From NCBI RefSeq assembly GCF_022539665.2, contig NC_081332.1, forward strand, positions 682,001 through 746,000: a stretch of 64,000 bases of DNA. The letters run 5' to 3'. Of the stretch, positions 1 through 64,000 are shown piece by piece (positions within the stretch are counted from its first letter, which is position 1; every line of letters starts with the position of its first letter). Origin of the DNA: Daphnia carinata (lineage: Eukaryota). Below the pieces are notes generated by a model. It did not search any database, had not been told where the DNA came from, and saw nothing but the letters and a program-made list of their open reading frames with translations. The position numbers were made by a program, and so were the translations under genes.

Positions 1-47
1 ATGAAAGGGAAGCCATAAAAGAGAAAAAACCCTGGAAAAATGATAAG

Positions 48-1466
48 TTGAGAAAGCTGGGATTGGCCTGGGACGAGAGAAACGGGCTAATCAGGTGTTA
101 CGGCCGCCAAGAAAACTGGTTGCGGCTTAACGGTAGAGAGGCAGTAATCCTGTTGCCAGAAAACCACTATTTGACGGGCAAACTCATAGAGCAGACGCAC
201 GAACGGTTGCTGCACACTGGAGTAAGCACGACGATGGTGGAGATACGGCGGACGTTTTGGATTCCAAGACTAAGGCAAACGATCAAGAAGGAATTGAAAA
301 GGTGCATGAAATGTCAGAAACTAGATTCGAGACCTTTCAACGAAGTCCCGGCTCCACTACCGGTAGATCGACTTCAAATGGCGAACCCGTTTAATGTAAC
401 GGGGATAGACTTTGCGGGACCGTTCCCGATAAAACTGACGGCAAGAGGTGGACAAGCAAAGGCCTACATTTGTTTGTTCACGTGTGCGGTAACAAGAGCC
501 GTGCATTTAGAAATGACCACAGACTTGGAGACGGCATCCTGTATTTTTGCACTGAGAAGGTTTTTTGCAAGAAGAGGGGTGCCGAAAGCCATGTATTCAG
601 ATAACGCGAAATGCTTCACACAATCCGCGAAATACCTGAGAGCGGCGTACAAAAGTGAGAACGTGTATAATACACTGGTGGACCTAAATGTCAAGTGGAG
701 ATTCTCCCCGAGCCTGGCCCCTTGGTGGGGCGGGTTCTGGGAGCGGATGGTCCAGACAGTGAAGAGGCTATTATACAAAACGTATGGAAACGAGTGTCTG
801 GAATATGACCTGTTCCAAACGGTGTTAACCGAGATTGAAGATACGATAAACACGAGGCCATTAACGTATGTCTCTGACGACGATAATGAACCTCTAACGC
901 CGAAGCATTTGATCACAGGCTATAGACAAAATCAAAAACACCCGGTAGACGAGGAGGAGAGAGAATATTCAGACAGAATACGTCTAACCAAGCGGGAGAA
1001 AACTAGAAGAAACCTGCTAGCAAATTGGTGGGGAGATTTCTATCAAGAATATGTGGCAGACCTCGAGAAGTTCCACTGTCCAACGCCGGGTAGAACAAAA
1101 CAAGTTGAGGTGGGACAAGTGGTGCTGATACACGACGAGAAATCCAAGAGAACGAAATGGAAAGTAGGAAGAGTGGCCAAATTATACCCGGGCTCAGATA
1201 ACAAGTTCAGGAGAGTAGCAGTATTAATTGCAAATAAGGGTTCAGGGAAAGGGTCAATACCCATATACCGGGACATTAAGTGTCTTTACCCGTTAGAGTT
1301 ACACGCAGGGACGATAGACGATGACCATCAAAATACTTCACCGTTCCAAGACACTGAAGACTTGGACAGTTCGGACTCTGAGTTGGACGAGGGTCCAACG
1401 GGGGGAGTGTCGGAAAATCCGACGTCCAACACTGTCCAAGGGGACGGTGAAGAGATAGACGAGTAG
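48..1466 (+). CDS. BEL/Pao Pol C-terminus: HHCC zinc domain, DDE integrase, DUF5641-type tail (5' end lies outside the window)
   Basis: Motifs HERLLH..CMKC, GIDFAGP, CLFTCAVTRAVHLE, SDNA, APWWGGFWER, NTRPL, LYPLE, all typical of BEL/Pao integrases. Confidence 0.92.
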   Translation: MRKLGLAWDERNGLIRCYGRQENWLRLNGREAVILLPENHYLTGKLIEQTHERLLHTGVSTTMVEIRRTFWIPRLRQTIKKELKRCMKCQKLDSRPFNEVPAPLPVDRLQMANPFNVTGIDFAGPFPIKLTARGGQAKAYICLFTCAVTRAVHLEMTTDLETASCIFALRRFFARRGVPKAMYSDNAKCFTQSAKYLRAAYKSENVYNTLVDLNVKWRFSPSLAPWWGGFWERMVQTVKRLLYKTYGNECLEYDLFQTVLTEIEDTINTRPLTYVSDDDNEPLTPKHLITGYRQNQKHPVDEEEREYSDRIRLTKREKTRRNLLANWWGDFYQEYVADLEKFHCPTPGRTKQVEVGQVVLIHDEKSKRTKWKVGRVAKLYPGSDNKFRRVAVLIANKGSGKGSIPIYRDIKCLYPLELHAGTIDDDHQNTSPFQDTEDLDSSDSELDEGPTGGVSENPTSNTVQGDGEEIDE

Positions 1467-2580
1467 AAGCGGAGATGCGGGGCACTCGGAACCAGAGAGT
1501 CGGTTGCCGGGGTAAGTCCATCCTGAAGCGGGAACTAACCAAGAGGTTCCCGGTGCCGGTACGAGAAAGACCGGTAGACGGTAATAGATGGAATGTAAGC
1601 GGGACTTGATGCTATAAGCACCGACGATAGAAGTTGGAGACGCTTGACTATAATATTGAAATAACCGTACGTAGTTTACAGCTATGTAGGGCGGTCTCTG
1701 TCGAGCAAAGGCAGAAATGAATATTAAAGACGCCCGCTCTGGAGCCCGTTTTAGCCCAGAGGAAATAAATATTTAAAACCCATCGTGACTGGAGCCAGTT
1801 TTAGCCCAGAGGGAAGAGGTTGGTGCCGGAGGAGTCACCGACAGAGGATCGGCCAAGGAGAGTTGGAGGTTGGAGGTCAGCGGCAGTTCCTGAGGCTGAA
1901 AAGGGTGACGGAACAACGGTGACATCTACTCCAGCGTTGATATTCATGTTCGTGCTATTATATATATCAGTCAACGGTGTTTTGTAAATTGAGTATATAA
2001 AGGCCGGTTTTGGCCGAGTATAATACACACGAGTTTCACCGAAGCCCCCGGAGTCGGCTCTTCATTCTGCTGGTAATTACTATCAAATTTCGCTTGTTAT
2101 CACTTGTGTTGCTGCCCGTCGCAACTGGCCGTCAACTTCTGCCCGGCCGTGATAAGCTGCTTCCGCCCGTCAACCCTCTTCGTTCTGCCCGGCTCCTTTT
2201 CTCGACGGCTACAACGAAGCTGCTTTGCAGCAACTCTCATCCGGATTGAATCCTGTTTTTGCCGTCGCTTCACTTGAAGATCCACTCGACCCGGGGGCAC
2301 TCGACGCCAAGGATCGCAAGTAATCTAGCGTTTTGTTATTCGTGTCCGTCATATTGGCCGCGCCCCGTCTCGGCATCGTTTTTGAGGTCGTTGGCCTCCT
2401 GAACCATTGTCGGGCGTCGTTGCGGTCCAGTCCGCCAAGTCATAGTAGCACGGTGCCCCAACCGGCTGCCCAGACGTATCGCGGCTATTGCATTGGGTCT
2501 CAGAGGACCCAACACCACTACTTTACGCTGAGCCGGCAGACTCCGGCATTGAGAATCGCCCGGCCAAGGGGCATATCTCA
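1408..2580 (+). repeat. Putative ~1.17-kb 3' LTR of element A
   Basis: TG...CA ends, PPT immediately upstream, TATA-like TATATAAAG near 1994, and an internal 24-bp direct repeat CTGGAGCC(C/A)GTTTTAGCCCAGAGG at ~1739 and ~1789. The partner LTR is not in the window. Confidence 0.6.
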
Positions 2581-2582
2581 AA

Positions 2583-2609
2583 ACGTGATAACCGCTACAC
2601 TATGAGAAC
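2583..2609 (-). pseudogene. 5' part of a tRNA-Val(TAC) gene truncated at the element A junction
   Basis: ACGTGATAACCGCTACACTATGAGAAC matches 3660-3686 exactly; the rest is replaced by element A sequence. Confidence 0.85.
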
Positions 2610-2712
2610 GTTTAATTTATGTCACCAGCAACGGTCTTAATCCAATCATGACGAAATCAGGAAATTCCAAATTAATAGTCGTCTTTCACATTTGCTTTTC
2701 ACTTAAATGTCT

Positions 2713-2785
2713 TGTTCCCACCCAGGATCGAACTGAGGACCTTCAGCGTGTTAGGCCGACGTGATAACCACTACACTATGGGAAC
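2713..2785 (-). tRNA. tRNA-Val(AAC)
   Basis: GTTCCCATAGTGTAGTGGTTATCACGTCGGCCT-AAC-ACGCTGAAGGTCCTCAGTTCGATCCTGGGTGGGAACA folds as a full cloverleaf. Confidence 0.95.
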
Positions 2786-2853
2786 GCATTTCAGACAACT
2801 ATTACAGCCAAATATACCAACAGCAATTGACCTGATGAACATTCAACACTACT

Positions 2854-2926
2854 CGTACGAGGTGGGGGTCGAACCCACGACCAATTTATTACCAATCTTT
2901 TCCTCTAACGACTGAGCTAGCCAGGA
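2854..2926 (-). pseudogene. tRNA-Lys-like pseudo-tRNA (A and B boxes kept, anticodon and acceptor stems broken)
   Basis: GGCTAGCTCAGTCG.TAGAG ... GGTCGTGGGTTCGACCCCCAC resembles metazoan tRNA-Lys(CTT). The anticodon position reads GGT and the stem does not pair. Confidence 0.7.
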
Positions 2927-3254
2927 CACATGAACGATGAATCCTCTGTCAACCATGTATTTTTCGGTGTTTGAAATTTTCAGATTATCCGTCTAAAATC
3001 TAGTTTTCAACTTACCAAACATCCCTAAACTTATTATAAATCGTTAATGAGTTATTTCGTGAGTGAAATAAGTCTAGTTACATGTGTTCACGGCCAGGCA
3101 AACGGTACCAGCAAACGAAACCCAATACTGAATCTACCCATCGGTGTAGTAGTTCCTTTTTGTAGAGAACAATGAAGCAATATGAAATCAAAACTGTAAT
3201 AAACGTTAATGATGTTTACCATATGCATGATTTTGCGCAAAATTACAACAACGG

Positions 3255-3342
3255 GCCTCTGTGGCGCAATTGGCTAGCGCGTTCGGCTGTTACGAATTTC
3301 GTCGATACCGGAAGGCTGGTGGTTCGAGCCCACCCAGGGGCG
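3255..3342 (+). tRNA. tRNA-Asn(GTT) with a 14-nt intron (3293-3306)
   Basis: Canonical Asn body GCCTCTGTGGCGCAATTGGCTAGCGCGTTCGGCT-GTT-A / ACCGGAAGGCTGGTGGTTCGAGCCCACCCAGGGGCG, with an insertion at position 37/38. Confidence 0.9.
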
Positions 3343-3613
3343 ATGCAATGAAGTGCAAACAAATATGGACACTGCACACCGATTGCACTATCTTTTTTTG
3401 GAAGCTTCATAATTATTTGCCTATATCTTGGCCTAGTACTAAGTAATGGAAAACCACATATGCGCTAAATACAACCAGGCTGTCGTAAAGTTAGTTAATG
3501 TTGTCCCGTGGCATTCATGTCATTGATGTCAAACAAATTTGGTTGCCTTACAGACTTACAGATGGCGGTGACCTCACGAATCAATGAGTCAATCTTGTAA
3601 AATGCAAACCGAT

Positions 3614-3686
3614 TGTTCTCACCCAGGGTCGAACTGAGGACCTTCAGCGTGTAAAGCCGACGTGATAACCGCTACACTATGAGAAC
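3614..3686 (-). tRNA. tRNA-Val(TAC)
   Basis: Full cloverleaf, anticodon arm TCGGC-TT-TAC-AC-GCTGA. Confidence 0.95.
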
Positions 3687-3789
3687 GTTCAATTTATGTC
3701 ACCAGCAACGGTCTTAATCCAATCATGACGAAATCAGGAAATTCCAAATTAATAGTCGTCTTTCACATTTGCTTTTCACTTAAATGTCT

Positions 3790-3862
3790 TGTTCCCACCC
3801 AGGATCGAACTGAGGACCTTCAGCGTGTTAGGCCGACGTGATAACCACTACACTATGGGAAC
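3790..3862 (-). tRNA. tRNA-Val(AAC)
   Basis: Identical to 2713-2785. Confidence 0.95.
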
Positions 3863-3930
3863 GCATTTCAGACAACTATTACAGCCAAATATACCAACAG
3901 CAATTGACCTGATGAACATTCAACACTACT

Positions 3931-4003
3931 CGTACGAGGTGGGGGTCGAACCCACGACCAATTTATTACCAATCTTTTCCTCTAACGACTGAGCTAGCCA
4001 GGA
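3931..4003 (-). pseudogene. tRNA-Lys-like pseudo-tRNA, copy 2
   Basis: Identical to 2854-2926. Confidence 0.7.
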
Positions 4004-4331
4004 CACATGAACGATGAATCCTCTGTCAACCATGTATTTTTCGGTGTTTGAAATTTTCAGATTATCCGTCTAAAATCTAGTTTTCAACTTACCAAACATC
4101 CCTAAACTTATTATAAATCGTTAATGAGTTATTTCGTGAGTGAAATAAGTCTAGTTACATGTGTTCACGGCCAGGCAAACGGTACCAGCAAACGAAACCC
4201 AATACTGAATCTACCCATCGGTGTAGTAGTTCCTTTTTGTAGAGAACAATGAAGCAATATGAAATCAAAACTGTAATAAACGTTAATGATGTTTACCATA
4301 TGCATGATTTTGCGCAAAATTAATTTAATGG

Positions 4332-4418
4332 GCCTCTGTGGCGCAATTGGCTAGCGCGTTCGGCTGTTAGTGTAGGGTTGTTACCGGAAGGCTGGTGGTT
4401 CAAGCCCACCCAGGGGCG
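4332..4418 (+). tRNA. tRNA-Asn(GTT) with a 13-nt intron (4370-4382)
   Basis: Same exons as 3255-3342 except T-loop TTCAA; intron GTGTAGGGTTGTT at position 37/38. Confidence 0.9.
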
Positions 4419-4689
4419 TAGCAATGAAGTGCAAACAAATATGGACACTGCACACCGATTGCACTATCTTTTTTTGGAAGCTTCATAATTATTTGCCTAT
4501 ATCTTGGCCTAGTACTAAGTAATGGAAAACCACATATGCGCTAAATACAACCAGGCTGTCGTAAAGTTAGTTAATGTTGTCCCGTGGCATTCATGTCATT
4601 GATGTCAAACAAATTTGGTTGCCTTACAGACTTACAGATGGCGGTGACCTCACGAATCAATGAGTCAATCTTGTAAAATGCAAACCGAT

Positions 4690-4762
4690 TGTTCTCACCC
4701 AGGGTCGAACTGAGGACCTTCAGCATGTAAAGCCGACGTGATAACCGCTACACTATGAGAAC
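4690..4762 (-). tRNA. tRNA-Val(TAC)
   Basis: As 3614-3686 with one substitution at position 38 (C>T). Confidence 0.93.
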
Positions 4763-4865
4763 GTTCAATTTATGTCACCAGCAACGGTCTTAATCCAATC
4801 ATGACGAAATCAGGAAATTCCAAATTAATAGTCGTCTTTCACATTTGCTTTTCACTTAAATGTCT

Positions 4866-4938
4866 TGTTCCCACCCAGGATCGAACTGAGGACCTTCAGC
4901 GTGTTAGGCCGACGTGATAACCACTACACTATGGGAAC
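4866..4938 (-). tRNA. tRNA-Val(AAC)
   Basis: Identical to 2713-2785. Confidence 0.95.
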
Positions 4939-5006
4939 GCATTTCAGACAACTATTACAGCCAAATATACCAACAGCAATTGACCTGATGAACATTCAAC
5001 ACTACT

Positions 5007-5079
5007 CGTACGAGGTGGGGGTCGAACCCACGACCAATTTATTACCAATCTTTTCCTCTAACGACTGAGCTAGCCAGGA
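5007..5079 (-). pseudogene. tRNA-Lys-like pseudo-tRNA, copy 3
   Basis: Identical to 2854-2926. Confidence 0.7.
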
Positions 5080-5290
5080 CACATGAACGATGAATCCTCT
5101 GTCAACCATGTATTTTTCGGTGTTTGAAATTTTCAGATTATCCGTCTAAAATCTAGTTTTCAACTTACCAAACATCCCTAAACTTATTATAAATCGTTAA
5201 TGAGTTATTTCGTGAGTGAAATAAGTCTAGTTACATGTGTTCACGGCCAGGCAAACGGTACCAGCAAACGAAACCCAATACTGAATCTAC

Positions 5291-5563
5291 TGTCAGAAAT
5301 AACGACACCGAACTAGATTAACTAGTTTATTCGAGGCGAACACAGCGACGAGAAGAATATTGAGTTGAGTGAACGAGAGAGAGAAAATACTGCACGAGAT
5401 GGTTGAAACCGCAGGACGTCGACTGACCATTAGCAAAAAAAAGGGGGAGAGAAAGGGGCAAAAAAAGGGGGGGTAAGCGTCCAAGTTCTAGATTGCGAAA
5501 CTGTGGCGTACAGTGATGCCAAATATGAGTGAGAAAATTTAAGTCTGAATGTAATTTTCGACA
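5291..5563 (-). repeat. 273-bp 3' LTR of element B
   Basis: TGT...ACA ends; the tRNA-array sequence is interrupted precisely at 5290/5291. Confidence 0.88.
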
Positions 5564-5584
5564 TACTCCCGGCCCGAGAGTGTA

Positions 5585-8500
5585 TTATTCTTCCGCCAAT
5601 AACCGGATCCGTTCCTTTGCTGCAAGGGCTGCTTGACGTGGGGGGCGAGGTGATGGAGTTGGATCTGAAGAGACGGTTTGAATCGGATAATGTGGAGAAG
5701 CTTCGGACGTCTCAGTGATTTCTAATGGATATAATTTTGAGACGGGGCGGTTCGTCTTTCCTTCGGCGGTGCGAATTTCAGCAATGCGGGTTTCTCCATC
5801 TGGGCTGACGATGAGCTTCTCTATAATGGCCAACTTCCAGTCTATTCTAGGCCCTTCGTTGTGAACTAGTACAACGTCGCCAACCTTGGCGCTGGATTCA
5901 AAATGTTTTCCGGAAACGATGTGACGTTCGCGTAGGCTGGTTAAGTAGTCCCTCTGCCAGCGTTTCCAAAAGGACTTCAGAATGCGTTGTCGACGAGAAA
6001 ACATATTTAGCAGATGAGATGGTTTCTCGCCAAAGGTGGGGTCCAGTAGCTCTTCGTCGGTGGCTGGATCGTAGGGAAAGCGAGTTAGGCGGTCTCCGTA
6101 AAGAAGGTGAGAGGGTGTAAGTGCCTGAGGATCACGCAAATCGGATGACACGTAGGTGAGAGGGCGATCGTTAAGAATGGTCTCGATTTCCGCGACGATT
6201 ATGCGAAACTCATTAAACTTGAGTCGCGTACGACCGAGCATTTTCTTTAGAGCTTCTTTGGTGAGACCGACGAGACGCTCCCAAAAACCACCATACCAAG
6301 GGGCGCGCTTTGGGATGAAACGCCATTCGATTTGGTTGTCTGAAAGGTATTTGACGACTTCAGTGCTCTCGTAGAGTCTTTTTAGCATTCGGGCGGCGCT
6401 TTCAAAGGTGGTCGCGTTGTCTGATAGTACCATCCTCGGCTGGAAATGGTGAGTTATGAAGCTCCTAAAGGCTAAAATGAAATTAGCTGTTGTAAGGTCC
6501 TCTACCAGCTCAAGGTGGATGGCGCGGGAAGTAGTGCAAGTGAAGAGGCAAATATAAGCTTTTGATTCTTCCTGACCAGGTAGAGCTCGGATGGGAAATG
6601 GGCCGGCAAAATCAATTCCGGTCACGGCAAATGCCCTATCGCCACGGACGCGAAAACTAGGTAGACTGGCTGAGTTTGGAGCTCGGTATGGAGGTCCGTT
6701 CACCCGGCGGCAGGTTGTACAAAGTCGCACGACAGCTTTCACCTGTTGTCTGATGGAGGATATCCAAAAACGTTGGCGGATATGACAAATGGTGGAAGCT
6801 GCGCCAGAGTGTAGAGCACGTTCATGATAGAATCGTATGATGATCTCCGAAAGCTTAGAATTCTTAGGGATAAGAATAGGGTTCTTCGCGTCACTGGATA
6901 GATCAGCATTAGTTAAACGTCCTTGGCAACGAATTATGGAATTATTGTCAATATAAAGGTCCAGCTGAGATACCAATGAAGGGCGGCGTCCTCGTTTGTC
7001 ACCACAGAGGTAATCGTATTCAGCTGCGAGGAACCGGAATTGGAAGGAGTGAATCCATTTGATCTCAGCTTGATGGAGCTCATTAGTAGATAGAAATCCC
7101 TGTATCCATTTTTCTTTCTTCTGGCGAAAATTGTATAGTTGGCGGAATAAAACAGCTGTTGTTCTCTTCAAAGAAGTCCAGTTGAAACGGCTAATGTCCA
7201 TGACTTTTGCGATATCGATTGTGAGCGGAAGACGAGTTGGAGCCGTTTTGGTAGAAATGTCCATTAAATGAAGGATCTTAACTTGATTCAGCCTCGATAC
7301 GCTCCATTGTGGCCAATCTTCGCGAGATGGTAACCAAGAGGGTCCGTTTATCCAAATTGGGGATGCTTGAAGCTGTTGTAGAGTAATGCCTCTGGTTAGT
7401 AGGTCTGCGGGGTTTGATGTAGTGGGGCAATAGTTCCAAGTAGCCAGATGAAGTCGATTGAAGGCTTGGATTGTGGCGATGCGGTTGGAAACAAAAGGAT
7501 TTTTGAGTCGATCAGCTTTTGAAAGCCAATATAAAACAATTTGACTATCTGACCACATAAAAATCTCCAAAAGAATGTTAAGGGACTTGAAAGCCGTTAT
7601 GATAGTAGTTGCCAGACGAGTGCCGATAATCGCCGCCATCAGTTCCAGTTGGGGTAGAGTTAGCTGTGGAGTATTTCCTTTCAACGGGGCTACTCTAGCC
7701 TTTGACATGACGAATGCTGTATCTTGACCATCCAGAAGATACGCAACCGCGCCGTATGCTTGCTGACTGGCGTCAACAAATACGTGGAGTGAGTTCACCC
7801 GAGATCGAGTTCCAAAATAGGAACGGCGAATCTTTGGTTTTGCATTGACTAGTGCGTTAGCCAGACTGTTCCATTTGTCAGCGAAGGGAGAAGGTAATGG
7901 ATCGTCCCATTCTAGTTTTTCTTTCCAAATTTGTTGAATAAGTATGCGTGCCGGGATGGAGAGCGGTGAAATAAAACCCAGAGGGTCGTAGATGGAGGCG
8001 ACTGCTCGTAGTAGATCACGCTTCGTAGCTTTTGGCGTACAAAACTGTGGAAGGCTGAAATGTGGAAGCTGTAGTTGGTCGGTCGTGCGATCCCACAATA
8101 ATCCAAGAGCTTTTGTAAGAGACGAAGCGTCGGCTACCCCGTCAAGAATAGCGCGATTGTTAAGAGATGCGTCGCTGAATGCCCAAGAATGCAAGGATAA
8201 AGATGCAGCTTGAAATGTTGAAATAGATTCAGCATAGTAAATCGAGGCTTCAGCTGTAGTTTCACTGCCGGACATTAAGTTATCCACGTAAATGTTGGAC
8301 TCGATATCAGTACTGACGGGGGATGAGTAACGTTGTAGATGCTTCTTGATCACCGAATTTAATATGAAGGGACTGCTACTTGCGCCGAATGGAATTACCT
8401 TGAAACGATATATTGCGAAGTCAGACTCTGGATCGTTGTCATCACTTAGCCAGAAGAAACGGACAAAATCCCGATCGGCTTCGTAAAGTTGAACCTTATG

Positions 8501-10873
8501 GAAGGCCTTTTCGATGTCGGAGAAAAACCCAATGCGATGAACGCGAAAACGAAGAAGAATGTGCAGCATGTTGTTTTGCAGGGGTGGACCAGTAAGTAGA
8601 CAGTCGTTCAGGCTCGCTCCAGATCGAGTCCTACATGAGCAGTCGTATACAATTCGTATAGGAGTAGTTATAGAATCCTTTTCAACTGGAAAATGTGGAA
8701 TGTAATGGCAGCCTTTTGGAGTTTGGAGAGTACGAGGCACCTTTTCTATAAATTCAGCCTCCAACTGGTCGCGGATGATCTTGCTATAAAGTTGCAGCAT
8801 GTTTGGCTTTTTCAATAAGCTGTGGACGGTGTGGCGAGTTCGGCGCTGACAAATTAGGTAGTTAGACGGCAGCACCGGATGTTCAGTTTTCCATGGCAAA
8901 CGCGCAGTGTATCGGTTGCAATGATAGGAGATGCACGAAGACTGATACGTCGCAGCTGAGTCGTTACTTTCGTCGTCCGGAACAATTCCCAAAACTTCTA
9001 GGGACCATAATTGACTGACGTCATCATGTTGGATTGCGGAGATATGGTAGGAGGAGTTTTGAGAGGAAAGAAACTTATCCGGAAGTGGGCCGGAGACTAG
9101 ATAACCAATAAAGCTGCTTACTGCTGTGGGGCCTGTCCCGTGAATATTGCCGTCTTCAACAATTGACCAATAGGAGTCAGCTCCAATCAAGATATCCACT
9201 GTAAATGGGGTGTTTGTTGTTGGTGGATGAGCTAAATGGAGATCCTGTAGGTGAGGTAACGTAGAAAGGATTGTACGATACGGGTCTTCCAATGGTTCCA
9301 CTATTGTTTCAAGAACCACGGCCTGAATTTGAACACGATCGCCATTAAGACCGTTTAGCCAAAATTGGACCACGTCGTAGTAGCTGGGGTCTAGATATCC
9401 TCCAGATAGACCTTGGAAGCCGGAAAGAGAGAGTAGTACTCGTCGTATTGGATGGAGCCGGAGAATATTCGCCAGACGCGTTGTAATGAACGTAAGCTGT
9501 GATCCATCATCAATAAGAAGGTTAGCGAGCTGAGATTTTGAATGGGAACAAACTGTAGCTACAGCGGTTTTAAGAAAAACGAAAGGCATTGAACTTGTTT
9601 TGATTGCTGCCACGATCTTTGAGTGTATTTTGTTCAGGAGACAGCCAGTATGGGTTGAAGAGGGCTTGGCAAGGAAGTTGGTGGAGGTATTCTTGTCAAG
9701 ATGAAGGCTGGTGTGATGAGGTTGCTGACAACGTTGGCAGCGATAACGAGACGGGCAGTCTTTAATGTTAGTGTGCCCTGCATGGAGGCAGTTTAGACAA
9801 AGCTTTTTGACCTTAGCGACCTTTGCGCGTTCTTCTGGCCCTCTTACTTCACTGCACTGTGTTGGATAGTGCTCGCCTGAACAGTAAGGGCATAACTTCT
9901 TTTTAACCGGATGGGATGACGCGAAAAGTACTTGCTTTGTCGGACGATTTGGTGTAAGCTGGTCATAGCTGTCACTCATAATATCTATCTCTCTTCTAAT
10001 GGCCGCTCTGAGCTCGTCGAGAGACCACTCTGAGTTGCCCTGATGTCGCGTGAGATTTCTACGCACATCACAAGAAAGCTTGTCAATGAGGAGGCAAACC
10101 AAAAGATCGCCATAAGAGTTAGGAGTGGTACCGAGAGCTTCGAGGCCGCGGATATGGGATTCGAGTTGATCGGCAAAGGAACGGAGACTGGAACGGGTTG
10201 AAGCTGCAACGGGCAGATTGATGAGAGCCTTGAAATGAGCAGTAACGACTTTCTTTGGTTGACTGTAGCGCTCACGTAAAAGATCCTTGGCTTTGACGTA
10301 GTTGTCGTTAGATGAAGTGAGTCCAAGAAGAGCGGCTTTAGCTTCCCCTTCGAGTTTTGAAATAAGGAAATTAAATTTTGTGGCGCCACTGTAGCTTTTC
10401 GCATCTACTTCTGCTTCAAATACGTCCCAAAAACTGGACCATAGAAGAATGTCTCCCTTGAAAACAGGTAAGTCGAATTTTGGAAGGGCACTGGCGGACG
10501 GAGTTGGCGCGACAGGAACGAGTGGAAGTTGAGGAGCAAGTGCAGCTGTAGCAGCATCTTCTTCAGATTGGAACGCTGCCAGTTGGAATTCAAAGTTGTC
10601 TCTGGCGTCACGAAGAATTTGGTTGGTGTTATCAGCGCCATCCATCTCTTCCTCTAAATCTGATGGATCCGTTTGAGTAAAAATGGCATTGTCAAGTGTT
10701 TCAATAGCCGCAATTTTCGTCTCCAGATCGGCAAGTTTTCTACGAAGCTCATGAATCTTTTGCACCCTAGTTTGATCGTTATTAGCAACAATGTCAGCCA
10801 TTTTATTCACCATACGTGTAGCAGCTGAACGATTGCCACCGCGTTGGGCGGTGAGACGAGCGCGGTCTGCCAT
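5585..10873 (-). CDS. BEL/Pao Gag-Pol polyprotein, 1762 aa (Gag, three Cys/His knuckles, aspartic protease, RT, RNase H, integrase)
   Basis: LPKFDLPVFKGD..W..FW Gag motif, CPYC..H..C / CLNC..H..C / CQRC..HH..LH, LLIDDGSQ, SDIEKAF, PFGASSSPF, YVDN, HVFVDAS..AYG, GIDFAGP, WYGGFWER, LYPLE. Confidence 0.97.
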   Translation of the reverse strand: MADRARLTAQRGGNRSAATRMVNKMADIVANNDQTRVQKIHELRRKLADLETKIAAIETLDNAIFTQTDPSDLEEEMDGADNTNQILRDARDNFEFQLAAFQSEEDAATAALAPQLPLVPVAPTPSASALPKFDLPVFKGDILLWSSFWDVFEAEVDAKSYSGATKFNFLISKLEGEAKAALLGLTSSNDNYVKAKDLLRERYSQPKKVVTAHFKALINLPVAASTRSSLRSFADQLESHIRGLEALGTTPNSYGDLLVCLLIDKLSCDVRRNLTRHQGNSEWSLDELRAAIRREIDIMSDSYDQLTPNRPTKQVLFASSHPVKKKLCPYCSGEHYPTQCSEVRGPEERAKVAKVKKLCLNCLHAGHTNIKDCPSRYRCQRCQQPHHTSLHLDKNTSTNFLAKPSSTHTGCLLNKIHSKIVAAIKTSSMPFVFLKTAVATVCSHSKSQLANLLIDDGSQLTFITTRLANILRLHPIRRVLLSLSGFQGLSGGYLDPSYYDVVQFWLNGLNGDRVQIQAVVLETIVEPLEDPYRTILSTLPHLQDLHLAHPPTTNTPFTVDILIGADSYWSIVEDGNIHGTGPTAVSSFIGYLVSGPLPDKFLSSQNSSYHISAIQHDDVSQLWSLEVLGIVPDDESNDSAATYQSSCISYHCNRYTARLPWKTEHPVLPSNYLICQRRTRHTVHSLLKKPNMLQLYSKIIRDQLEAEFIEKVPRTLQTPKGCHYIPHFPVEKDSITTPIRIVYDCSCRTRSGASLNDCLLTGPPLQNNMLHILLRFRVHRIGFFSDIEKAFHKVQLYEADRDFVRFFWLSDDNDPESDFAIYRFKVIPFGASSSPFILNSVIKKHLQRYSSPVSTDIESNIYVDNLMSGSETTAEASIYYAESISTFQAASLSLHSWAFSDASLNNRAILDGVADASSLTKALGLLWDRTTDQLQLPHFSLPQFCTPKATKRDLLRAVASIYDPLGFISPLSIPARILIQQIWKEKLEWDDPLPSPFADKWNSLANALVNAKPKIRRSYFGTRSRVNSLHVFVDASQQAYGAVAYLLDGQDTAFVMSKARVAPLKGNTPQLTLPQLELMAAIIGTRLATTIITAFKSLNILLEIFMWSDSQIVLYWLSKADRLKNPFVSNRIATIQAFNRLHLATWNYCPTTSNPADLLTRGITLQQLQASPIWINGPSWLPSREDWPQWSVSRLNQVKILHLMDISTKTAPTRLPLTIDIAKVMDISRFNWTSLKRTTAVLFRQLYNFRQKKEKWIQGFLSTNELHQAEIKWIHSFQFRFLAAEYDYLCGDKRGRRPSLVSQLDLYIDNNSIIRCQGRLTNADLSSDAKNPILIPKNSKLSEIIIRFYHERALHSGAASTICHIRQRFWISSIRQQVKAVVRLCTTCRRVNGPPYRAPNSASLPSFRVRGDRAFAVTGIDFAGPFPIRALPGQEESKAYICLFTCTTSRAIHLELVEDLTTANFILAFRSFITHHFQPRMVLSDNATTFESAARMLKRLYESTEVVKYLSDNQIEWRFIPKRAPWYGGFWERLVGLTKEALKKMLGRTRLKFNEFRIIVAEIETILNDRPLTYVSSDLRDPQALTPSHLLYGDRLTRFPYDPATDEELLDPTFGEKPSHLLNMFSRRQRILKSFWKRWQRDYLTSLRERHIVSGKHFESSAKVGDVVLVHNEGPRIDWKLAIIEKLIVSPDGETRIAEIRTAEGKTNRPVSKLYPLEITETSEASPHYPIQTVSSDPTPSPRPPRQAALAAKERIRLLAEE

Positions 10874-10966
10874 AACAAATACCAGAAATTTAGGACAGGC
10901 TTAGAAATTTGCAATACCCACGAGTTAAGCGCCGTGCGTAGCGGCGTGGGTAGTGCCGTGCGCAGC

Positions 10967-11002
10967 CACGAGGGACAACACGAGGGACAACACGAGGGAC
11001 AA
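10967..11002. repeat. 12-bp tandem repeat (CACGAGGGACAA) x3 in the 5' UTR of element B
   Basis: Read directly from the sequence. Confidence 0.9.
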
Positions 11003-11122
11003 AACACGAGATTTGTGGACAATCACTGGTGAAATGGTGACGCAATGAATGATGAGATGAAGATGAAATGATATAAGTCTCGCTGTTTTGAACAGACCCT
11101 AGTCAATATTGCCGAGCATGGG

Positions 11123-11222
11123 NNNNNNNNNNNNNNNNNNNNNNNNNNNNNNNNNNNNNNNNNNNNNNNNNNNNNNNNNNNNNNNNNNNNNNNNNNNNNN
11201 NNNNNNNNNNNNNNNNNNNNNN
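11123..11222. other. Assembly gap (100 N)
   Basis: Run of N; the true distance between the flanks is unknown. Confidence 1.
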
Positions 11223-11610
11223 CAACCGTTGATAACTCGAAGAGTATGGTCCACACTGGGACCACAAAAATCACCAAATTCATCATCATTGTCACTATCA
11301 GGAATTGGGTTGAAAAAGACACTATTAGATTGTATCTTGTTCAGAGAATGGACCTGCACAGGCAATGAAACCTGAAACCCAGCTTCCCCATTGCAACTTC
11401 CTATATAAAAGAAAGGAATGCTAAACTCTCATGAAAATGTTTGTAGAGCGTAAAGTGTTATACCGATTGCTGGATACGTGACAGCACTTGTGAAATCACC
11501 AAATTCGTCATCTTCATTACTAATATCATTGAAAGGGTTTTTTAATGGGCCGGAATATGAAAAATGCCATTTCAAAGATACTGACAAATAATTCTTGAAT
11601 ATCATCCAAC
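11223..11610 (-). CDS. 5' exons of a gene with repeated DDEFGDF motifs (aftiphilin/gamma-synergin-like AP-1 accessory protein), running into the gap
   Basis: EDDEFGDFTSA and NDDEFGDFCGP occur in two minus-strand frames; FGDF is the gamma-adaptin-ear-binding motif. Exon structure unresolved. Confidence 0.4.
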
Positions 11611-11981
11611 TTTGGGACAATTTTGTTCGACTTTCCACAACAGACGATGGTAATGGAAATCAGCTGACAGATGTTGGCCTCATTATTTAATGTAACCTTT
11701 ATTACTTATTTAAATTTTAAAAACTTGATTCTTGAACTTGTAAATTTAGGAGAATTAAAAAAATTACAAAAATTGATTTTAATCGGTATACGATTTTTAA
11801 AATGTTGACCAAAAAATAAGGTGATTAAGGTCTACTTGCTTTCAAGACAGGTAGCCCTCTGACGTCGGAATGCGTTCAAAGTTTTGTTTTGTTCACCTCC
11901 GGCAGGGTTTCAACTGAAAACCCCATCAAGTGTGTATGTGTTTAATTCAGCCGTTTCAAAGTTTATCAGATCACAAGGAAA

Positions 11982-14000
11982 ATGTTAACGAAGAAAAAAG
12001 ATCCAAAAACTTGGAACTCTAATGGAACAACAACAGGGAAATACTTGAAGAAAGAGGCGCCTTCAGATGTACCAAGTAAAAATACCATTCCACTTAATGC
12101 AAATTTTAGTCTATGTCAACTAACTAGCGAAAAATGTATAACAGTCATCAATGTTTGGACCTCGACGAGGACCGTCGACGCTCTGAAGAGCAAGTCTCAG
12201 GCAGCCAAGAAGCTGAGCGGTTCCACCCAGAGCCTGGAAGTGGTGTCCAACATCAAGCACGGTGGCAAGCAGCAGATCCAGACTGGTTACGAAGGGAGGT
12301 ACATACCTGCCAGCGAAGTCAAGGCTGAGCAGCAGCAGCAGCAGCAGCAGCAAAGTCATTTGGTAGGTAGCTTTAAAATATGTTTGTATAATGGTGATTC
12401 GTCATTTGGCATGTTTGCTTGCATTGGCACTTAGCTTGAGTGAATGTTCAAATCCTTGTTTGTGTTGCACGGCTTTTGCCCCCCAATTAGTCTGCCTCCT
12501 TTGACGAGGCCTACGCTGATTACGCCGAGGTATCTGAGAGTGACTCGCTTTCTCTGGCAAGAGGTCTGGGCCTTGAGGGTCATGTTCTGATGAAACCAGG
12601 GTCTGAGCAGTTTCCACCTGTTGCCAACTCTCCTTTATGCCACCCATCACAAAATCCCCCGGCCAATCCACTGAAACTCGTTCTGGTTGATCCCGACTCC
12701 CAGGTATGGCTTTCCTAATTTAGCTTTTTGTTTTATTGTTTCTTAGTCTTGTCTGCTGGTGCACTTATTTCTCTCTCCATGGTGTGGCTGGCAAACGAAT
12801 GAATCTCACATTTCTTTGTTTTCCACAACAAAATGAGCTAAGAAATTTCCTTATTTTGACAATTACAGTTGAGCTCTATGCAGGCAGCTGAACAACAACA
12901 ACAGCAACACATTTATCCTCTTTACCTGTCGGCTTCGGCACGTGAACAGCAACAGCAATTGTTGGTGCTGCAACAACAGTTGGCCCAATTAAGGCTTAGT
13001 GTCCAACAGCATCAACAGCAGCAGCAACAAATTCACCAACAACATTCACCTACCTATGCCAACATCCCTCTTTTACTTTCTAGTAGCGTTAGCGCATCAC
13101 AATCGTCTCTGGCCAGTAACAGCAGCTCCCAACAACAAGAAAATCCTGTCTATCAGAACCTAAGTAAATCAACGAATGCAGGAGCAACAGGTGCTGCAGC
13201 GGTACCAACGACATCGACCAATACGAGTCAAGATAGTGGCTCAGAAGAATTTCCCTTACCACCTGGTTGGTCCATAGATTACACCTTACGTGGACGAAAG
13301 TACTACATTGATCATAACACGCAGACAACGCATTGGTCTCATCCGTTGGAGAAGGAAGGCTTACCCACTGGTACTCATTCTAAATTTGATCCTTTGAATT
13401 CTAATTGAATCATAATTTCTAGGTTGGGAACGAGTTGAATCGAGCGAGTTTGGCATTTATTACGTAAATCACACGACTCGCCACGCCCAATATGAACATC
13501 CTTGTGCACCTCGTTACATTACGTCAGGGTCCTCATCTTTGGCGGATGCGCAAATGCGGCCGTCGAGACCAATGCCTCCAGCCCCTCGCCACACTGAATT
13601 TCATGCACCACCACAAGTGTTGGTGCCGGCCAATCCATACCTTTACGAAGAGATTCCATATTGGCTCCAGTTCTATTCTCGTGCAGCACCTGAACACGAT
13701 CACAAGTTGCGTTGGGAGCTTTTCCGGCTGCCGGAACTCGACTGCTACGACAACGTTCTTAAACGACTCTACAAACAGGAATTGGAGACGATCGTCATGA
13801 ACTACGAAGCTTACCGATCCGCAATGGCGCGTGAACTTGAGCGGAGAAGAGCTGAAGGTCACAACAGACATTTTCCGGGACACCAACGTCAACAACAACC
13901 ACAACAAGCTGGGATGTTGCATCAAGTACCACAACAGCAGCCGTCTAGAAGTCATCTGAAAGAGAAAGCTTTGGCTGGAGACCTTGAAACTAAAGTTTAA
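11982..14000 (+). CDS. sav: Salvador (Hippo pathway scaffold: two WW domains plus SARAH); exons ~11982-12075, 12145-12362, 12869-13370, 13423-14000
   Basis: N-terminus MLTKKK...GKYLKKE, WW1 [35 protein letters not shown]2 [58 protein letters not shown], with GT-AG introns. Confidence 0.95.
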
Positions 14001-16215
14001 ATGAAATAAATTTTGTTTTTTACAGTGTCGTTGATGTCTTTCGCGATTCAATAAATAAATTTTATAGTAGGATGGATACTATCACCTTTTTGTTTAAATA
14101 TTAAAACAATCTTTGGGGCTGTAACGCAGATCGTTAATATTTATAACTATTTTGTAATTCGAACGCTGCCCGTTTAACTTTCATCATCACCGTCTCAAAA
14201 ATTTGAGTGATCTAAAATTAATATAGCAGAAATTGTTTTTAAAGGCATGAAAAATTAATGGATGAATTTTGTAACTTAAGCGTTGGTAATATATGTAAAT
14301 AAAAATTTTGAATTCCTAATTTAACATATTCGAACCTGTTTGGCGGTACAGACTCGATGATATCCAAATCGACTTCACAGACCTCCAGGACAGCCGAGTG
14401 TCCACGTTGTGGAATGCATTTCAAATTCCGTTTAAATAACAATGCATAAACGCCAGGTGTCGTTTAAAGGAAAGACTTGTCATCATTGGTAGTGACAACC
14501 AAGATCTCCCACTCGTGTTGAAGGGTAGGAACGTGATTTCTCCGGATGGACAGTTACTTCACCTGTGCTGGTGCGATCACCTTGCCTACTTTATTAATGA
14601 AATAGAAAAAAAAAAAGAATAACTCACAAAATGTACAAGTGTAATGGAAATGCAATTTGATGAGTAACGAAATCTTGGGATTGATACGATACTAAATAAC
14701 TAACCTGCAGATTTTTCCATTCGATTGCTTCTTTGTTGCTGCATTTAATAAGGCAAGGTTAAATTCGCGAATCGAATTTATGCCAAATCTATGCTTGAAA
14801 TTTCCATTTGCTCAATCTGTATATCCTTCCTCGGCTATGGACAGTCAATTGATGTACGAAGTTTCGTGATGGGAGATGGGCCATTCTTTATCAGTAGACG
14901 AGTACTGATCTGGTCATTTGCTTTTCCCCAACAGCCAAATGACATCGTTGTATTTGCTATGAACTTTCAGCGCGTTCATCTCCATCCGCATAGACGGATG
15001 TAGACCAAGCCTCCTCTGTTGTAACTTGTTTTATCCCTGATGGAAGTGGAAGCCGGATTCTCTAATATTTCCTTTAGTTGTAAATTTGCTGTAGGCTTTA
15101 TTTTGATTTATATTTTCTAAGAAAAACAACTTACTGTATGATGAATTCTTTCCAAAGAATCCATATCGACTTGACTGAGACTGTGGCCTTTGTTTAGTTG
15201 CTGCATTTTTGTGGTAGCCTTTCAGCACCAAACCTCTGACTGTCTTTAGCCTTGATGCCATAAAAACTGGCATCAGTTTTTCACAGCATCAAATTTGGGT
15301 GTGATATTCTTTGAAGAATCGAACTTAAAATTTCAAGTCCCATCTGATTGTTCATTTTGTAGCCCCCCTTTTTTTTTTACCTAAAAACAGCAAAAAGTAA
15401 TGAATGTATATATATAATTAAGGTATAAGCAAGTAAAAGCAAGAAATGCATGTCCAAGAATATAAGATGGAACATTTAGATGGTTTTATCAACCAGGGCA
15501 TTCATAAACTTATGCTTCCTTCGATGATGAAAGAACTTTTGAATTTTGATAATTACTCAAAAATTAGTCTTTAAATAATTACTTACATGCACTTTTCAAG
15601 TGAAGAATGGATACAAATTCTCAAATTCAATAATAGATGTGTGAAGTTTTTGAGAAACACTGGATGTATAAATATAAAGTTTTTTACAGCACACATGTCG
15701 TGATGAGGACCTCCTAGTTCGAATCTGAACTTGGGCGACCACGATATAGACGTTGTCATTTTCTCTTTCACAAATAAAATTTATCGAAATTTAACTTTTG
15801 ATTTTCTAAGCATAACAAAGAGGATGTATTTTACTTCGAGTAAAAAAAAGAACTTTTACTTTTTTTCTTCAGGTTAGGGTAGAAGACAAATGAAAATGCT
15901 GTACGAGCAAAGAGCAGAATTGTACCCTCTGTACAGAACACGTGACTAGATCAGAGGTATGAAAATGGAGAACAATTCTCATCGGTAAGTCGAAAGTTTC
16001 AACAATACATAGGCATTAAAATGAGATGCTGAGTAGGGAATACGTTAACATAATAGGAACGTACACAGAGACTTTGAACAATAACCAAAATGGCAAGAAA
16101 AGAACACATTTTTTACTTGGCTACCATCTGGATTTTGGCCAAATTCAGGTAAAAAACTATATTTACAACAATAAAAAAATAACTAATTGCTAACTGATGG
16201 AATTAATTTTATAAT

Positions 16216-19200
16216 CTAGCCATAGTGCCTGCAGAAAGATGAAAAGACAAGAAAGATACCATAAAGAAAAGCTACTGGCCATGTGATTGAAGTAACAGAA
16301 ATTGCATTTGAGGATAGATGGCTCCCGTGATACATCAACATTGGTCGTGATTTGGCACCGACCCCCGTCTCGGGACTGAGCGTTAACGCTGTCGAGCTCC
16401 AGTAAACAGAGCCAACGGCTGCCGTACAATTGAAAGTAATTACAGCATCCATTTCTTGGTGATTATCATTAGACGCCGCTATCATCCATTTCCATCTGAG
16501 TCCCAGTATAGACGTTTCCAATAACGTGCTAGAATTACTTGCCTTGTCGTCAATAAATGGGGCATATTCAATCATGTGCTCCCCCTTCACCTATCTCACA
16601 TAAATTTCAAAAAACAATTAATATTGTGAAAAATTTTTTTGTTTATTTTGTAGTTACAGACCTTGAAACCATTGACGTACCAATGAAGTTCGGCTGCTGG
16701 TTTTGAACGACTCGACGTGCAATTGATTTGAATTTCGTCATTATCACGAGCGTTGGATTGCCGTGAATAATACAAATGATACGATCGATGATAGTTATCA
16801 TCACTTTTTAATATTCTGTAAGCAGAATTGCCGAGTGTCACGTTGGAATCGAACGAGAAAAAACCCTTGGTGTTGATCCGAGGTCCGAATTCTGGTAAAG
16901 CTTCAACAAATTTAAACAATAAATTAATTTTCTTAAATGCATTTTTGGACATTGCGCAGAAAATACGTGAATGATTCACTTCGGTTATATTTATTCCCTT
17001 TCTCGTAAAAAGATTAGGAAAACAAACCCAAAAATAAAAGTCGATACAAAAGAAAAGTTGGGCACTGCAGACGAGACGGATGACAATAGGATGGATAATT
17101 GAGTTGCGTTGGTAAGTATAACTCCCCGGCCGCAGGGCTACTACTACACATCGCCATGTAACATCATTACAATGCGAACAGATAAAAGAATAATCATGTA
17201 ACACATGTTTATTGTTGCTCAAAACAAAGAATTTTGTTTTTAGCCGCATCTACTTGACATTCCTGTAGCCTCTTGTCCACAGGCTGTGTGCCCTGAGTTG
17301 AGCATTACGTATCGCCCACTTGACATTGTAGACATACGCCAATTATTCTACATATTATTTATCTTTCTTAGAGACATTCAACTATTACATCAAACGAATG
17401 TTTCGCTTAAAATGGATCGAGGTGGAGCAAAAAGCCTTTTGTGCATTTCTGTGACGAATCCCCCCTTCACTCGCTTGATGGATTTGCATTAAAAGAGGAT
17501 CATCTCTGTCTCCCCCTTGCGTCTCTATTATTAATTATATACCTCCCCTTTTTTTGTACAGTTGAACAAATGTCCTTTCAACGACAAATCGACGCGTGAC
17601 GTCATATCAGTCGGTAGCCAGACGCAAATGTTTCCGGACGACTAATTGTCAATCCTTTATAGCAAAATATCCGTGTAGAGAAAGCGCATCACTTAATCCA
17701 TACGTCTATTTACAGAACGAAATAGCCGTAGTGTATAATGTTTGGTTAACCTTAGAGTTATGTCAACAAACTTGGGTTGCACTGTATAAATATGTGATTA
17801 TTCATAATGTGAAATATTCTTACCGACAACATTCATTTCGACAGTGTTGAAGGACGTCTGGAATGATGGGGCATCAACTGATACTTCGCATTTGTAACGA
17901 CCTGCAAATGATACCGACATTGTAGGTAATGTTTACTTGTGTCTATCATTCAACTTACCTGTCGATGAAATAGTTAAATGAACCAGGGTGACTTGGAACT
18001 GGTCCGATTGGCTTTTCTGCATCAAGAAAAATTGAATAAAAATTAAATATTTTTTTAGAACTACTCTTACTAATAGTCGTCACGTGTTTAAGCGTATTAA
18101 TCAATGCCCCTTTAGAAATGGCTCATCTTTACAGCTGCATCCCCCATTTTTCGTTCTTTGTGTTCCAATGAATAGAAAATCACTTAGTTACGGTTTGCCA
18201 GAATAATCTAAAATGCCCTTAAAAACTGGTACGCTATTCAATTTGATTTTAAACATATTACTTATACATAAAATTTAATATTAAATAAACTCACGTCCAC
18301 TTTGACGCCTTCAACTGGAAACACTTGCATCGGTGGCTGGTCACGTTGAACGTAACGGAAAAACTCACGCCCACCTTTATACCTTTCAAAAATAATCTTT
18401 TATTAAAAATTTCACTTTGCTTAGCATTAACAAATAAAAATAATAACTCACCATTTAATAGAGTAAAGCGTGTCTCCTTCGAGGTCGTATTGACAAGCAA
18501 GTCGAGCTGTTTGTCCCGTCAATTTCAATGGCGGAATAGACACTTGAAGCAACTTGAGTCCATCCACAGCCAAGACTAGAATAGAAGGTGCAAACAAAAA
18601 TAAAAAATAACAATGTACTTGATAAAATACACGCTATTGTCATCGTTTATTCAAAGTGTCTGCACGACTTTAACTTTGAAGATCCTTTTCGGCTATTATT
18701 ACCCTGCAATTTGAAGTGAAGCGTGTTCTAACAAAAGATGTAAGGGAAAAAGAACCTTATTCCATTTGATTTTATACAACAAAAAAAAGGGCCAACAAGA
18801 AAAGATTTTGCGGACCGACCTGAATTTCCTGATTTATTCATATGAAAAAAATCGATTGCGCACTTTACGGCAATATCCCATACGGAGAAGTGAATAATTG
18901 ATGTATTGCTAGTCTTGGTATCTTTATAGCCTTGATACAGCCGAAAAGAATAAAAGGATTTGCATATGGACTATAAAAGAAAACAGACGAGATTTGTACT
19001 GTGATCTCCGCATCTATTGCAAAATTGTCGAAAAGATCTGTCAGCTGTTCTTATTGGACAGCACAAACATTCAAACATTTTGCTTTAAAGAAAATGAATT
19101 TCCGTTTTTTTTTGACAATACGAGTTCTCTAAATTGTTTCTCGTCGACTTCTAGTGGGGAATCCACGTCATTACAGTGGAATATAAAAGAAAGACAATCA

Positions 19201-19573
19201 AGAGACAAAAAAAGAAGAAACCTCAACGTGATTATCTATAGGTCTACGCTGTAGGGGAGTGTGTTAGATAATCAGAGGGAAAAGAAACAACAAAGAGGAA
19301 CCGTGTCTCATTTTGCCATCTATTCTTCTCTTCATCAACCAACAATGAGGCCTTGATGAACTTGCATTGGCAATCATTTACTAATGTTTCCCTCCAGTTA
19401 ACTTGATTACGTTTTTTAGATTCGAATACATCACGCTATTCAAGAATAACAGATAAACTATCAAAACGTTTAGGTAAAATATCATACTTACAGTTGATGA
19501 CAATCAAAATTAAATAGAGTTTGATGCCAATTAGACGCCAACACGAACAATCAGTCCAGCACATTTGAAACAT
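16216..19573 (-). CDS. Beat (beaten path) family two-Ig-domain cell-surface protein, multi-exon
   Basis: Spliced translation gives a signal peptide, LACQYDLEGDTLYSIKW|YKGGREFFRYV, RYKCEVSVDAPSFQT, INCTSSRSKPAAELHWYVNG, FNCTAAVGSVYW and a hydrophobic C-terminus. Confidence 0.88.
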
Positions 19574-21909
19574 TTCAGTGTTTTTTGTTTAAATCAAGTT
19601 TCAATATTTATAGTGAATTGCACTAGGAAGAACAGGATTAAAAAATACATGCGAATGCTACAACGTCAGGCATGTGACTGATGGCGTTGTCCTTCGTCCC
19701 GCCAAACTCACAGCTACACCACGTCTGCGTATGTGGATGCGTTTCTACACACCCATGACTGTAAGCATTTCACACTGTATGTTTCTTTTGTGTGCTATTC
19801 TTTTATTATGCTTTTCTACGACTATACACTAATTTTTTTTTATTTTTGGCGCCAAAGTAAAAGATATAACTTCTTTTGTTTTAGACAACCCTGCCTAATT
19901 TTAGGGGGCGAGGGGTTAATAATAGCGAAAAATGCAGTGAAAAGGACCTACAGTTTTTTTACTTCATATTTACACAATTACTGAAATTTCATGGAAATTA
20001 AATTAGCAAATTTATTTTTAGAAGCTGAAATTTGGCAAGATGAAATAGGATGCGGACGGCAAAGAACATACCAGTAAAGAGCAGATGAACAGTTGGAATC
20101 CATTTTCAGTTGCACGTTTTTCTGAGTCCTAATCAAGTTCCACTTATTTACAGTGGTACTTACAGTTTGTTGGATCACAGTTAACAATTCTTGTTAAATA
20201 GATGAGATACTTTGTTGGAAAAGTTGCACATTATATGAACTCGTTGCTTTAAAAGTCAAACAAAGATTCAGTACTAAAAGGCACTTCTATGACTAGAGCG
20301 CTATTTTTTCACATGAATCATGATTTGGTACAATTTGCTATAGTTTACGATACTTGGATGGCTTTCGAATCACGCCCACTGGTCACCAAGTTCACGTTCG
20401 GCAGTGCACTGCGATTCCATTAAATTTGAGTAGTGATGTTTCAGTGTTGTTCGGTTTCACAACCGCTAGATGTCTACGCAAGTTTCAGGCCATAACCCTC
20501 TGAGGAGCGATTGAAATGTTGGATTATCGCGTGATTGTTGGCTTTTGTACCGTGAGTTTAAATTTTTTAACATTTCTTTTCATTTGCTGGGCAGTATAAA
20601 ACATAACTTGAAAGAATATTGAAACTCACTTTCGTAATTATTTGTGGTTTATTTCTTTTTTTATTCAATCTTAGCTTTCCATTTGTGGACAAAGACATGG
20701 CGGCAGAGCCCTCGACCAATGTTTCTTGGAATCAATTTTATTTCACATCTGAAGGCGTTAATCATTGGAATTTTCTTGCTATTTGCTTTCCAAGCTTTCG
20801 CTTGTTTTACGAAATAAATCACACTCACCTAATTTACTTTCGTTGATTTCTCGTAGGCAGTGAAGCCCGTCGGAGTTATTTGGGTTAGACGCCTTTCCAG
20901 ATGCCCGAAGCAGACAACTTTATTTATGGATTGATTCCACAATAGGAATGATGAAGATGCTAAGCCTCTAACCACCGTCGTATAATTGGGGGGAAAAAGA
21001 GAAAGCTGCCGCTGGTTGACGACAAAGATTAAGATAACAGATGTTTCTGACCTCTCAGACACAAGTTCTCCGACTGCCGTATTTTTGCTGTCTGGTGAGC
21101 TAAATTTTTTTTTTTTCACTCGAGAATGGTAATAAATAATGATTTGCTTGCCCAACTGTGAAACATCAAATGAAAGTCCTTGTTTCCCAGCCATTAGTTT
21201 AGTGGCTTGTGGTTGAAACTCGACTACTATGTACCTCTACGTAATCATCCCTTTCTAAAATTGGATACGCGAAAAAACCCACTCTGTATTGTTGCTACTT
21301 CTTTTTAGCAAAATGGAAGAAAATTTGGCGTGGTCCACTTTTAAAAAGATACAGCACAGCAGAAAGGATGTTGTTATGAGGTCATTTTGGGTGCATGTTG
21401 CTAAACTACGCATAAGTTTTTCAAATTTTAGTTCCTACTTGTTAAATCCATACGTTTTACAATTTGCCTTTGGTTATCGTCAAGATTTATTTTTTTACAT
21501 CACTAGAATTGGATTGCAATCGTAAAACAATAAAACTATAAGATCACCGTGAGCTACCCCCAGATCCATACGGAAACGAGGTTTTTTATGAATGCGATGT
21601 AATAAATTTTTATATCTAACGAACCGAATAATTCAACTTGGGCAATCAGCAACAAACTGTAACTGCAGTGTAAAGTAAAAGGTTTCAATCATGTCGCGAA
21701 AAACGCCCAATGTTGACATGGTTTTCTTCTCCAATTCAATAAACAGACGTAAATTGTTTGCATGTGTTTTAGCGTTTGCTGCACTGCAACAAAAATAGAT
21801 GTGTGTATTCTGAGCAACTATACACTAACTAGCGAACCGAACAATAAAATAAAATAGATAGAATTTTTTCAGCACGTAATTCGATCAATTAGAAAAATTC
21901 TACTGTTAT

Positions 21910-22965
21910 TTAAGGCCTGAAAGCGCCACGGTAAATACGTTCGTATCCTGTCGACTTGTAGGCAGTGGGCTTGTAGACAGGGACATCGTAGGCTGCCGGG
22001 GATTTGTATGCTGTCTGTTGGTACGAAGTTTCATAGCTGGGCTTGTATTCCGGCTTGTATTCCGGCTTGTATTCCGGCTTGTACTCTGGCTTGTAATCGG
22101 GCTTGTAATCAGCTTGGTATTCCGGCTTGTAATCAGCTTGGTATTCCGGCTTGTATTCGGGTTCGTACTCGGGCTTGTATTCTGGCTTGTAGCTGGGTTT
22201 GTATTCGGGTTTGTAATCTGGCTTGTAGTCCGCCTCGTATTCCGGCTTATACTCGGGTTGGTATTGTGGCTTGTAGTCGGGCTTGTAGTCGGGCTTGTAG
22301 TCGGGCTTGTAGTCGGGCTTGTAGTCGGGCTTGTAGTCGGGCTTGTAGTCGGGCTTGTAGTCGGGCTTGTAGTCGGGCTTGTAGTCGGGCTTGTAGTCGG
22401 GCTTGTAGTCGGGCTTGTAGTCGGGCTTGTAGTCGGGCTTGTAGTCGGGCTTGTAGTCGGGCTTGTAGTCCGGCTTGTAGTCCGGCTTGTAGTCCGGCTT
22501 GTAGTCCGGCTTGTAGTCCGGCTTGTAATCGCCCTTGTAGCCGCCATGGTTGTAATCCCAAGCATGTTCGCCATGACCCTCATAAGCGTCGGCCCACTTG
22601 ACCTATGATTTAATGACATCAAAAAATCAAATAAAGCATTTAGAAATCGTTTGAATAAAAATAATTGGATTAAATGTATACCTTTGTGCGGAAGTTGCCG
22701 TCTTTGTATTGTTCATGACGTGACACGTGATGATCGGAATTGCCACGATTAAAACCGAATTCATATTCACCTTCCGCTGGAACGTTAGCGTACTGGAAAT
22801 AGCCTTCCAACTTGTCGTAAGGACCGTACGGTTTCACTTCGTCAGCGAATGAGATGGCCAAAAGACCCAAAAGGACCAAACTCGTCTGAATACAAATTCC
22901 AATTCAAAACATGAGATATTCTAAATATTTCAAGAATGAATATTTACCACGTAATAGATGTTCAT
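21910..22965 (-). CDS. Secreted cuticle-type protein with a long (YKPD/YKPE)n tail, 3 exons
   Basis: MNIYYV|TSLVLLGLLAISFA...YFQYANVPAEGEYEFGFNRG...FRTK|VKWADAYEGHGEHAWDYNHG followed by YKPD repeats to TAA at 21910; TATA box near 23050. The true reading frame is not among the listed ORFs. Confidence 0.85.
22040..22530. repeat. Coding 12-bp minisatellite (GGGCTTGTAGTC and variants)
   Basis: A run of perfect copies at ~22268-22470, with variant copies on both sides. Confidence 0.97.
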
Positions 22966-24734
22966 GTTGAAGAGGACGTTTGAGCTGCAAACGATAGGAG
23001 GCAAAGTCGGAAAAGAGACTGTGCTGAAGTTGGAAGCAACAAAGTGCCTTTATATACCTGATGAAGAAAAGAGAAGACCGCAGCGACGTTTATAGACCAT
23101 TCAGAGGAATGTGTGTTGTTTTTTTCAAAATTTCTCTCCCGGCGAAGAGATCGTAAAAAAAAAGCAGCATTGTCGTCTTCTGATGGATGTACCCGCCTAT
23201 TTTCCTATTGGGCTGTTCTGTGCTGCACTGATATTATATCCCTGCAGCTATAGGTCTTCCACCACTAAAGGAAGCAGATGTACACACACACACACGTATG
23301 TAATCACTCGAGTTTCACTGTTATTTTCACCTGAAAAACTTCGTCCACTCTTTGCTCACTGTAGTGGGTTTTTTTTCTGAAAAAAAGGGACGTATGATAA
23401 TTTTTTTCTCTTTCTTGGTGACATTTTGTGCCTTGCATTTGGCATATTGTAGTTAATACCTGACTTAATGGTATTACATCAGAGGATATTAGAAAATGTT
23501 GCTCTTGGCCACCTAAAATGAAGAAGATATCGCGGCACTCTCTCCTACATCTGTCGTTGTCTTTCCTGGGTCATGGTGTGTTAGCTTTTCGGTCATTTAG
23601 AAAAGAACACGGACGCTTTCCCCGACATGGATCTGTAACAACGAGGCACCATAAAAGTTGAAAGATAGATATATATTCAAGATGGCTTATTATATTGTTC
23701 TAGTTACCCAAAGTGACGAATTGTTAACGCTCCTGCTATATTTTTTGGCAACTTTCTCCGTCCATACGTCACGCTCCATTCGTTTAATTGTCAAAATGGA
23801 CCGAACGTATAGGACCCATCGACGTTCCAAATGGATTTTCACCGAACTTTACAGATGTCGAGGCTCCTCTGGGCGCTAAGGATCCGATAGACATCTAGAA
23901 CGTCGTTGTCCACTTGCTTAGTTGGCCATGTTAAAATAAATGCAGTGGAACAAAATGCTGGAAAATATACTTTCAATAGCGTCTTTCGAAATACAATTTT
24001 CTGTTTCGAGACTATTTTGGCCTTTCTCCTTCTCAGCTTCTGTTGGGGTATATTTTTACTAGAATCTAGCAATAGCTCATTAAATAATGTAATAAAATTT
24101 ATCTTTACAAACGTTTAGGCGATTATTTTCGGCAAGACTTCAACGGTCGATTGGCCAAGTAGATGTTCCACATATATAAATCCAAAACGGTCCACGACTG
24201 CAGGGCGAAACTGAAATCAACGAAGGAATCAAAACATCAAAGCTACAAAAACTAAAACCTAAACAATTTAACTATCTGTCGAAAATAAAGTATACTCAAA
24301 ATCCTAAAATGCGTGTCCAATTTGATAAACGTTTTAGTTGCAGACGAAACGTTTTTCCAAGGACGTCGGCCATTATGGAAGCCATTAGCTTTACTTTGAA
24401 CTCAGTCTTAGTTCAACGGTCATACCAAAAGGGGTGTCCTACTAAAGCTCTTAAAAGAGCCGAAATTTAATCGTAAGTTCATTAATGATAATCTTTTACC
24501 TTTTGAAGATATTATAAACCATTTGCTTGACGATAAATTGATCAAATGCTTTAGACACTACACATTACGTTGAAAGAAAAAGTCACTGTATCCACGTCCA
24601 TCGAATGCAATCTGAATCTTACCATAATTTTGCTAGTTTTTCTTTTATCCTTGAAATAAACACCTACTTATCACAACTCGCAAATATATTTAAACACATT
24701 TTTAGTCTTTTTATTTAGGTCTGTCGGAGAAGAG

Positions 24735-25750
24735 ATGCAGCAGGCACGCACTGCACGACTATCTACCCACCGTGATACACTGGCATCTCTGTCGTCAGCT
24801 TCTACTAGCCAGAATGGTAATACTACCGTATTTAATATGTAAAATTAATTTACTAATTATGTATTATAATAGGAAAGAAAAGAAAAAATTCTCAAGGACA
24901 AAATCAGCAAGTTGTTGGTAAAATTTCCAATAAAAAAATCAAATTTGAAGGAAATAGCGTTGCCGATGACTTTTCTGATGAAGAACAGGCTCCATGGGCA
25001 AATTTTCAATCATTGTAAACATAGACTCGTACTACTTGTTCGTAGCATTTTTATTACGTTATTTATTGTTCAACATTACCTTTAACAGCTCGCCACGTAA
25101 GATGAGCTGGATGTTGCAGAAAACGTTTGCTGAGAGTAGAGAAAACCGAAGAATGATCAACGAAATGCAAGAAGCCGCACGTGTAAGGGAATGTGCCGAA
25201 GACTACGATGCAGAGTTTAGTGATTGTTGGAACTATGCCCCCAAATCTAAACAACTTCCAAGATATCCACTGTTCACCATGAATGCACTGGAAGAGGTGG
25301 AAGAGGGATTGTCTTCAGAACCAAATGCTGGCTTGCGTTTAGTAAGCATTTTTTTTTTACTTTAATGATAATCTACCATTTTTAATATGGCTATTGGTTG
25401 GTAGATGAATTACGAGCTGCTACTTTTACCTCATCCTGATGCACAGCAATTCTTATTCAACATTCTCAATTTCTTGCTGCATTCGGATCTGGCTATTGAG
25501 TTCACTTACACAGGGAAAGTAACTCAAAATAGTTTTAAATCTCTTCATTTATGTGAAGTCATTAAAAGTAAGTTGTTGAATTGTGATTCTTTGATCGACT
25601 TGGGTAACTTTCGCTTGTTTTACAGAAACAGTAAGAAAAAAGTTTCCCAACACCGACGAATCATTCTTTGCAGATCGTATTGCTAATTGGTTGTCGAGAT
25701 GCAAGAAAAAATACGCGAAACGAAGTAACAAGCAAAACAAACAGTTTTAA
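24735..25750 (+). CDS. DUF4806-like (BEN-related) domain protein, multi-exon
   Basis: YPLFTMNALEEVEEGL...LLHSDLAIEFTYTG...FKSLHLCEVIK|TVRKKFP...IANWLSRC matches the DUF4806 pattern as recalled. The start codon is uncertain. Confidence 0.6.
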
Positions 25751-25967
25751 AATTTGGTTTTAAGTTTAATTTTAATACGTTTACTGTTTTAATTACGTGT
25801 CATTATATCGAGATCAAACAAAATACAAAGAATTGTCTTGTTATAAATTTGAGCAGGAAATCAAGAAAATATAACAATTCATCTAAAATTGAACCAAAAA
25901 TTTTGAATTTTTTGATTTCCTGTAAAGAATAAAACGTTCAAGGTATATTTCTAGATTCACTTAACAG

Positions 25968-27021
25968 TTATCGTTTATGAGGGTTTCTGTCACTTGTTCT
26001 TCGTTGTGCTTCACTACTTCTTTTTTGCACTTAAACATCCAACACATTATGCAACGCCGAAAAAAATTTTCTTCAACGTTAGGAAAATTCTTTAAAACGG
26101 CGTCTTTTTAAACGTGAAAACCAATTAGGGATTAAGTATTTCACTAAAATGGATGACACATACCCTTGATGACGTAATACAGCCGAAGGGAATCGAAACA
26201 GCGTAAAACTGTTGCATGGAAATCTAGATTTCCATTTATTGTGAATTGAATAGCCAATTCGTTACTAAATAACCGTTTCAGAATCATTGTCGTATATAGC
26301 TTGAAAGTTGAATGTGGCAATGACTTAAACAGGTTGCTGTTGACCTAGTTAAGAAAAGAATTAGGTTAACAAGCATAATTTTAATGTAAAAAATAAACAC
26401 TTACAAGGTCAGAGAAGTATTTGGCATCTACTGCTAGGAGTGTCTCAACTGCATATAATGCCTCCACAGTTTCCAATGGGTATGTATGATATTCAAATAC
26501 TAAATCAGTATTTTCTGCTTGCTCAATCCCGTCAGAACATATTGCTTGATTCTTTTCCGCGTCAATTGGAGAATCATTTCCAGTTTGTGTAGGCATTAGC
26601 ACAGCAACAACTGATTCTAAACAACAAGAATATGCTGATTTTAGAGAGAACGAATTATGTATGTCTAGCTATTACTTACTCAGAGTATGCTGCATTTCAT
26701 TCAGAATCTGTTTGATTTCTTTAATTTCGTTTGACACCTTCTCCATCATCTGGCTCATCAGTTCTTCCGTGCTAAAAATATTAAAGTAAAAATGTAATTA
26801 AATCTAGAACTATTTAACAGTAACTGAAACATTAACCTTTTCTGCTTATGAGTCGAAGAAGTGTTGTAAGGTGTGTCCTCTACATAATGGATGGCTTCTT
26901 CCACTGTGGGCTTCTTCACAAGTTTCTGATTTTTGGAAACCTCTACAGAGGTAGACGGCTGCGTGTTTTCAACCTCTTTTACAAGTTCAACCGTTTCTAA
27001 AGAACTATGTGATCGTTTCAT
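25968..27021 (-). CDS. Second DUF4806-like protein, diverged paralog, multi-exon
   Basis: YPLETVEALYAVETLL...RLFSNELAIQFTING...FDSLRLYYVIK|AVLKNFPNVEENFF...CWMFKCKKR is colinear with the plus-strand paralog, including intron positions. Confidence 0.6.
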
Positions 27022-27587
27022 TTTCTGAATGGTTTTTAACACAAAGCTGTGAGTAACAACAAGGAAGTTCCACCAAAAAGTTTCGGAAACTGTTGATTTT
27101 CTGGGAGGTAAAATTATCGGTACAAAAACGGCCAAAACGCTGAATCGAGTTCAATTCATTCAAGGAGAAAAATTTACCACTTTTAAATTACTCATTTGAA
27201 TGAGAGAGGTGAACCGGTAACAAGAATAACTACAAAAAGCACCGCCAGAGGGCTGCGAAAGTTAGATGTTCGAAGGCGATCAGATACCGCCCTAGTTCTA
27301 ACCATAAACGCGTTAAATAATTGTCGCTTAACAATTCGGTTCCGATATGAATCGGTTAACAAGGTTGTGACATGCCGGTATGACAATCCGTTTTACATAA
27401 AAAAAAAAAAAAATGGCGGAAAAAAAAAAAAAAATCGCACTTTTTTCTCTTTTTTCTACCCGTAGCCATCTATCAGTCGGTTTCGTTATTACAGGCATGT
27501 AAGCAATTTCAGTTAATTGTATCCCATTAGCAGTTAATTGAGTAGCGTGGCTGGAGAACAACGCGTGGCTGGAGGAACAATTGAAAA

Positions 27588-28330
27588 ATGGATAAGATAA
27601 TAAAACAAAAAAATGGTAAGTATAAACATTATTATATTGGTTTTCAATTATTAATTATTGTTTATTAGATCAAATTATGAAGCTGCAGGCCCAATTATTG
27701 GAACAACACAAAATATTAGATAACAGCAAAGCTAAGGATGGTAAGGCCTAATACGTAATGATTCTATTTATTTGCTTTTATTCATTTGTGTTTTGTAGCT
27801 CAAATTTTGAGTCTACAAGCTCAGCTAGGGGAAAAGAACAAATTGGAACGGAACAGTTTCCAAACAGTGAATGAGGTTTTTCCAAACTCATCCCTAACTG
27901 AACATGAGGATGAGTTGGCATTAGGCGAACACAGTCAGGTACCTAAACTTTTCAAATAAGAATGCAAAATAAGTACAGAATTTTAACAAACAATTATTTA
28001 TTGTTTAGTTATTCAGTCTACCACCTGACAGTGTGTTAAAGTTAAATTCTGTTAGTGCTGCACTAAAAGAATTGTTAGTAATAAGTCCATGCAGCGAAGG
28101 AAGTGAACAATTGTGGGACCGTATTTGGGCTGAAAATGGGTGTGGTACGGAAACCCAGAAATAGCACAAGTTCAACATAAAACATGAATTAGGTACTTTT
28201 CGGTTTTTTGTCTATTGAAAAAGTATTTTTAATGCTATTATTTTGCATTCACAGAATTTTAGTGGGGGATCAAGTCAAGTCTGGAAGTGTTACAGGATGG
28301 AAGAGTGAGCCTACAGTTGAAAAACACTGA
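27588..28330 (+). pseudogene. Spliced coiled-coil gene remnant inside the element arm (copies also at ~39212 plus, ~32088 minus, ~47737 minus)
   Basis: MDKIIKQKN|DQIMKLQAQLLEQHKILDNSKAKD|AQILSLQAQLGEKNKLER...|LFSLPPDSVLKLNSV...LWDRIW with GT-AG introns; this copy has an in-frame TAG near 28162. Confidence 0.55.
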
Positions 28331-29084
28331 AAGTGCATTACCATTAAGGTATGAGGTAAAGTAATAGAGTATGCAAATTGTCTAATGAGAAGTACCATCT
28401 TGTGTGAATGAATCCTGTGTAACAGCAATCCTCTATAGTTCTGTCACAGCTAGAAGCCTCAAATAATTCTGCTTCCCTTGCTAAAGAACAACTTGTCCTT
28501 TACACTCAGAGTGTTGGTGAAGCTGGGTACTTAAATGGCCCTAAAGATGTTTCACTTCACTGGCATTGCAGCGATGAACATCATACATGGACTCTTCAGG
28601 TATGAAAGGAATTTTCTTGAAAAATTTTTGAATTTATGATGCTTTTCTCCTCCTTTTTGCCAACCATGTCTAATCAAAAAAAAAAAAAAAAATTATCCAA
28701 TAAGAAAGGATTTTCAGCATACTGGGAACACAACTATCAACAATGCAACTTTCTAGGGGTGCTATTTTATCATTCAAGAGCCTTATACAATGATTTTCAT
28801 CTGCAATTTGTATGGCCTTTCCCAAGCTTCTGCCAGAAGTTGAATCTATAAGTCATGTAAGTCACATGAGCAACAATTGAGATGCTTAATGGTGTTGTTT
28901 TTCTTTTCTCAGCATAGGTTAAAAGTAACATTGGATCTGAAAAGATTCTTGGTTGGGGCAAGACACTGAATAAATTGTAATGATTGAATGGATGACATGA
29001 CATTTCTATACTTAATTTGGATTCCCGAGACGGTATTTTATATTTAAAAAATTGAAGTGCATATCTGGGCTCCCTTCCTTTCCG

Positions 29085-29410
29085 TAGCCCCGTTTCCCCT
29101 TGACTCGTAATAAGCCCGTAGGGGGTCATGCCCCTACTGTACGGTATATATAAAAACAAAATATACCGAGGTTTGGAGGGCTCTGGCCGGAAAGGGGACG
29201 TGGGGGTCCGCTTAGTCCGATGATGTGTTCACGGAGGGCGACGTGGCTACCCACAAATCCGAACTAAAGGTTAATCGCTCCTGTAAAAATGTTCCAAATC
29301 TTCAGCTCTTTTTCCGGCTTCTCTTAGCCAATCACCGGGTAATCTCCCCGGTGGGTCAACAAGGCAGTGTCCCCCCCTGCCTGGGTTGACGGCAACTTTT
29401 GAAAGGGCTA
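29085..29410 (-). ncRNA. Candidate structured RNA, module A (copy in left arm of element 1)
   Basis: Reverse complement of 30279-30604; a GC-rich island with many hairpins. Confidence 0.4.
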
Positions 29411-29625
29411 TTGTGCCTTTTTAAAGTTGCAAAAATAATTGTAATGTGCAGAGAATTGTCAATAAAATTTTTATTATAAAATATTTTTTGCAAAATTTGT
29501 TTATTTCATTGTCTAGTATTCAAGTATTCAATTATTATTAATTACACTCTTTGAATTGTTCAACTTAGATTCAAGGAACAACGTGTAATATCTGGATATT
29601 TTTTGAAGTAATTTGTATTTTGTTT

Positions 29626-29695
29626 TACTCGTATGGGAACCGATCCCCAGACATTCAGCGTGTAACGCCGATGCTCTAACATTGAGCCACGAGAT
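29626..29695 (-). other. Degenerate tRNA-like cloverleaf with a Val(TAC)-like anticodon arm
   Basis: CTCGTGGCTCAATGTTAGAGCA-TCGGCGTTACACGCTGA-ATGTCTGGGGATCGGTTCCCATACGAG. Confidence 0.6.
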
Positions 29696-29792
29696 ATATC
29701 TAAATAGTTTATTATCGCATATCATATGTTATCGTCTAGGATGTTTATGCAGTCTTTCACAACTATATGTTTATCTTTCTATTGCTTGCATA

Positions 29793-29863
29793 AGATTCAT
29801 AGTTCTGTGGTAGAGCCTTTAACTGTCATACCTGTTAGCCTGGGTTCAAACCTCAGTAGATGT
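29793..29863 (+). other. Degenerate tRNA-like element
   Basis: A-box-like TAGTTCTGTGGTAGAGC and a perfect T arm CTGGG-TTCAAAC-CTCAG. Confidence 0.5.
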
Positions 29864-29980
29864 GTAAAAATAAGGTAGAATAAATGTAGAAGAGTATATT
29901 GCAGAATTGCATTTCAGTTTTATTCTAAGTGTAAATGCAAGTCCACAAGTGACTAGAAAAAAGCCAACTTGTCATCATAT

Positions 29981-30049
29981 GATTCATGGCTCACTAGTAG
30001 AGTATCGGCGCGGTATGCCGAACATCCAGGGTTCGTTCCCTGGAGAATA
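29981..30049 (+). other. Degenerate tRNA-like cloverleaf
   Basis: TGGCTCACTAGTAGAGT, anticodon-type hairpin TCGGC-GCGGTAT-GCCGA, T arm CCAGGG-TTCGTT-CCCTGG. Confidence 0.6.
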
Positions 30050-30278
30050 ATAGAATGCTTACAGATAAACGATAAACCAATGGAAACAATGCTTACCATC
30101 AAAGGTGACTAAAACAAATAAAGCAAAGCAAAAAAAAAAAGTTGATAAATGTAATGTGTGAACACTGTTAACACAGACAATGAAATAAACAAATTTTGCA
30201 AAAAATATTTTATAATAAAAATTTTATTGACAATTCTCTGCACATTACAATTATTTTTGCAACTTTAAAAAGGCACAA

Positions 30279-30604
30279 TAGCCCTTTCAAAAGTTGCCGT
30301 CAACCCAGGCAGGGGGAGACACTGCCTTGTTGACCCACCGGGGAGATTACCCGGTGATTGGCTAAGAGAAGCCGGAAGAAGAGCCGAAGATATGGAACAT
30401 TTTTACAGGAGCGATTAACCTTTAGTTCGGATTTGTGGGTAGCCACAGAGCTCTCCGTGAACACATCATCGGACTAAGCGGACATCCACGTCCCCTTTCC
30501 GGCCAGAGCCCTCCAAACCTCGGTATATGTTGTTTTTATATATACCGTACAGTAGGGGCATGACCCCCTACGGGCTTATTACGAGTCAAGGGGAAACGGG
30601 GCTA
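30279..30604 (+). ncRNA. Candidate structured RNA, module A (~326 nt)
   Basis: Stems GTCAAC/GTTGAC with AGGCAG/CTGCCT, CACCGGG/CCCGGTG, GCCGGAA/TTCCGGC, TTAGTTCG/CGGACTAA, CGGTATAT/ATATACCG, GTAGGGG/CCCCTAC, closed by TAGCCC/GGGCTA. Confidence 0.45.
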
Positions 30605-33600
30605 CGGAAAGGAAGGGAGCCCAGATATGCACTTCAATTTTTTAAATATAAAATACCGTCTCGGGAATCCAAATTAAGTACAGAAATGTCATGTCATCCA
30701 TTCAATCATTACAATTTATTCAGTGTCTTGCCCCAACCAAGAATCTTTTCAGATCCAATGTTACTTTTAACCTATGCTGAGAAAAGAAAAACAACACCAT
30801 TAAGCATCTCAATTGTTGCTCATGTGACTTACATGACTTATAGATTCAACTTCTGGCAGAAGCTTGGGAAAGGCCATACAAATTGCAGATGAAAATCATT
30901 GTATAAGGCTCTTGAATGATAAAATAGCACCCCTAGAAAGTTGCATTGTTGATAGTTGTGTTCCCAGTATATGAAAATCCTTTCCAATTGGATAAATTTT
31001 ATTTTTAGATTAGACCTGCTTGGCAAAAAGGAAGAGAAATTCTTTGTCATAAATTCAAAATTATTTGAAGAAAATTCCTTTCACACCTAAAGAGTCCATG
31101 TATGATGTTCATCTCTGCAACGGCAGCAAAATCTTAGGGCCATTTAAGTACCCAGTTTCACCAACACTGTGAACGTAAAGGACAAGTTGTTCTTTAGCCA
31201 GAGAAGCAGAATAATTGAGGCTTCTAGCTGTGACAGAACTATAAAGGATTGCTGTTGTATCAGATTCATTAACACAAGATGGTACTTCTCATTAGACAAT
31301 TTGCATCACTCTATTACTCTACCTCACACCTTAACGGTAATGCACTCTCAGTGTTTTTTCAACTACAGGCTGACTCTTCCATCCTGTAACACTTCCAGAC
31401 TTGACTTGATCCCCCCCTAAAATTCTGTGAATGCAAAATAATAGCATTAAAAATACTTTTTCGATAGACAAAGAACCGGGAAGTACCTAATCCATGTTTT
31501 AGGTTGAACTTGTGCCATTTCTCGGTTTCCGTACCATACCCATTTTTGGCTCAAATATGGTCCCACAATTATTCAGTTCCATCGCTGCATGGACTGATTA
31601 CGAACAATTCTTTTAGTGCAGCACTAACAGAATTTAAATTTAACACACTGTGTGATGGTGGACTGAATAACTAAACAATAAATCATTGTGTGTTAAAATT
31701 CTATGCTTATTTTGCATTCTTATTTGAAAAGTTTAGGTACCTGACTGTTTACGCCTAATGCCAACTCATCCTCACGTTCAGTTAGGGATAAGTTTGGAAA
31801 AACCTCCTTCACTGTTTGGAAAGTGTCCCGTTCTAACTTGTTTTTTTTTCCCCAGTAACTGAGCTTGTAGACTCAAAGTTTGAACTAAAAAACAAAAATG
31901 AATAAAACAACACAAATACAATCATTATGTGTTACCATCCTTAGTTTTGTTGTCACCTAATATTTTCTGCTGTTGCAATAATTGAGCCTGCAGGTTCATA
32001 ATTAGAGCCAAAAAACAATAATTAATAATTGAAAACTAATGTAATAATCTTTGTACTTACCATCCTTATCTTTTATTATCTTATCCATTTTAACATATTT
32101 TTCTCCAGCCACGCGTTTTTCTCCACCCACGCTACTCGACTAACTGACAATGGGATCCAATGGACTCAAATTGACATGCCAGTAATAACGATTCTGACCG
32201 GTAGCTGGCTACGGATCGTAAAAAAAAAAATCACAATTTTTTTTTTTTTTTTTTTGTTTAAAACGGATTGCCATAAGTACTGTCTTATCCATAATTTTAG
32301 AAGACATCCTTTATGTCACATCAATTAAAATACTAATCTTTCTAATAGATTCATCCAATTGTGAGCAAGAGTCAGTTTTGGGATTAACAGCCCTCAACAG
32401 ATACAACAACGAACCATATTGAAGTTGTAGCACAAAGTTCGTACAGCCGTGGTTATTCCCGAACACCTATGCAATAGGAACTGCTTGACAGGCAAAAGGT
32501 ACGCTAAAATCCCATAAATTTTGGTGTAATATATATATTTTGCCATCCAGGCTTTGTGGCAACTGCCATGTAGCTTCTTATTGCATGATAGCACAAGTAT
32601 ACTCCATCATCATGATGTTGCAAATGGTAATGCATTTCTACAGAGTTAGCTTGGCTTTCTAATTAAAGTCAAACATTTGTCATATTAGGCAGAACATTCC
32701 TTAAAGACTACAGTGATATGGCGAGCAGGACTTCGGAAAATGTAGCTGGCCTTAAAGCGTCACCTCTGGGTCATGGCCAACCTTGGCACCGAAATTCATC
32801 AAGGCAAGTCAATCCTACTCAAGTGCTAGATATTTTACTGATGAGATGATTCTGTTTGTGTATATAGGATATGGTTTGGACCCTACCTACATGAAAGCAT
32901 ATCATCCTACACTTTTTCCAAGAGTTCTTGATGACGTCTAAGCTGCCTATCCTTATCCCCATGACGATTGTTAAAACAAGGTTTAATTAAGGTAAATTGA
33001 AGACCTTCTTTTACATTAATTTTATAACTGTTTTGAATGATGCAGGCTGGCGATTGGGAAGACATTTAATACACAATGGAAAGTCACGGCATGGAATGTT
33101 AATTGCCTGTCGCCTTTTTATCCAAACTGATGGTTTGTGGTAAAATCTTTGACATCACCAGAAACGGACTGTTGCCAAAGTTTTTGAGCCAGCACGTGTC
33201 CGCACGTCACGCCTCCCAAAAGTCGGACTTAGTTATTGATTCAGTCATTAATAAACCGTTTGGTGCACTGGGATCGAGCCCTAAAAACGGCCATCTGTCG
33301 CCATCTAGGGAAAGTCTAGTTCTGATTAATAAACAAGCCAGATTTCCTTTTTTTTTCAGAAACCTAGATTGCTAGAAAAACAAATGATTTTGGATTTGAA
33401 TTCAAGGCTGATGGCAGAAAACCAGTTTGTTTTCAATTGGAAATAATAGCGGTTCACGGAAAGTATATTTTTTGTCATTTCGAAAATCGAATTAAGAATC
33501 CAAGACTGTTTGACAGGATTAGCTTAGTATCGCACAAACTTTCGTGGCGTTCATTTGAATAATTTCACTGGTTTTTGTTGCATTCGTAGTATTCAAAGGA

Positions 33601-35191
33601 TTCACATTCAATTTTATAGTGCGTTTTTATTTTCAGGAACATTATAGAAATCCAGCAATCTAGGGTAGGATAAATGTTTCAGTTCTCTTCTACCAGATGT
33701 CAGCATGTTGAGGCAGTCTCATACTGTTTTGCTGTTGCATCATACATGTGTGTTTGCAAATGTTTGGTAACATCTTCGTTTATTTTGTTTAAGGAATACA
33801 GTTGCGTTTCGGCGTGGAGTTCAAGAATCGCTAGGAAATTCGTTAGGGAATTGGTTGCATGGAATTCTGGTAGGATATTGCAATTTTCTTGCAGAATGAT
33901 TAGAATAACAAAAATAAGTTGGAAACAGTGACCGAAAGATGAAAGTGTTATGTTTATTCATTAATTTAAACAGCTGCAAAGAGACAAAAAACCAATAGTG
34001 TTGATTGCTCATTTGCCTAGTTGCAGATGCTAACATGCTTCTTTTTGAAAAAGAGAAAATAAGGCATGTTAGAAGAAATATTGATGGATTACTCTGGAAG
34101 GAAGGACCCTTCTGTTTTAGTTTGCTGGCTATCAACATCTTTGTCTCCCACAGGTATCTGCCTTTCTTTCTCTACAAGATTCTGTACAATTTTTTTTATC
34201 GTTTTTCTTCATTTGTTGCAAACGTTGGGAACATATTACTCTAAAAGCAAAACCAGTTTGTGATGTGATGGCATTAGCTTTCACAGAAGACGTGGATCTT
34301 GGAACCTTTCCAGATCTTACATCAGCCATGAAAGTGGTGAAAGTATTGATGAATGGATATATTGAGTTTTACAATAATATCAATAACAGTGCAAACTGAG
34401 TTAGCAAAGTAATTATTATTGATTCCCCCGATACCCCGCTCGATAAACAATATTGTAAAAATACATACTAACCTCTGCAATTGATTTCCCTCAGGAAAAG
34501 CATCATGAAATCCGAGAGCAGTGGGCTGTGCCAGAAAACAAACGAAGCCGTGCCGTAGAGAAAAGGTAGAAAAAAAAACTATTTTTATTTAAAAATCAGT
34601 TTACTAAGATTGTTTCGATTGTGAAGTGCTTGTGTCGATGTTTGATGTTCGCTGTTTCTCCTTGTTAAAAAATGGCGAATTTTTTCCGCTAGCTTGCCCT
34701 GTTTTTACAATAAAAAAAAAATCTGAAAATGTATTGTTTGTTTTGTGTAGCTGTGGTGATCGCGATTTTTTCTTTTGACGTTACATGCATCACCGCCGTC
34801 AAAAGCGAGTGGCAGGTAGAAGAAACGAATAATGGCTGTCGGCACTGTAAAAAAAAAAAACACCCTAGAGAAAAATTGAGGAATTTGCTTTACCACTAAT
34901 GTACAATATCTGGTAGCATAGAAAAACCCTCGTCTGAGAAAAAAAAACTATATATTGGTATTGGGAAAGCCAAGTGGCCTGGGTCCTGGCTTCGATGTTC
35001 CAAGCCAGCCAAGCCTTTGCCTGAACATTGGTACAGGCAAAGAAAGTTAAGCGTTGATGTTTTTGGCCTGGGTCTAAGTTTCGATGATCTGAGCCAGTGA
35101 ATGGTCAGGCAACGAAAAGTATCTTGCTTTTTTTTTTCCAAGTCCAACAGGTATTCCTAAATTCAGTATTAAAAATAGTAATATTTCAAAA

Positions 35192-35261
35192 TGTGCAATA
35201 GCTCAACGGTAGAGCATTGGCTTCAGAAGCCGTAGGCCTAGTGTTCAATACTCAGACACAT
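35192..35261 (+). other. Degenerate tRNA-like cloverleaf
   Basis: TAGCTCAACGGTAGAGCA A box, TGGC-TTCAGAA-GCCG arm, GTTCAATAC T-loop. Confidence 0.55.
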
Positions 35262-35421
35262 ATTTTTCTTCACAAGAAACGCTTATTTGTCGAAATATTG
35301 AAAAATGGCAAAAAAAAAACGAAAAATTCTTTCCTTTCGACGATCTGTAGCATCCCAGAATTTTTGGAACGACCACACCATCGTCCCAGAATTTTTCTGG
35401 GACGGCAACGCAAAGCAATAT

Positions 35422-35492
35422 TAACCACACTGGGATTCGATCCACAGACCTTTCGCACTGTAGGATAGCATGCTACCAATATGCCATAACTA
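35422..35492 (-). other. Degenerate tRNA-like element
   Basis: ATGGCATATTGGTAGCATGC ... GTGGATCGAATCCCAG, similar to 41245-41313. Confidence 0.5.
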
Positions 35493-35749
35493 TCCTTACA
35501 TATGTAGTTTGAGATTTTCATAGCTATGTAGTTATTTGATAAATTTAAAAAAAGAACAAAAATTTAAAAAAAGGACAGTATAATACAAACATTCCCAATA
35601 ATCGTTTCCTTAAAAAAATGAATTTGTTCTGTATTCCGTTATACGGGTTAGTAAAATAAACACGTAAACAAATTTTCCAAGATGTTCTTGGATACGAATT
35701 TTGATTTTGGATTACTCCAAAATACGCCAACCAAGTGAACGACATTGAG

Positions 35750-38380
<2,631 letters not shown>

Positions 38381-38618
38381 CATTAAACAAAACCATGTTA
38401 AAGTAATCACACTACGAATAGGAGAAAACAAATACCTTTTGACCCTGGAGAGAAAAACATATATCAGAAAGAAACAAATTAGATTATATAGAGACCAGAA
38501 CAAAGATGGATGCTACTAGAATGTACTAACCCGAATAATTTTTTTGGCCACCATATCACCAATGCTCTTGTATCATATGATGCACATATTATATTTCGAC
38601 AGGAATTTCGATTTAATA

Positions 38619-38975
38619 GCCCTGCAGGTAAATACCGCAATGCAGTCCCACCTTTTCCAGTTGTCCCTTTCCTAAAAAAAAGACATTCAGCCACCTATGG
38701 TGCGTTTTCTAAAGTTCAATTCGATGGATTGTCCGTTTTTTTTTAACACGAAATCCAGGACAGGCCTGTGTTTTGTTCCTTTTTATCATCATGTACTTAC
38801 ATAAGTAATCGATCAAATGTCATTTCTGGCTGTCACATAATCTAGGAATAAAAAAAACAATAAATCCATCGAATTAAACTTTAGAAAACGCCCCATAGGT
38901 GGCTGAATGTCTTTTTTTTAGCAATGTGACAACCGGAAAACGTGGGACTGCATTGCGGTATTTACCTGCAGGGCC
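38619..38975. repeat. Palindromic MITE-like structure (~112-bp inverted arms); part of the arm is repeated at 47979-48059
   Basis: GCCCTGCAGGTAAATACCGCAATGCAGTCCCAC...CACCTATGG...TTCGATGGATT is the reverse complement of 38864-38974. Confidence 0.85.
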
Positions 38976-40701
38976 ATGCCCTTATATCATATCATGCACA
39001 TATCTATGGCAATCCGTTTTACACAAAAAAAAAAAATTATTTCGCCAAAAAAAAAAAAAAATTACACTTTTTTCTTTTTTTCGACACGTAGCCATCTACC
39101 GCTCAGACTCGTTATTACTGGCGTAGGCAATTTCAGTCTATTGGATTCCATTCGCAGTTAGTTCAGTAGCGTGGATGGAGAATAACGCGTGGCTGGAGGA
39201 ACAATTGAAAAATGAATAAGATAATAAAACAAAAAAATGGTAAGTATAAACATTATTATATTGGTTTTCAATTATTAATTATTGTTTATTAGATCAAATT
39301 ATGAAGCTGCAGGCCCAGTTATTGGAACAACACAAAATATTAGATAACAACAAAGCTAAGGATGGTAGGCCTAATACGTAATGATTCTATTTATTTGCTT
39401 TTATTCATTCATGTTTTGTAGCTCAAATTTTGAGTCTACAGGCTCAGCTAGGGGAAAAGAACAAGTTAGAACGAGACACTTTCCAAACAGTGAAGGAGGT
39501 TTTTCCAAACTCATCCCTAACTGAACATGAGGATTAATTGGCATTAGGCGAACACAGTCAGGTACCTAAACTTTTCAAATAAGAATTCAAAATAAGTATA
39601 GAATTTTAACAAACAATTATTCATTATTTAGTTATTCAGTCTACCACCTGACAGTGTGTTAAAGTTAAATTCTGTTAGTGCTGCACTTAAAGAATTGTTA
39701 GTAATAAGCCCATGCAGTGAAGGAACTGAACAATTGTGGGACCGTATTTGGGCCGAAAATGGGTGTGGTACAGAAACCCAGAAATGGCACAAGTTCAACA
39801 TGAAATGTGGATTAGGTACTTTTTGGTTTTTTGTCCATCGAAAAAGTATTTTTAATGCTATTATTTTGCATTCACAGAATTTTAGCAGGGGAACAAGTCA
39901 AGTCTGGAAGTGTTACAGGATGGAAGAGTCAGCCTACAGTTGAAAAAAACACAGAGTGCATTACCATTAAGGTGTGAGGTAAAGTAATAGGGTATGCACA
40001 TTGTCTAATGAGAAGTACCATCTTGTGTGAATGAATCCTGTATAACAGCAATTCTTTATAGTTCTGTCACAGCTAGAAGCCTCAAATAATTCTGCTTCCC
40101 TTGCTAAAGAACAACTTGTCCTTTACGCTCAGTGTTGGTGAAGCTGGGTACTTAAATGGCCCTAAAGATGTTTCACTTCACTGGCATTGCAGCGATGAAC
40201 ATCATACATGGACTCTTTAGGTATGAAAGGAATTTTCTTGAAATTTTTTGAATTTATGATTAAGCTTTCCTCCTCCTTTTTGCCAACCAGGTGTAATCTA
40301 CAAAAAAAAATTTATCCAATAGGAAAGGATTCAGCATACTGGGAACACAACTATCAACAATGCAACATTCTAGGGGTTTTATTTTATCATTCAAGAGCCT
40401 TATACAATGATTTTCATCTGCAATTTGTATGGCCTTTCCCAAGCTTCTGCCAGAAGTTGAATCCATAAGTCATGTAAGTCACATGAGCAACAATTGAGAT
40501 GCCTAATGGTGTTGTTTTTCTTTTCTCAGCATAGGTTAATATTAACATTCGATCTGAAAAGATTCTTGGTTGGGGCAAGACACTGAATAAATTGTAATGA
40601 TTGAATGGATGACATGACATTTCTATACTTAATTTGGATTCCCGAGACGGTATTTTATATTTAAAAAATTGAAGTGCATATCTGGGCTCCCTTCCTTTCC
40701 G

Positions 40702-41027
40702 TAGCCCCGTTTCCCCTTGACTCGTAATAAGCCCGTAGGGGGTCATGCCCCTACTGTACGGTATATATAAAAACAACATATACCGAGGTTTGGAGGGCTC
40801 TGGCCGGAAAGGGGACGTGGATGTCCGCTTAGTCCGATGATGTGTTCACGGAGGGCTTTGTGGCTACCCACAAATCCGAACTAAAGGTTAATCGCTCCTG
40901 TAAAAATGTTCCAAATCTTCAGCTCTTCTTCCGGCTTCTCTTAGCCAATCACCGGGTAATCTCCCCGGTGGGTCAACAAGGCAGTGTCTCCCCCTGCCTG
41001 GGTTGACGGCAACTTTTGAAAGGGCTA
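40702..41027 (-). ncRNA. Candidate structured RNA, module A (copy in element 2)
   Basis: Reverse complement of 30279-30604 with few substitutions. Confidence 0.4.
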
Positions 41028-41244
41028 TTGTGCGTTTTTAAAGTTGCAAAAATAATTGTGATGTGCAGAGACTTGTCAATAAAATTTTTTTTATAAAAAT
41101 ATTTTTTGCAAAATTTGTATCTTTATTGTCTGTGTTTGTGTTCACACTTTACAGTTATAAACATTTATTTTATTTCCCTTGCTCAATTCACCTTTTTTTT
41201 TTATGCCACCTTTTATGATAAGCATTCTTTCCATTGGTTTATCG

Positions 41245-41313
41245 TTTATCTGGGATTTGAACCACTAACCTATACCTTTCCAGCATAGCGCGCTACCGTT
41301 GCGCCATGACTGT
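41245..41313 (-). other. Degenerate tRNA-like cloverleaf
   Basis: TGGCGCAACGGTAGCGCG A box, CTATGC-TGGAAAG-GTATAG arm, GTGGTTCAAATCC B box. Confidence 0.6.
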
Positions 41314-41403
41314 TCATATAAATATAAGTTATGATCTTGATGCCTATGTTAAAATAAGTTCGTCATTAGGCTATTATGGAATGCCTATCATGATGATAAC
41401 AAA

Positions 41404-41472
41404 TTATAGATGGCATAATGGCAAAGCTACTGAATTGCATGCAAGATTACTTAGGTTCGATCCCCATATCAG
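41404..41472 (+). other. Weak tRNA-like element (A box plus B box)
   Basis: TGGCATAATGG ... AGGTTCGATCCC at tRNA-like spacing; stems are poor. Confidence 0.4.
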
Positions 41473-41612
41473 TCAATTGAAAATCTAAATAAATAAATGC
41501 AAAAAATAAATGATGTTACAAAGTATTTTATTTTCCCTCCTTCCACCCACAAATCCACCACTATACATATTCCACATAATACAACATACAATACATACAT
41601 ATATACACTTAA

Positions 41613-41931
41613 AACTAACCCGTTGGCTGCCACGCCATCTTAACTACGGTCGCTACGTCGCTATCATAGGGATAGCGACCAAGGGGGCCGGGTAGGCCGG
41701 GCTGATACGATGATGAGACCTTTACGGGAATGCACACCCCAGGTCTCATCTATCGCATCGATCAAGGGAAAGTCCCTATGGTGCATTGCCTTTGGGGCCA
41801 TTCGCCCAATCTTGGGCAGTGGCGCTGCTCCACTTCATAGCAGATAGCCATGGAGCAGAACAGCGCGGCCCGTCCCTGTCAAGCTACAAAAAAAAGGGGA
41901 TAAAAGGTGGGTGGCAGCCAACGGGTTAGTT
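41613..41931 (+). ncRNA. Candidate structured RNA, module B (~319 nt), alternatively a MITE
   Basis: A perfect 21-bp terminal inverted repeat encloses at least four internal hairpins and two loop-strand complementarities. Confidence 0.5.
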
Positions 41932-41964
41932 AAGAATAAACATTGCAAAACACACACAATACCA

Positions 41965-42165
41965 AAACGACGAGGCGAAGACGCGGCTACCACGAAGCAA
42001 AGACGGGATGGCGGGCGAGGCGAAGGCGAAGGCGGGTGACCACGAGGCGAAGAAGGGATGACCGGCAAGTCGTAGACGGGACGACGGGCGAGGCGAAGAC
42101 GGGACGACGGGCGTGGCGAAGACGGGACGACGGGCAAGGCGAAGACGTGAAGACGGGCGCGGAGA
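41965..42165. repeat. GC-rich degenerate minisatellite (GAAGACGGGACGACGGGCGAGGC-like)
   Basis: Repeated GGCGAAGACG(G) units. Confidence 0.8.
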
Positions 42166-44170
42166 AGAGGAAAAAGGCTTTGTTCTGTAACGTAAATGTA
42201 AAGAAAAAGAATTACTTAGTTGGAAATATAAGATTGCTGATGTAGCCAAATGTATGAAAGCAATTTGACTTACTTCTGTTGTCCAATGGCTAGAAATACT
42301 GTAGGGCCAGCACATAGGCAGCAGACAGCAAAGAGATGGCAGTCCTATGGTTGAATATTCAATTTATAAAACAAACAAACTATACTAGGTATGAGAAAAA
42401 TTTACGAATACCAATAGAAATTGTATTGAGGTACATGTCTATGTCTGTTGGTAGGCTAAGTAGAGATTACAATTGTTGAAATGGCTGTGGTTACAGTTGG
42501 CGCTGCAGCATAAGACGAATTTGGTGCACCAGTTAGATTACAATCGACAGGCAACCATGAGCGGGTAAAGATTAGAAGAATAATATTATGGTATTCGTAC
42601 CCATAGGATTTGCATCTTTGGTGACATTCCTCAACGGGAAGTATCCTTTACAAATGAAGTTTCATGAGCTTAACCTTAAAAGAAAAATCCGCTAGTGAGA
42701 TTCCGATAACAATACATTAGTCTTATACCTCTCAATGAGCACCAGAATAGTTTGATGAATGCAACATAATGGGTTGTGAATAGTTGTTTGTTTTGACAGC
42801 TGACATAGGTGATTACAAGACATGTAACATAAAAACCAAGCATTTTGTGGGCTTCACTTGCAAAACACACTCTAGGACGAAAACACACAGAACCACCATT
42901 AGATTTGCTTGAATTTTCCCTTGGAATGTGACATACTTCACAAAAACTTTCGAACACAGGTTTCACTACCCCCACAGTCACCAACTAAACAGTAGCACAG
43001 CAGCGTCATCTTGTTTTCCAATTAAGAACCGAAATTTTCATAAAAATTGAAAATCTTGTTTTTTCGAGACGGGAACTGCACTGATGTGAACTCTTTTAAC
43101 AAACTTCTTGAGCGTGAATCGAGCGTGAATGGCAAATATGGCCCCCCCCCCCATATTTGTACCATTTCAATTTTATTTAAACAAATGTAGCGACCAAAAC
43201 CATGAACAGCATTTTTAAAGTATAGCGATTTAACGTGTTTTTGAGCCCGGATTAGTCACTGTTTTTTATTTATTTATCCAAAAACCTAGATATTTCTAGG
43301 AAAATACATAATTTGGGTTCAGAATTCAAAAAGAAGCTTGGTTGCACTTCACATGTAGAAATTTTGCAACTTCACACATGTCTGGATTTCAAGCTAGTAA
43401 ACATTAAGTCTGTCTGACAATACAATTTTCTTTCTTGAACAGCTGCACGCTATTTCGGCCATATTTCACGGAAAAAATTCTCCACTGAGACAAGGGCATC
43501 GATTGTGCGTTATCGTGCCTATTTCAATTAACCAATCACCAGACAAGGAAAAAAATTCTTCGAAGCAACTACAAAGCTACATGGCTGCCAATATATACTG
43601 CTCCTATTTGTGATAACAATGTATGAAAGGTAGTATCAGCAAATAGTTTTATTGTTGTTTTATTTCTAACCTAACCTTATAATGTAAACCTCCCTTTTTC
43701 TTTTGTTCGTGATGAAGATGGAATTTTCTGTCCTACTTGTTTCTGTCATAGACTGTGTGATCCACCGTTACAAAACTCTACATCAGCAACAATCGTTTCT
43801 CACTGCTCAGAACCTGCAAATGTCGTGAATGAAAAAATTTTAGTTAAAAATAATTTAAAAAATAGTTGTAACACCAAGCATTATTAAACGACTTGCCTAA
43901 CTAAGGAAACCGCTGGAACCACAATGTTTGTCTCCACAATCCTGAAATGATTGAAATGACAAGCTTTGCTTTATTTCATTAATTCTAATTTTAAAAAAAG
44001 GAAAAAGCCTAACTGCATGGTTGAGCAGTTTGGCTTGATGCCTTTTTTAAAAAGCAAGAAGGTAGCAATAACCATTATCTCAATGTGCCTGTCGTGCTGA
44101 CTTTTAAGGACACGAGTTACCGTGAAACCAAAGAAAAATAAAATAGGTAATTCATTGATGGGTCTTGCTG

Positions 44171-44815
44171 TTAGATGTTTCTAGTACGTCGAGGTGGTGG
44201 TGGTGGCGATGACGTATCCTCCTTAACAAGCTCAGGTTCGCTAGTTGTTTTCTTGCCACCACGTGTCCGTTTCGTGGCCGGCACGGCCGGAGGTTCATCC
44301 GCCATTGTTGCGGCAGATACTGCCGGGCCCTTCTTTTGTCGTGAACGTTTGGCGGCCGGTGCTTTCTCTTCCTTTTCTTTTGCAGTGGCGGCCACAGTCT
44401 CAATGGTCGGGGTCGCGTTCCAGCTGGACAGAGACTTTCTTCTCAGCCGGTGAAGCCGTCTTCCGCGTCGAACGGGTGATCTGACTGGCGAATGCGCCGT
44501 TTCGGCCACGTCAAAATGAACTTTGAGTGCGCCCTTTGCGCAAGTAGATCGTCCATTTTTGACGGATGTGACTCGCGATCCATCGTTCGCCTCCGGCTCA
44601 TCTGGCACGTGATTGGCATGGATGTCGACAGCGTGTCCGTTCCCTTCGTGTAACATTTCTACATCATCCAATCCAGCAACGTGTTTATTGGCTTTCGTTT
44701 CACCACGACGCCTTTTGCCATCAGGCGCTTCCTTCTCCGGAACGGAGACACGTTTGACAGCACCTCGACGTGTTGTTTTCTTCGTCACCTCGCCATCGGC
44801 TTTTATTGTTCATCT
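44171..44815 (-). pseudogene. Captured terminal exon encoding a basic low-complexity region of an unidentified nuclear protein
   Basis: 205-codon open frame rich in K/R/S/P/T, preceded by a splice acceptor and by in-frame stops just upstream; lies inside element 2. Confidence 0.45.
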
Positions 44816-44959
44816 ATAATAAGACAGTAAAACACCATTAGGCATAAAAACTCTTAATTCATATATTATATTTCATACCTTACATGATTCGTGAGTTGAT
44901 TGCTAGCATATTCTTCTGACAGAAGCTTCGGAAGAGACATTTACGATTTTCGTTTACGC

Positions 44960-46285
44960 TCACCATGGATGCTGGTAGACTAGACATTTAAAGTTAAGAC
45001 ACTTTGCCCAATTCCACCAGTTTTGATTCTTACTTGTAAGTTGTTATTGCACGAGAATGCAGCGACGAAGTCCGCCGTCTTTTTGCTGTCGACAAAAACG
45101 ATAGTCTTGGCTTCACAGAGATCTTGTAAAACTTCGATCAGCTTAGCTCTCTTATCTCTTTTCGTGCACTGAAAAAAAACACCTGTTCAACATCCGAATT
45201 GGTGCAACCAACAATGCCTGTTGTGAAGAATATGTAGTCTTCCATGTACGTCGCAGCCAGCGCTTGTACTTCATCTAGGAATGTAGCCGAAAACATACAA
45301 ACACGACGGATTCCCTACAGAGAAACAAATAGTATTACATCAGTATAATCTCATACTCAAAAGCCATCGAGGACATACTTTCGGATGCATCGTTGGATGA
45401 TTAACAATCTTTTCAACATTGGGACCGAAACCCATATCAAGCATTCGATCAGCATCAACCAAAACTTAAAACCTGACTCCCGAGAAGTCAAATACTTCAA
45501 GGTCGAAAACTCCTTGAATCGCCCCGCGGTCGCGGCAAAAATATTGCACCCAGCTTGAAGATTTGACCGCTGATGGCTCGTGAGAGTTCCTCCATATATA
45601 ATCACAGACTTTAAAACCGAACTGTAGGAGAATTTACACGCCTCGCGGTCAATTTGAATGCCCAATTCACGAGTGGGTGCGACAATTACAACTTCTGGCT
45701 TTTGCCCCATGGCATGAGGCGCACCAGCAACACCTTGTTCTAACAATATGTTCATAACCGGTACCAAGTACGCCGCCTGCATAAAAAAACGTAAAATTTT
45801 AGATGACTTAATCAACGAAGGGTTTATTGAGTATCTTAGATGCAATTGGACCTTTTAGTAGTCGCAATCACAGGCGTGCCCACTCAAAATTACTTTTACT
45901 TCAACTTACCCAGTTCATACCGACCCATTCGAATAAAGTCAGTACGAGGGCATCAAGGTTTCAAAATTACACAACGTTAATTAATTGGATTACCGTTTTG
46001 CCGGAGCCCGTGACAGCACAAGCAATTAAATCTCTTTTGGCAAGAATAACTGCAACTGAAGCTTTCTGAATAGGTGTTGGTTTTATGTAGCCAGAATTCT
46101 TAATGTTTTGACGTAGTAGTTGGCGCAGGCCGGCTTCTTCGAATGATGTTATGTATTGAGGTACATCTTTTCCTGTAACCTGAAGCAAACCCAATAGATA
46201 TTTTTAAATCATAAAATACAGTTTCGAGAAATGGCTTACCTGGAGGACGACTTTATCAAAATTGTTAAAGCGTACCCAAAGACGA
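44960..46285 (-). pseudogene. vas: Second vasa-like fragment (Q motif through STSIHG), cargo of element 2
   Basis: VTGKDVPQYITSFEEAGLR, GYIKPTPIQK, CAVTGSGKT, APTRELGIQI; LDEAD is mutated to LVDAD; introns colinear with 36395-37690; both ends truncated. Confidence 0.88.
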
Positions 46286-48397
46286 TGCCCTTAAAACAGT
46301 TCCTTTTCATAGCATATCACAGCTTCCAGACTGTATTGATCATGAGGCTTTCCATCTTCCGTGAAGCTGCAACATCAGGATCCCATGTATCCTACACAAC
46401 ATACTTTTTCGTCAAATTGAACTAACAGAGCTCAATAAGATCCCTGAACAGTATTAAAAAAAAAGGTAGATTTAAGTGATCATGACTTGTCATTCATAGA
46501 TTAGTACTACCAGCCAATTACGCAGACAGCGACAGAGTTGCTGTTTTGTAAATAAAAATATCAATTTGATTTAATGATCTGCTTTGTTTGCATCAGTTGT
46601 TCACCGATAATTGGAAGATAGCTCATTGAATGTTTCATCCACTTCTGTTTTTCTGCTGTTGTTTGTGATTCACAAGATTTTTTTCTCTCAGTTCTCTGTC
46701 GGCTAATAGACAAACATTCCTTTCATACCTAAAGAGTCCATGTATGATGTTCATCTCTGAAATGGCAGCAAAGTAAAATATCTTTAGGGCCATTTAAGTA
46801 CCCAGTTTCACCAATACTCTGAACGTAAAGGACAAGTTGTTCTTTAGCCAGAGAAGCAGAATTATTTGAGGCTTCTAGCTATGACAGAACTATAAAGGAT
46901 TGCTGTTGTACCGGATTCATTAACACAAGATGGTACTTCTCATTAGACAATATGCATAACTCTATTACTTTACCTCTCACCTTAATGGTAATGCACTCTC
47001 AGTGTTTTTTCAACTACAGGCTGACTCTTCCATCCTGTAATACTTCCAGACTTGACCCCCCCGCTAAAATTCTGTGAATGCAAAATAATAGCATTAAAAT
47101 TACTTTTTTAAAAGACAAAAAACCGAGAAGTACCTAATCCATGTTTTATGTTGAACTCGTGCAATTTCTGGGTTTCCGTACCACACTCATTTTCAGCCCA
47201 AATACGGTCCCACAATTGTTCACTTCCTTCGCTGCATGGATTTATTACTAACAATTCTTTTAGTGCAGCACTAACAGAATTTAACTTTAACACACTGTCA
47301 GGTGGTAGACTGAATAACTAAATAATGAATAATTGTTTGTTAAAATTCTATACTTATTTTGAATTCTTATTTGAAAAGTTTAGGTACCTGACTGTGTTCG
47401 CCTAATGCCAATTTATCCTCATGTTCAGTTAGGGATGAGTTTGGAAAAACCTCCTTCACTGTTTGGAAAGTGTCTCGTTCTAACTTGTTCTTTTCCCCTA
47501 GCTGAGCCTGTAGTTTCAAAATTTGAGCTACAAAACACGAATGAATAAAAGCAAATAAATAGAATCATTACGTATTAGGCCTACCATCCTTAGCTTTGTT
47601 GTTATCTAATATTTTGTGTTGTTCCAATAACTGGGCCTGCAGCTTCATAATTTGATCTAATAAACAATAATTAATAATTGAAAACCAAAATAATAATCTT
47701 TATACTTACCACTTTTTTGTTTTAATATCTTATCCATTTTTCAATTGCTCCTCCAGCCACGCAGTTTTCTCCAGCCACGCTGCTCAATAAAATGCAAATG
47801 GCATACAATTAACTGAAATTGCATACATACTTGTAATAACGAAACCGACGGGTAGATGGCTACGGGTGGAAAAAAGAGAAAAAAAGTGTGATTTTTTTTT
47901 TTCCGCCATTTTTTTTTTTTTTCATGTAAAACGGATTGCCATACATATCATATTTTCGACAGGAATTTCGATTTAATAGCCCTACAGGTAAATACCGCAA
48001 TGCAGTCCCACCTTTTCCAGTTGTCACTTTCCTAAAAAAAGACATTCAGCCACCTATGGCTTAAAATTTTTTTCGGTCAGTGTATGTAGAGAATTTACTA
48101 GAAATGTGACCGTTAGATGACGATAGTAGTAAAACAGAAAAAAAGGCCAAATATTTTTTATTTTTATTTGGGTAAAACAGCCATATATACAACCATGCTT
48201 TTATTTTTTGCTACTATCATTTCAAGTTTGAAAGTTGCACACGGGCAAATTAAAAATTGAACTTTAAATTCACGCCCTTGCTCGTGGGGAAAGGAAAATT
48301 TACGATTAAAACTCTTTGAGAAGCAAATTGGGAAGCCTGTGCAATTCCGATACAAAGCAAACACTACTATTTTTCGTAAATTCAAAACATTGGCGAA

Positions 48398-48679
48398 TTA
48401 TTCCATAATATCTTGTTGTGAAGCCACTGAGTCTTGCTCAAACTGGTCTCGCCCAGCCCTGTAATATGCAGATGGATAGTTGCCAGACTGGTGACGTTGC
48501 TGATTACGACCATGTGGAGACAAAAGACGAAATCCAATGGAAACTGCCTCGTCAACCATAAAGGCACTCAAAAACAGAAACAACTTTTCGGCATTGATAA
48601 TAAACCATATTAACTGAATTGCTGTTGAAAACTTTAGAAATTTTCTTACCACGAAAACAAGGGAAGAAAATGTTTTCAT
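48398..48679 (-). CDS. Small secreted peptide, probably 2 exons
   Basis: MKTFSSL start exon, hydrophobic signal, Q/Y/R-rich mature part. Confidence 0.55.
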   Translation of the reverse strand: MKTFSSLVFVVRKFLKFSTAIQLIWFIINAEKLFLFLSAFMVDEAVSIGFRLLSPHGRNQQRHQSGNYPSAYYRAGRDQFEQDSVASQQDIME

Positions 48680-49266
48680 CTTTTTAAGTTCTTTTCAGAA
48701 TATCAAGCAGACGTCTGCACTAACCACAATGTTCTTGATGAATACTGCTAGCCTAGTCTTTTCTAGACTTTCCCGGGCAATTAAACAAAGACTGTTTTAA
48801 TAGCCACACCCTACGACCGATATACATTTTAGAGGCAGCAACTTGATTCGTTGGCATTACAACTGGATTCTTTACAGCGATTGCCATGCTTGGAAAACTC
48901 TAAACATGTTCATGCGATTCAAATATTTGTTTATGTTCTGACCGATTTTTGTTAGCTAGAGGCATCAGGTCGAGGAATGCAGACAAACTGGTTGTACGAT
49001 GGCGAACATTGTTTGCACAATGACGAAATCCACTGGGTTCGATGGCCGAATGATTAACCACCAAACCATTTTTACCACACAATTTTCACGTTGAGCGTAC
49101 AACGGGAAGTGGGAAGCACATTGAGAAAGACCACCAAGGTGATTAAATAGATATGTAAATTATAATCAGAAACGAAACAACTCGTAGCTTCTACGATAAC
49201 AGAACTACATCGTCAATTTAATAACGATGAACATTGACGATATCTAAATTACTTTAATTGTTTTGC

Positions 49267-49582
49267 TTAATATTGTTGTCTTTTGTAAACATGTGGAATG
49301 GACTTTTGCTGATAATATCCGTTTCGCCTACCGCCGTACGAAGATGGATTAGAAGACGTGGGGAGATAGACGTATGACGCGTATCCTGATACTGGCTGAA
49401 ATCGAAACTGGTAAAGAGGAGCTCCACTCGAAGGATACCGTACAGAATATGGGTTGTCGGCCACAACAGCGACCACCAGAACAAACGTCAGCTTTTAGGC
49501 ATGGAAAGAAAAAAAAAGTGTCAATAGAACAAACTTAGAGTTAAGTACTCAAACTCACCATCAATGTTATGAAGCTCTTCAT
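49267..49582 (-). CDS. Small Tyr-rich secreted peptide, 2 exons
   Basis: MKSFITLM|LTFVLVVAVVADNPYSVRYP...; GT-AG intron. Confidence 0.7.
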
Positions 49583-50027
49583 CCCGGATTAGTTGACTGC
49601 AGACTGTGCAAATCGAACTATGAGTCAACTGCTATTTAACTCGAGGGAATTATTTGTCTTTACTGTGAGCTTGAAAAGCAAACAAACTTCCTATTTAAAA
49701 TCAGGTTTTTTTCTTCTTCTCGCCATATCAAGTTGGAACCGAAGATGGATGAATCTTTCATTTTCATCACAACTTCTTCCCAGAAAACTGGTTTAGAGAT
49801 CTCAACAATAAAATGCGACGTAAGTGTCACCCAGTTTGTTTTTCCTTAACAGGACCGTAATTTAACAATCAGGCCAATTAGATGACGACATGCAAGATTC
49901 CTTACATACTATCTAACTTGACATAAGAATTTGTGTAACTGTATATATTGCTACGTTTTCATACTACAACTCGTAAACATCTTACGTTGTAGAAGATCAA
50001 GTCTTTGCAAACTTCTGGAAACAGCTG

Positions 50028-50320
50028 TTAGCCTCTAGCATGGCCTATGGCTCCGTAGACAAACGTAATTGGGAAGGGATAATAATCATGATAGTGATTA
50101 CTGTAGTCTTCGTAGACGTTGTAATGCTGGTTTTGCTGGCGGGGATACTGATCAAGAGATGACCCGCTTTGAATAGGATGATAACGACGTGCTCCATTTA
50201 CAATAACGGCGTGAATGCCTAGCAGTAGAAACATCTGGTGTGAAGCCAAATTGAGAAGTTAGATAAGAGTAACATCTTTAATAGAAAGAAACTTACCAGG
50301 AAAATGAGAGAGCTCTTCAT
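50028..50320 (-). CDS. Small Tyr/His-rich secreted peptide, 2 exons
   Basis: MKSSLIFL|MFLLLGIHAVIVNGARRYHP...; GT-AG intron. Confidence 0.65.
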
Positions 50321-51912
50321 CCTACATACGTCAAGAATAGACTGTGAATAATGCACTGCATGCCAACAGGCCAACACCTTTTTTTTTGTTGAATATGCAG
50401 GGCCTTTTCCAGAAACCTTTTAGGGTCACGAACATTTCGTCGAATTGATCTCTGGAAGCCGAATCTCGTTTTTTGTTTCTTTTCCGAAATGTAATTCAAA
50501 AATTTTAAATCTGAACTGCGTAGATACGGACGAAAAAGAAAAACAAGTTTCTTGAAAAGCAGCAAAAATAAGTCGAATTCCTAAAAGGAAAGAGGTTTCT
50601 TAGAATGTGAATTAGCAATCCCAACGTAAAATTCTTCAACTTCTACGTTTATCCCTCTTAAGCAATTATAGTATTTGGAAAAAATATTTTAAAAATTACA
50701 TAAGTACCACTTTAGCAAACGTGTTACACTTTAATCCGTAATAATCCAAGGCAAAAACGGGCGGCAAATTTCTAACGATTAAACGAAAAAATGAAATTGA
50801 ATACCACATATCACTACCCGTGAGTAGATAATTTGGAAACTGTCGGTATTGCAACCAGGATTCACAGCAAGCTTTTTCACTTTTACCTTTTTTTAATGCA
50901 GGATATCTCACTTCAATTTCACCCGTCTTTTGCTCCACATTTTCAAAACTACTGCGTACAATCCGAATTGAAGAGTGTTCGCCAACATTACGCGTTTGTT
51001 TCCCAAAAATAATCTTCAAATAAAACGTTATGAATTAGTGGCAATATGACAGAATACTCAATAAACATGTGCCCACCATTTCAAGTATTAGCAAGCTTAC
51101 AAGAGTTGAGCAGGTGGAAGTATCCTTTTGAAGTCCCTTCCTAGGCTATGTAATGCAGGAATGAATCGCTGGAAACTAAGAGTCAAAATACATGGAAATT
51201 AACTTTAGTCTTGTAACATTATGTAGAACATCATACAAACAAACTACTCTACACAGCTATGAGCATCATTTTCTATGAGAACAACATTTTAAAAATCAGA
51301 TATTTCTCCGCGTCCAGTGTCTTCAAGAATACTACTGTACTTTAGAATACGTTAGGTCACGAGGTCATACCAGTAACATATTCGAATTTCTTTTTCAAAC
51401 TATAATCCTGATCTCACACACTAACGTAAAAATTCATTTTCGATAAAAAATTTTGTTTACCTTAAGTGCTTTTTATCGTTTAATTACTCAATTTAGTTAT
51501 TTTTCCGTTACAATGGCCGCAGCAATGTCTTCCAGTAATGAACATGCCAGAGGAACACATAGTACTTCAAGTTGCATGACTGTGCAAAAGCCTGCCATTA
51601 AATGGCTAACCAGAGTTGCCAGTCCGAGTTCGGCATAAGTAAATAAAATAACTAAAAAATTTCGAAAATTACAAGAGATTTTACCTGTATAAAAAAGCAG
51701 GAACGATTAAAGGTAGTGATGACATTCAAGTATTTATTGGTAGATATTGTATTTTTCTGTTTCTACTTCATTAAGCCACGTTGCCATGATTTGCTTGAAA
51801 TAGTGACTTAAAAATTCCCACTGAATCCCAAATATAACTTATTATAAATTTATCAAAATAGGTCTTTAGGTTGCAGAAGAGGCGTCAAAAGGAGATTTTA
51901 CCAGAATACCCA

Positions 51913-52497
51913 TTAGTATCTGGATCCAAAGTTTAGGTATGGATTGGGTGGGGGAACTGGCAAATGGTCACCCGATGGCTGGTAGCCATTTTCATCGGCA
52001 ACCCAGGACAAGGAGATTCTCTCGCCTTCTGGAGAAATCCAGTAAACAGATCCCTGGTTGGTGTTTCCGTAAGCTTTATCGTAACTAGGTTTGCCATACG
52101 AATCGTAGTTGGTTACAGGTATCAACTTCTGGACCTGCGACTCTTGGCGAGCAGTGTAGTCGGATTGCAGGTAACTATAGATCATTAAAAAAATAAGCAA
52201 AGCAATCATGGCAAGAATAAAATTCTGAAAGAAACGTACTCGAACGAGCTGCTGCCATCCGGTTTGCGGTAATCGGATTGGTTTATGATGTAAATACCGG
52301 AGTAATCTTTGCCATCGTTATAGTTTTGGGAGCCATAGTTAGACTGCTGGTAGCCAGTTTGCCCGTACGATGATGGGGCAGCGGCAGCAACGGCGATGAG
52401 GGCAGCAATGATATACTTAAAATTTCAAAGAGTTAAAGAAAAGAACATGAGTAAAAATGTAGCACAAAATTAACAAAGTTTAATTTACCAGCTTCAT
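51913..52497 (-). CDS. RR-1 type cuticle protein (chitin-binding), 3 exons
   Basis: MKL|YIIAALIAVAAA signal, QGSVYWISPEGERISLSWVADENGYQPSGDHLP R&R motif, TATA box near 52560. Confidence 0.9.
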
Positions 52498-53517
52498 GTT
52501 GATCTGTTGGATTTTGTTCTACGGATTGTAGTGAAGAACAAATAAATCGCTTGCCTTTATATGCCCAAACGGTTTGGTGAAGGGCCATTAATTTGGTTTG
52601 ACTTTGACCCTTTTCCATTGTACATTACACGTCCCAGACGGAAATAGTCTTGCAAAACAAACGAATGTTACCGATACGTTTGCTAACCTTAATTTAAAGA
52701 CGGTGCAGAACTGTAGCACACATTAGCAATAGTATTTATAGAATCAATTTGCAAATACCTAAGTGCTCCTTGAAGTGGTGAGTGTAACCGTCATTAACAT
52801 TTCCTAAAATATACAGTTCAAGGTTCACTTGAAAGAGAACATGCCAATGTTGCTATCCAATTGCAAACGTTTCGCTGATTTTCCAATGCAAATTTATCGC
52901 TAAAAAGGGGACATGTCTCATCACTAGTCACGAAATTCTAGTCCCAATATGGAATTTGACTAATGTCCGGCCAGCTGGTTTCAATAAACAGGCAACGAGG
53001 AAATGCTCTTCTAATCAGAAAATATTTTTAAAATTAATCAGTGCATCCCATTAAATGGAACTCATTATAAGAACATTAATATCTACCATTTAAAAATATA
53101 TAATAAGTAGAATGGACAGAATTTCGTAAGCACGTCATTCATCAAGACAGCTTTCACATTTGTATGTCACAATTAACCCTCTTTTCTTAATTGCATGGTT
53201 GATTTCCCACCAGATTGTAGCATGCATTGAAAACCTATTAAGTTGAACATTTAGAATGTTGCCTAAAATAATTTGCATATGATGGTACTTGTAGTGTTGT
53301 GAAGGGCGGAAATAACATCATCACAAGCTATTTCATTAACTTAGGACAGCTGTGCTACCATTTTCGCCTAAATGTTTTCTTCAGTGACGGTCCTATTAAA
53401 AAGCAGTATAAATAGATAGCTCAGCCTCAGTGTTTAATTAGTTTCCATCTACTTTTGAAGAAGAAACATCTTTTAGCTCAATTTAAAAATTCCAAGTTTG
53501 ATTATACTTAAATTACG

Positions 53518-54331
53518 ATGGTGTTATTTCTTCCGTTGTTCTTTAAACTTGTTATCATCTGTGAGGTGAACTTCGATATTTTCTTGCTCAGTTTTTTAAA
53601 TTTTGCATTAATATTCTGCTCCATCAAGGTGATCCTCTACTTGATTTTGGGTGCGAAATTTTTCGTGTCGAAGGCTCTGCTGGCGAAAAAAGAAAAAATT
53701 ACTGATTTCATTAGAGGAACGACGTCAACTACTCCGCAGGCAATCACAACGAATGCTGTGACAATAATACCTACAACTGAAACAGCGATGACAACCGCTG
53801 CTCTCGTGTGTTTGGATGCCCCAACTTGCACTAATTGTACTTTATTATTAAGTATGTTTTTTCTAAATAACTTGCATATTATGTCTTTGCAGCCTGTGGT
53901 GTTTGTACGGATGTCACGTCTACTGGAGGTACGATCCAATCTCGTAACTTCCCCGACGATTACGATGGCTATGGCAATGGGTTTGGACCTTTAGATTGCA
54001 TTTTCGCCATCAAAGTATGTCCTGGAAAGAAAATACAATTGACATTTACACAATTTGTCGTCGAGAGCTGTTGTGACACAGTTACTGTAAGCCATTGCTG
54101 GACTTGTGAGACTATGTTTTATTAAATTGATTTTGTTGCAAAAAGGTATTTGATGGGACATCAACAGATGGAACACTCTTACCTCCCACTTCTGGTTACA
54201 CTATTCCCTCATCTAGCATTACTACATCGAATAAAATGACGGTAACGTTCAACAGTGATGGCAATAATAACGCTCTATTTCCTCAATCGTTGAGACCAGG
54301 AAAATGGCAAGCGACTTTCACCGTTGTATGA
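53518..54331 (+). CDS. CUB-domain protein with a Thr-rich linker, 4 exons
   Basis: CG...GGTIQSRNFPDDY...CIFAIKV.PGKKIQLTFTQFVVESCCDTVT|VFDG...SNKMTVTFNSD. Confidence 0.85.
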
Positions 54332-54849
54332 AATACTTGCCTTCGTAGCACCCATGACTTTGATGAAATAATTGATTAGCTCACACTATAATTTTAATCG
54401 TTTCTTGTCCTTACTCTCTTCTCATTTAAACAACTGAATGCATAAATTCTAAGTAAATTGTCACTGAAGAGTGTGCCTAAATTATACCCTAAGTCCCTTA
54501 CCCTAACCCCACCAGCCCAACACCGTTGCCACATTTGAACAAATAATCTTGTTGATGAAAAAATAGATGAATCAAATCAAATTTTAGAACTCCATCTATA
54601 CTGCTAATTGAACCGAAAGAGTTTGGTCAATAAATCTAAACCCATAAATATGAGGATGTCCAACATTTTTATTTTGAAAGAAAGGCAGAGATTTAGGAAA
54701 TATGTCATCTGGCCAGCAGACGACATCCTTTGGAAAAGAAATAAATATTTGAAATAGGGAGATAAATTGTTACAGTAGTAGGTCGACAATCATCTTCAAT
54801 TTGAAAAAGAAAACTTCATCTGTCAGTTTACAACATTTTCAGAGTCTAC

Positions 54850-55523
54850 TTAGTTTTTGGCCTTGTATTTTTGTGGGGCAGGCTGGTAGGAGGCAACAGG
54901 TTCAGAGTACGCCGGGGCGGTGTAAGCAGGAGGCGTATAAGCCGGTGCTGGATAGGCTGCAGCGCCGCCATCTCCATGATTGTATTCCCAGTAATGCTCT
55001 CCGTAGCCATCTTGGGCATCAGCCCACTTGACCTATTATTGTTATCGAAATATTTAAAACAATGTTTGTTTACAACCAAGTAGAATCAATCACTAAAAAT
55101 ATACAGAAAATGTAATGTTTTTATACCTTGGTGCGGAAACGATGATCTTTGGATTGTTCGTAACGGGAAGCATAATGCGCAGCATCGCCACGGTTGAAAC
55201 CAAATTCGTATTCTTTCTCTCCGGGTACGTTAGCATATTGGAAGTAGCCATCGTATTTCTTCTCCAAGGGAGGCGGTGCTGCCATAACAGCCGCCATAAC
55301 GGCACCCAAAACAAGCACCTATTGCACAATGCCAATAATTAGCACTTTAACGATAAAGGTATTCAAAACAAATTCAAATAAATCGAAGAAAAACTCTACT
55401 ATCAAAACGAAGTCTATCACAAAGTCCGTTCACCTAAAGCTTACGTTTTAAAATTTACTTAAACTTAACAACAGTTAAAAGAAGTAACTCGAAAGAGGAA
55501 CTTACAACAATGGAGGTCTTCAT
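54850..55523 (-). CDS. Secreted cuticle-type protein, paralog of 21910-22965, with a short PAY-repeat tail
   Basis: YDGYFQYANVPGEKEYEFGFNRG...FRTK|VKWADAQDGYGEHYWEYNHG, same intron position as the paralog; TATA box near 55580. Confidence 0.85.
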
Positions 55524-58469
55524 GTTTGGCAATACAAGACAAGACTGCGAATATCTTCCTTGATGGCATCGGGGCTTTATATACCCCTTCCCTGTTCCGT
55601 ACCCACAGCCAGACAGACACAATGACGTGTCATTTGCATATTATGGAAGTAATGTGGGAATAATAACATTGGGGCCGGCATCAGGGTGACCACTGGAAGG
55701 CAATCGCTGCAAAACCGCTTCTTCTTGGCATAAAACAAAAAAAAAAATAATAATGACATTTCAAGGTCATTCACGGTACTCGCGGCTTATCGTGACTGAG
55801 AACATATGTAGGTGCATAGATCAAATTTGTGGGATAGCACCGACAAAAGAAAATACCTGCTGATGAGAATTTCTACCTGAATTATCCTACATACAGTACT
55901 GGGTTGAACATTCTTCCGCAAAGTTTTCTTGTTATTATGGTAGGAACTTGAGATCAGCTGTGGCGATGACACAGGTTAAAGTGTCACTCTTTATCCCACA
56001 CTCAACCTATAAAAAAAAAGGAATAAATAGCAATAGAATTAAAATGTATTTACTTAAACGAGAATTTGTTTACTTATTCGACGTTGAATGAGGCCATCAT
56101 TTCAAAATTGCTCATTTTCTCATGTTTCCGCGGCCTCTATGAAATACGAGCTTTTCGGTATATACCCACTTTACAATTAGCTTTATGGTCCACTCCCGAA
56201 CGAAGATATAACCATAATTACCGTTCGTGGTGGCAGGTGCATCTTTTTCACCCACAGCGATAAACGCCCTTTGGCAACGATCAGTTTAGTTTTCGTACAA
56301 TTAAGCTACTGTATGTCAGAGGGGAAAAAATTGGAATTAATTTAATAATTAAGTTGCTGTCTGTGATATCACCGTCATTGTCGACAGACGTGTAATGCAA
56401 TTAGTCTATGACGGAAGAGTGGTGGGCACAATACGTCATCTGTTTTTCAACCGGTAAAATTGAAATTGTGTTGCCCAGCAAACGGGCGGAGCTGCCACCG
56501 GCAACATTAACCAAAATAGCACGTTACCCGATGCGAATCTGTTAAACAATAAATAGAAAATATTTGAATTTCTAAACGATTGAAAAATAATGTGATAATA
56601 CTTACAGATGTAACAGACGTTGCATTAATATCACAGATAGTCAGGCGTGAATCTAAAGTTGTTTTTTTTTTTTTCATAGCAGGTACATTTTCCTTTCAAC
56701 ATCGCCAAACAACTGAAATGGTGTTACATGTTTTGTGTTCATGACACATTCAGTGAAGCAATATGCTGTGGTGCAATTACTTAATGTGTAATTCATCCTT
56801 TTCAAGCATTTGTAAGTTGTTCACTTTACGGAGTGCCGTAAAATGGCAAAGTGGTTAATTAAGTGTTGGTTCAACTTACTGCAATGAATAGTGACTTGCA
56901 TATGGGCCAGCAGGAAACGATGGGCATCGCTGAGACGGTAGTAAAAAACGTCGTTCTTTTGCTACTTTCCATTGAAACCAATTCCATACAGGTATTTAAA
57001 AACAGGCATTTACGTAAATCAGACACATAGGTGATCAATTCAAGCACTTGACTTACCGATGTGATGAAACTCTTGTTCATTTCTGCTATACCAGCTATAA
57101 TTTAATGCCCCAAAAAAAGAATTAACAAAGCAAAGAGCTTTAAAAATAAAATGTAGGAAAACCAACGTGTTGAGTGACGTGTCAAGGTCGAAATTCACAC
57201 ATAGCCTTTTGTAGAACAGGTGGCTGTTTCCACGAAATGCAGAATTCTCAACTATAACCCATTAATTTACAGATTTTTTTCAGGTAAAGTTGATGCTACT
57301 CATGTAATTTTGGAGTTCAATAAAATAATAGTAATTGACACAAAATCTTACCCCATTATTCAACAGCTGACAAATTACGCCTCTTTGTTCTAGAAGCTTC
57401 TGCTAATCGTTAATGGCGGAAAATTCCAACTATCATGGTTTCTGTTTCAACGTTAGCAAATTGCTATAGTAATTTGTCTTTCTGGTTTCGGATCGGATAA
57501 AAGGAAGCTGTTCAGGAGATGCATCGGGAATCCCTGGAACGGCTAAAATCCAAATAGAGAAACGTTAAAATAAGAAGACGATCAAATCCAATATTGCTTA
57601 ACAATGAAGTAAATCATTCGGATGGATGAATCGAAGGACTCGAATGGATTTACTGATGAATTTTAGCATCGTCCAATCACTTGCTTTGCAGAGGATACAC
57701 AATTATTCTTTGGCGTACGAGATGGTCTTGTTTTGTGTTCGGCTCTCATAGACACTTGACCATTGACCTGGCATGGGCCACCAGTATCTTCTAATCATTA
57801 AAAATTTAGCTGGAATTCGCTTTCGTCTTTGGGCTTCATTCCTCTTCCTTGTGTTCCGCTTTTGCCATGAAAGTGATGTAACCGATGTTTAAATGTCTAG
57901 TACTGCATTGGACAGTGGTTCCTCATCGACAGCAAATTGGAATCCACTGTGTCCCACAGGATTCATCGACAGCCCAGAGGTTGTTGGAACGGCTGGCGGA
58001 AACGCCATCTGTTGGAGAAAATTATAATTATTTAAATCCACTAAAAAAACATGTGGCTCTCAACCCATTTCACTTTAAGATAACCGAATAAGACTTACAT
58101 TAGAGCGGTGCATCAGAATTACCAAGTACAAGTATCGCCTTAACCACTGGACCACCTAGCCGATAAGATCAAATCTCCAGGATATTAGTTCATAAATTTC
58201 CCTAGCATAAAAAGAAAATAAAATGAAAACCGCATATCCGCCAAATGGTAAAATGGAAAGATAACGAGAAGTAGGAGATGATTTCGCTATTGCCATGTTG
58301 AGATTTATAATGGGAAGCCACTTCCTCGTTTGGAATGATTTCTCCGTGCAGCTCTTCACGATCTACAGTAGCATTGTGTTAACGTTGCCTGTCGGTGTTC
58401 TCTAAATTTATCAAAGAAAATCAAAACGAAATTAGAAAAGTGGATTCCAAAGTAAAACCAACAAAAACA

Positions 58470-63671
<5,202 letters not shown>

Positions 63672-64000
63672 GACTTTGGTGACTCTTCCCTCGGAATGAT
63701 TTGCAATGAAATTTCAAGGACAAAAAAAAACAATTTCTATTTAGACCACCCCCTCTTCTTTACAGAAACGTTTAACGATTGTTGGCGAAGAAGAAACAAA
63801 AGAATGAGCACGTTGCTCAACTAGTGTTTGCACACACAAAAAAAACAATTCACTTTCAATTGGGAAATAATCTTTTACAAAATCCAATATTGGCGGGAAC
63901 AAACAATGTGCAAGGAAAGTTCTTTTTGGCTTTCAACTTATTCTTGTGTTTTAAACTAAATTTCGGTTTCTAAAGTACTAAAAATAAACTCTTAATTAAA

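Follow-up and report, generated by a model that had tools for sequence, protein, structure and literature searches.

Intergenic conversion of tRNA genes is an established process, described for the serine tRNAs of S. pombe (Munz 1982, Amstutz 1985, Heyer 1986, as cited in sections of PMC4090602 and PMC3868979) and also inferred between mouse strains (PMC13169703, in part) and in primates and flies (PMC4981973, in part). The copies of a tRNA are thought to be equalised, introns included (according to a section of PMC4090602). Little is known about the conversion itself, a section of PMC13169703 giving one single-base case, and the sections of PMC3113579, PMC3868979 and PMC13010820 that bear on it contain nothing on tract borders. 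In the literature searched, which leaves most subscription papers (the S. pombe originals included) outside its reach, no tRNA conversion tract was found that includes the leader. The underlying difficulty is that mature tRNAs are nearly devoid of markers, so that it is hard to test whether the likeness of tRNA copies reflects conversion or selection, or a DNA or an RNA template. Pol III elements such as Alu, for their part, can undergo cDNA- or RNA-mediated gene conversion.

In the locus described here, which lies in a stretch of 64,000 nucleotides from Daphnia carinata (the window), a tract around one tRNA-Asn gene of a short tandem repeat has, very probably, been replaced from another locus, whatever the template may have been. 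As in S. pombe, this would be a one-way transfer between non-allelic copies of one isodecoder; it differs in that it concerns a tandem unit in an animal, that the likely recipient lies beside its unconverted twin, and that the tract includes nine plus two bases of non-homologous flank. Like Alu-type replacement it would occur in place and has its borders close to where the transcribed unit begins and ends, but it shows no poly(A), no target-site duplication and no change of length, and its trailer portion stops at +2. In the mouse study the single high-confidence tRNA case rests on one nucleotide, introns having been removed before alignment (PMC13169703, in part), whereas the present tract is delimited by 16 diagnostic positions. 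Conversion of tRNA genes as such is already known; what is new is a clean snapshot with this many markers and with borders outside the gene. In Daphnia Asn genes the distinct intron and leader families of each tandem unit type make donor, recipient and tract borders directly readable, and a genome-wide tally of borders would tell DNA from RNA templates; were the borders to cluster at the transcription start, this would imply an RNA-templated route for tRNA genes, for which the literature searched offers no example.

The tRNA repeat and its setting

The repeat (positions 2583-5290; 2.7 kb, 2.5 units) is sandwiched between two LTR retrotransposons, and its unit contains Val-TAC, Val-AAC, a decayed Lys-like pseudo-tRNA and Asn-GTT (Table 1). 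Two tRNA-Asn genes are present in the 2.5 units visible. The first-pass annotation had described the units, of about 1077 bp, as essentially identical and homogenised. Their near-identity is borne out by self-BLAST (17 mismatches and one gap over 1632 aligned columns), but homogenisation is a stronger term than 2.5 visible units will carry, as a recent tandem duplication explains the identity equally well.

Retroelement sequence cuts both ends of the repeat (at 2583 and at 5290/5291), the left-hand cut lying inside a Val-TAC gene. The LTR edge at 5291 was placed by eye, and at its other end the BEL/Pao element abuts a gap of 100 Ns (11123-11222). The decayed tRNA-like sequence, for which ARAGORN makes no call and Rfam no tRNA call, is nearest to tRNA-Lys among 12 sequences aligned; Rfam matches to YrlA and tmRNA at about 2775-2947 are far under their cut-offs and reflect this decayed tRNA.

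Table 1 Features of the tRNA repeat and the flanking retroelements (positions are those of the window).
Feature	Positions	Strand	Details	Basis
Second LTR retrotransposon, 3′ end of ORF (integrase)	3-1466	+	left of repeat; BEL/Pao-like	shared DUF5641
Repeat unit 1	2583-3659		starts within truncated Val-TAC gene 2583-2610	self-BLAST, repeats
tRNA-Val(AAC)	2713-2785	-	identical copies at 3790-3862 and 4866-4938	Rfam, repeats
Decayed tRNA-like sequence	2858-2927	-	copies at ~3935-4004 and ~5011-5080	alignments
Unit-1 leader	3246-3254	+	5/9 positions differ from unit 2 (-3, -6, -7, -8, -9)	
tRNA-Asn(GTT), unit 1	3255-3342	+	14-nt intron 3293-3306	ARAGORN with introns; Rfam RF00005, 51.9 bits
Trailer common to both units	3345-3399	+	0 differences; ends in T7 run 3393-3399 (second copy 4469-4475)	
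tRNA-Val(TAC)	3614-3686	-	second copy 4690-4762, one difference (4725)	self-BLAST, Rfam
Repeat unit 2	3660-4735			self-BLAST, repeats
Likely replaced tract	4323-4420	+	-9 to +2 of unit-2 tRNA-Asn, 98 nt: 9-nt leader, both exons, intron, T-loop A, TA	
tRNA-Asn(GTT), unit 2	4332-4418	+	13-nt intron 4370-4382, position 37/38	ARAGORN -i; Rfam RF00005, 51.9 bits
Partial repeat unit 3	4736-5290		truncated by right-hand retroelement upstream of Asn gene	self-BLAST
BEL/Pao LTR retrotransposon	5291-11122	-	ORF 5585-10900; truncates unit 3	Pfam Peptidase_A17, DUF1759, RVT_1, rve

The divergent tract

Sixteen of the 18 differences between the units fall between -9 and +2 of the Asn gene (counting back from its first base and on from its last): five in the leader, eight in the intron, one in the T-loop and two just 3′ of the gene. 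The differing leaders (CAACAAC against ATTTAAT) and 3′ dinucleotides (AT against TA) reported earlier are confirmed in the sequence, and the T-loop difference (G at 3326, A at 4402) is to be added to them. Both of the remaining differences are at Val-TAC, one of them 4 nt upstream of the gene (2613/3690) and the other within it (3649/4725). The tract thus has 16 differences in 99 columns and the remainder 2 in 978 (Fisher p ~1e-15).

It had also been proposed that nearly all the divergence is confined to the pre-tRNA footprint. As a statement about where the differences are concentrated this is correct, but the tract does not take in the whole footprint of the recipient: the units do not differ in the 48 nt that lie between +2 and the first T-run (T7), and that run, to go by its sequence, is the probable Pol III terminator. 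The tract therefore falls short of the pre-tRNA that the recipient itself would produce. A hairpin in the trailer lacks significance, being equalled in folding by 13 and 18 of 200 shuffles, and for that reason its extra pair with the +2 base of unit 1 was not used as an argument about polarity.

The introns

Both Asn genes are interrupted one base 3′ of the anticodon (ARAGORN, Rfam), which is the canonical TSEN-type position. The two introns (14 nt and 13 nt) are indeed different, as had been noted, but to call them unalignable goes too far, in that 6 of 13 positions match when they are anchored at their 3′ ends, including a G at -3 in both. The A-I pair, between a pyrimidine at -6 of the 5′ site and a purine at -3 of the 3′ site, is C and G in both window genes, and this pair is needed for 3′ cleavage (PMC8479045, in part). 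G at -3 is found in all eight copies that have the window's 5′ exon (seven distinct introns) and in 69 of 80 pattern matches; most of the 72 metagenome loci have other exon variants (48 of the 80 rows being one short-D-loop type in GC-rich contigs) and serve only for this count. In position (37/38), length (13-14 nt) and the C at -6 and G at -3 the window introns thus share the features of canonical TSEN introns, but they differ in their host, which is tRNA-Asn(GTT) here, whereas the human intron-only isodecoders named in a section of PMC8479045 are Tyr-GTA, Ile-TAT and Leu-CAA. A literature search, most subscription papers lying outside it, returned no paper on nuclear tRNA-Asn introns in Daphnia. 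The window's Asn introns are probably carried along as neutral passengers, with the one determinant of splicing preserved.

The idea that each unit carries a barcode-like intron of its own has to be given up: the introns are drawn from a few recurring families. At least three are present in the public DNA run X2 (depths 367, 206 and 201), and the intron of locus L016 matches intron 2 at 12 of 13 positions. Among the matches listed, run X2 has a relative of intron 1, likewise of 14 nt (depth 201, with 4 differences over a 73-nt contig), and a third type, of 13 nt (depth 206). No intron-skipping joint occurs among the matches listed for DNA runs X2 and X5, where contigs show presence only; RNA runs X18 and X22, and run X24, gave no matching records at the unit.

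A match in another organism

Public contigs were aligned to unit 1 (24 pieces listed of 123) and to unit 2 (10 listed of 26). In run X2, which is from a different organism (organism B), a 292-nt contig (depth 370.7) equals 4323-4359 and a 110-nt contig (depth 367.1) equals 4344-4420, in each case with 0 differences, so that the two jointly span the whole 98-nt tract, i.e. leader, intron, T-loop A and TA, with overhangs that are unlike the window. The overlap between the contigs is limited to 16 nt of shared exon, and it is from their equal depth that we infer leader and intron to sit on one gene. The depths also add up: subtracting 367.1 from the 1243.8 of the 5′ exon leaves a value close to 890, the depth of the 3′ exon that carries the alternative T-loop base. 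Run X2 also has two contigs of low depth (3.57 and 4.45), and the depth of the tract contigs is about 90 times as great; this suggests that the donor-type Asn family is high-copy, although depth does not measure copy number.

The first-pass annotation had suggested local replacement from another Asn locus, and so exact a match in unrelated flanks, from a non-allelic Asn family of another organism, supports it; the recurrence of one leader and intron in a different flank background, which it had envisaged, is seen in organism B for the unit-2 leader, intron, T-loop variant and TA together (the leader being linked to the intron by matching depth).

The flanks of the X2 contigs resemble those of L060, one of the 72 metagenome-scan loci, which is a collapsed 939-nt tandem unit carrying Asn and Ile-AAT. 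Before 4323, 25 of 30 overhang bases match the L060 flank and 5 match the window; after 4420, the corresponding figures are 19 and 7 of 30 (all counted by eye, the downstream consensus mixing two records at 0.68 agreement). The Asn gene of L060 has TA directly 3′ and an intron identical to intron 2 at 10 of 13 positions, and since its base at -10 is A, as in the window, the 5′ border may be at either -9 or -10. Homology between the spacers of L060 and those of the window was considered and rejected, as 200 of 200 and 57 of 200 shuffles score equally well. The 7-mer ATGAAGT does occur in both trailers (3348-3354 in the window, and 3′ of Asn in L060) with a 2-nt offset, by chance or possibly as a relic of an older exchange.

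The donor family was seen in organism B and L060 only. Among the runs, X1 (organism A; 0.42 of words) covers the window spacers at 99-100% and has no record over 3205-3566 or 4282-4642, but this is no evidence either way, as the contig filter may drop records. A 118-nt record in X1 joins an (AAG)n run to window spacer at 3567, and within 100-155 of L060 a (GAA)n run is followed 10 nt later by the same 7-mer as at 3567-3573 of the window. There is a weak hint that the Asn-Ile and window unit types are joined in the window's species, in which case the donor would be nearby. A search of a viral sequence collection gave 0 matches.

How the tract may have been replaced

One way to arrive at two such different genes without any transfer would be transcription-associated mutagenesis, a hypermutation localised at a tRNA gene that is transcribed. 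The mutation rate of tRNA loci is indeed raised 7-10 times, and their flanks and introns vary in concert (PMC6130373, in part); this may explain the two Val-TAC differences. For the Asn tract, hypermutation is refuted by the X2 match, as it cannot yield an exact match to another family; even at ten times the background, taken from the 2 outside differences, 0.5 changes would be expected in the 24 non-exon sites against 15 observed (P ~5e-20), and we give it practically no chance.

The match also bears on the possibility of a higher-order repeat in which two unit types of long standing alternate, homogenisation having made their spacers alike and spared an island of divergence at leader and intron. 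Relatives of both intron types occur in organism B, implying families older than the units, and the rest of the array lies beyond the 2.5 units visible, both of which speak for such a history. It would, however, leave unexplained a match that is base-exact at both ends to a family in unrelated flanks, and divergence that ends abruptly at -9 and +2, while an old higher-order repeat would itself still require an earlier transfer; we regard it as very improbable.

A quite different kind of explanation is that the assembly is at fault, the gene having been overwritten in register during polishing by short reads that belong to a donor array of high abundance and poor assembly. This would give just such a length-preserving patch centred on the gene; the repeat is near a scaffold gap, and no read or contig of the window's species spans the Asn gene. 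But with aligner defaults (match +1, mismatch -4, clip 5) the running score, which reaches +2 at best over the leader, has dropped to -4 by position -6 and to -16 by -9, so that reads would be clipped near -5. Reaching -9 would take several rounds of polishing, which should also have shifted the 3′ border beyond +2, and unit 1 is untouched, while the units retain their two private single-base differences. An artefact of this sort is therefore improbable.

On balance, the explanation we favour, at slightly better than even odds, is ectopic gene conversion with a DNA template: the unit-2 tRNA-Asn gene, together with nine bases before it and two after, would have been overwritten in place by a copy from another Asn family, which is probably high-copy. 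The gene in unit 1 is then likely to be the unit's earlier gene. Unit 2 would be the recipient because the limits within which it differs from unit 1 and those within which it equals the foreign family coincide (at -9 and +2), which would otherwise require a coincidence. The window's species, too, would have this donor family, whose Asn-Ile tandem unit measures about 0.94 kb. A break in the Pol III gene may have been repaired by pairing of the exons (38 + 36 nt) with a donor copy, the intron being carried along, and the in-register exchange would have run a few bases beyond the homology on both sides, once or repeatedly from the abundant donor. The flanks of the recipient have been kept on both sides, the units being identical outside the tract save for two bases.

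There are features of the tract that such conversion does not readily predict. Instead of ending inside shared homology it has both borders outside the homologous gene, with length kept, and its 5′ border falls where a Pol III transcript could start. In homology-directed repair non-homologous tails are normally trimmed, so that the carriage of 9 + 2 foreign flank bases without change of length is unexpected. A mirror case is provided by two Asn genes of a single contig (L073/L074), which have an identical 16-nt intron and 5′ exon but leaders that are only 13/30 alike and differ already at -1; the shared intron is the classical conversion pattern and speaks for conversion, and the difference at -1 counts against co-transfer of flank bases. 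It should be added that the evidence for replacement in the window is that of a single event.

The 5′ border would also fit a template of RNA, either the donor's pre-tRNA before splicing or cDNA made from it; that border would then be the donor's transcription start at -9 or -10, and the intron would be retained because the RNA was unspliced. The 5′ border falls on an A at -9, amid sequence that is not homologous and with no microhomology beyond, and leader, intron and exons have been transferred together; moreover, of the two LTR retrotransposons that flank the repeat, one has an unbroken ORF that includes reverse transcriptase. Against this, the 3′ border does not correspond to a transcript end: it lies at +2 and lacks CCA, only two trailer bases having moved, while in L060 the first T4 run is some 16 nt past the gene. 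A pre-tRNA that bears its leader and has its trailer trimmed is, besides, not the usual intermediate. A 59-nt internal piece of an intron-bearing Asn gene of the same intron family lies in unrelated sequence in L016 (2488-2546) with both of its ends inside exons, and the literature searched contains no precedent for RNA-templated replacement of a tRNA gene. Human leaders, at about 2-5 nt, are shorter than nine (trailers being 5-15 nt; PMC6130373, in part), and no arthropod leader lengths emerged from the literature search. An RNA or cDNA template is thus conceivable but doubtful. Equally speculative, and in our estimate unlikely, is the broader proposal in which unspliced pre-tRNAs of high-copy donors serve as templates for the in-place overwriting of tRNA genes elsewhere, beginning at the transcription start, so that concerted evolution of Daphnia tRNAs proceeds partly via RNA; if true, the intron and leader families would make each RNA-templated event and its borders readable in genomes. 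The piece in L016, considered by itself, resembles a templated insertion.

Other Asn loci and further features of the window

The contig that contains the mirror case (L074:1-3047 together with L073, 3241 nt in all) is filed in a bacterial MAG of the prokaryote collection, but its genes include one for U2 snRNA and some twelve for tRNAs. Given that U2 gene and the intron-bearing tRNAs, it is evidently eukaryotic and a contamination of the MAG. Introns are called by ARAGORN in its Asn, His, Glu and Tyr genes, and 1696-1779 is, by eye, an intron-bearing Asp gene. As its Asn 5′ exon is that of the window, there may be some animal lineage with introns in unusually many tRNA types.

In L067 a decayed, intronless Asn-like copy lies about 170 nt upstream of an intron-bearing Asn gene, the start of whose intron resembles the beginning of the 3′ exon. 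Homologous multi-tRNA clusters (77% over 741 nt) are found in L014 and L033, with Asn exons identical to the window's and with introns of 25 and 30 nt that have a different 3′ end.

Elsewhere in the window, the exon at 13416-13997 encodes protein that is 100% identical over 99% of its length to D. carinata salvador homolog 1-like. An ORF at 21910-22602 (- strand) consists of some 40 four-residue repeats (YKPD/YKPE), with a 12-nt period and 41.8 copies. One or more repeats recur in the regions 27378-31934, 39029-41252 and 46713-48040, as several scattered copies in direct and inverted orientation that reach 891 nt in length and are 91-97% alike.

Follow-up and report, generated by a model that had tools for sequence, protein, structure and literature searches.

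Two copies of a DNA transposon in Daphnia carinata carry compact modules, A and B, which lie next to sequences that resemble tRNAs. In contigs from several sequencing runs, both modules are shown to be selectively conserved, in many copies, in two other organisms, and this comparison supports the view that they look like constrained non-coding units common to other organisms. The reading that we tentatively favour, while keeping considerable doubt about it, is that predicted Pol II transcripts, spliced and running inward, carry modules A and B as folded RNA elements at their 3' end, and that the tRNA-likes would be head-on barriers. The window that contains both copies is a stretch of 64,000 nucleotides (contig NC_081332.1, positions 682,001 to 746,000).

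The carrier transposon

Elements 1 (27379..32275) and 2 (39005..47943), to which no strand is assigned, are copies of a dispersed non-autonomous Daphnia DNA transposon with IS3EU-type ends. Element 1 is a foldback in which two left ends of this transposon are joined head to head; its termini read TATG(A/G)C..GCCATA and it has no target-site duplication. Element 2, of the same family, has 1.2-kb terminal inverted repeats and contains captured gene fragments, for example a DEAD-box helicase pseudogene. It is flanked by the 6-bp direct repeat CATATC (38999-39004 and 47944-47949), and a paralogous flank near 38585 has a single copy of this target site with one substitution. A 6-bp target-site duplication is thus found around one of the two elements. 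Three of the four tips read TATGGC and one reads TATGAC, which fits TAYGG..CCRTA termini, and the inverted arms are 1.2-2.1 kb long. The accessible parts of PMC10045372 and PMC12730594 describe IS3EU with TA..TA (TAYGG..CCRTA) termini and a 6-bp target duplication, and classification by ends applies to non-autonomous copies (PMC4455052). The carrier is a known kind of transposon, and the earlier note was right in calling the arrangement transposon-borne.

When the transposase domain of the elements was sought, no Pfam integrase match was found in 124 ORFs or in 9 read-through frames. A Polinton/Maverick origin was rejected, as none of the 124 ORFs in and around the elements is a protein-primed polymerase, integrase or capsid gene. 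Three DNA patterns gave no matches in viral contigs and two gave none in genome contigs; the 120 loci returned by a 16-mer metagenome scan were set aside as chance matches to a query that was too short.

Each arm carries a spliced ORF that reads inward. It lies at 27588..28314 on the plus strand, with further copies at 32002-31368 (minus), 39292-39937 (plus) and 47657-47019 (minus), and has RefSeq models in D. carinata. The 81 member sequences fall into 11 clusters, on contigs that have 9 different lengths, and every cluster representative is from D. carinata; the identity of related Daphnia arm proteins is only 44-64%. Exon 4 matches the N-terminus of a D. magna protein, P0166 (50% over 50 aa). 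In the Atlas this protein has HTH and rva_4 integrase clusters as neighbours, with scores of 0.91-0.96. P0166 itself has no Pfam match, a word search gave no longer homologue for it, and it matches none of the solved structures. The arm protein has no confirmed locus in viral contigs, and two bacterial matches of a profile search (P0164 and P0170) were set aside as chance repeats. The link of the elements to the IS3EU-clade DDD/E transposase is thus an indirect one, which would run through the HTH / integrase-type homologue of one exon.

The tRNA-like sequences

The elements contain five tRNA-likes, as the earlier note had described. In element 1 these are at 29626..29696 (minus, head-on to module A copy 1), 29793..29863 (plus) and 29980..30050 (plus, head-on to copy 2). 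Element 2 has one at 41243..41313 (minus, head-on to copy 3) and one at 41404..41474 (plus, adjoining module B). As far as the letters go, all have A and B boxes at tRNA spacing, as in a type-2 Pol III promoter. A scan of 27001-48100 with an A/B box consensus gave 5 matches when up to 2 mismatches were allowed and 8 when the limit was 3, while the means over 30 shuffles were 0.07 and 0.47 (maxima 1 and 2). None of the seven tRNA-likes at 27-48 kb qualifies as a functional tRNA gene by ARAGORN or by the Rfam gathering score. ARAGORN calls none of the five in the elements, three of which have Rfam tRNA scores of 23.9, 22.1 and 18.7 bits, against a gathering score of 29.

The gaps between tRNA-likes and modules measure 139-228 nt and are 74-78% AT, and all four contain T4/T5 runs; both the AT-rich gaps of about 140-230 nt and the T4 runs had been pointed out before. 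Two further tRNA-likes outside both elements (35192-35262 plus and 35423-35493 minus) face each other without a module.

Structure and conservation of modules A and B

Module A occurs at 29048..29438 (copy 1), 30251..30641 (copy 2) and 40665..41055 (copy 3), its probable RNA strand being plus, minus and plus, respectively. The three copies reported in the earlier note are thus real, but the length of about 320 nt given there is too short, as the conserved unit spans about 40665-41055. The copies are about 97% alike, a level that within the window does not exceed that of the inner arm (97.5-99.7%). Since all three sit in duplicated 2.1-kb arms, the recurrence of the tRNA-like/module layout, which had been correctly observed, reflects arm duplication for module A, and module B is the sole independent case.

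The predicted fold of copy 3 has a long 5' stem, several hairpins and a terminal hairpin at 41009-41047. Module A folds better than shuffled sequences, with z -4.1 on the outward and -2.6 on the inward strand (-4.7 vs -3.3 in a second comparison). Module B (41613..41931, minus strand weakly favoured) is predicted to be closed by a 20-bp stem (41614-41633 with 41911-41930) around a multi-branched interior, and its z is -10.3 on the plus and -9.4 on the minus strand. This agrees with the earlier claim that both modules fold. Homology between A and B, which had been called unrelated, is not convincing: shuffles did as well as their best local alignment in 3 of 200 cases for one orientation and in 46 of 200 for the other.

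The cross-species comparison used 6 of 23 listed sequencing runs, as contigs; no RNA run is on that list, which carries no information on expression. In runs of organisms B and C, cover extends over 40616-41077 (module A) and over 41540-41930, which takes in module B and its flank, whereas 40308-40615 and 41232-41462, that is, arm and tRNA-likes, have no cover at 80% in these organisms. Depths over the modules are in the thousands, beside long contigs at 45-60 (X12) and 13-28 (X14); as depths summed in this way do not equal copy numbers, we take them solely to mean that there are many copies.

The 5' edge of module A is sharp near 40665, and the flanks beyond it are many and different, also in the D. 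carinata run. Even so, a motif pair, ATTCCC then ACGGTAT (40634..40656, plus), read by eye from loose ends, keeps a near-fixed distance upstream of the module. With a GT at 40650, the pair may be a 5' splice site or a promoter element. Loose ends at 40757 indicate that a variable-length hairpin of module A is replaced in other species. We rejected a conserved 3' splice site at 40704, where organisms B and C have GG in place of AG, and, given the variable flanks, also an origin from rDNA spacer. In each of the three copies an AATAAA (41078..41083, plus) lies 30 nt past the module; the zone around it is AT-rich and has four T4/T5 runs on the opposite strand.

On the minus strand, module B comes with sequences that resemble a 5' splice site (41962) and a branch site (41929) and with a pyrimidine tract that has AG at 41884. 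Its flank on that strand (41527..41612), which is covered in organisms B and C, has a cluster of TGTA motifs, the only one in the window outside a coding tandem repeat, and then AATAAA. In other copies, a GC-rich 23-nt repeat (41960..42170, no strand assigned) is joined to the module, with joints from 41932.

The strand of the modules

The RNA strand of the modules is probably the one that runs towards the tRNA-likes. The variants for module B come from the 40 best-supported differences, beyond which there are 100 more, and so are a partial set. At pairs with a probability of at least 0.5, listed substitutions keep the pairing in 10 of 15 cases on the inward strand; on the outward strand they do so in 2 of 11 (Fisher p 0.02 for the contrast) and break 9 of 11 well-predicted pairs. 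Helices predicted identically on both strands favour the inward strand by 6 to 1 in A and 2 to 0 in B, or 8 to 1 jointly; this split alone is not significant (p 0.125 and 0.5), and the sites are not independent. Several listed changes in module B break predicted pairs on both strands.

Among the variants and copies compared, only one-sided changes of the wobble type were seen. In module A, none of the 121 pairs examined across its three window copies shows a compensatory double change, and there is none among the 26 listed cross-species variants. Nor are variants depleted from helices, as 7 of the 26 fall in the 122 of 391 positions that are paired on both strands, where about 8 are expected.

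The inward strand of A has no T-run until position 353. Its outward strand is interrupted by T5 runs at 121 and 254, and a T6 run ends it. On the strand of the mimic, four T4/T5 runs precede module A and two T4 runs precede module B. The sense given to the modules in the earlier note is probably wrong, because the G-U wobble fit, the spliced arm gene and the poly(A)-type signals all lie on the opposite strand. Past A and B alike, the inward strand carries AATAAA, a motif that is frequent on either strand of these gaps. The case for a strand is weaker in module B than in A: the plus strand of B has no T-run, so the direction proposed earlier may still hold there.

Discussion

According to the reading that we tentatively favour, inward-running spliced Pol II transcripts from the arms would end at the modules, just before a poly(A) signal, and the modules would act as RNA in cis on the element's own transcript, in stability, export or translation; such cis control is the most likely job of the modules. 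That they act as RNA, on the inward strand and at this place in the arm transcript, we infer. The degenerate tRNA-likes, head-on beyond the modules, would be Pol III-factor barriers rather than promoters: TFIIIC/TFIIIB on a divergent pair would stop Pol II from either side, so inward transcripts would not enter the opposite inverted arm, form long double-stranded RNA and trigger silencing. A/B-box elements just past predicted Pol II 3' ends resemble TFIIIC barrier sites in general. We infer the barrier role by analogy with work in yeast, where, as the accessible part of PMC5052057 describes, tRNA genes roadblock Pol II through TFIIIB and TFIIIC. Counting against it, Pol II is reported there to stop upstream of tRNA genes, and a clear peak at their 3' ends is missing. 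Like those roadblocks, the tRNA-likes would lie just past Pol II 3' ends, but they are degenerate mimics in an animal transposon, placed head-on and seen at the level of sequence. A bolder version, which we think quite improbable, would make A and B the first representatives of a class of structured RNAs in animals, encoded by transposons, made from the Pol II transcript and at work directly for an IS3EU-type DDE element, whether as its scaffold, as a guide or as a silencing decoy; they would be fenced by a divergent pair of mimics kept on purpose to prevent double-stranded RNA from the inverted arms.

It is possible, if unlikely, that the modules are older, independent Daphnia repeat or small-RNA gene families, captured by a pack-type IS3EU element. 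They would be SINE-, MITE- or solo-LTR-like, or have their own upstream promoter, the tRNA-likes would be tRNA pseudogenes or SINE heads that happen to lie there, and arm duplication would account for the symmetry. The sharp edge of module A among many different flanks fits such a history, as do the other fragments captured by element 2, the MITE-like 20-bp inverted repeat that closes module B, the two tRNA-likes without a module, the mutual likeness of only 42-61% among the tRNA-likes and the A-rich trailers behind several of them. On the other hand, no target-site duplication is visible around module A or B, the motif pair at a near-fixed distance is not expected from random insertion, and the layout around a divergent tRNA-like pair is common to two modules that are unrelated.

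Potentially, the modules work as DNA, as cis elements such as protein-binding palindromes or single-strand hairpins, and the fold signal comes from clustered inverted repeats with no RNA function. We consider this distinctly unlikely. While good folding on both strands, the missing compensatory pairs and the lack of depletion in helices are what it would lead one to expect, the wobble-compatible changes are biased to one strand, the variable-length hairpin is replaced in other species, and 1.7 kb separate the modules from the tips of the element.

The earlier note had proposed that each mimic recruits Pol III or RNase P/Z and so yields the downstream module, on the strand of the mimic, as a discrete RNA some 320 nt long; the intact boxes, far above chance, the better outward fold of A with its terminal T6 run, and the plus strand of B, free of T-runs and with the best z, speak for it, but it is very doubtful now and weakened for module A in particular, given the T-runs before both modules and within A, the broken outward pairs, a stretch after B with no T-run terminator within 41613-41990, and mimics that lack cover at 80% where the modules are covered. 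RNase P/Z release would moreover need the mimic on the strand of the product, and the module strand is probably the opposite one.

Several known systems share features with the modules. MALAT1/NEAT1 3' ends with mascRNA, dicistronic tRNA-snoRNA and trypanosome tRNA-driven snRNA all have a tRNA-like that adjoins a structured RNA. The mascRNA and dicistronic types need it to share the strand of the RNA and no terminator to separate the two, but in the elements it probably lies downstream on the opposite strand, and T-runs come between. The elements do not fit a tRNA-led or tRNA-released RNA, given T4/T5 runs in all four gaps and the opposed strand bias. Tailed by an A-rich trailer, tRNA-derived SINEs have a boxed tRNA-like head and a body conserved across species, but here the heads are heterogeneous, terminators precede the modules, and no target duplication surrounds head plus module.

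Modules A and B match no Rfam family in the search that had been suggested earlier. For RNase P / MRP RNA there is no Rfam match at E up to 10, and the conserved-region motifs scanned are absent. 7SK RNA was rejected for want of an Rfam match and of GAUC in module A, and for the many copies vs the low copy number expected; the modules may be a distant 7SK homologue. Self-cleaving ribozymes (hammerhead, HDV-like, twister) gave no Rfam match, and crude patterns of their catalytic cores are absent from both strands; telomerase RNA was rejected as there is no template of at least 7 nt for TTAGG repeats. Crustacean RNase P RNA is intron-embedded and multi-copy, according to the part of PMC4287351 available, and it resembles the modules in being structured, 300-400 nt long, present in several Daphnia copies and housed in a Pol II unit with no Pol III signals; the modules differ in having no Rfam RNase P/MRP match or scanned conserved motifs and in being present in far more copies. 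With IS3EU/GingerRoot, as presented in the accessible parts of PMC10045372 and PMC12730594, the elements share TA..TA termini, the 6-bp target duplication (around element 2), long terminal inverted repeats, inward genes and an HTH / rva_4 integrase-type protein related to one arm exon, but no transposase domain is detectable in them, and conserved structured modules and tRNA-like boxes are not mentioned in those parts. We found no published description of modules A or B in a search of mainly open-access papers, so that an entry in a repeat library such as Repbase/Dfam may exist.

To our knowledge, animal cut-and-paste DNA transposons are not generally known to keep long structured RNAs more strictly than their own protein. 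If the modules are captured repeats, the value of the finding falls to two undescribed Daphnia repeat families. Present in many copies, with homologues in other species and unmatched in Rfam, A and B lend themselves readily to tests of covariation and to stranded RNA-seq. Should the mimic pair prove to be a barrier, this would be a long-armed transposon that uses Pol III factor sites to avoid its own silencing trigger.

The carrier transposon

Comparing the window with itself, we found four related arms (27379-29530, 30062-32275, 39005-41252 and 46713-47943), which form two transposon copies, element 1 (27379..32275) and element 2 (39005..47943). Of the four tips, three carry TATGGC and the fourth TATGAC. 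A 6-bp repeat, CATATC, borders element 2 on both sides; element 1 lacks any such repeat. The literature describes TA..TA termini (TAYGG..CCRTA) and 6-bp duplications for IS3EU/GingerRoot (PMC10045372, PMC12730594).

Each arm contains a multi-exon ORF directed inward, that is, towards the tRNA-like sequences. One of its exons gave 11 clusters with 81 member sequences (gene models), spread over contigs of 9 distinct sizes, and all cluster representatives are from D. carinata. A profile search found relatives of the arm protein in D. magna and D. sinensis (44-64% identity). For the D. magna relative P0166, the nearest Atlas neighbours are HTH and rva_4 integrase clusters, and a Pfam search returned zero matches. 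We were not able to find a transposase domain in the 124 ORFs and 9 read-through frames scanned. We accordingly classed the carrier by its ends: as judged from the sequence, it is a non-autonomous, pack-type IS3EU-like family, and as such of an already known kind.

Element 1 consists of two left ends, head to head, and the three copies of module A, a candidate folded RNA (~29048-29438, 30251-30641 and 40665-41055), are therefore arm duplicates. The inner arms of this palindrome (28720-29045 vs 30643-30968) are 99.7% alike and the outer arms 86.5%, a contrast suggestive of gene conversion or fold-back repair in the recent past. A short 18S rRNA fragment (27257-27312; Rfam E 1.5e-09, under the gathering score) lies immediately to the left. 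Element 2 lies between related flanks, a palindromic MITE-like element with 128-nt arms (38584-38977) and a partial second copy of it (47944-48059). Its cargo includes one (44956-46253) of two broken DEAD-box helicase gene copies that are 92% alike and that we take to be vasa-like; the other is at 35740-37900. Elsewhere in the window, a salvador ORF (13416-13997) matches a Daphnia carinata protein at 100% identity, and a 12-bp tandem repeat (21910-22602) encodes (DYKP)n, probably a structural protein.

Folding and conservation of the modules

The earlier note had proposed module A and a second candidate, module B (41613-41931), as structured units, and both indeed fold better than shuffles. 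The Rfam search that it called for, with E values of up to 10 admitted, gave no family match for either. Rough motif scans of the modules were likewise negative for ribozymes, RNase P/MRP and telomerase templates. We found no description of them in a literature search, repeat libraries lying outside its range.

Six public sequencing runs were compared with the window, four in a broad comparison at 80% likeness and four in a closer one. In runs from two other organisms, B and C, both module A and module B with its flank are covered (80% likeness; 4 runs). The inner arm (40308-40615) and the tRNA-like sequences (41232-41462) had no cover in these organisms at 80%, which is not proof of absence. 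The closer comparison (4 runs) showed cover of module A between ~40665 and 41040, both in organisms B and C and in a zooplankton metagenome. The covered stretch is sharply bounded on the left, and its flanks are many and varied. Its depth far exceeds that of long contigs of the same runs, depth not being equal to copy number. Read by eye, several flanks carry the motif pair ATTCCC..ACGGTAT at a near-constant distance. That the modules are covered across organisms, whereas the arm proteins are 44-64% identical, indicates that the modules either are under constraint or had a separate origin. Potentially, the modules could be captured independent repeats and the tRNA-like sequences incidental tRNA pseudogenes; the varied flanks may be read this way and the placing of the boxes between modules the other way, and we regard such a capture as rather unlikely.

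A GC-rich 23-nt repeat (41940-42245) is deeply covered as well in organisms B and C; it contains an arginine-rich 101-aa plus-strand ORF with zero Pfam matches.

The tRNA-like sequences and the strand of the modules

All five degenerate tRNA-like sequences claimed earlier are present, each with A and B boxes: 29626(-), 29793(+), 29980(+), 41243(-) and 41404(+). A box scan gave 5 and 8 matches (at most 2 and 3 mismatches), against shuffle means of 0.07 and 0.47. None of the five was called by tRNA gene calling; three score 18.7-23.9 bits (gathering score 29), and they are mutually 42-61% alike. A further two (35192 and 35423) lie facing one another without a module, and the proposed pairing of mimic and module is therefore not exclusive.

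The window also holds a tandem tRNA array (2583-5290, unit ~1076 bp), in which each unit comprises two tRNA-Val, one tRNA pseudogene and a tRNA-Thr with an intron that varies among units. A BEL/Pao retroelement with an open 1771-aa ORF (5585-10900) marks the end of the array; neither is related to the module finding.

The modules had been read outward, on the strand of the mimics. We checked the pairing partner for every listed substitution. In module A, at a pair probability of at least 0.5, pairing was kept in 10 of 15 cases inward vs 2 of 11 outward (Fisher p 0.02). Within helices whose prediction is identical for both strands, the substitutions split 6 to 1 in favour of inward (p 0.125); with module B (2 to 0, same sense) the split is 8 to 1. 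This favours the inward strand, suggestively rather than decisively, and the direction of the arm gene agrees. Outward, four T4/T5 runs precede module A and T5 runs occur within it at 121 and 254; inward, it is T-run-free up to position 353. An inward AATAAA lies 30 nt beyond module A and 80 nt beyond module B, the TGTA cluster after module B is the only non-coding one in the window, and the minus strand of module B has what we take to be splice-like signals (41962, 41929, 41884). On the other hand, the outward strand of module A folds slightly better, the plus strand of module B is T-run-free, and AATAAA is found outward too; to this extent the original strand keeps some support.

No two-sided compensatory change was seen among the module A variants compared, and at most one in module B (41648 with 41689); nor do the helices of module A show a depletion of variants (7 of 26, where ~8 would be expected). 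Such counts, and the good folding of both strands, would suit DNA-level elements, the inward split would not, and we consider the DNA-level reading improbable. The tRNA-driven cassette of the earlier note, with its boxes in place and the T-runs in its way, seems very improbable.

A possible function

Our preferred reading adds to the observed anatomy and conservation a putative RNA function, strand, transcript ends and barrier; we hold it tentatively, as slightly short of an even chance. An inward Pol II transcript would start near the tip, be spliced, run through module A and end in the AT-rich zone, and module B would enter from the opposite side as part of a second unit. Such RNAs would be acted on in cis by the modules that they carry. 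Between them, the divergent box-bearing mimic pair would bind TFIIIC/TFIIIB, and any Pol III transcript from the mimics would end at T-runs before reaching the modules. In yeast, according to PMC5052057, Pol II is roadblocked by TFIIIB and TFIIIC at tRNA genes, chiefly upstream of the gene; a divergent pair would present an upstream face towards either side. Such a barrier may limit hairpin RNA in an element with kilobase inverted arms.

What the first reader, a model, noticed from the sequence alone, without database searches (positions are those of the whole stretch)
41613..41931. Module B: 319-nt element with a 21-bp closing stem and a predicted double pseudoknot
The closing helix is 41613-41633/41911-41931. 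Hairpin 1 (GTCGCTATC/GATAGCGAC) has loop ATAGG (41666-41670), complementary to CCTAT (41775-41779). Hairpin 2 (GATGAGACCT/AGGTCTCATC) has loop sequence AATGCAC (41729-41735), complementary to the adjacent GTGCATT (41781-41787). So two separate loops read one contiguous strand. That strand has alternative partners (GGGA/TCCC, CATTGCC/GGCAGTG), hinting at a switch. Further helices are CTGCTCCA/TGGAGCAG and CGGGCTG/CGGCCCG, and G-U pairs favour the plus strand. This interior is more ordered than I would expect of a MITE and matches no RNA family I recognise.
Basis: partly seen in the sequence, partly recalled or inferred. Interest (0 to 1): 0.82.

Follow-up and report, generated by a model that had tools for sequence, protein, structure and literature searches.

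The report
Pseudoknotted RNA domain in Daphnia lncRNAs
This is a 319-base, hairpin-rich sequence shared by several gene copies in at least three water-flea (Daphnia) species; it likely folds, on the opposite strand from the one first proposed, as the working end of a spliced non-coding RNA with one supported pseudoknot, and it matched no Rfam family.

Summary
All listed helices are at the stated places and the interior folds far better than shuffles. The host is a Daphnia. The element is not a free-standing MITE. It lies in the last exon of a unit of at least 1.1 kb: two short exons, 23-nt C/U-rich repeats, the domain and a poly(A) signal. One public run holds many 80-100% identical copies, and spurious gene models show relatives in D. 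magna and D. sinensis. A GT-AG splice joint, those gene models and most (not all) G-U wobbles point to the minus strand, not the plus. The loop-2/strand helix has one cross-species compensatory change (G-C to A-U; simulated P 0.01-0.02) and is cheap to form. The loop-1 helix has no covariation, is energetically unfavourable as drawn and competes with a conserved hairpin. No Rfam family matched and ten paper searches listed no description. Best reading: a new structured lncRNA domain, likely a protein-binding or processing module. Rivals: a piggyBac-like relic (TTAA-CCC-like ends) and a new ribozyme. Evidence is thin: one run of uncertain type and one back-translated homologue. The scan had not noted this on other DNA.

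The parts
41911..41931 (-). Closing stem P1, 5' arm of the minus-strand RNA (21 bp)
   Evidence: the D. magna codons fit with one forced change among the fixed positions, at 41929
41613..41633 (-). Closing stem P1, 3' arm
   Evidence: kept in 5 run contigs whose neighbouring interior did not align (joints from 41636-41638)
41881..41910 (-). U-rich segment and imperfect stem extension (partner 41635-41641)
   Evidence: U-rich tract also implied in D. magna; indels in other copies
41822..41866 (-). Hairpin P3, 19 bp in the minus register (one mismatch in this copy)
   Evidence: z -6.4; run variants 41834, 41835, 41839, 41854 and D. magna changes 41828, 41829, 41839 keep pairs; D. magna 41852, 41822, 41823 do not in this register
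41803..41818 (-). Small hairpin P4 (not shown to be conserved)
   Evidence: p 0.88; 41805 differs in 10 of 10 covering contigs with no listed partner change
41781..41787 (-). Target strand S2 (AAUGCAC), partner of loop 2: pseudoknot 2
   Evidence: compensatory 41784 G>A with 41732 C>U in D. magna; unchanged in run contigs where readable
41775..41779 (-). Target strand S1 (AUAGG), candidate partner of loop 1; overlaps hairpin P5
   Evidence: changed in 2 contigs; no covariation seen
41765..41777 (-). Hairpin P5 (AGGG/CCCU core, loop length varies)
   Evidence: p 0.91; core kept in run variants and D. magna
41704..41759 (-).
   Evidence: z -6.8; two-sided changes within single contigs at 41710/41753 and 41710-41711/41751-41752
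41686..41698 (-). Small hairpin P7; sequence and length vary, pairing kept
   Evidence: three different stems at this place
41657..41679 (-).
   Evidence: three contigs align across it, but differences there are not listed by the tool
41969..42170 (-). 23-nt C/U-rich tandem repeats (47% C, 4% A; 41969-42100 unstructured, z +1.1)
   Evidence: present in D. magna and D. sinensis models
42185..42273 (-). 89-nt GT-AG intron
   Evidence: joint 42184-42274 with ends CT..AC; only candidate with a perfect GTAAGT donor among 16 listed
42274..42345 (-). Internal exon B (72 nt)
   Evidence: covered in run X1; D. magna residues 20-43 align to 42346-42275, score 40 vs 21.5-25.5 in 6 shuffles
42346..42411 (-). 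Probable 66-nt GT-AG intron
   Evidence: loose end at 42341 continues into exon A sequence; splice letters; did not pass my donor filter
42412..42644 (-). Exon A and upstream homologous region (5' end not found)
   Evidence: D. magna residues 1-19 fit 42472-42414 weakly (20 vs 13-17); D. sinensis P0029 fits 42644-42516 (46.5 vs 28-29.5)
41527..41532 (-). AATAAA, the only minus-strand copy in 41400-42800; likely poly(A) signal after a G/U-rich tail

Best explanation
The element is a conserved, multicopy Daphnia sequence that likely forms the folded 3' domain of a spliced non-coding RNA read from the minus strand, where it would act as a protein-binding or end-processing module. Inferred steps: RNA polymerase II makes a transcript with at least three exons. 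The last exon carries unstructured C/U-rich 23-nt repeats (likely protein docking sites), then the domain, then a G/U-rich tail and AATAAA. The 21-bp stem seals the domain off from its variable flanks. Inside, hairpins P3, P5, P6, P7 and P8 radiate from a multiloop, and the apical loop of P6 docks on the single strand 41787-41781 (7 bp), compacting the core. The P8 loop may dock next to it only if P5 opens; this is unproven. The family likely spread by gene or segment duplication, since this copy keeps its introns. Shown: sequence, copies, splice joint and covarying pairs. Inferred: RNA nature of the run, the 3' end and any function.
For: Multicopy: 137 of 571,527 contigs of run X1 lie on 41200-42400 (8 at 99%+, 21 at 95-99, 58 at 90-95, 50 under 90), and several bridge the right arm to the repeats. 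Cross-species: three D. sinensis models on one 6.95-Mb contig and two D. magna sequences. The D. magna tail aligns over 41939-41722 with score 123 vs 34-49 in 15 shuffles, in a host whose Ki-67-like exon is only about 70% identical to D. magna. Splicing on minus: joint 42184-42274 with CT..AC ends and little or no cover inside the introns; exon B boundaries are reproduced by the D. magna model. Non-coding: a 23-nt unit shifts frame; the D. magna frame has a stop and a frameshift here; the Atlas model has pTM 0.17. Structure: two-sided changes in P6 and P7 within single contigs; 41784/41732 G-C to A-U in D. magna, with 5 of 7 pairs of that helix canonical whatever the codon choice (simulated P 0.009-0.019). 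Keeping those 14 nt free costs 0.8 kcal/mol for a -7.2 duplex.
Against: Only one run holds the sequence and the tool guesses it is DNA, so the spliced form could be an intronless DNA copy; its sister run X2 had 0 contigs. Contigs show neither strand nor ends. The pseudoknot rests on one compensatory event read through amino acids, and 2 of its 7 D. magna pairs are undetermined. Three oppositions favour plus (41867/41703, 41907/41638, 41769/41773), and the plus register of P3 also tolerates 41854. 41805 breaks a P4 pair in 10 of 10 contigs. D. magna changes at 41852, 41822 and 41823 disturb P3 as drawn. Five contigs have a 5' interior too different to align. The locus lies among transposons and gene fragments. 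No function was tested.
Confidence: 0.5

Rival explanations
1. The module is a non-autonomous DNA transposon (piggyBac-like MITE with 15-bp TIRs starting CCC and a TTAA target), or part of a larger non-autonomous element. It landed once in a transcribed repeat and was then copied with it; its hairpins reflect DNA-level palindromes.
For: Ends read CTAA-CCC...GGG-TTAG here and TTAA-CCC is implied at the D. magna right end. Daphnia has TTAA-targeting piggyBac MITEs with 12-16 bp ITRs, and CTAA is a rare target (PMC3849761 passages). piggyBac TIRs usually start CCC (PMC10813416 passages). Sequence similarity drops at both arm ends, and the surroundings are rich in mobile DNA.
Against: The flanks are not a direct duplication (CTAA left, TTAG right: inverted, extending the stem). 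Copies whose flank could be read share the same downstream repeats rather than unrelated sites. G-U-tolerant and compensatory changes, including in a loop-strand pair, are expected of RNA under selection rather than a decaying MITE. No transposase relative was found near it.
Confidence: 0.22
2. The domain is a catalytic or released RNA: a new self-cleaving ribozyme, or a roughly 300-nt RNA cut out of the spliced precursor at the 21-bp stem, in the way Daphnia RNase P RNA is made from polymerase II hosts.
For: Size, closing stem and loop-strand docking resemble folded catalytic RNAs. [quoted passage not shown] D. pulex has ten RNase P RNA genes without pol III signals (PMC4287351 passages). Sequence conservation stops sharply at the stem ends.
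Against: No Rfam ribozyme, RNase P or MRP model scored at E up to 10. No hammerhead core on either strand. The module is exonic, not intronic. Contigs run across the right arm into the repeats. No cleavage data.
Confidence: 0.14
3. It is a 3' UTR element (localisation, stability or translation control) of a family of short-peptide genes whose ORF lies in the upstream exons.
For: Spliced, with a poly(A) signal downstream; an ATG near 42437 is present here, in a run loose end and in the D. magna model.
Against: The D. magna and window frames differ after five codons and the D. magna frame has a stop here. D. sinensis models use other starts. The upstream 102-aa ORF had 0 hits among 1.84 billion proteins.
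Confidence: 0.08
4. The unit is a non-autonomous retroelement RNA and the domain is the structure a helper reverse transcriptase recognises; the spliced contigs would then be intronless DNA copies.
For: The run is tagged 'DNA?' and many diverged copies exist.
Against: This copy keeps its introns. There is no poly(A) tail, LTR or DIRS-type internal complement of the element ends. Near-identical exon contigs exist while the introns have almost no cover.
Confidence: 0.06

Closest known systems
Modular repeat-bearing lncRNAs such as Xist (PMC8786293, passages)
   Same: Spliced non-coding RNA with conserved tandem repeats of variable number; C-rich and C/U/G-rich short repeats that serve as protein docking sites there
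   Different: About 1.1 kb or more rather than 17-19 kb, multicopy, crustacean, with a compact stem-closed pseudoknotted domain; no sequence relationship tested or implied; no function shown
Daphnia RNase P RNA genes (PMC4287351, passages)
   Same: About 300-nt folded RNA with closing stem and pseudoknot (size and fold recalled); multicopy in Daphnia; made from polymerase II transcripts
   Different: RNase P RNA sits in introns, this is exonic; no Rfam match; the GGAAAGUC look-alike is on the plus strand and is lost in D. magna and in run variants
Hovlinc, twister, glmS and HDV-like ribozymes (PMC8495972, passages; HDV fold recalled)
   Same: Two pseudoknots proposed; loops of stem-loops dock on a strand
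   Different: Larger, no Rfam match, only one pseudoknot supported, no cleavage shown
mPok MITEs of the piggyBac element Pokey (PMC3849761, passages)
   Same: Daphnia, short TIRs, TTAA-like sequence beside CCC ends
   Different: mPok is about 750 bp with direct TTAA duplications at many unrelated sites; here the flanks are inverted, the context is shared and the interior covaries like RNA; ITR sequences were in a figure I could not see
DIRS1-like internal complementary region (PMC3266345, passages)
   Same: One strand that is the complement of two joined distant segments, inside inverted termini
   Different: The strand complements two internal loops (8+7 nt), not the element's ends; ITRs of 66-316 bp and ICRs of 85-130 bp are far longer; no ORFs

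Membership tests
Spliced lncRNA | Spliced transcript with canonical introns | tested here: met
   GT-AG joint in run X1, same exon B ends in the D. magna model; caveat: run type is only guessed
Spliced lncRNA | No conserved reading frame | tested here: met
   only the frames given by the gene models could be compared across species
Spliced lncRNA | Mapped 5' cap and polyadenylated 3' end | not testable with these tools
   contigs only; AATAAA at 41532-41527
piggyBac-type MITE | TIR starting CCC or similar | tested here: met
   15-bp inner arms start CCC
piggyBac-type MITE | Direct TTAA target-site duplication | tested here: not met
   flanks of the CCC ends are CTAA and TTAG; if the ends are set 4 nt further out, right is TTAA but left is TTAAAA; other copies differ from 41931-41932 on
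piggyBac-type MITE | Dispersed insertions in unrelated flanks, empty sites | tested here: inconclusive
   readable copies share the downstream repeats, but a transcript-like run samples only some copies; no genome held
Helentron/DINE-1-like element (PMC4067079) | subTIRs near both ends plus 3' palindrome, T-rich target | tested here: not met
   repeats lie outside the arms; no terminal palindrome after either arm
DIRS1-like retrotransposon | ICR complementary to both element ends; RT/YR ORFs | tested here: not met
   helix list; ORFs
RNase P / MRP RNA | Covariance-model match and conserved CR-I motif | tested here: not met
   motif on the wrong strand and not conserved
Telomerase RNA | Single-stranded template for TTAGG (Daphnia repeat, PMC4427308) | tested here: not met
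   no 7-nt template in the unit; the only hit (41457, minus) lies beyond the AATAAA
Known self-cleaving ribozymes | Rfam model match or hammerhead core | tested here: not met
Known self-cleaving ribozymes | Site-specific self-cleavage | not testable with these tools
   needs an in vitro assay
   one event; P 0.009-0.019
   target changes in 2 contigs in a way tolerated as U-G on minus; their loops not readable; energetically unfavourable as 5 bp

The most novel reading that the evidence does not exclude
A new class of functional RNA in crustaceans: a roughly 300-nt domain in which two hairpin loops dock side by side on one strand (a splint that is the exact 15-nt complement of the two loop segments joined), made from a multicopy spliced polymerase II precursor and acting as a ribozyme, a switch, or the core RNA of an undescribed ribonucleoprotein.
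Probability: 0.15. Interest if true: 0.88.

Novelty: new variant of a known kind. Interest (0 to 1): 0.62.

Why it matters
Animal lncRNAs usually lose sequence and structure quickly; a Daphnia survey says the same for D. pulex (PMC12248125 passages). A multicopy family that keeps its exon layout, repeats and a covarying tertiary pair across species whose Ki-67-like proteins are about 70% identical is a rare, well-delimited candidate for a functional RNA fold. It can be tested directly in D. magna. It also shows that at least four 'hypothetical proteins' in the D. magna and D. sinensis annotations are probably mis-called non-coding genes.

Tried and rejected
No whole genome was held, so copy number, target-site duplications and empty sites could not be counted. 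Rfam: whole window at gathering score gave only 7 tRNAs; E-value scans of 41300-42300, 41605-41940 and 41900-43200 gave 1, 5 and 1 matches, all far below gathering score. Arm-pattern scans: viral contigs 0; prokaryote genomes 0; metagenomes 6 loci, all isolated 19-24-nt matches with no second arm or interior, rejected as chance. P0031 against viral contigs: 16 pattern matches, 0 confirmed. No RNA holder was listed by the run search, which is no evidence either way; run X2 gave 0 contigs. The upstream 102-aa ORF had no relatives; the ESM Atlas gave nothing above its bar. Rejected after test: RNase MRP/P, telomerase RNA, C/D snoRNA (the box C-like word at 41710 is changed in 3 contigs), hammerhead, DIRS ICR, Helentron/DINE-1, and a link to the Ki-67-like exon 2.2 kb upstream (no evidence; not covered by the reads laid). 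Earlier-finding look-ups returned one unrelated Nitrospira note. Depth figures were used only to tell contigs apart and to note cover, not as expression. One search used a rough change rate of 22/120; one search repeated it with the counted 26 of 122.

Full report
Setting. The window is animal DNA: BEL/Pao retrotransposons and Ig-domain exons, a tRNA array and many repeats. A vasa-like exon is 88% identical to Daphnia carinata over 56% of the query, and an exon at 44174-44809 is 68-71% identical to Ki-67-like proteins of D. magna, D. sinensis and D. carinata. The host is therefore a Daphnia distinct from those species (inference). No whole genome was held.

Observation. The interior alone folds with z -5.2 on plus and -6.5 on minus. 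Two loops reading adjacent parts of one strand arose in 88 of 5000 and 2 of 300 shuffles under two nulls. No Rfam family matched.

It is one module of a larger, multicopy unit. The run search listed 2 runs, of which 1 (X1) holds the stretch. Laid on 41200-42400, X1 gave 137 contigs of 571,527 and X2 gave none. Cover runs from about 41569 through the module, the 23-nt repeats and 42266-42347. Four contigs join the right arm (41932) to the repeats through other letters, and five join the left arm to the later interior through letters that did not align. A protein search with the minus-strand reading of repeats plus module returned 3 of 69 candidates, all Daphnia hypothetical proteins. Their clusters hold 5 sequences: three D. 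sinensis models on one 6.95-Mb contig and two D. magna sequences, one of them (P0031) assigned to D. magna only by clustering with the named one. The last 72 positions of P0031 align codon by codon to 41939-41722 (score 123; 15 shuffles 34-49). Upstream, P0031 residues 20-43 fit 42346-42275 and D. sinensis P0029 fits 42644-42516, so homology spans at least 41613-42644.

Strand and splicing. X1 has a joint from 42184 to 42274 with ends CT..AC, a GT-AG intron on the minus strand; a second row (depth 206) reaches 42274 through the same exon end; cover inside the intron is 0-1.4. This was the only one of 16 listed candidates with a perfect GTAAGT donor. A loose end at 42341 continues into sequence beyond 42412, implying a 66-nt intron with a weaker donor. 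The tool guesses X1 is DNA; I infer it is RNA from the spliced joints and empty introns, but intronless DNA copies are not excluded. The only minus-strand AATAAA in 41400-42800 is at 41532. All five Daphnia models read the minus strand. The two largest hairpins are more stable on minus. Oppositions that are G-U on minus and A-C on plus: 41756/41707 (this copy), 41757/41706 and 41711/41752 (run copies), and, with the partner not readable, 41744/41718, 41746/41716 and the loop-1 target.

Which helices are supported. laid 17 contigs on 41645-41835; 8 pieces were shown. From the from_end column I infer that differences are listed only 31 or more letters from the ends of an aligned part, so silence near ends means nothing. 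Contigs were told apart by their depth figures. P6: the contig of depth 37.3 changes both 41710 and 41753, and the contig of depth 67 changes 41710-41711 and 41751-41752, keeping pairs. P7: three different stems stand at one place, with a C-G to A-U swap. P3: four run variants and three D. magna changes keep pairs in the 19-bp minus register, while D. magna 41852, 41822 and 41823 do not. P5: the AGGG/CCCU core is kept in all five versions read while the loop varies. P4 is not supported: 41805 differs in 10 of 10 contigs with no listed partner. The helix 41698-41704/41866-41872 is uncertain; the minus ensemble prefers another partner. The linker 41637-41656 varies.

The pseudoknots. Loop 2 with 41781-41787: D. 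magna has Tyr for Cys and Val for Ala, which forces G to A at 41784 and C to U at 41732 on the minus strand. These two positions are partners, so G-C becomes A-U; five of seven pairs are canonical whatever the codons and two are open. With the counted rate of 26 forced changes in 122 fixed positions, a compensatory change with all pairs kept arose in 0.9-1.9% of simulations. Both sides are unchanged in the 84%-identical contig and in the identical one. Leaving these 14 nt free costs 0.8 kcal/mol against a -7.2 duplex, loop costs not counted. This is one event on a pairing predicted in advance: real support, not proof. Loop 1 with 41775-41779: a 5-nt loop cannot easily give 5 bp (established knowledge of loop geometry); freeing it costs 6.3 for a -3.2 duplex, and an 8-bp version that opens P5 and part of P8 about breaks even. 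In 2 contigs the target gains a base and changes its end, tolerable as U-G on minus, but their loops were unreadable. It stays possible, as does a switch with P5.

Coding? The repeat unit is 23 nt and varies in number. The D. magna frame has a stop and a frameshift in this copy, D. sinensis models use other starts, the upstream ORF has no relatives and the Atlas model is unfolded. The annotated proteins are likely spurious.

Mechanism. My best reading (0.5) is a spliced polymerase II lncRNA family whose last exon couples unstructured C/U-rich repeats, likely protein docking sites by analogy with Xist repeats (PMC8786293), to a sealed, pseudoknotted domain that binds proteins or directs 3' processing. 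Rivals: piggyBac-like relic or other non-autonomous DNA element (0.22), ribozyme or released RNA (0.14), 3' UTR element of micropeptide genes (0.08), retroelement RNA (0.06). The relic and lncRNA readings are compatible if a MITE was the origin.

Literature. Ten full-text searches combined Daphnia with Helentron, DIRS, RNase P/MRP, ribozyme, multicopy lncRNA, telomerase RNA, pseudoknot, Pokey MITE and lncRNA structure, plus one on hovlinc. None listed a paper describing this family, judged from titles and abstract starts. I read keyword passages only, of PMC4067079, PMC4287351, PMC3849761, PMC10813416, PMC3266345, PMC4427308, PMC12248125, PMC8495972 and PMC8786293; no figures or supplements. 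Repeat libraries (Repbase, Dfam) and subscription journals could not be checked, so the family may already be filed as an unclassified Daphnia repeat. Helix names P1-P8 are mine. Ribozyme, RNase P and snoRNA motifs used are recalled.

Verdict. A real, conserved and apparently undescribed structured RNA domain, on the other strand and in a larger unit than first thought, with one supported pseudoknot and no shown function. Interest 0.62.

Noticed in passing
window 2583-5290: Tandem 1076-bp unit carrying tRNA-Val(AAC), tRNA-Val(TAC) and a third tRNA at 3255-3342 and 4332-4418. ARAGORN in bacterial mode called these Thr and 'Stop', but the alignment shows anticodon GTT followed by two different 15-16 nt inserts: they look like intron-containing tRNA-Asn genes, which would be unusual in animals (recalled).
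   Followed up: partly
window 5585-10873 (-) and 48-1466 (+): An intact 1762-aa BEL/Pao retrotransposon ORF and the integrase end of a second one, facing each other across the tRNA array; a 100-N gap lies at 11123-11222.
   Followed up: partly
window 35753-37694 and 44956-46365 (-): Two partial vasa-like DEAD-box copies, 92% identical over 1.3 kb, with frame breaks or missing parts; the second abuts a lone last exon of a Ki-67-like gene (44174-44809).
   Followed up: partly
window 27379-29530, 30062-32275, 39005-41252, 46713-48059: A roughly 2.2-kb repeat in four copies (85-94% identical, both orientations) with no clear TIR seen; its 121-aa ORF had no Pfam hit.
   Followed up: partly
window 41250-41310 (-) and 41410-41475 (+): Two degenerate tRNA-like heads with A- and B-box-like words in opposite orientation just beyond the unit's AATAAA; possibly SINE remnants (read; not called by ARAGORN or Rfam).
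   Followed up: no
window 38616-38977: Element with 128-bp arms, 91% complementary, 106-bp spacer (MITE-like), partly repeated at 47943-48059.
   Followed up: no
window 37994-38547: 262-bp unit in 2.1 tandem copies, containing the word ACTAACCCG also found in the closing stem; no further similarity.
   Followed up: partly
window 21950-22620: About 42 copies of a 12-bp unit with open frames on both strands, probably a mucin-like exon.
   Followed up: no
window 41576-41589 and run loose end at 41931: A 14-nt U/G-rich word (minus strand) in the 3' tail of this copy recurs in the spacer before the other arm in another copy, so the module may be flanked by related protein-binding words.
   Followed up: no
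window 41534-41559 with 42025-42058: In the fold of the whole last exon the G-rich tail pairs with the C/U-rich repeats, extending the closure around the module; untested.
   Followed up: no
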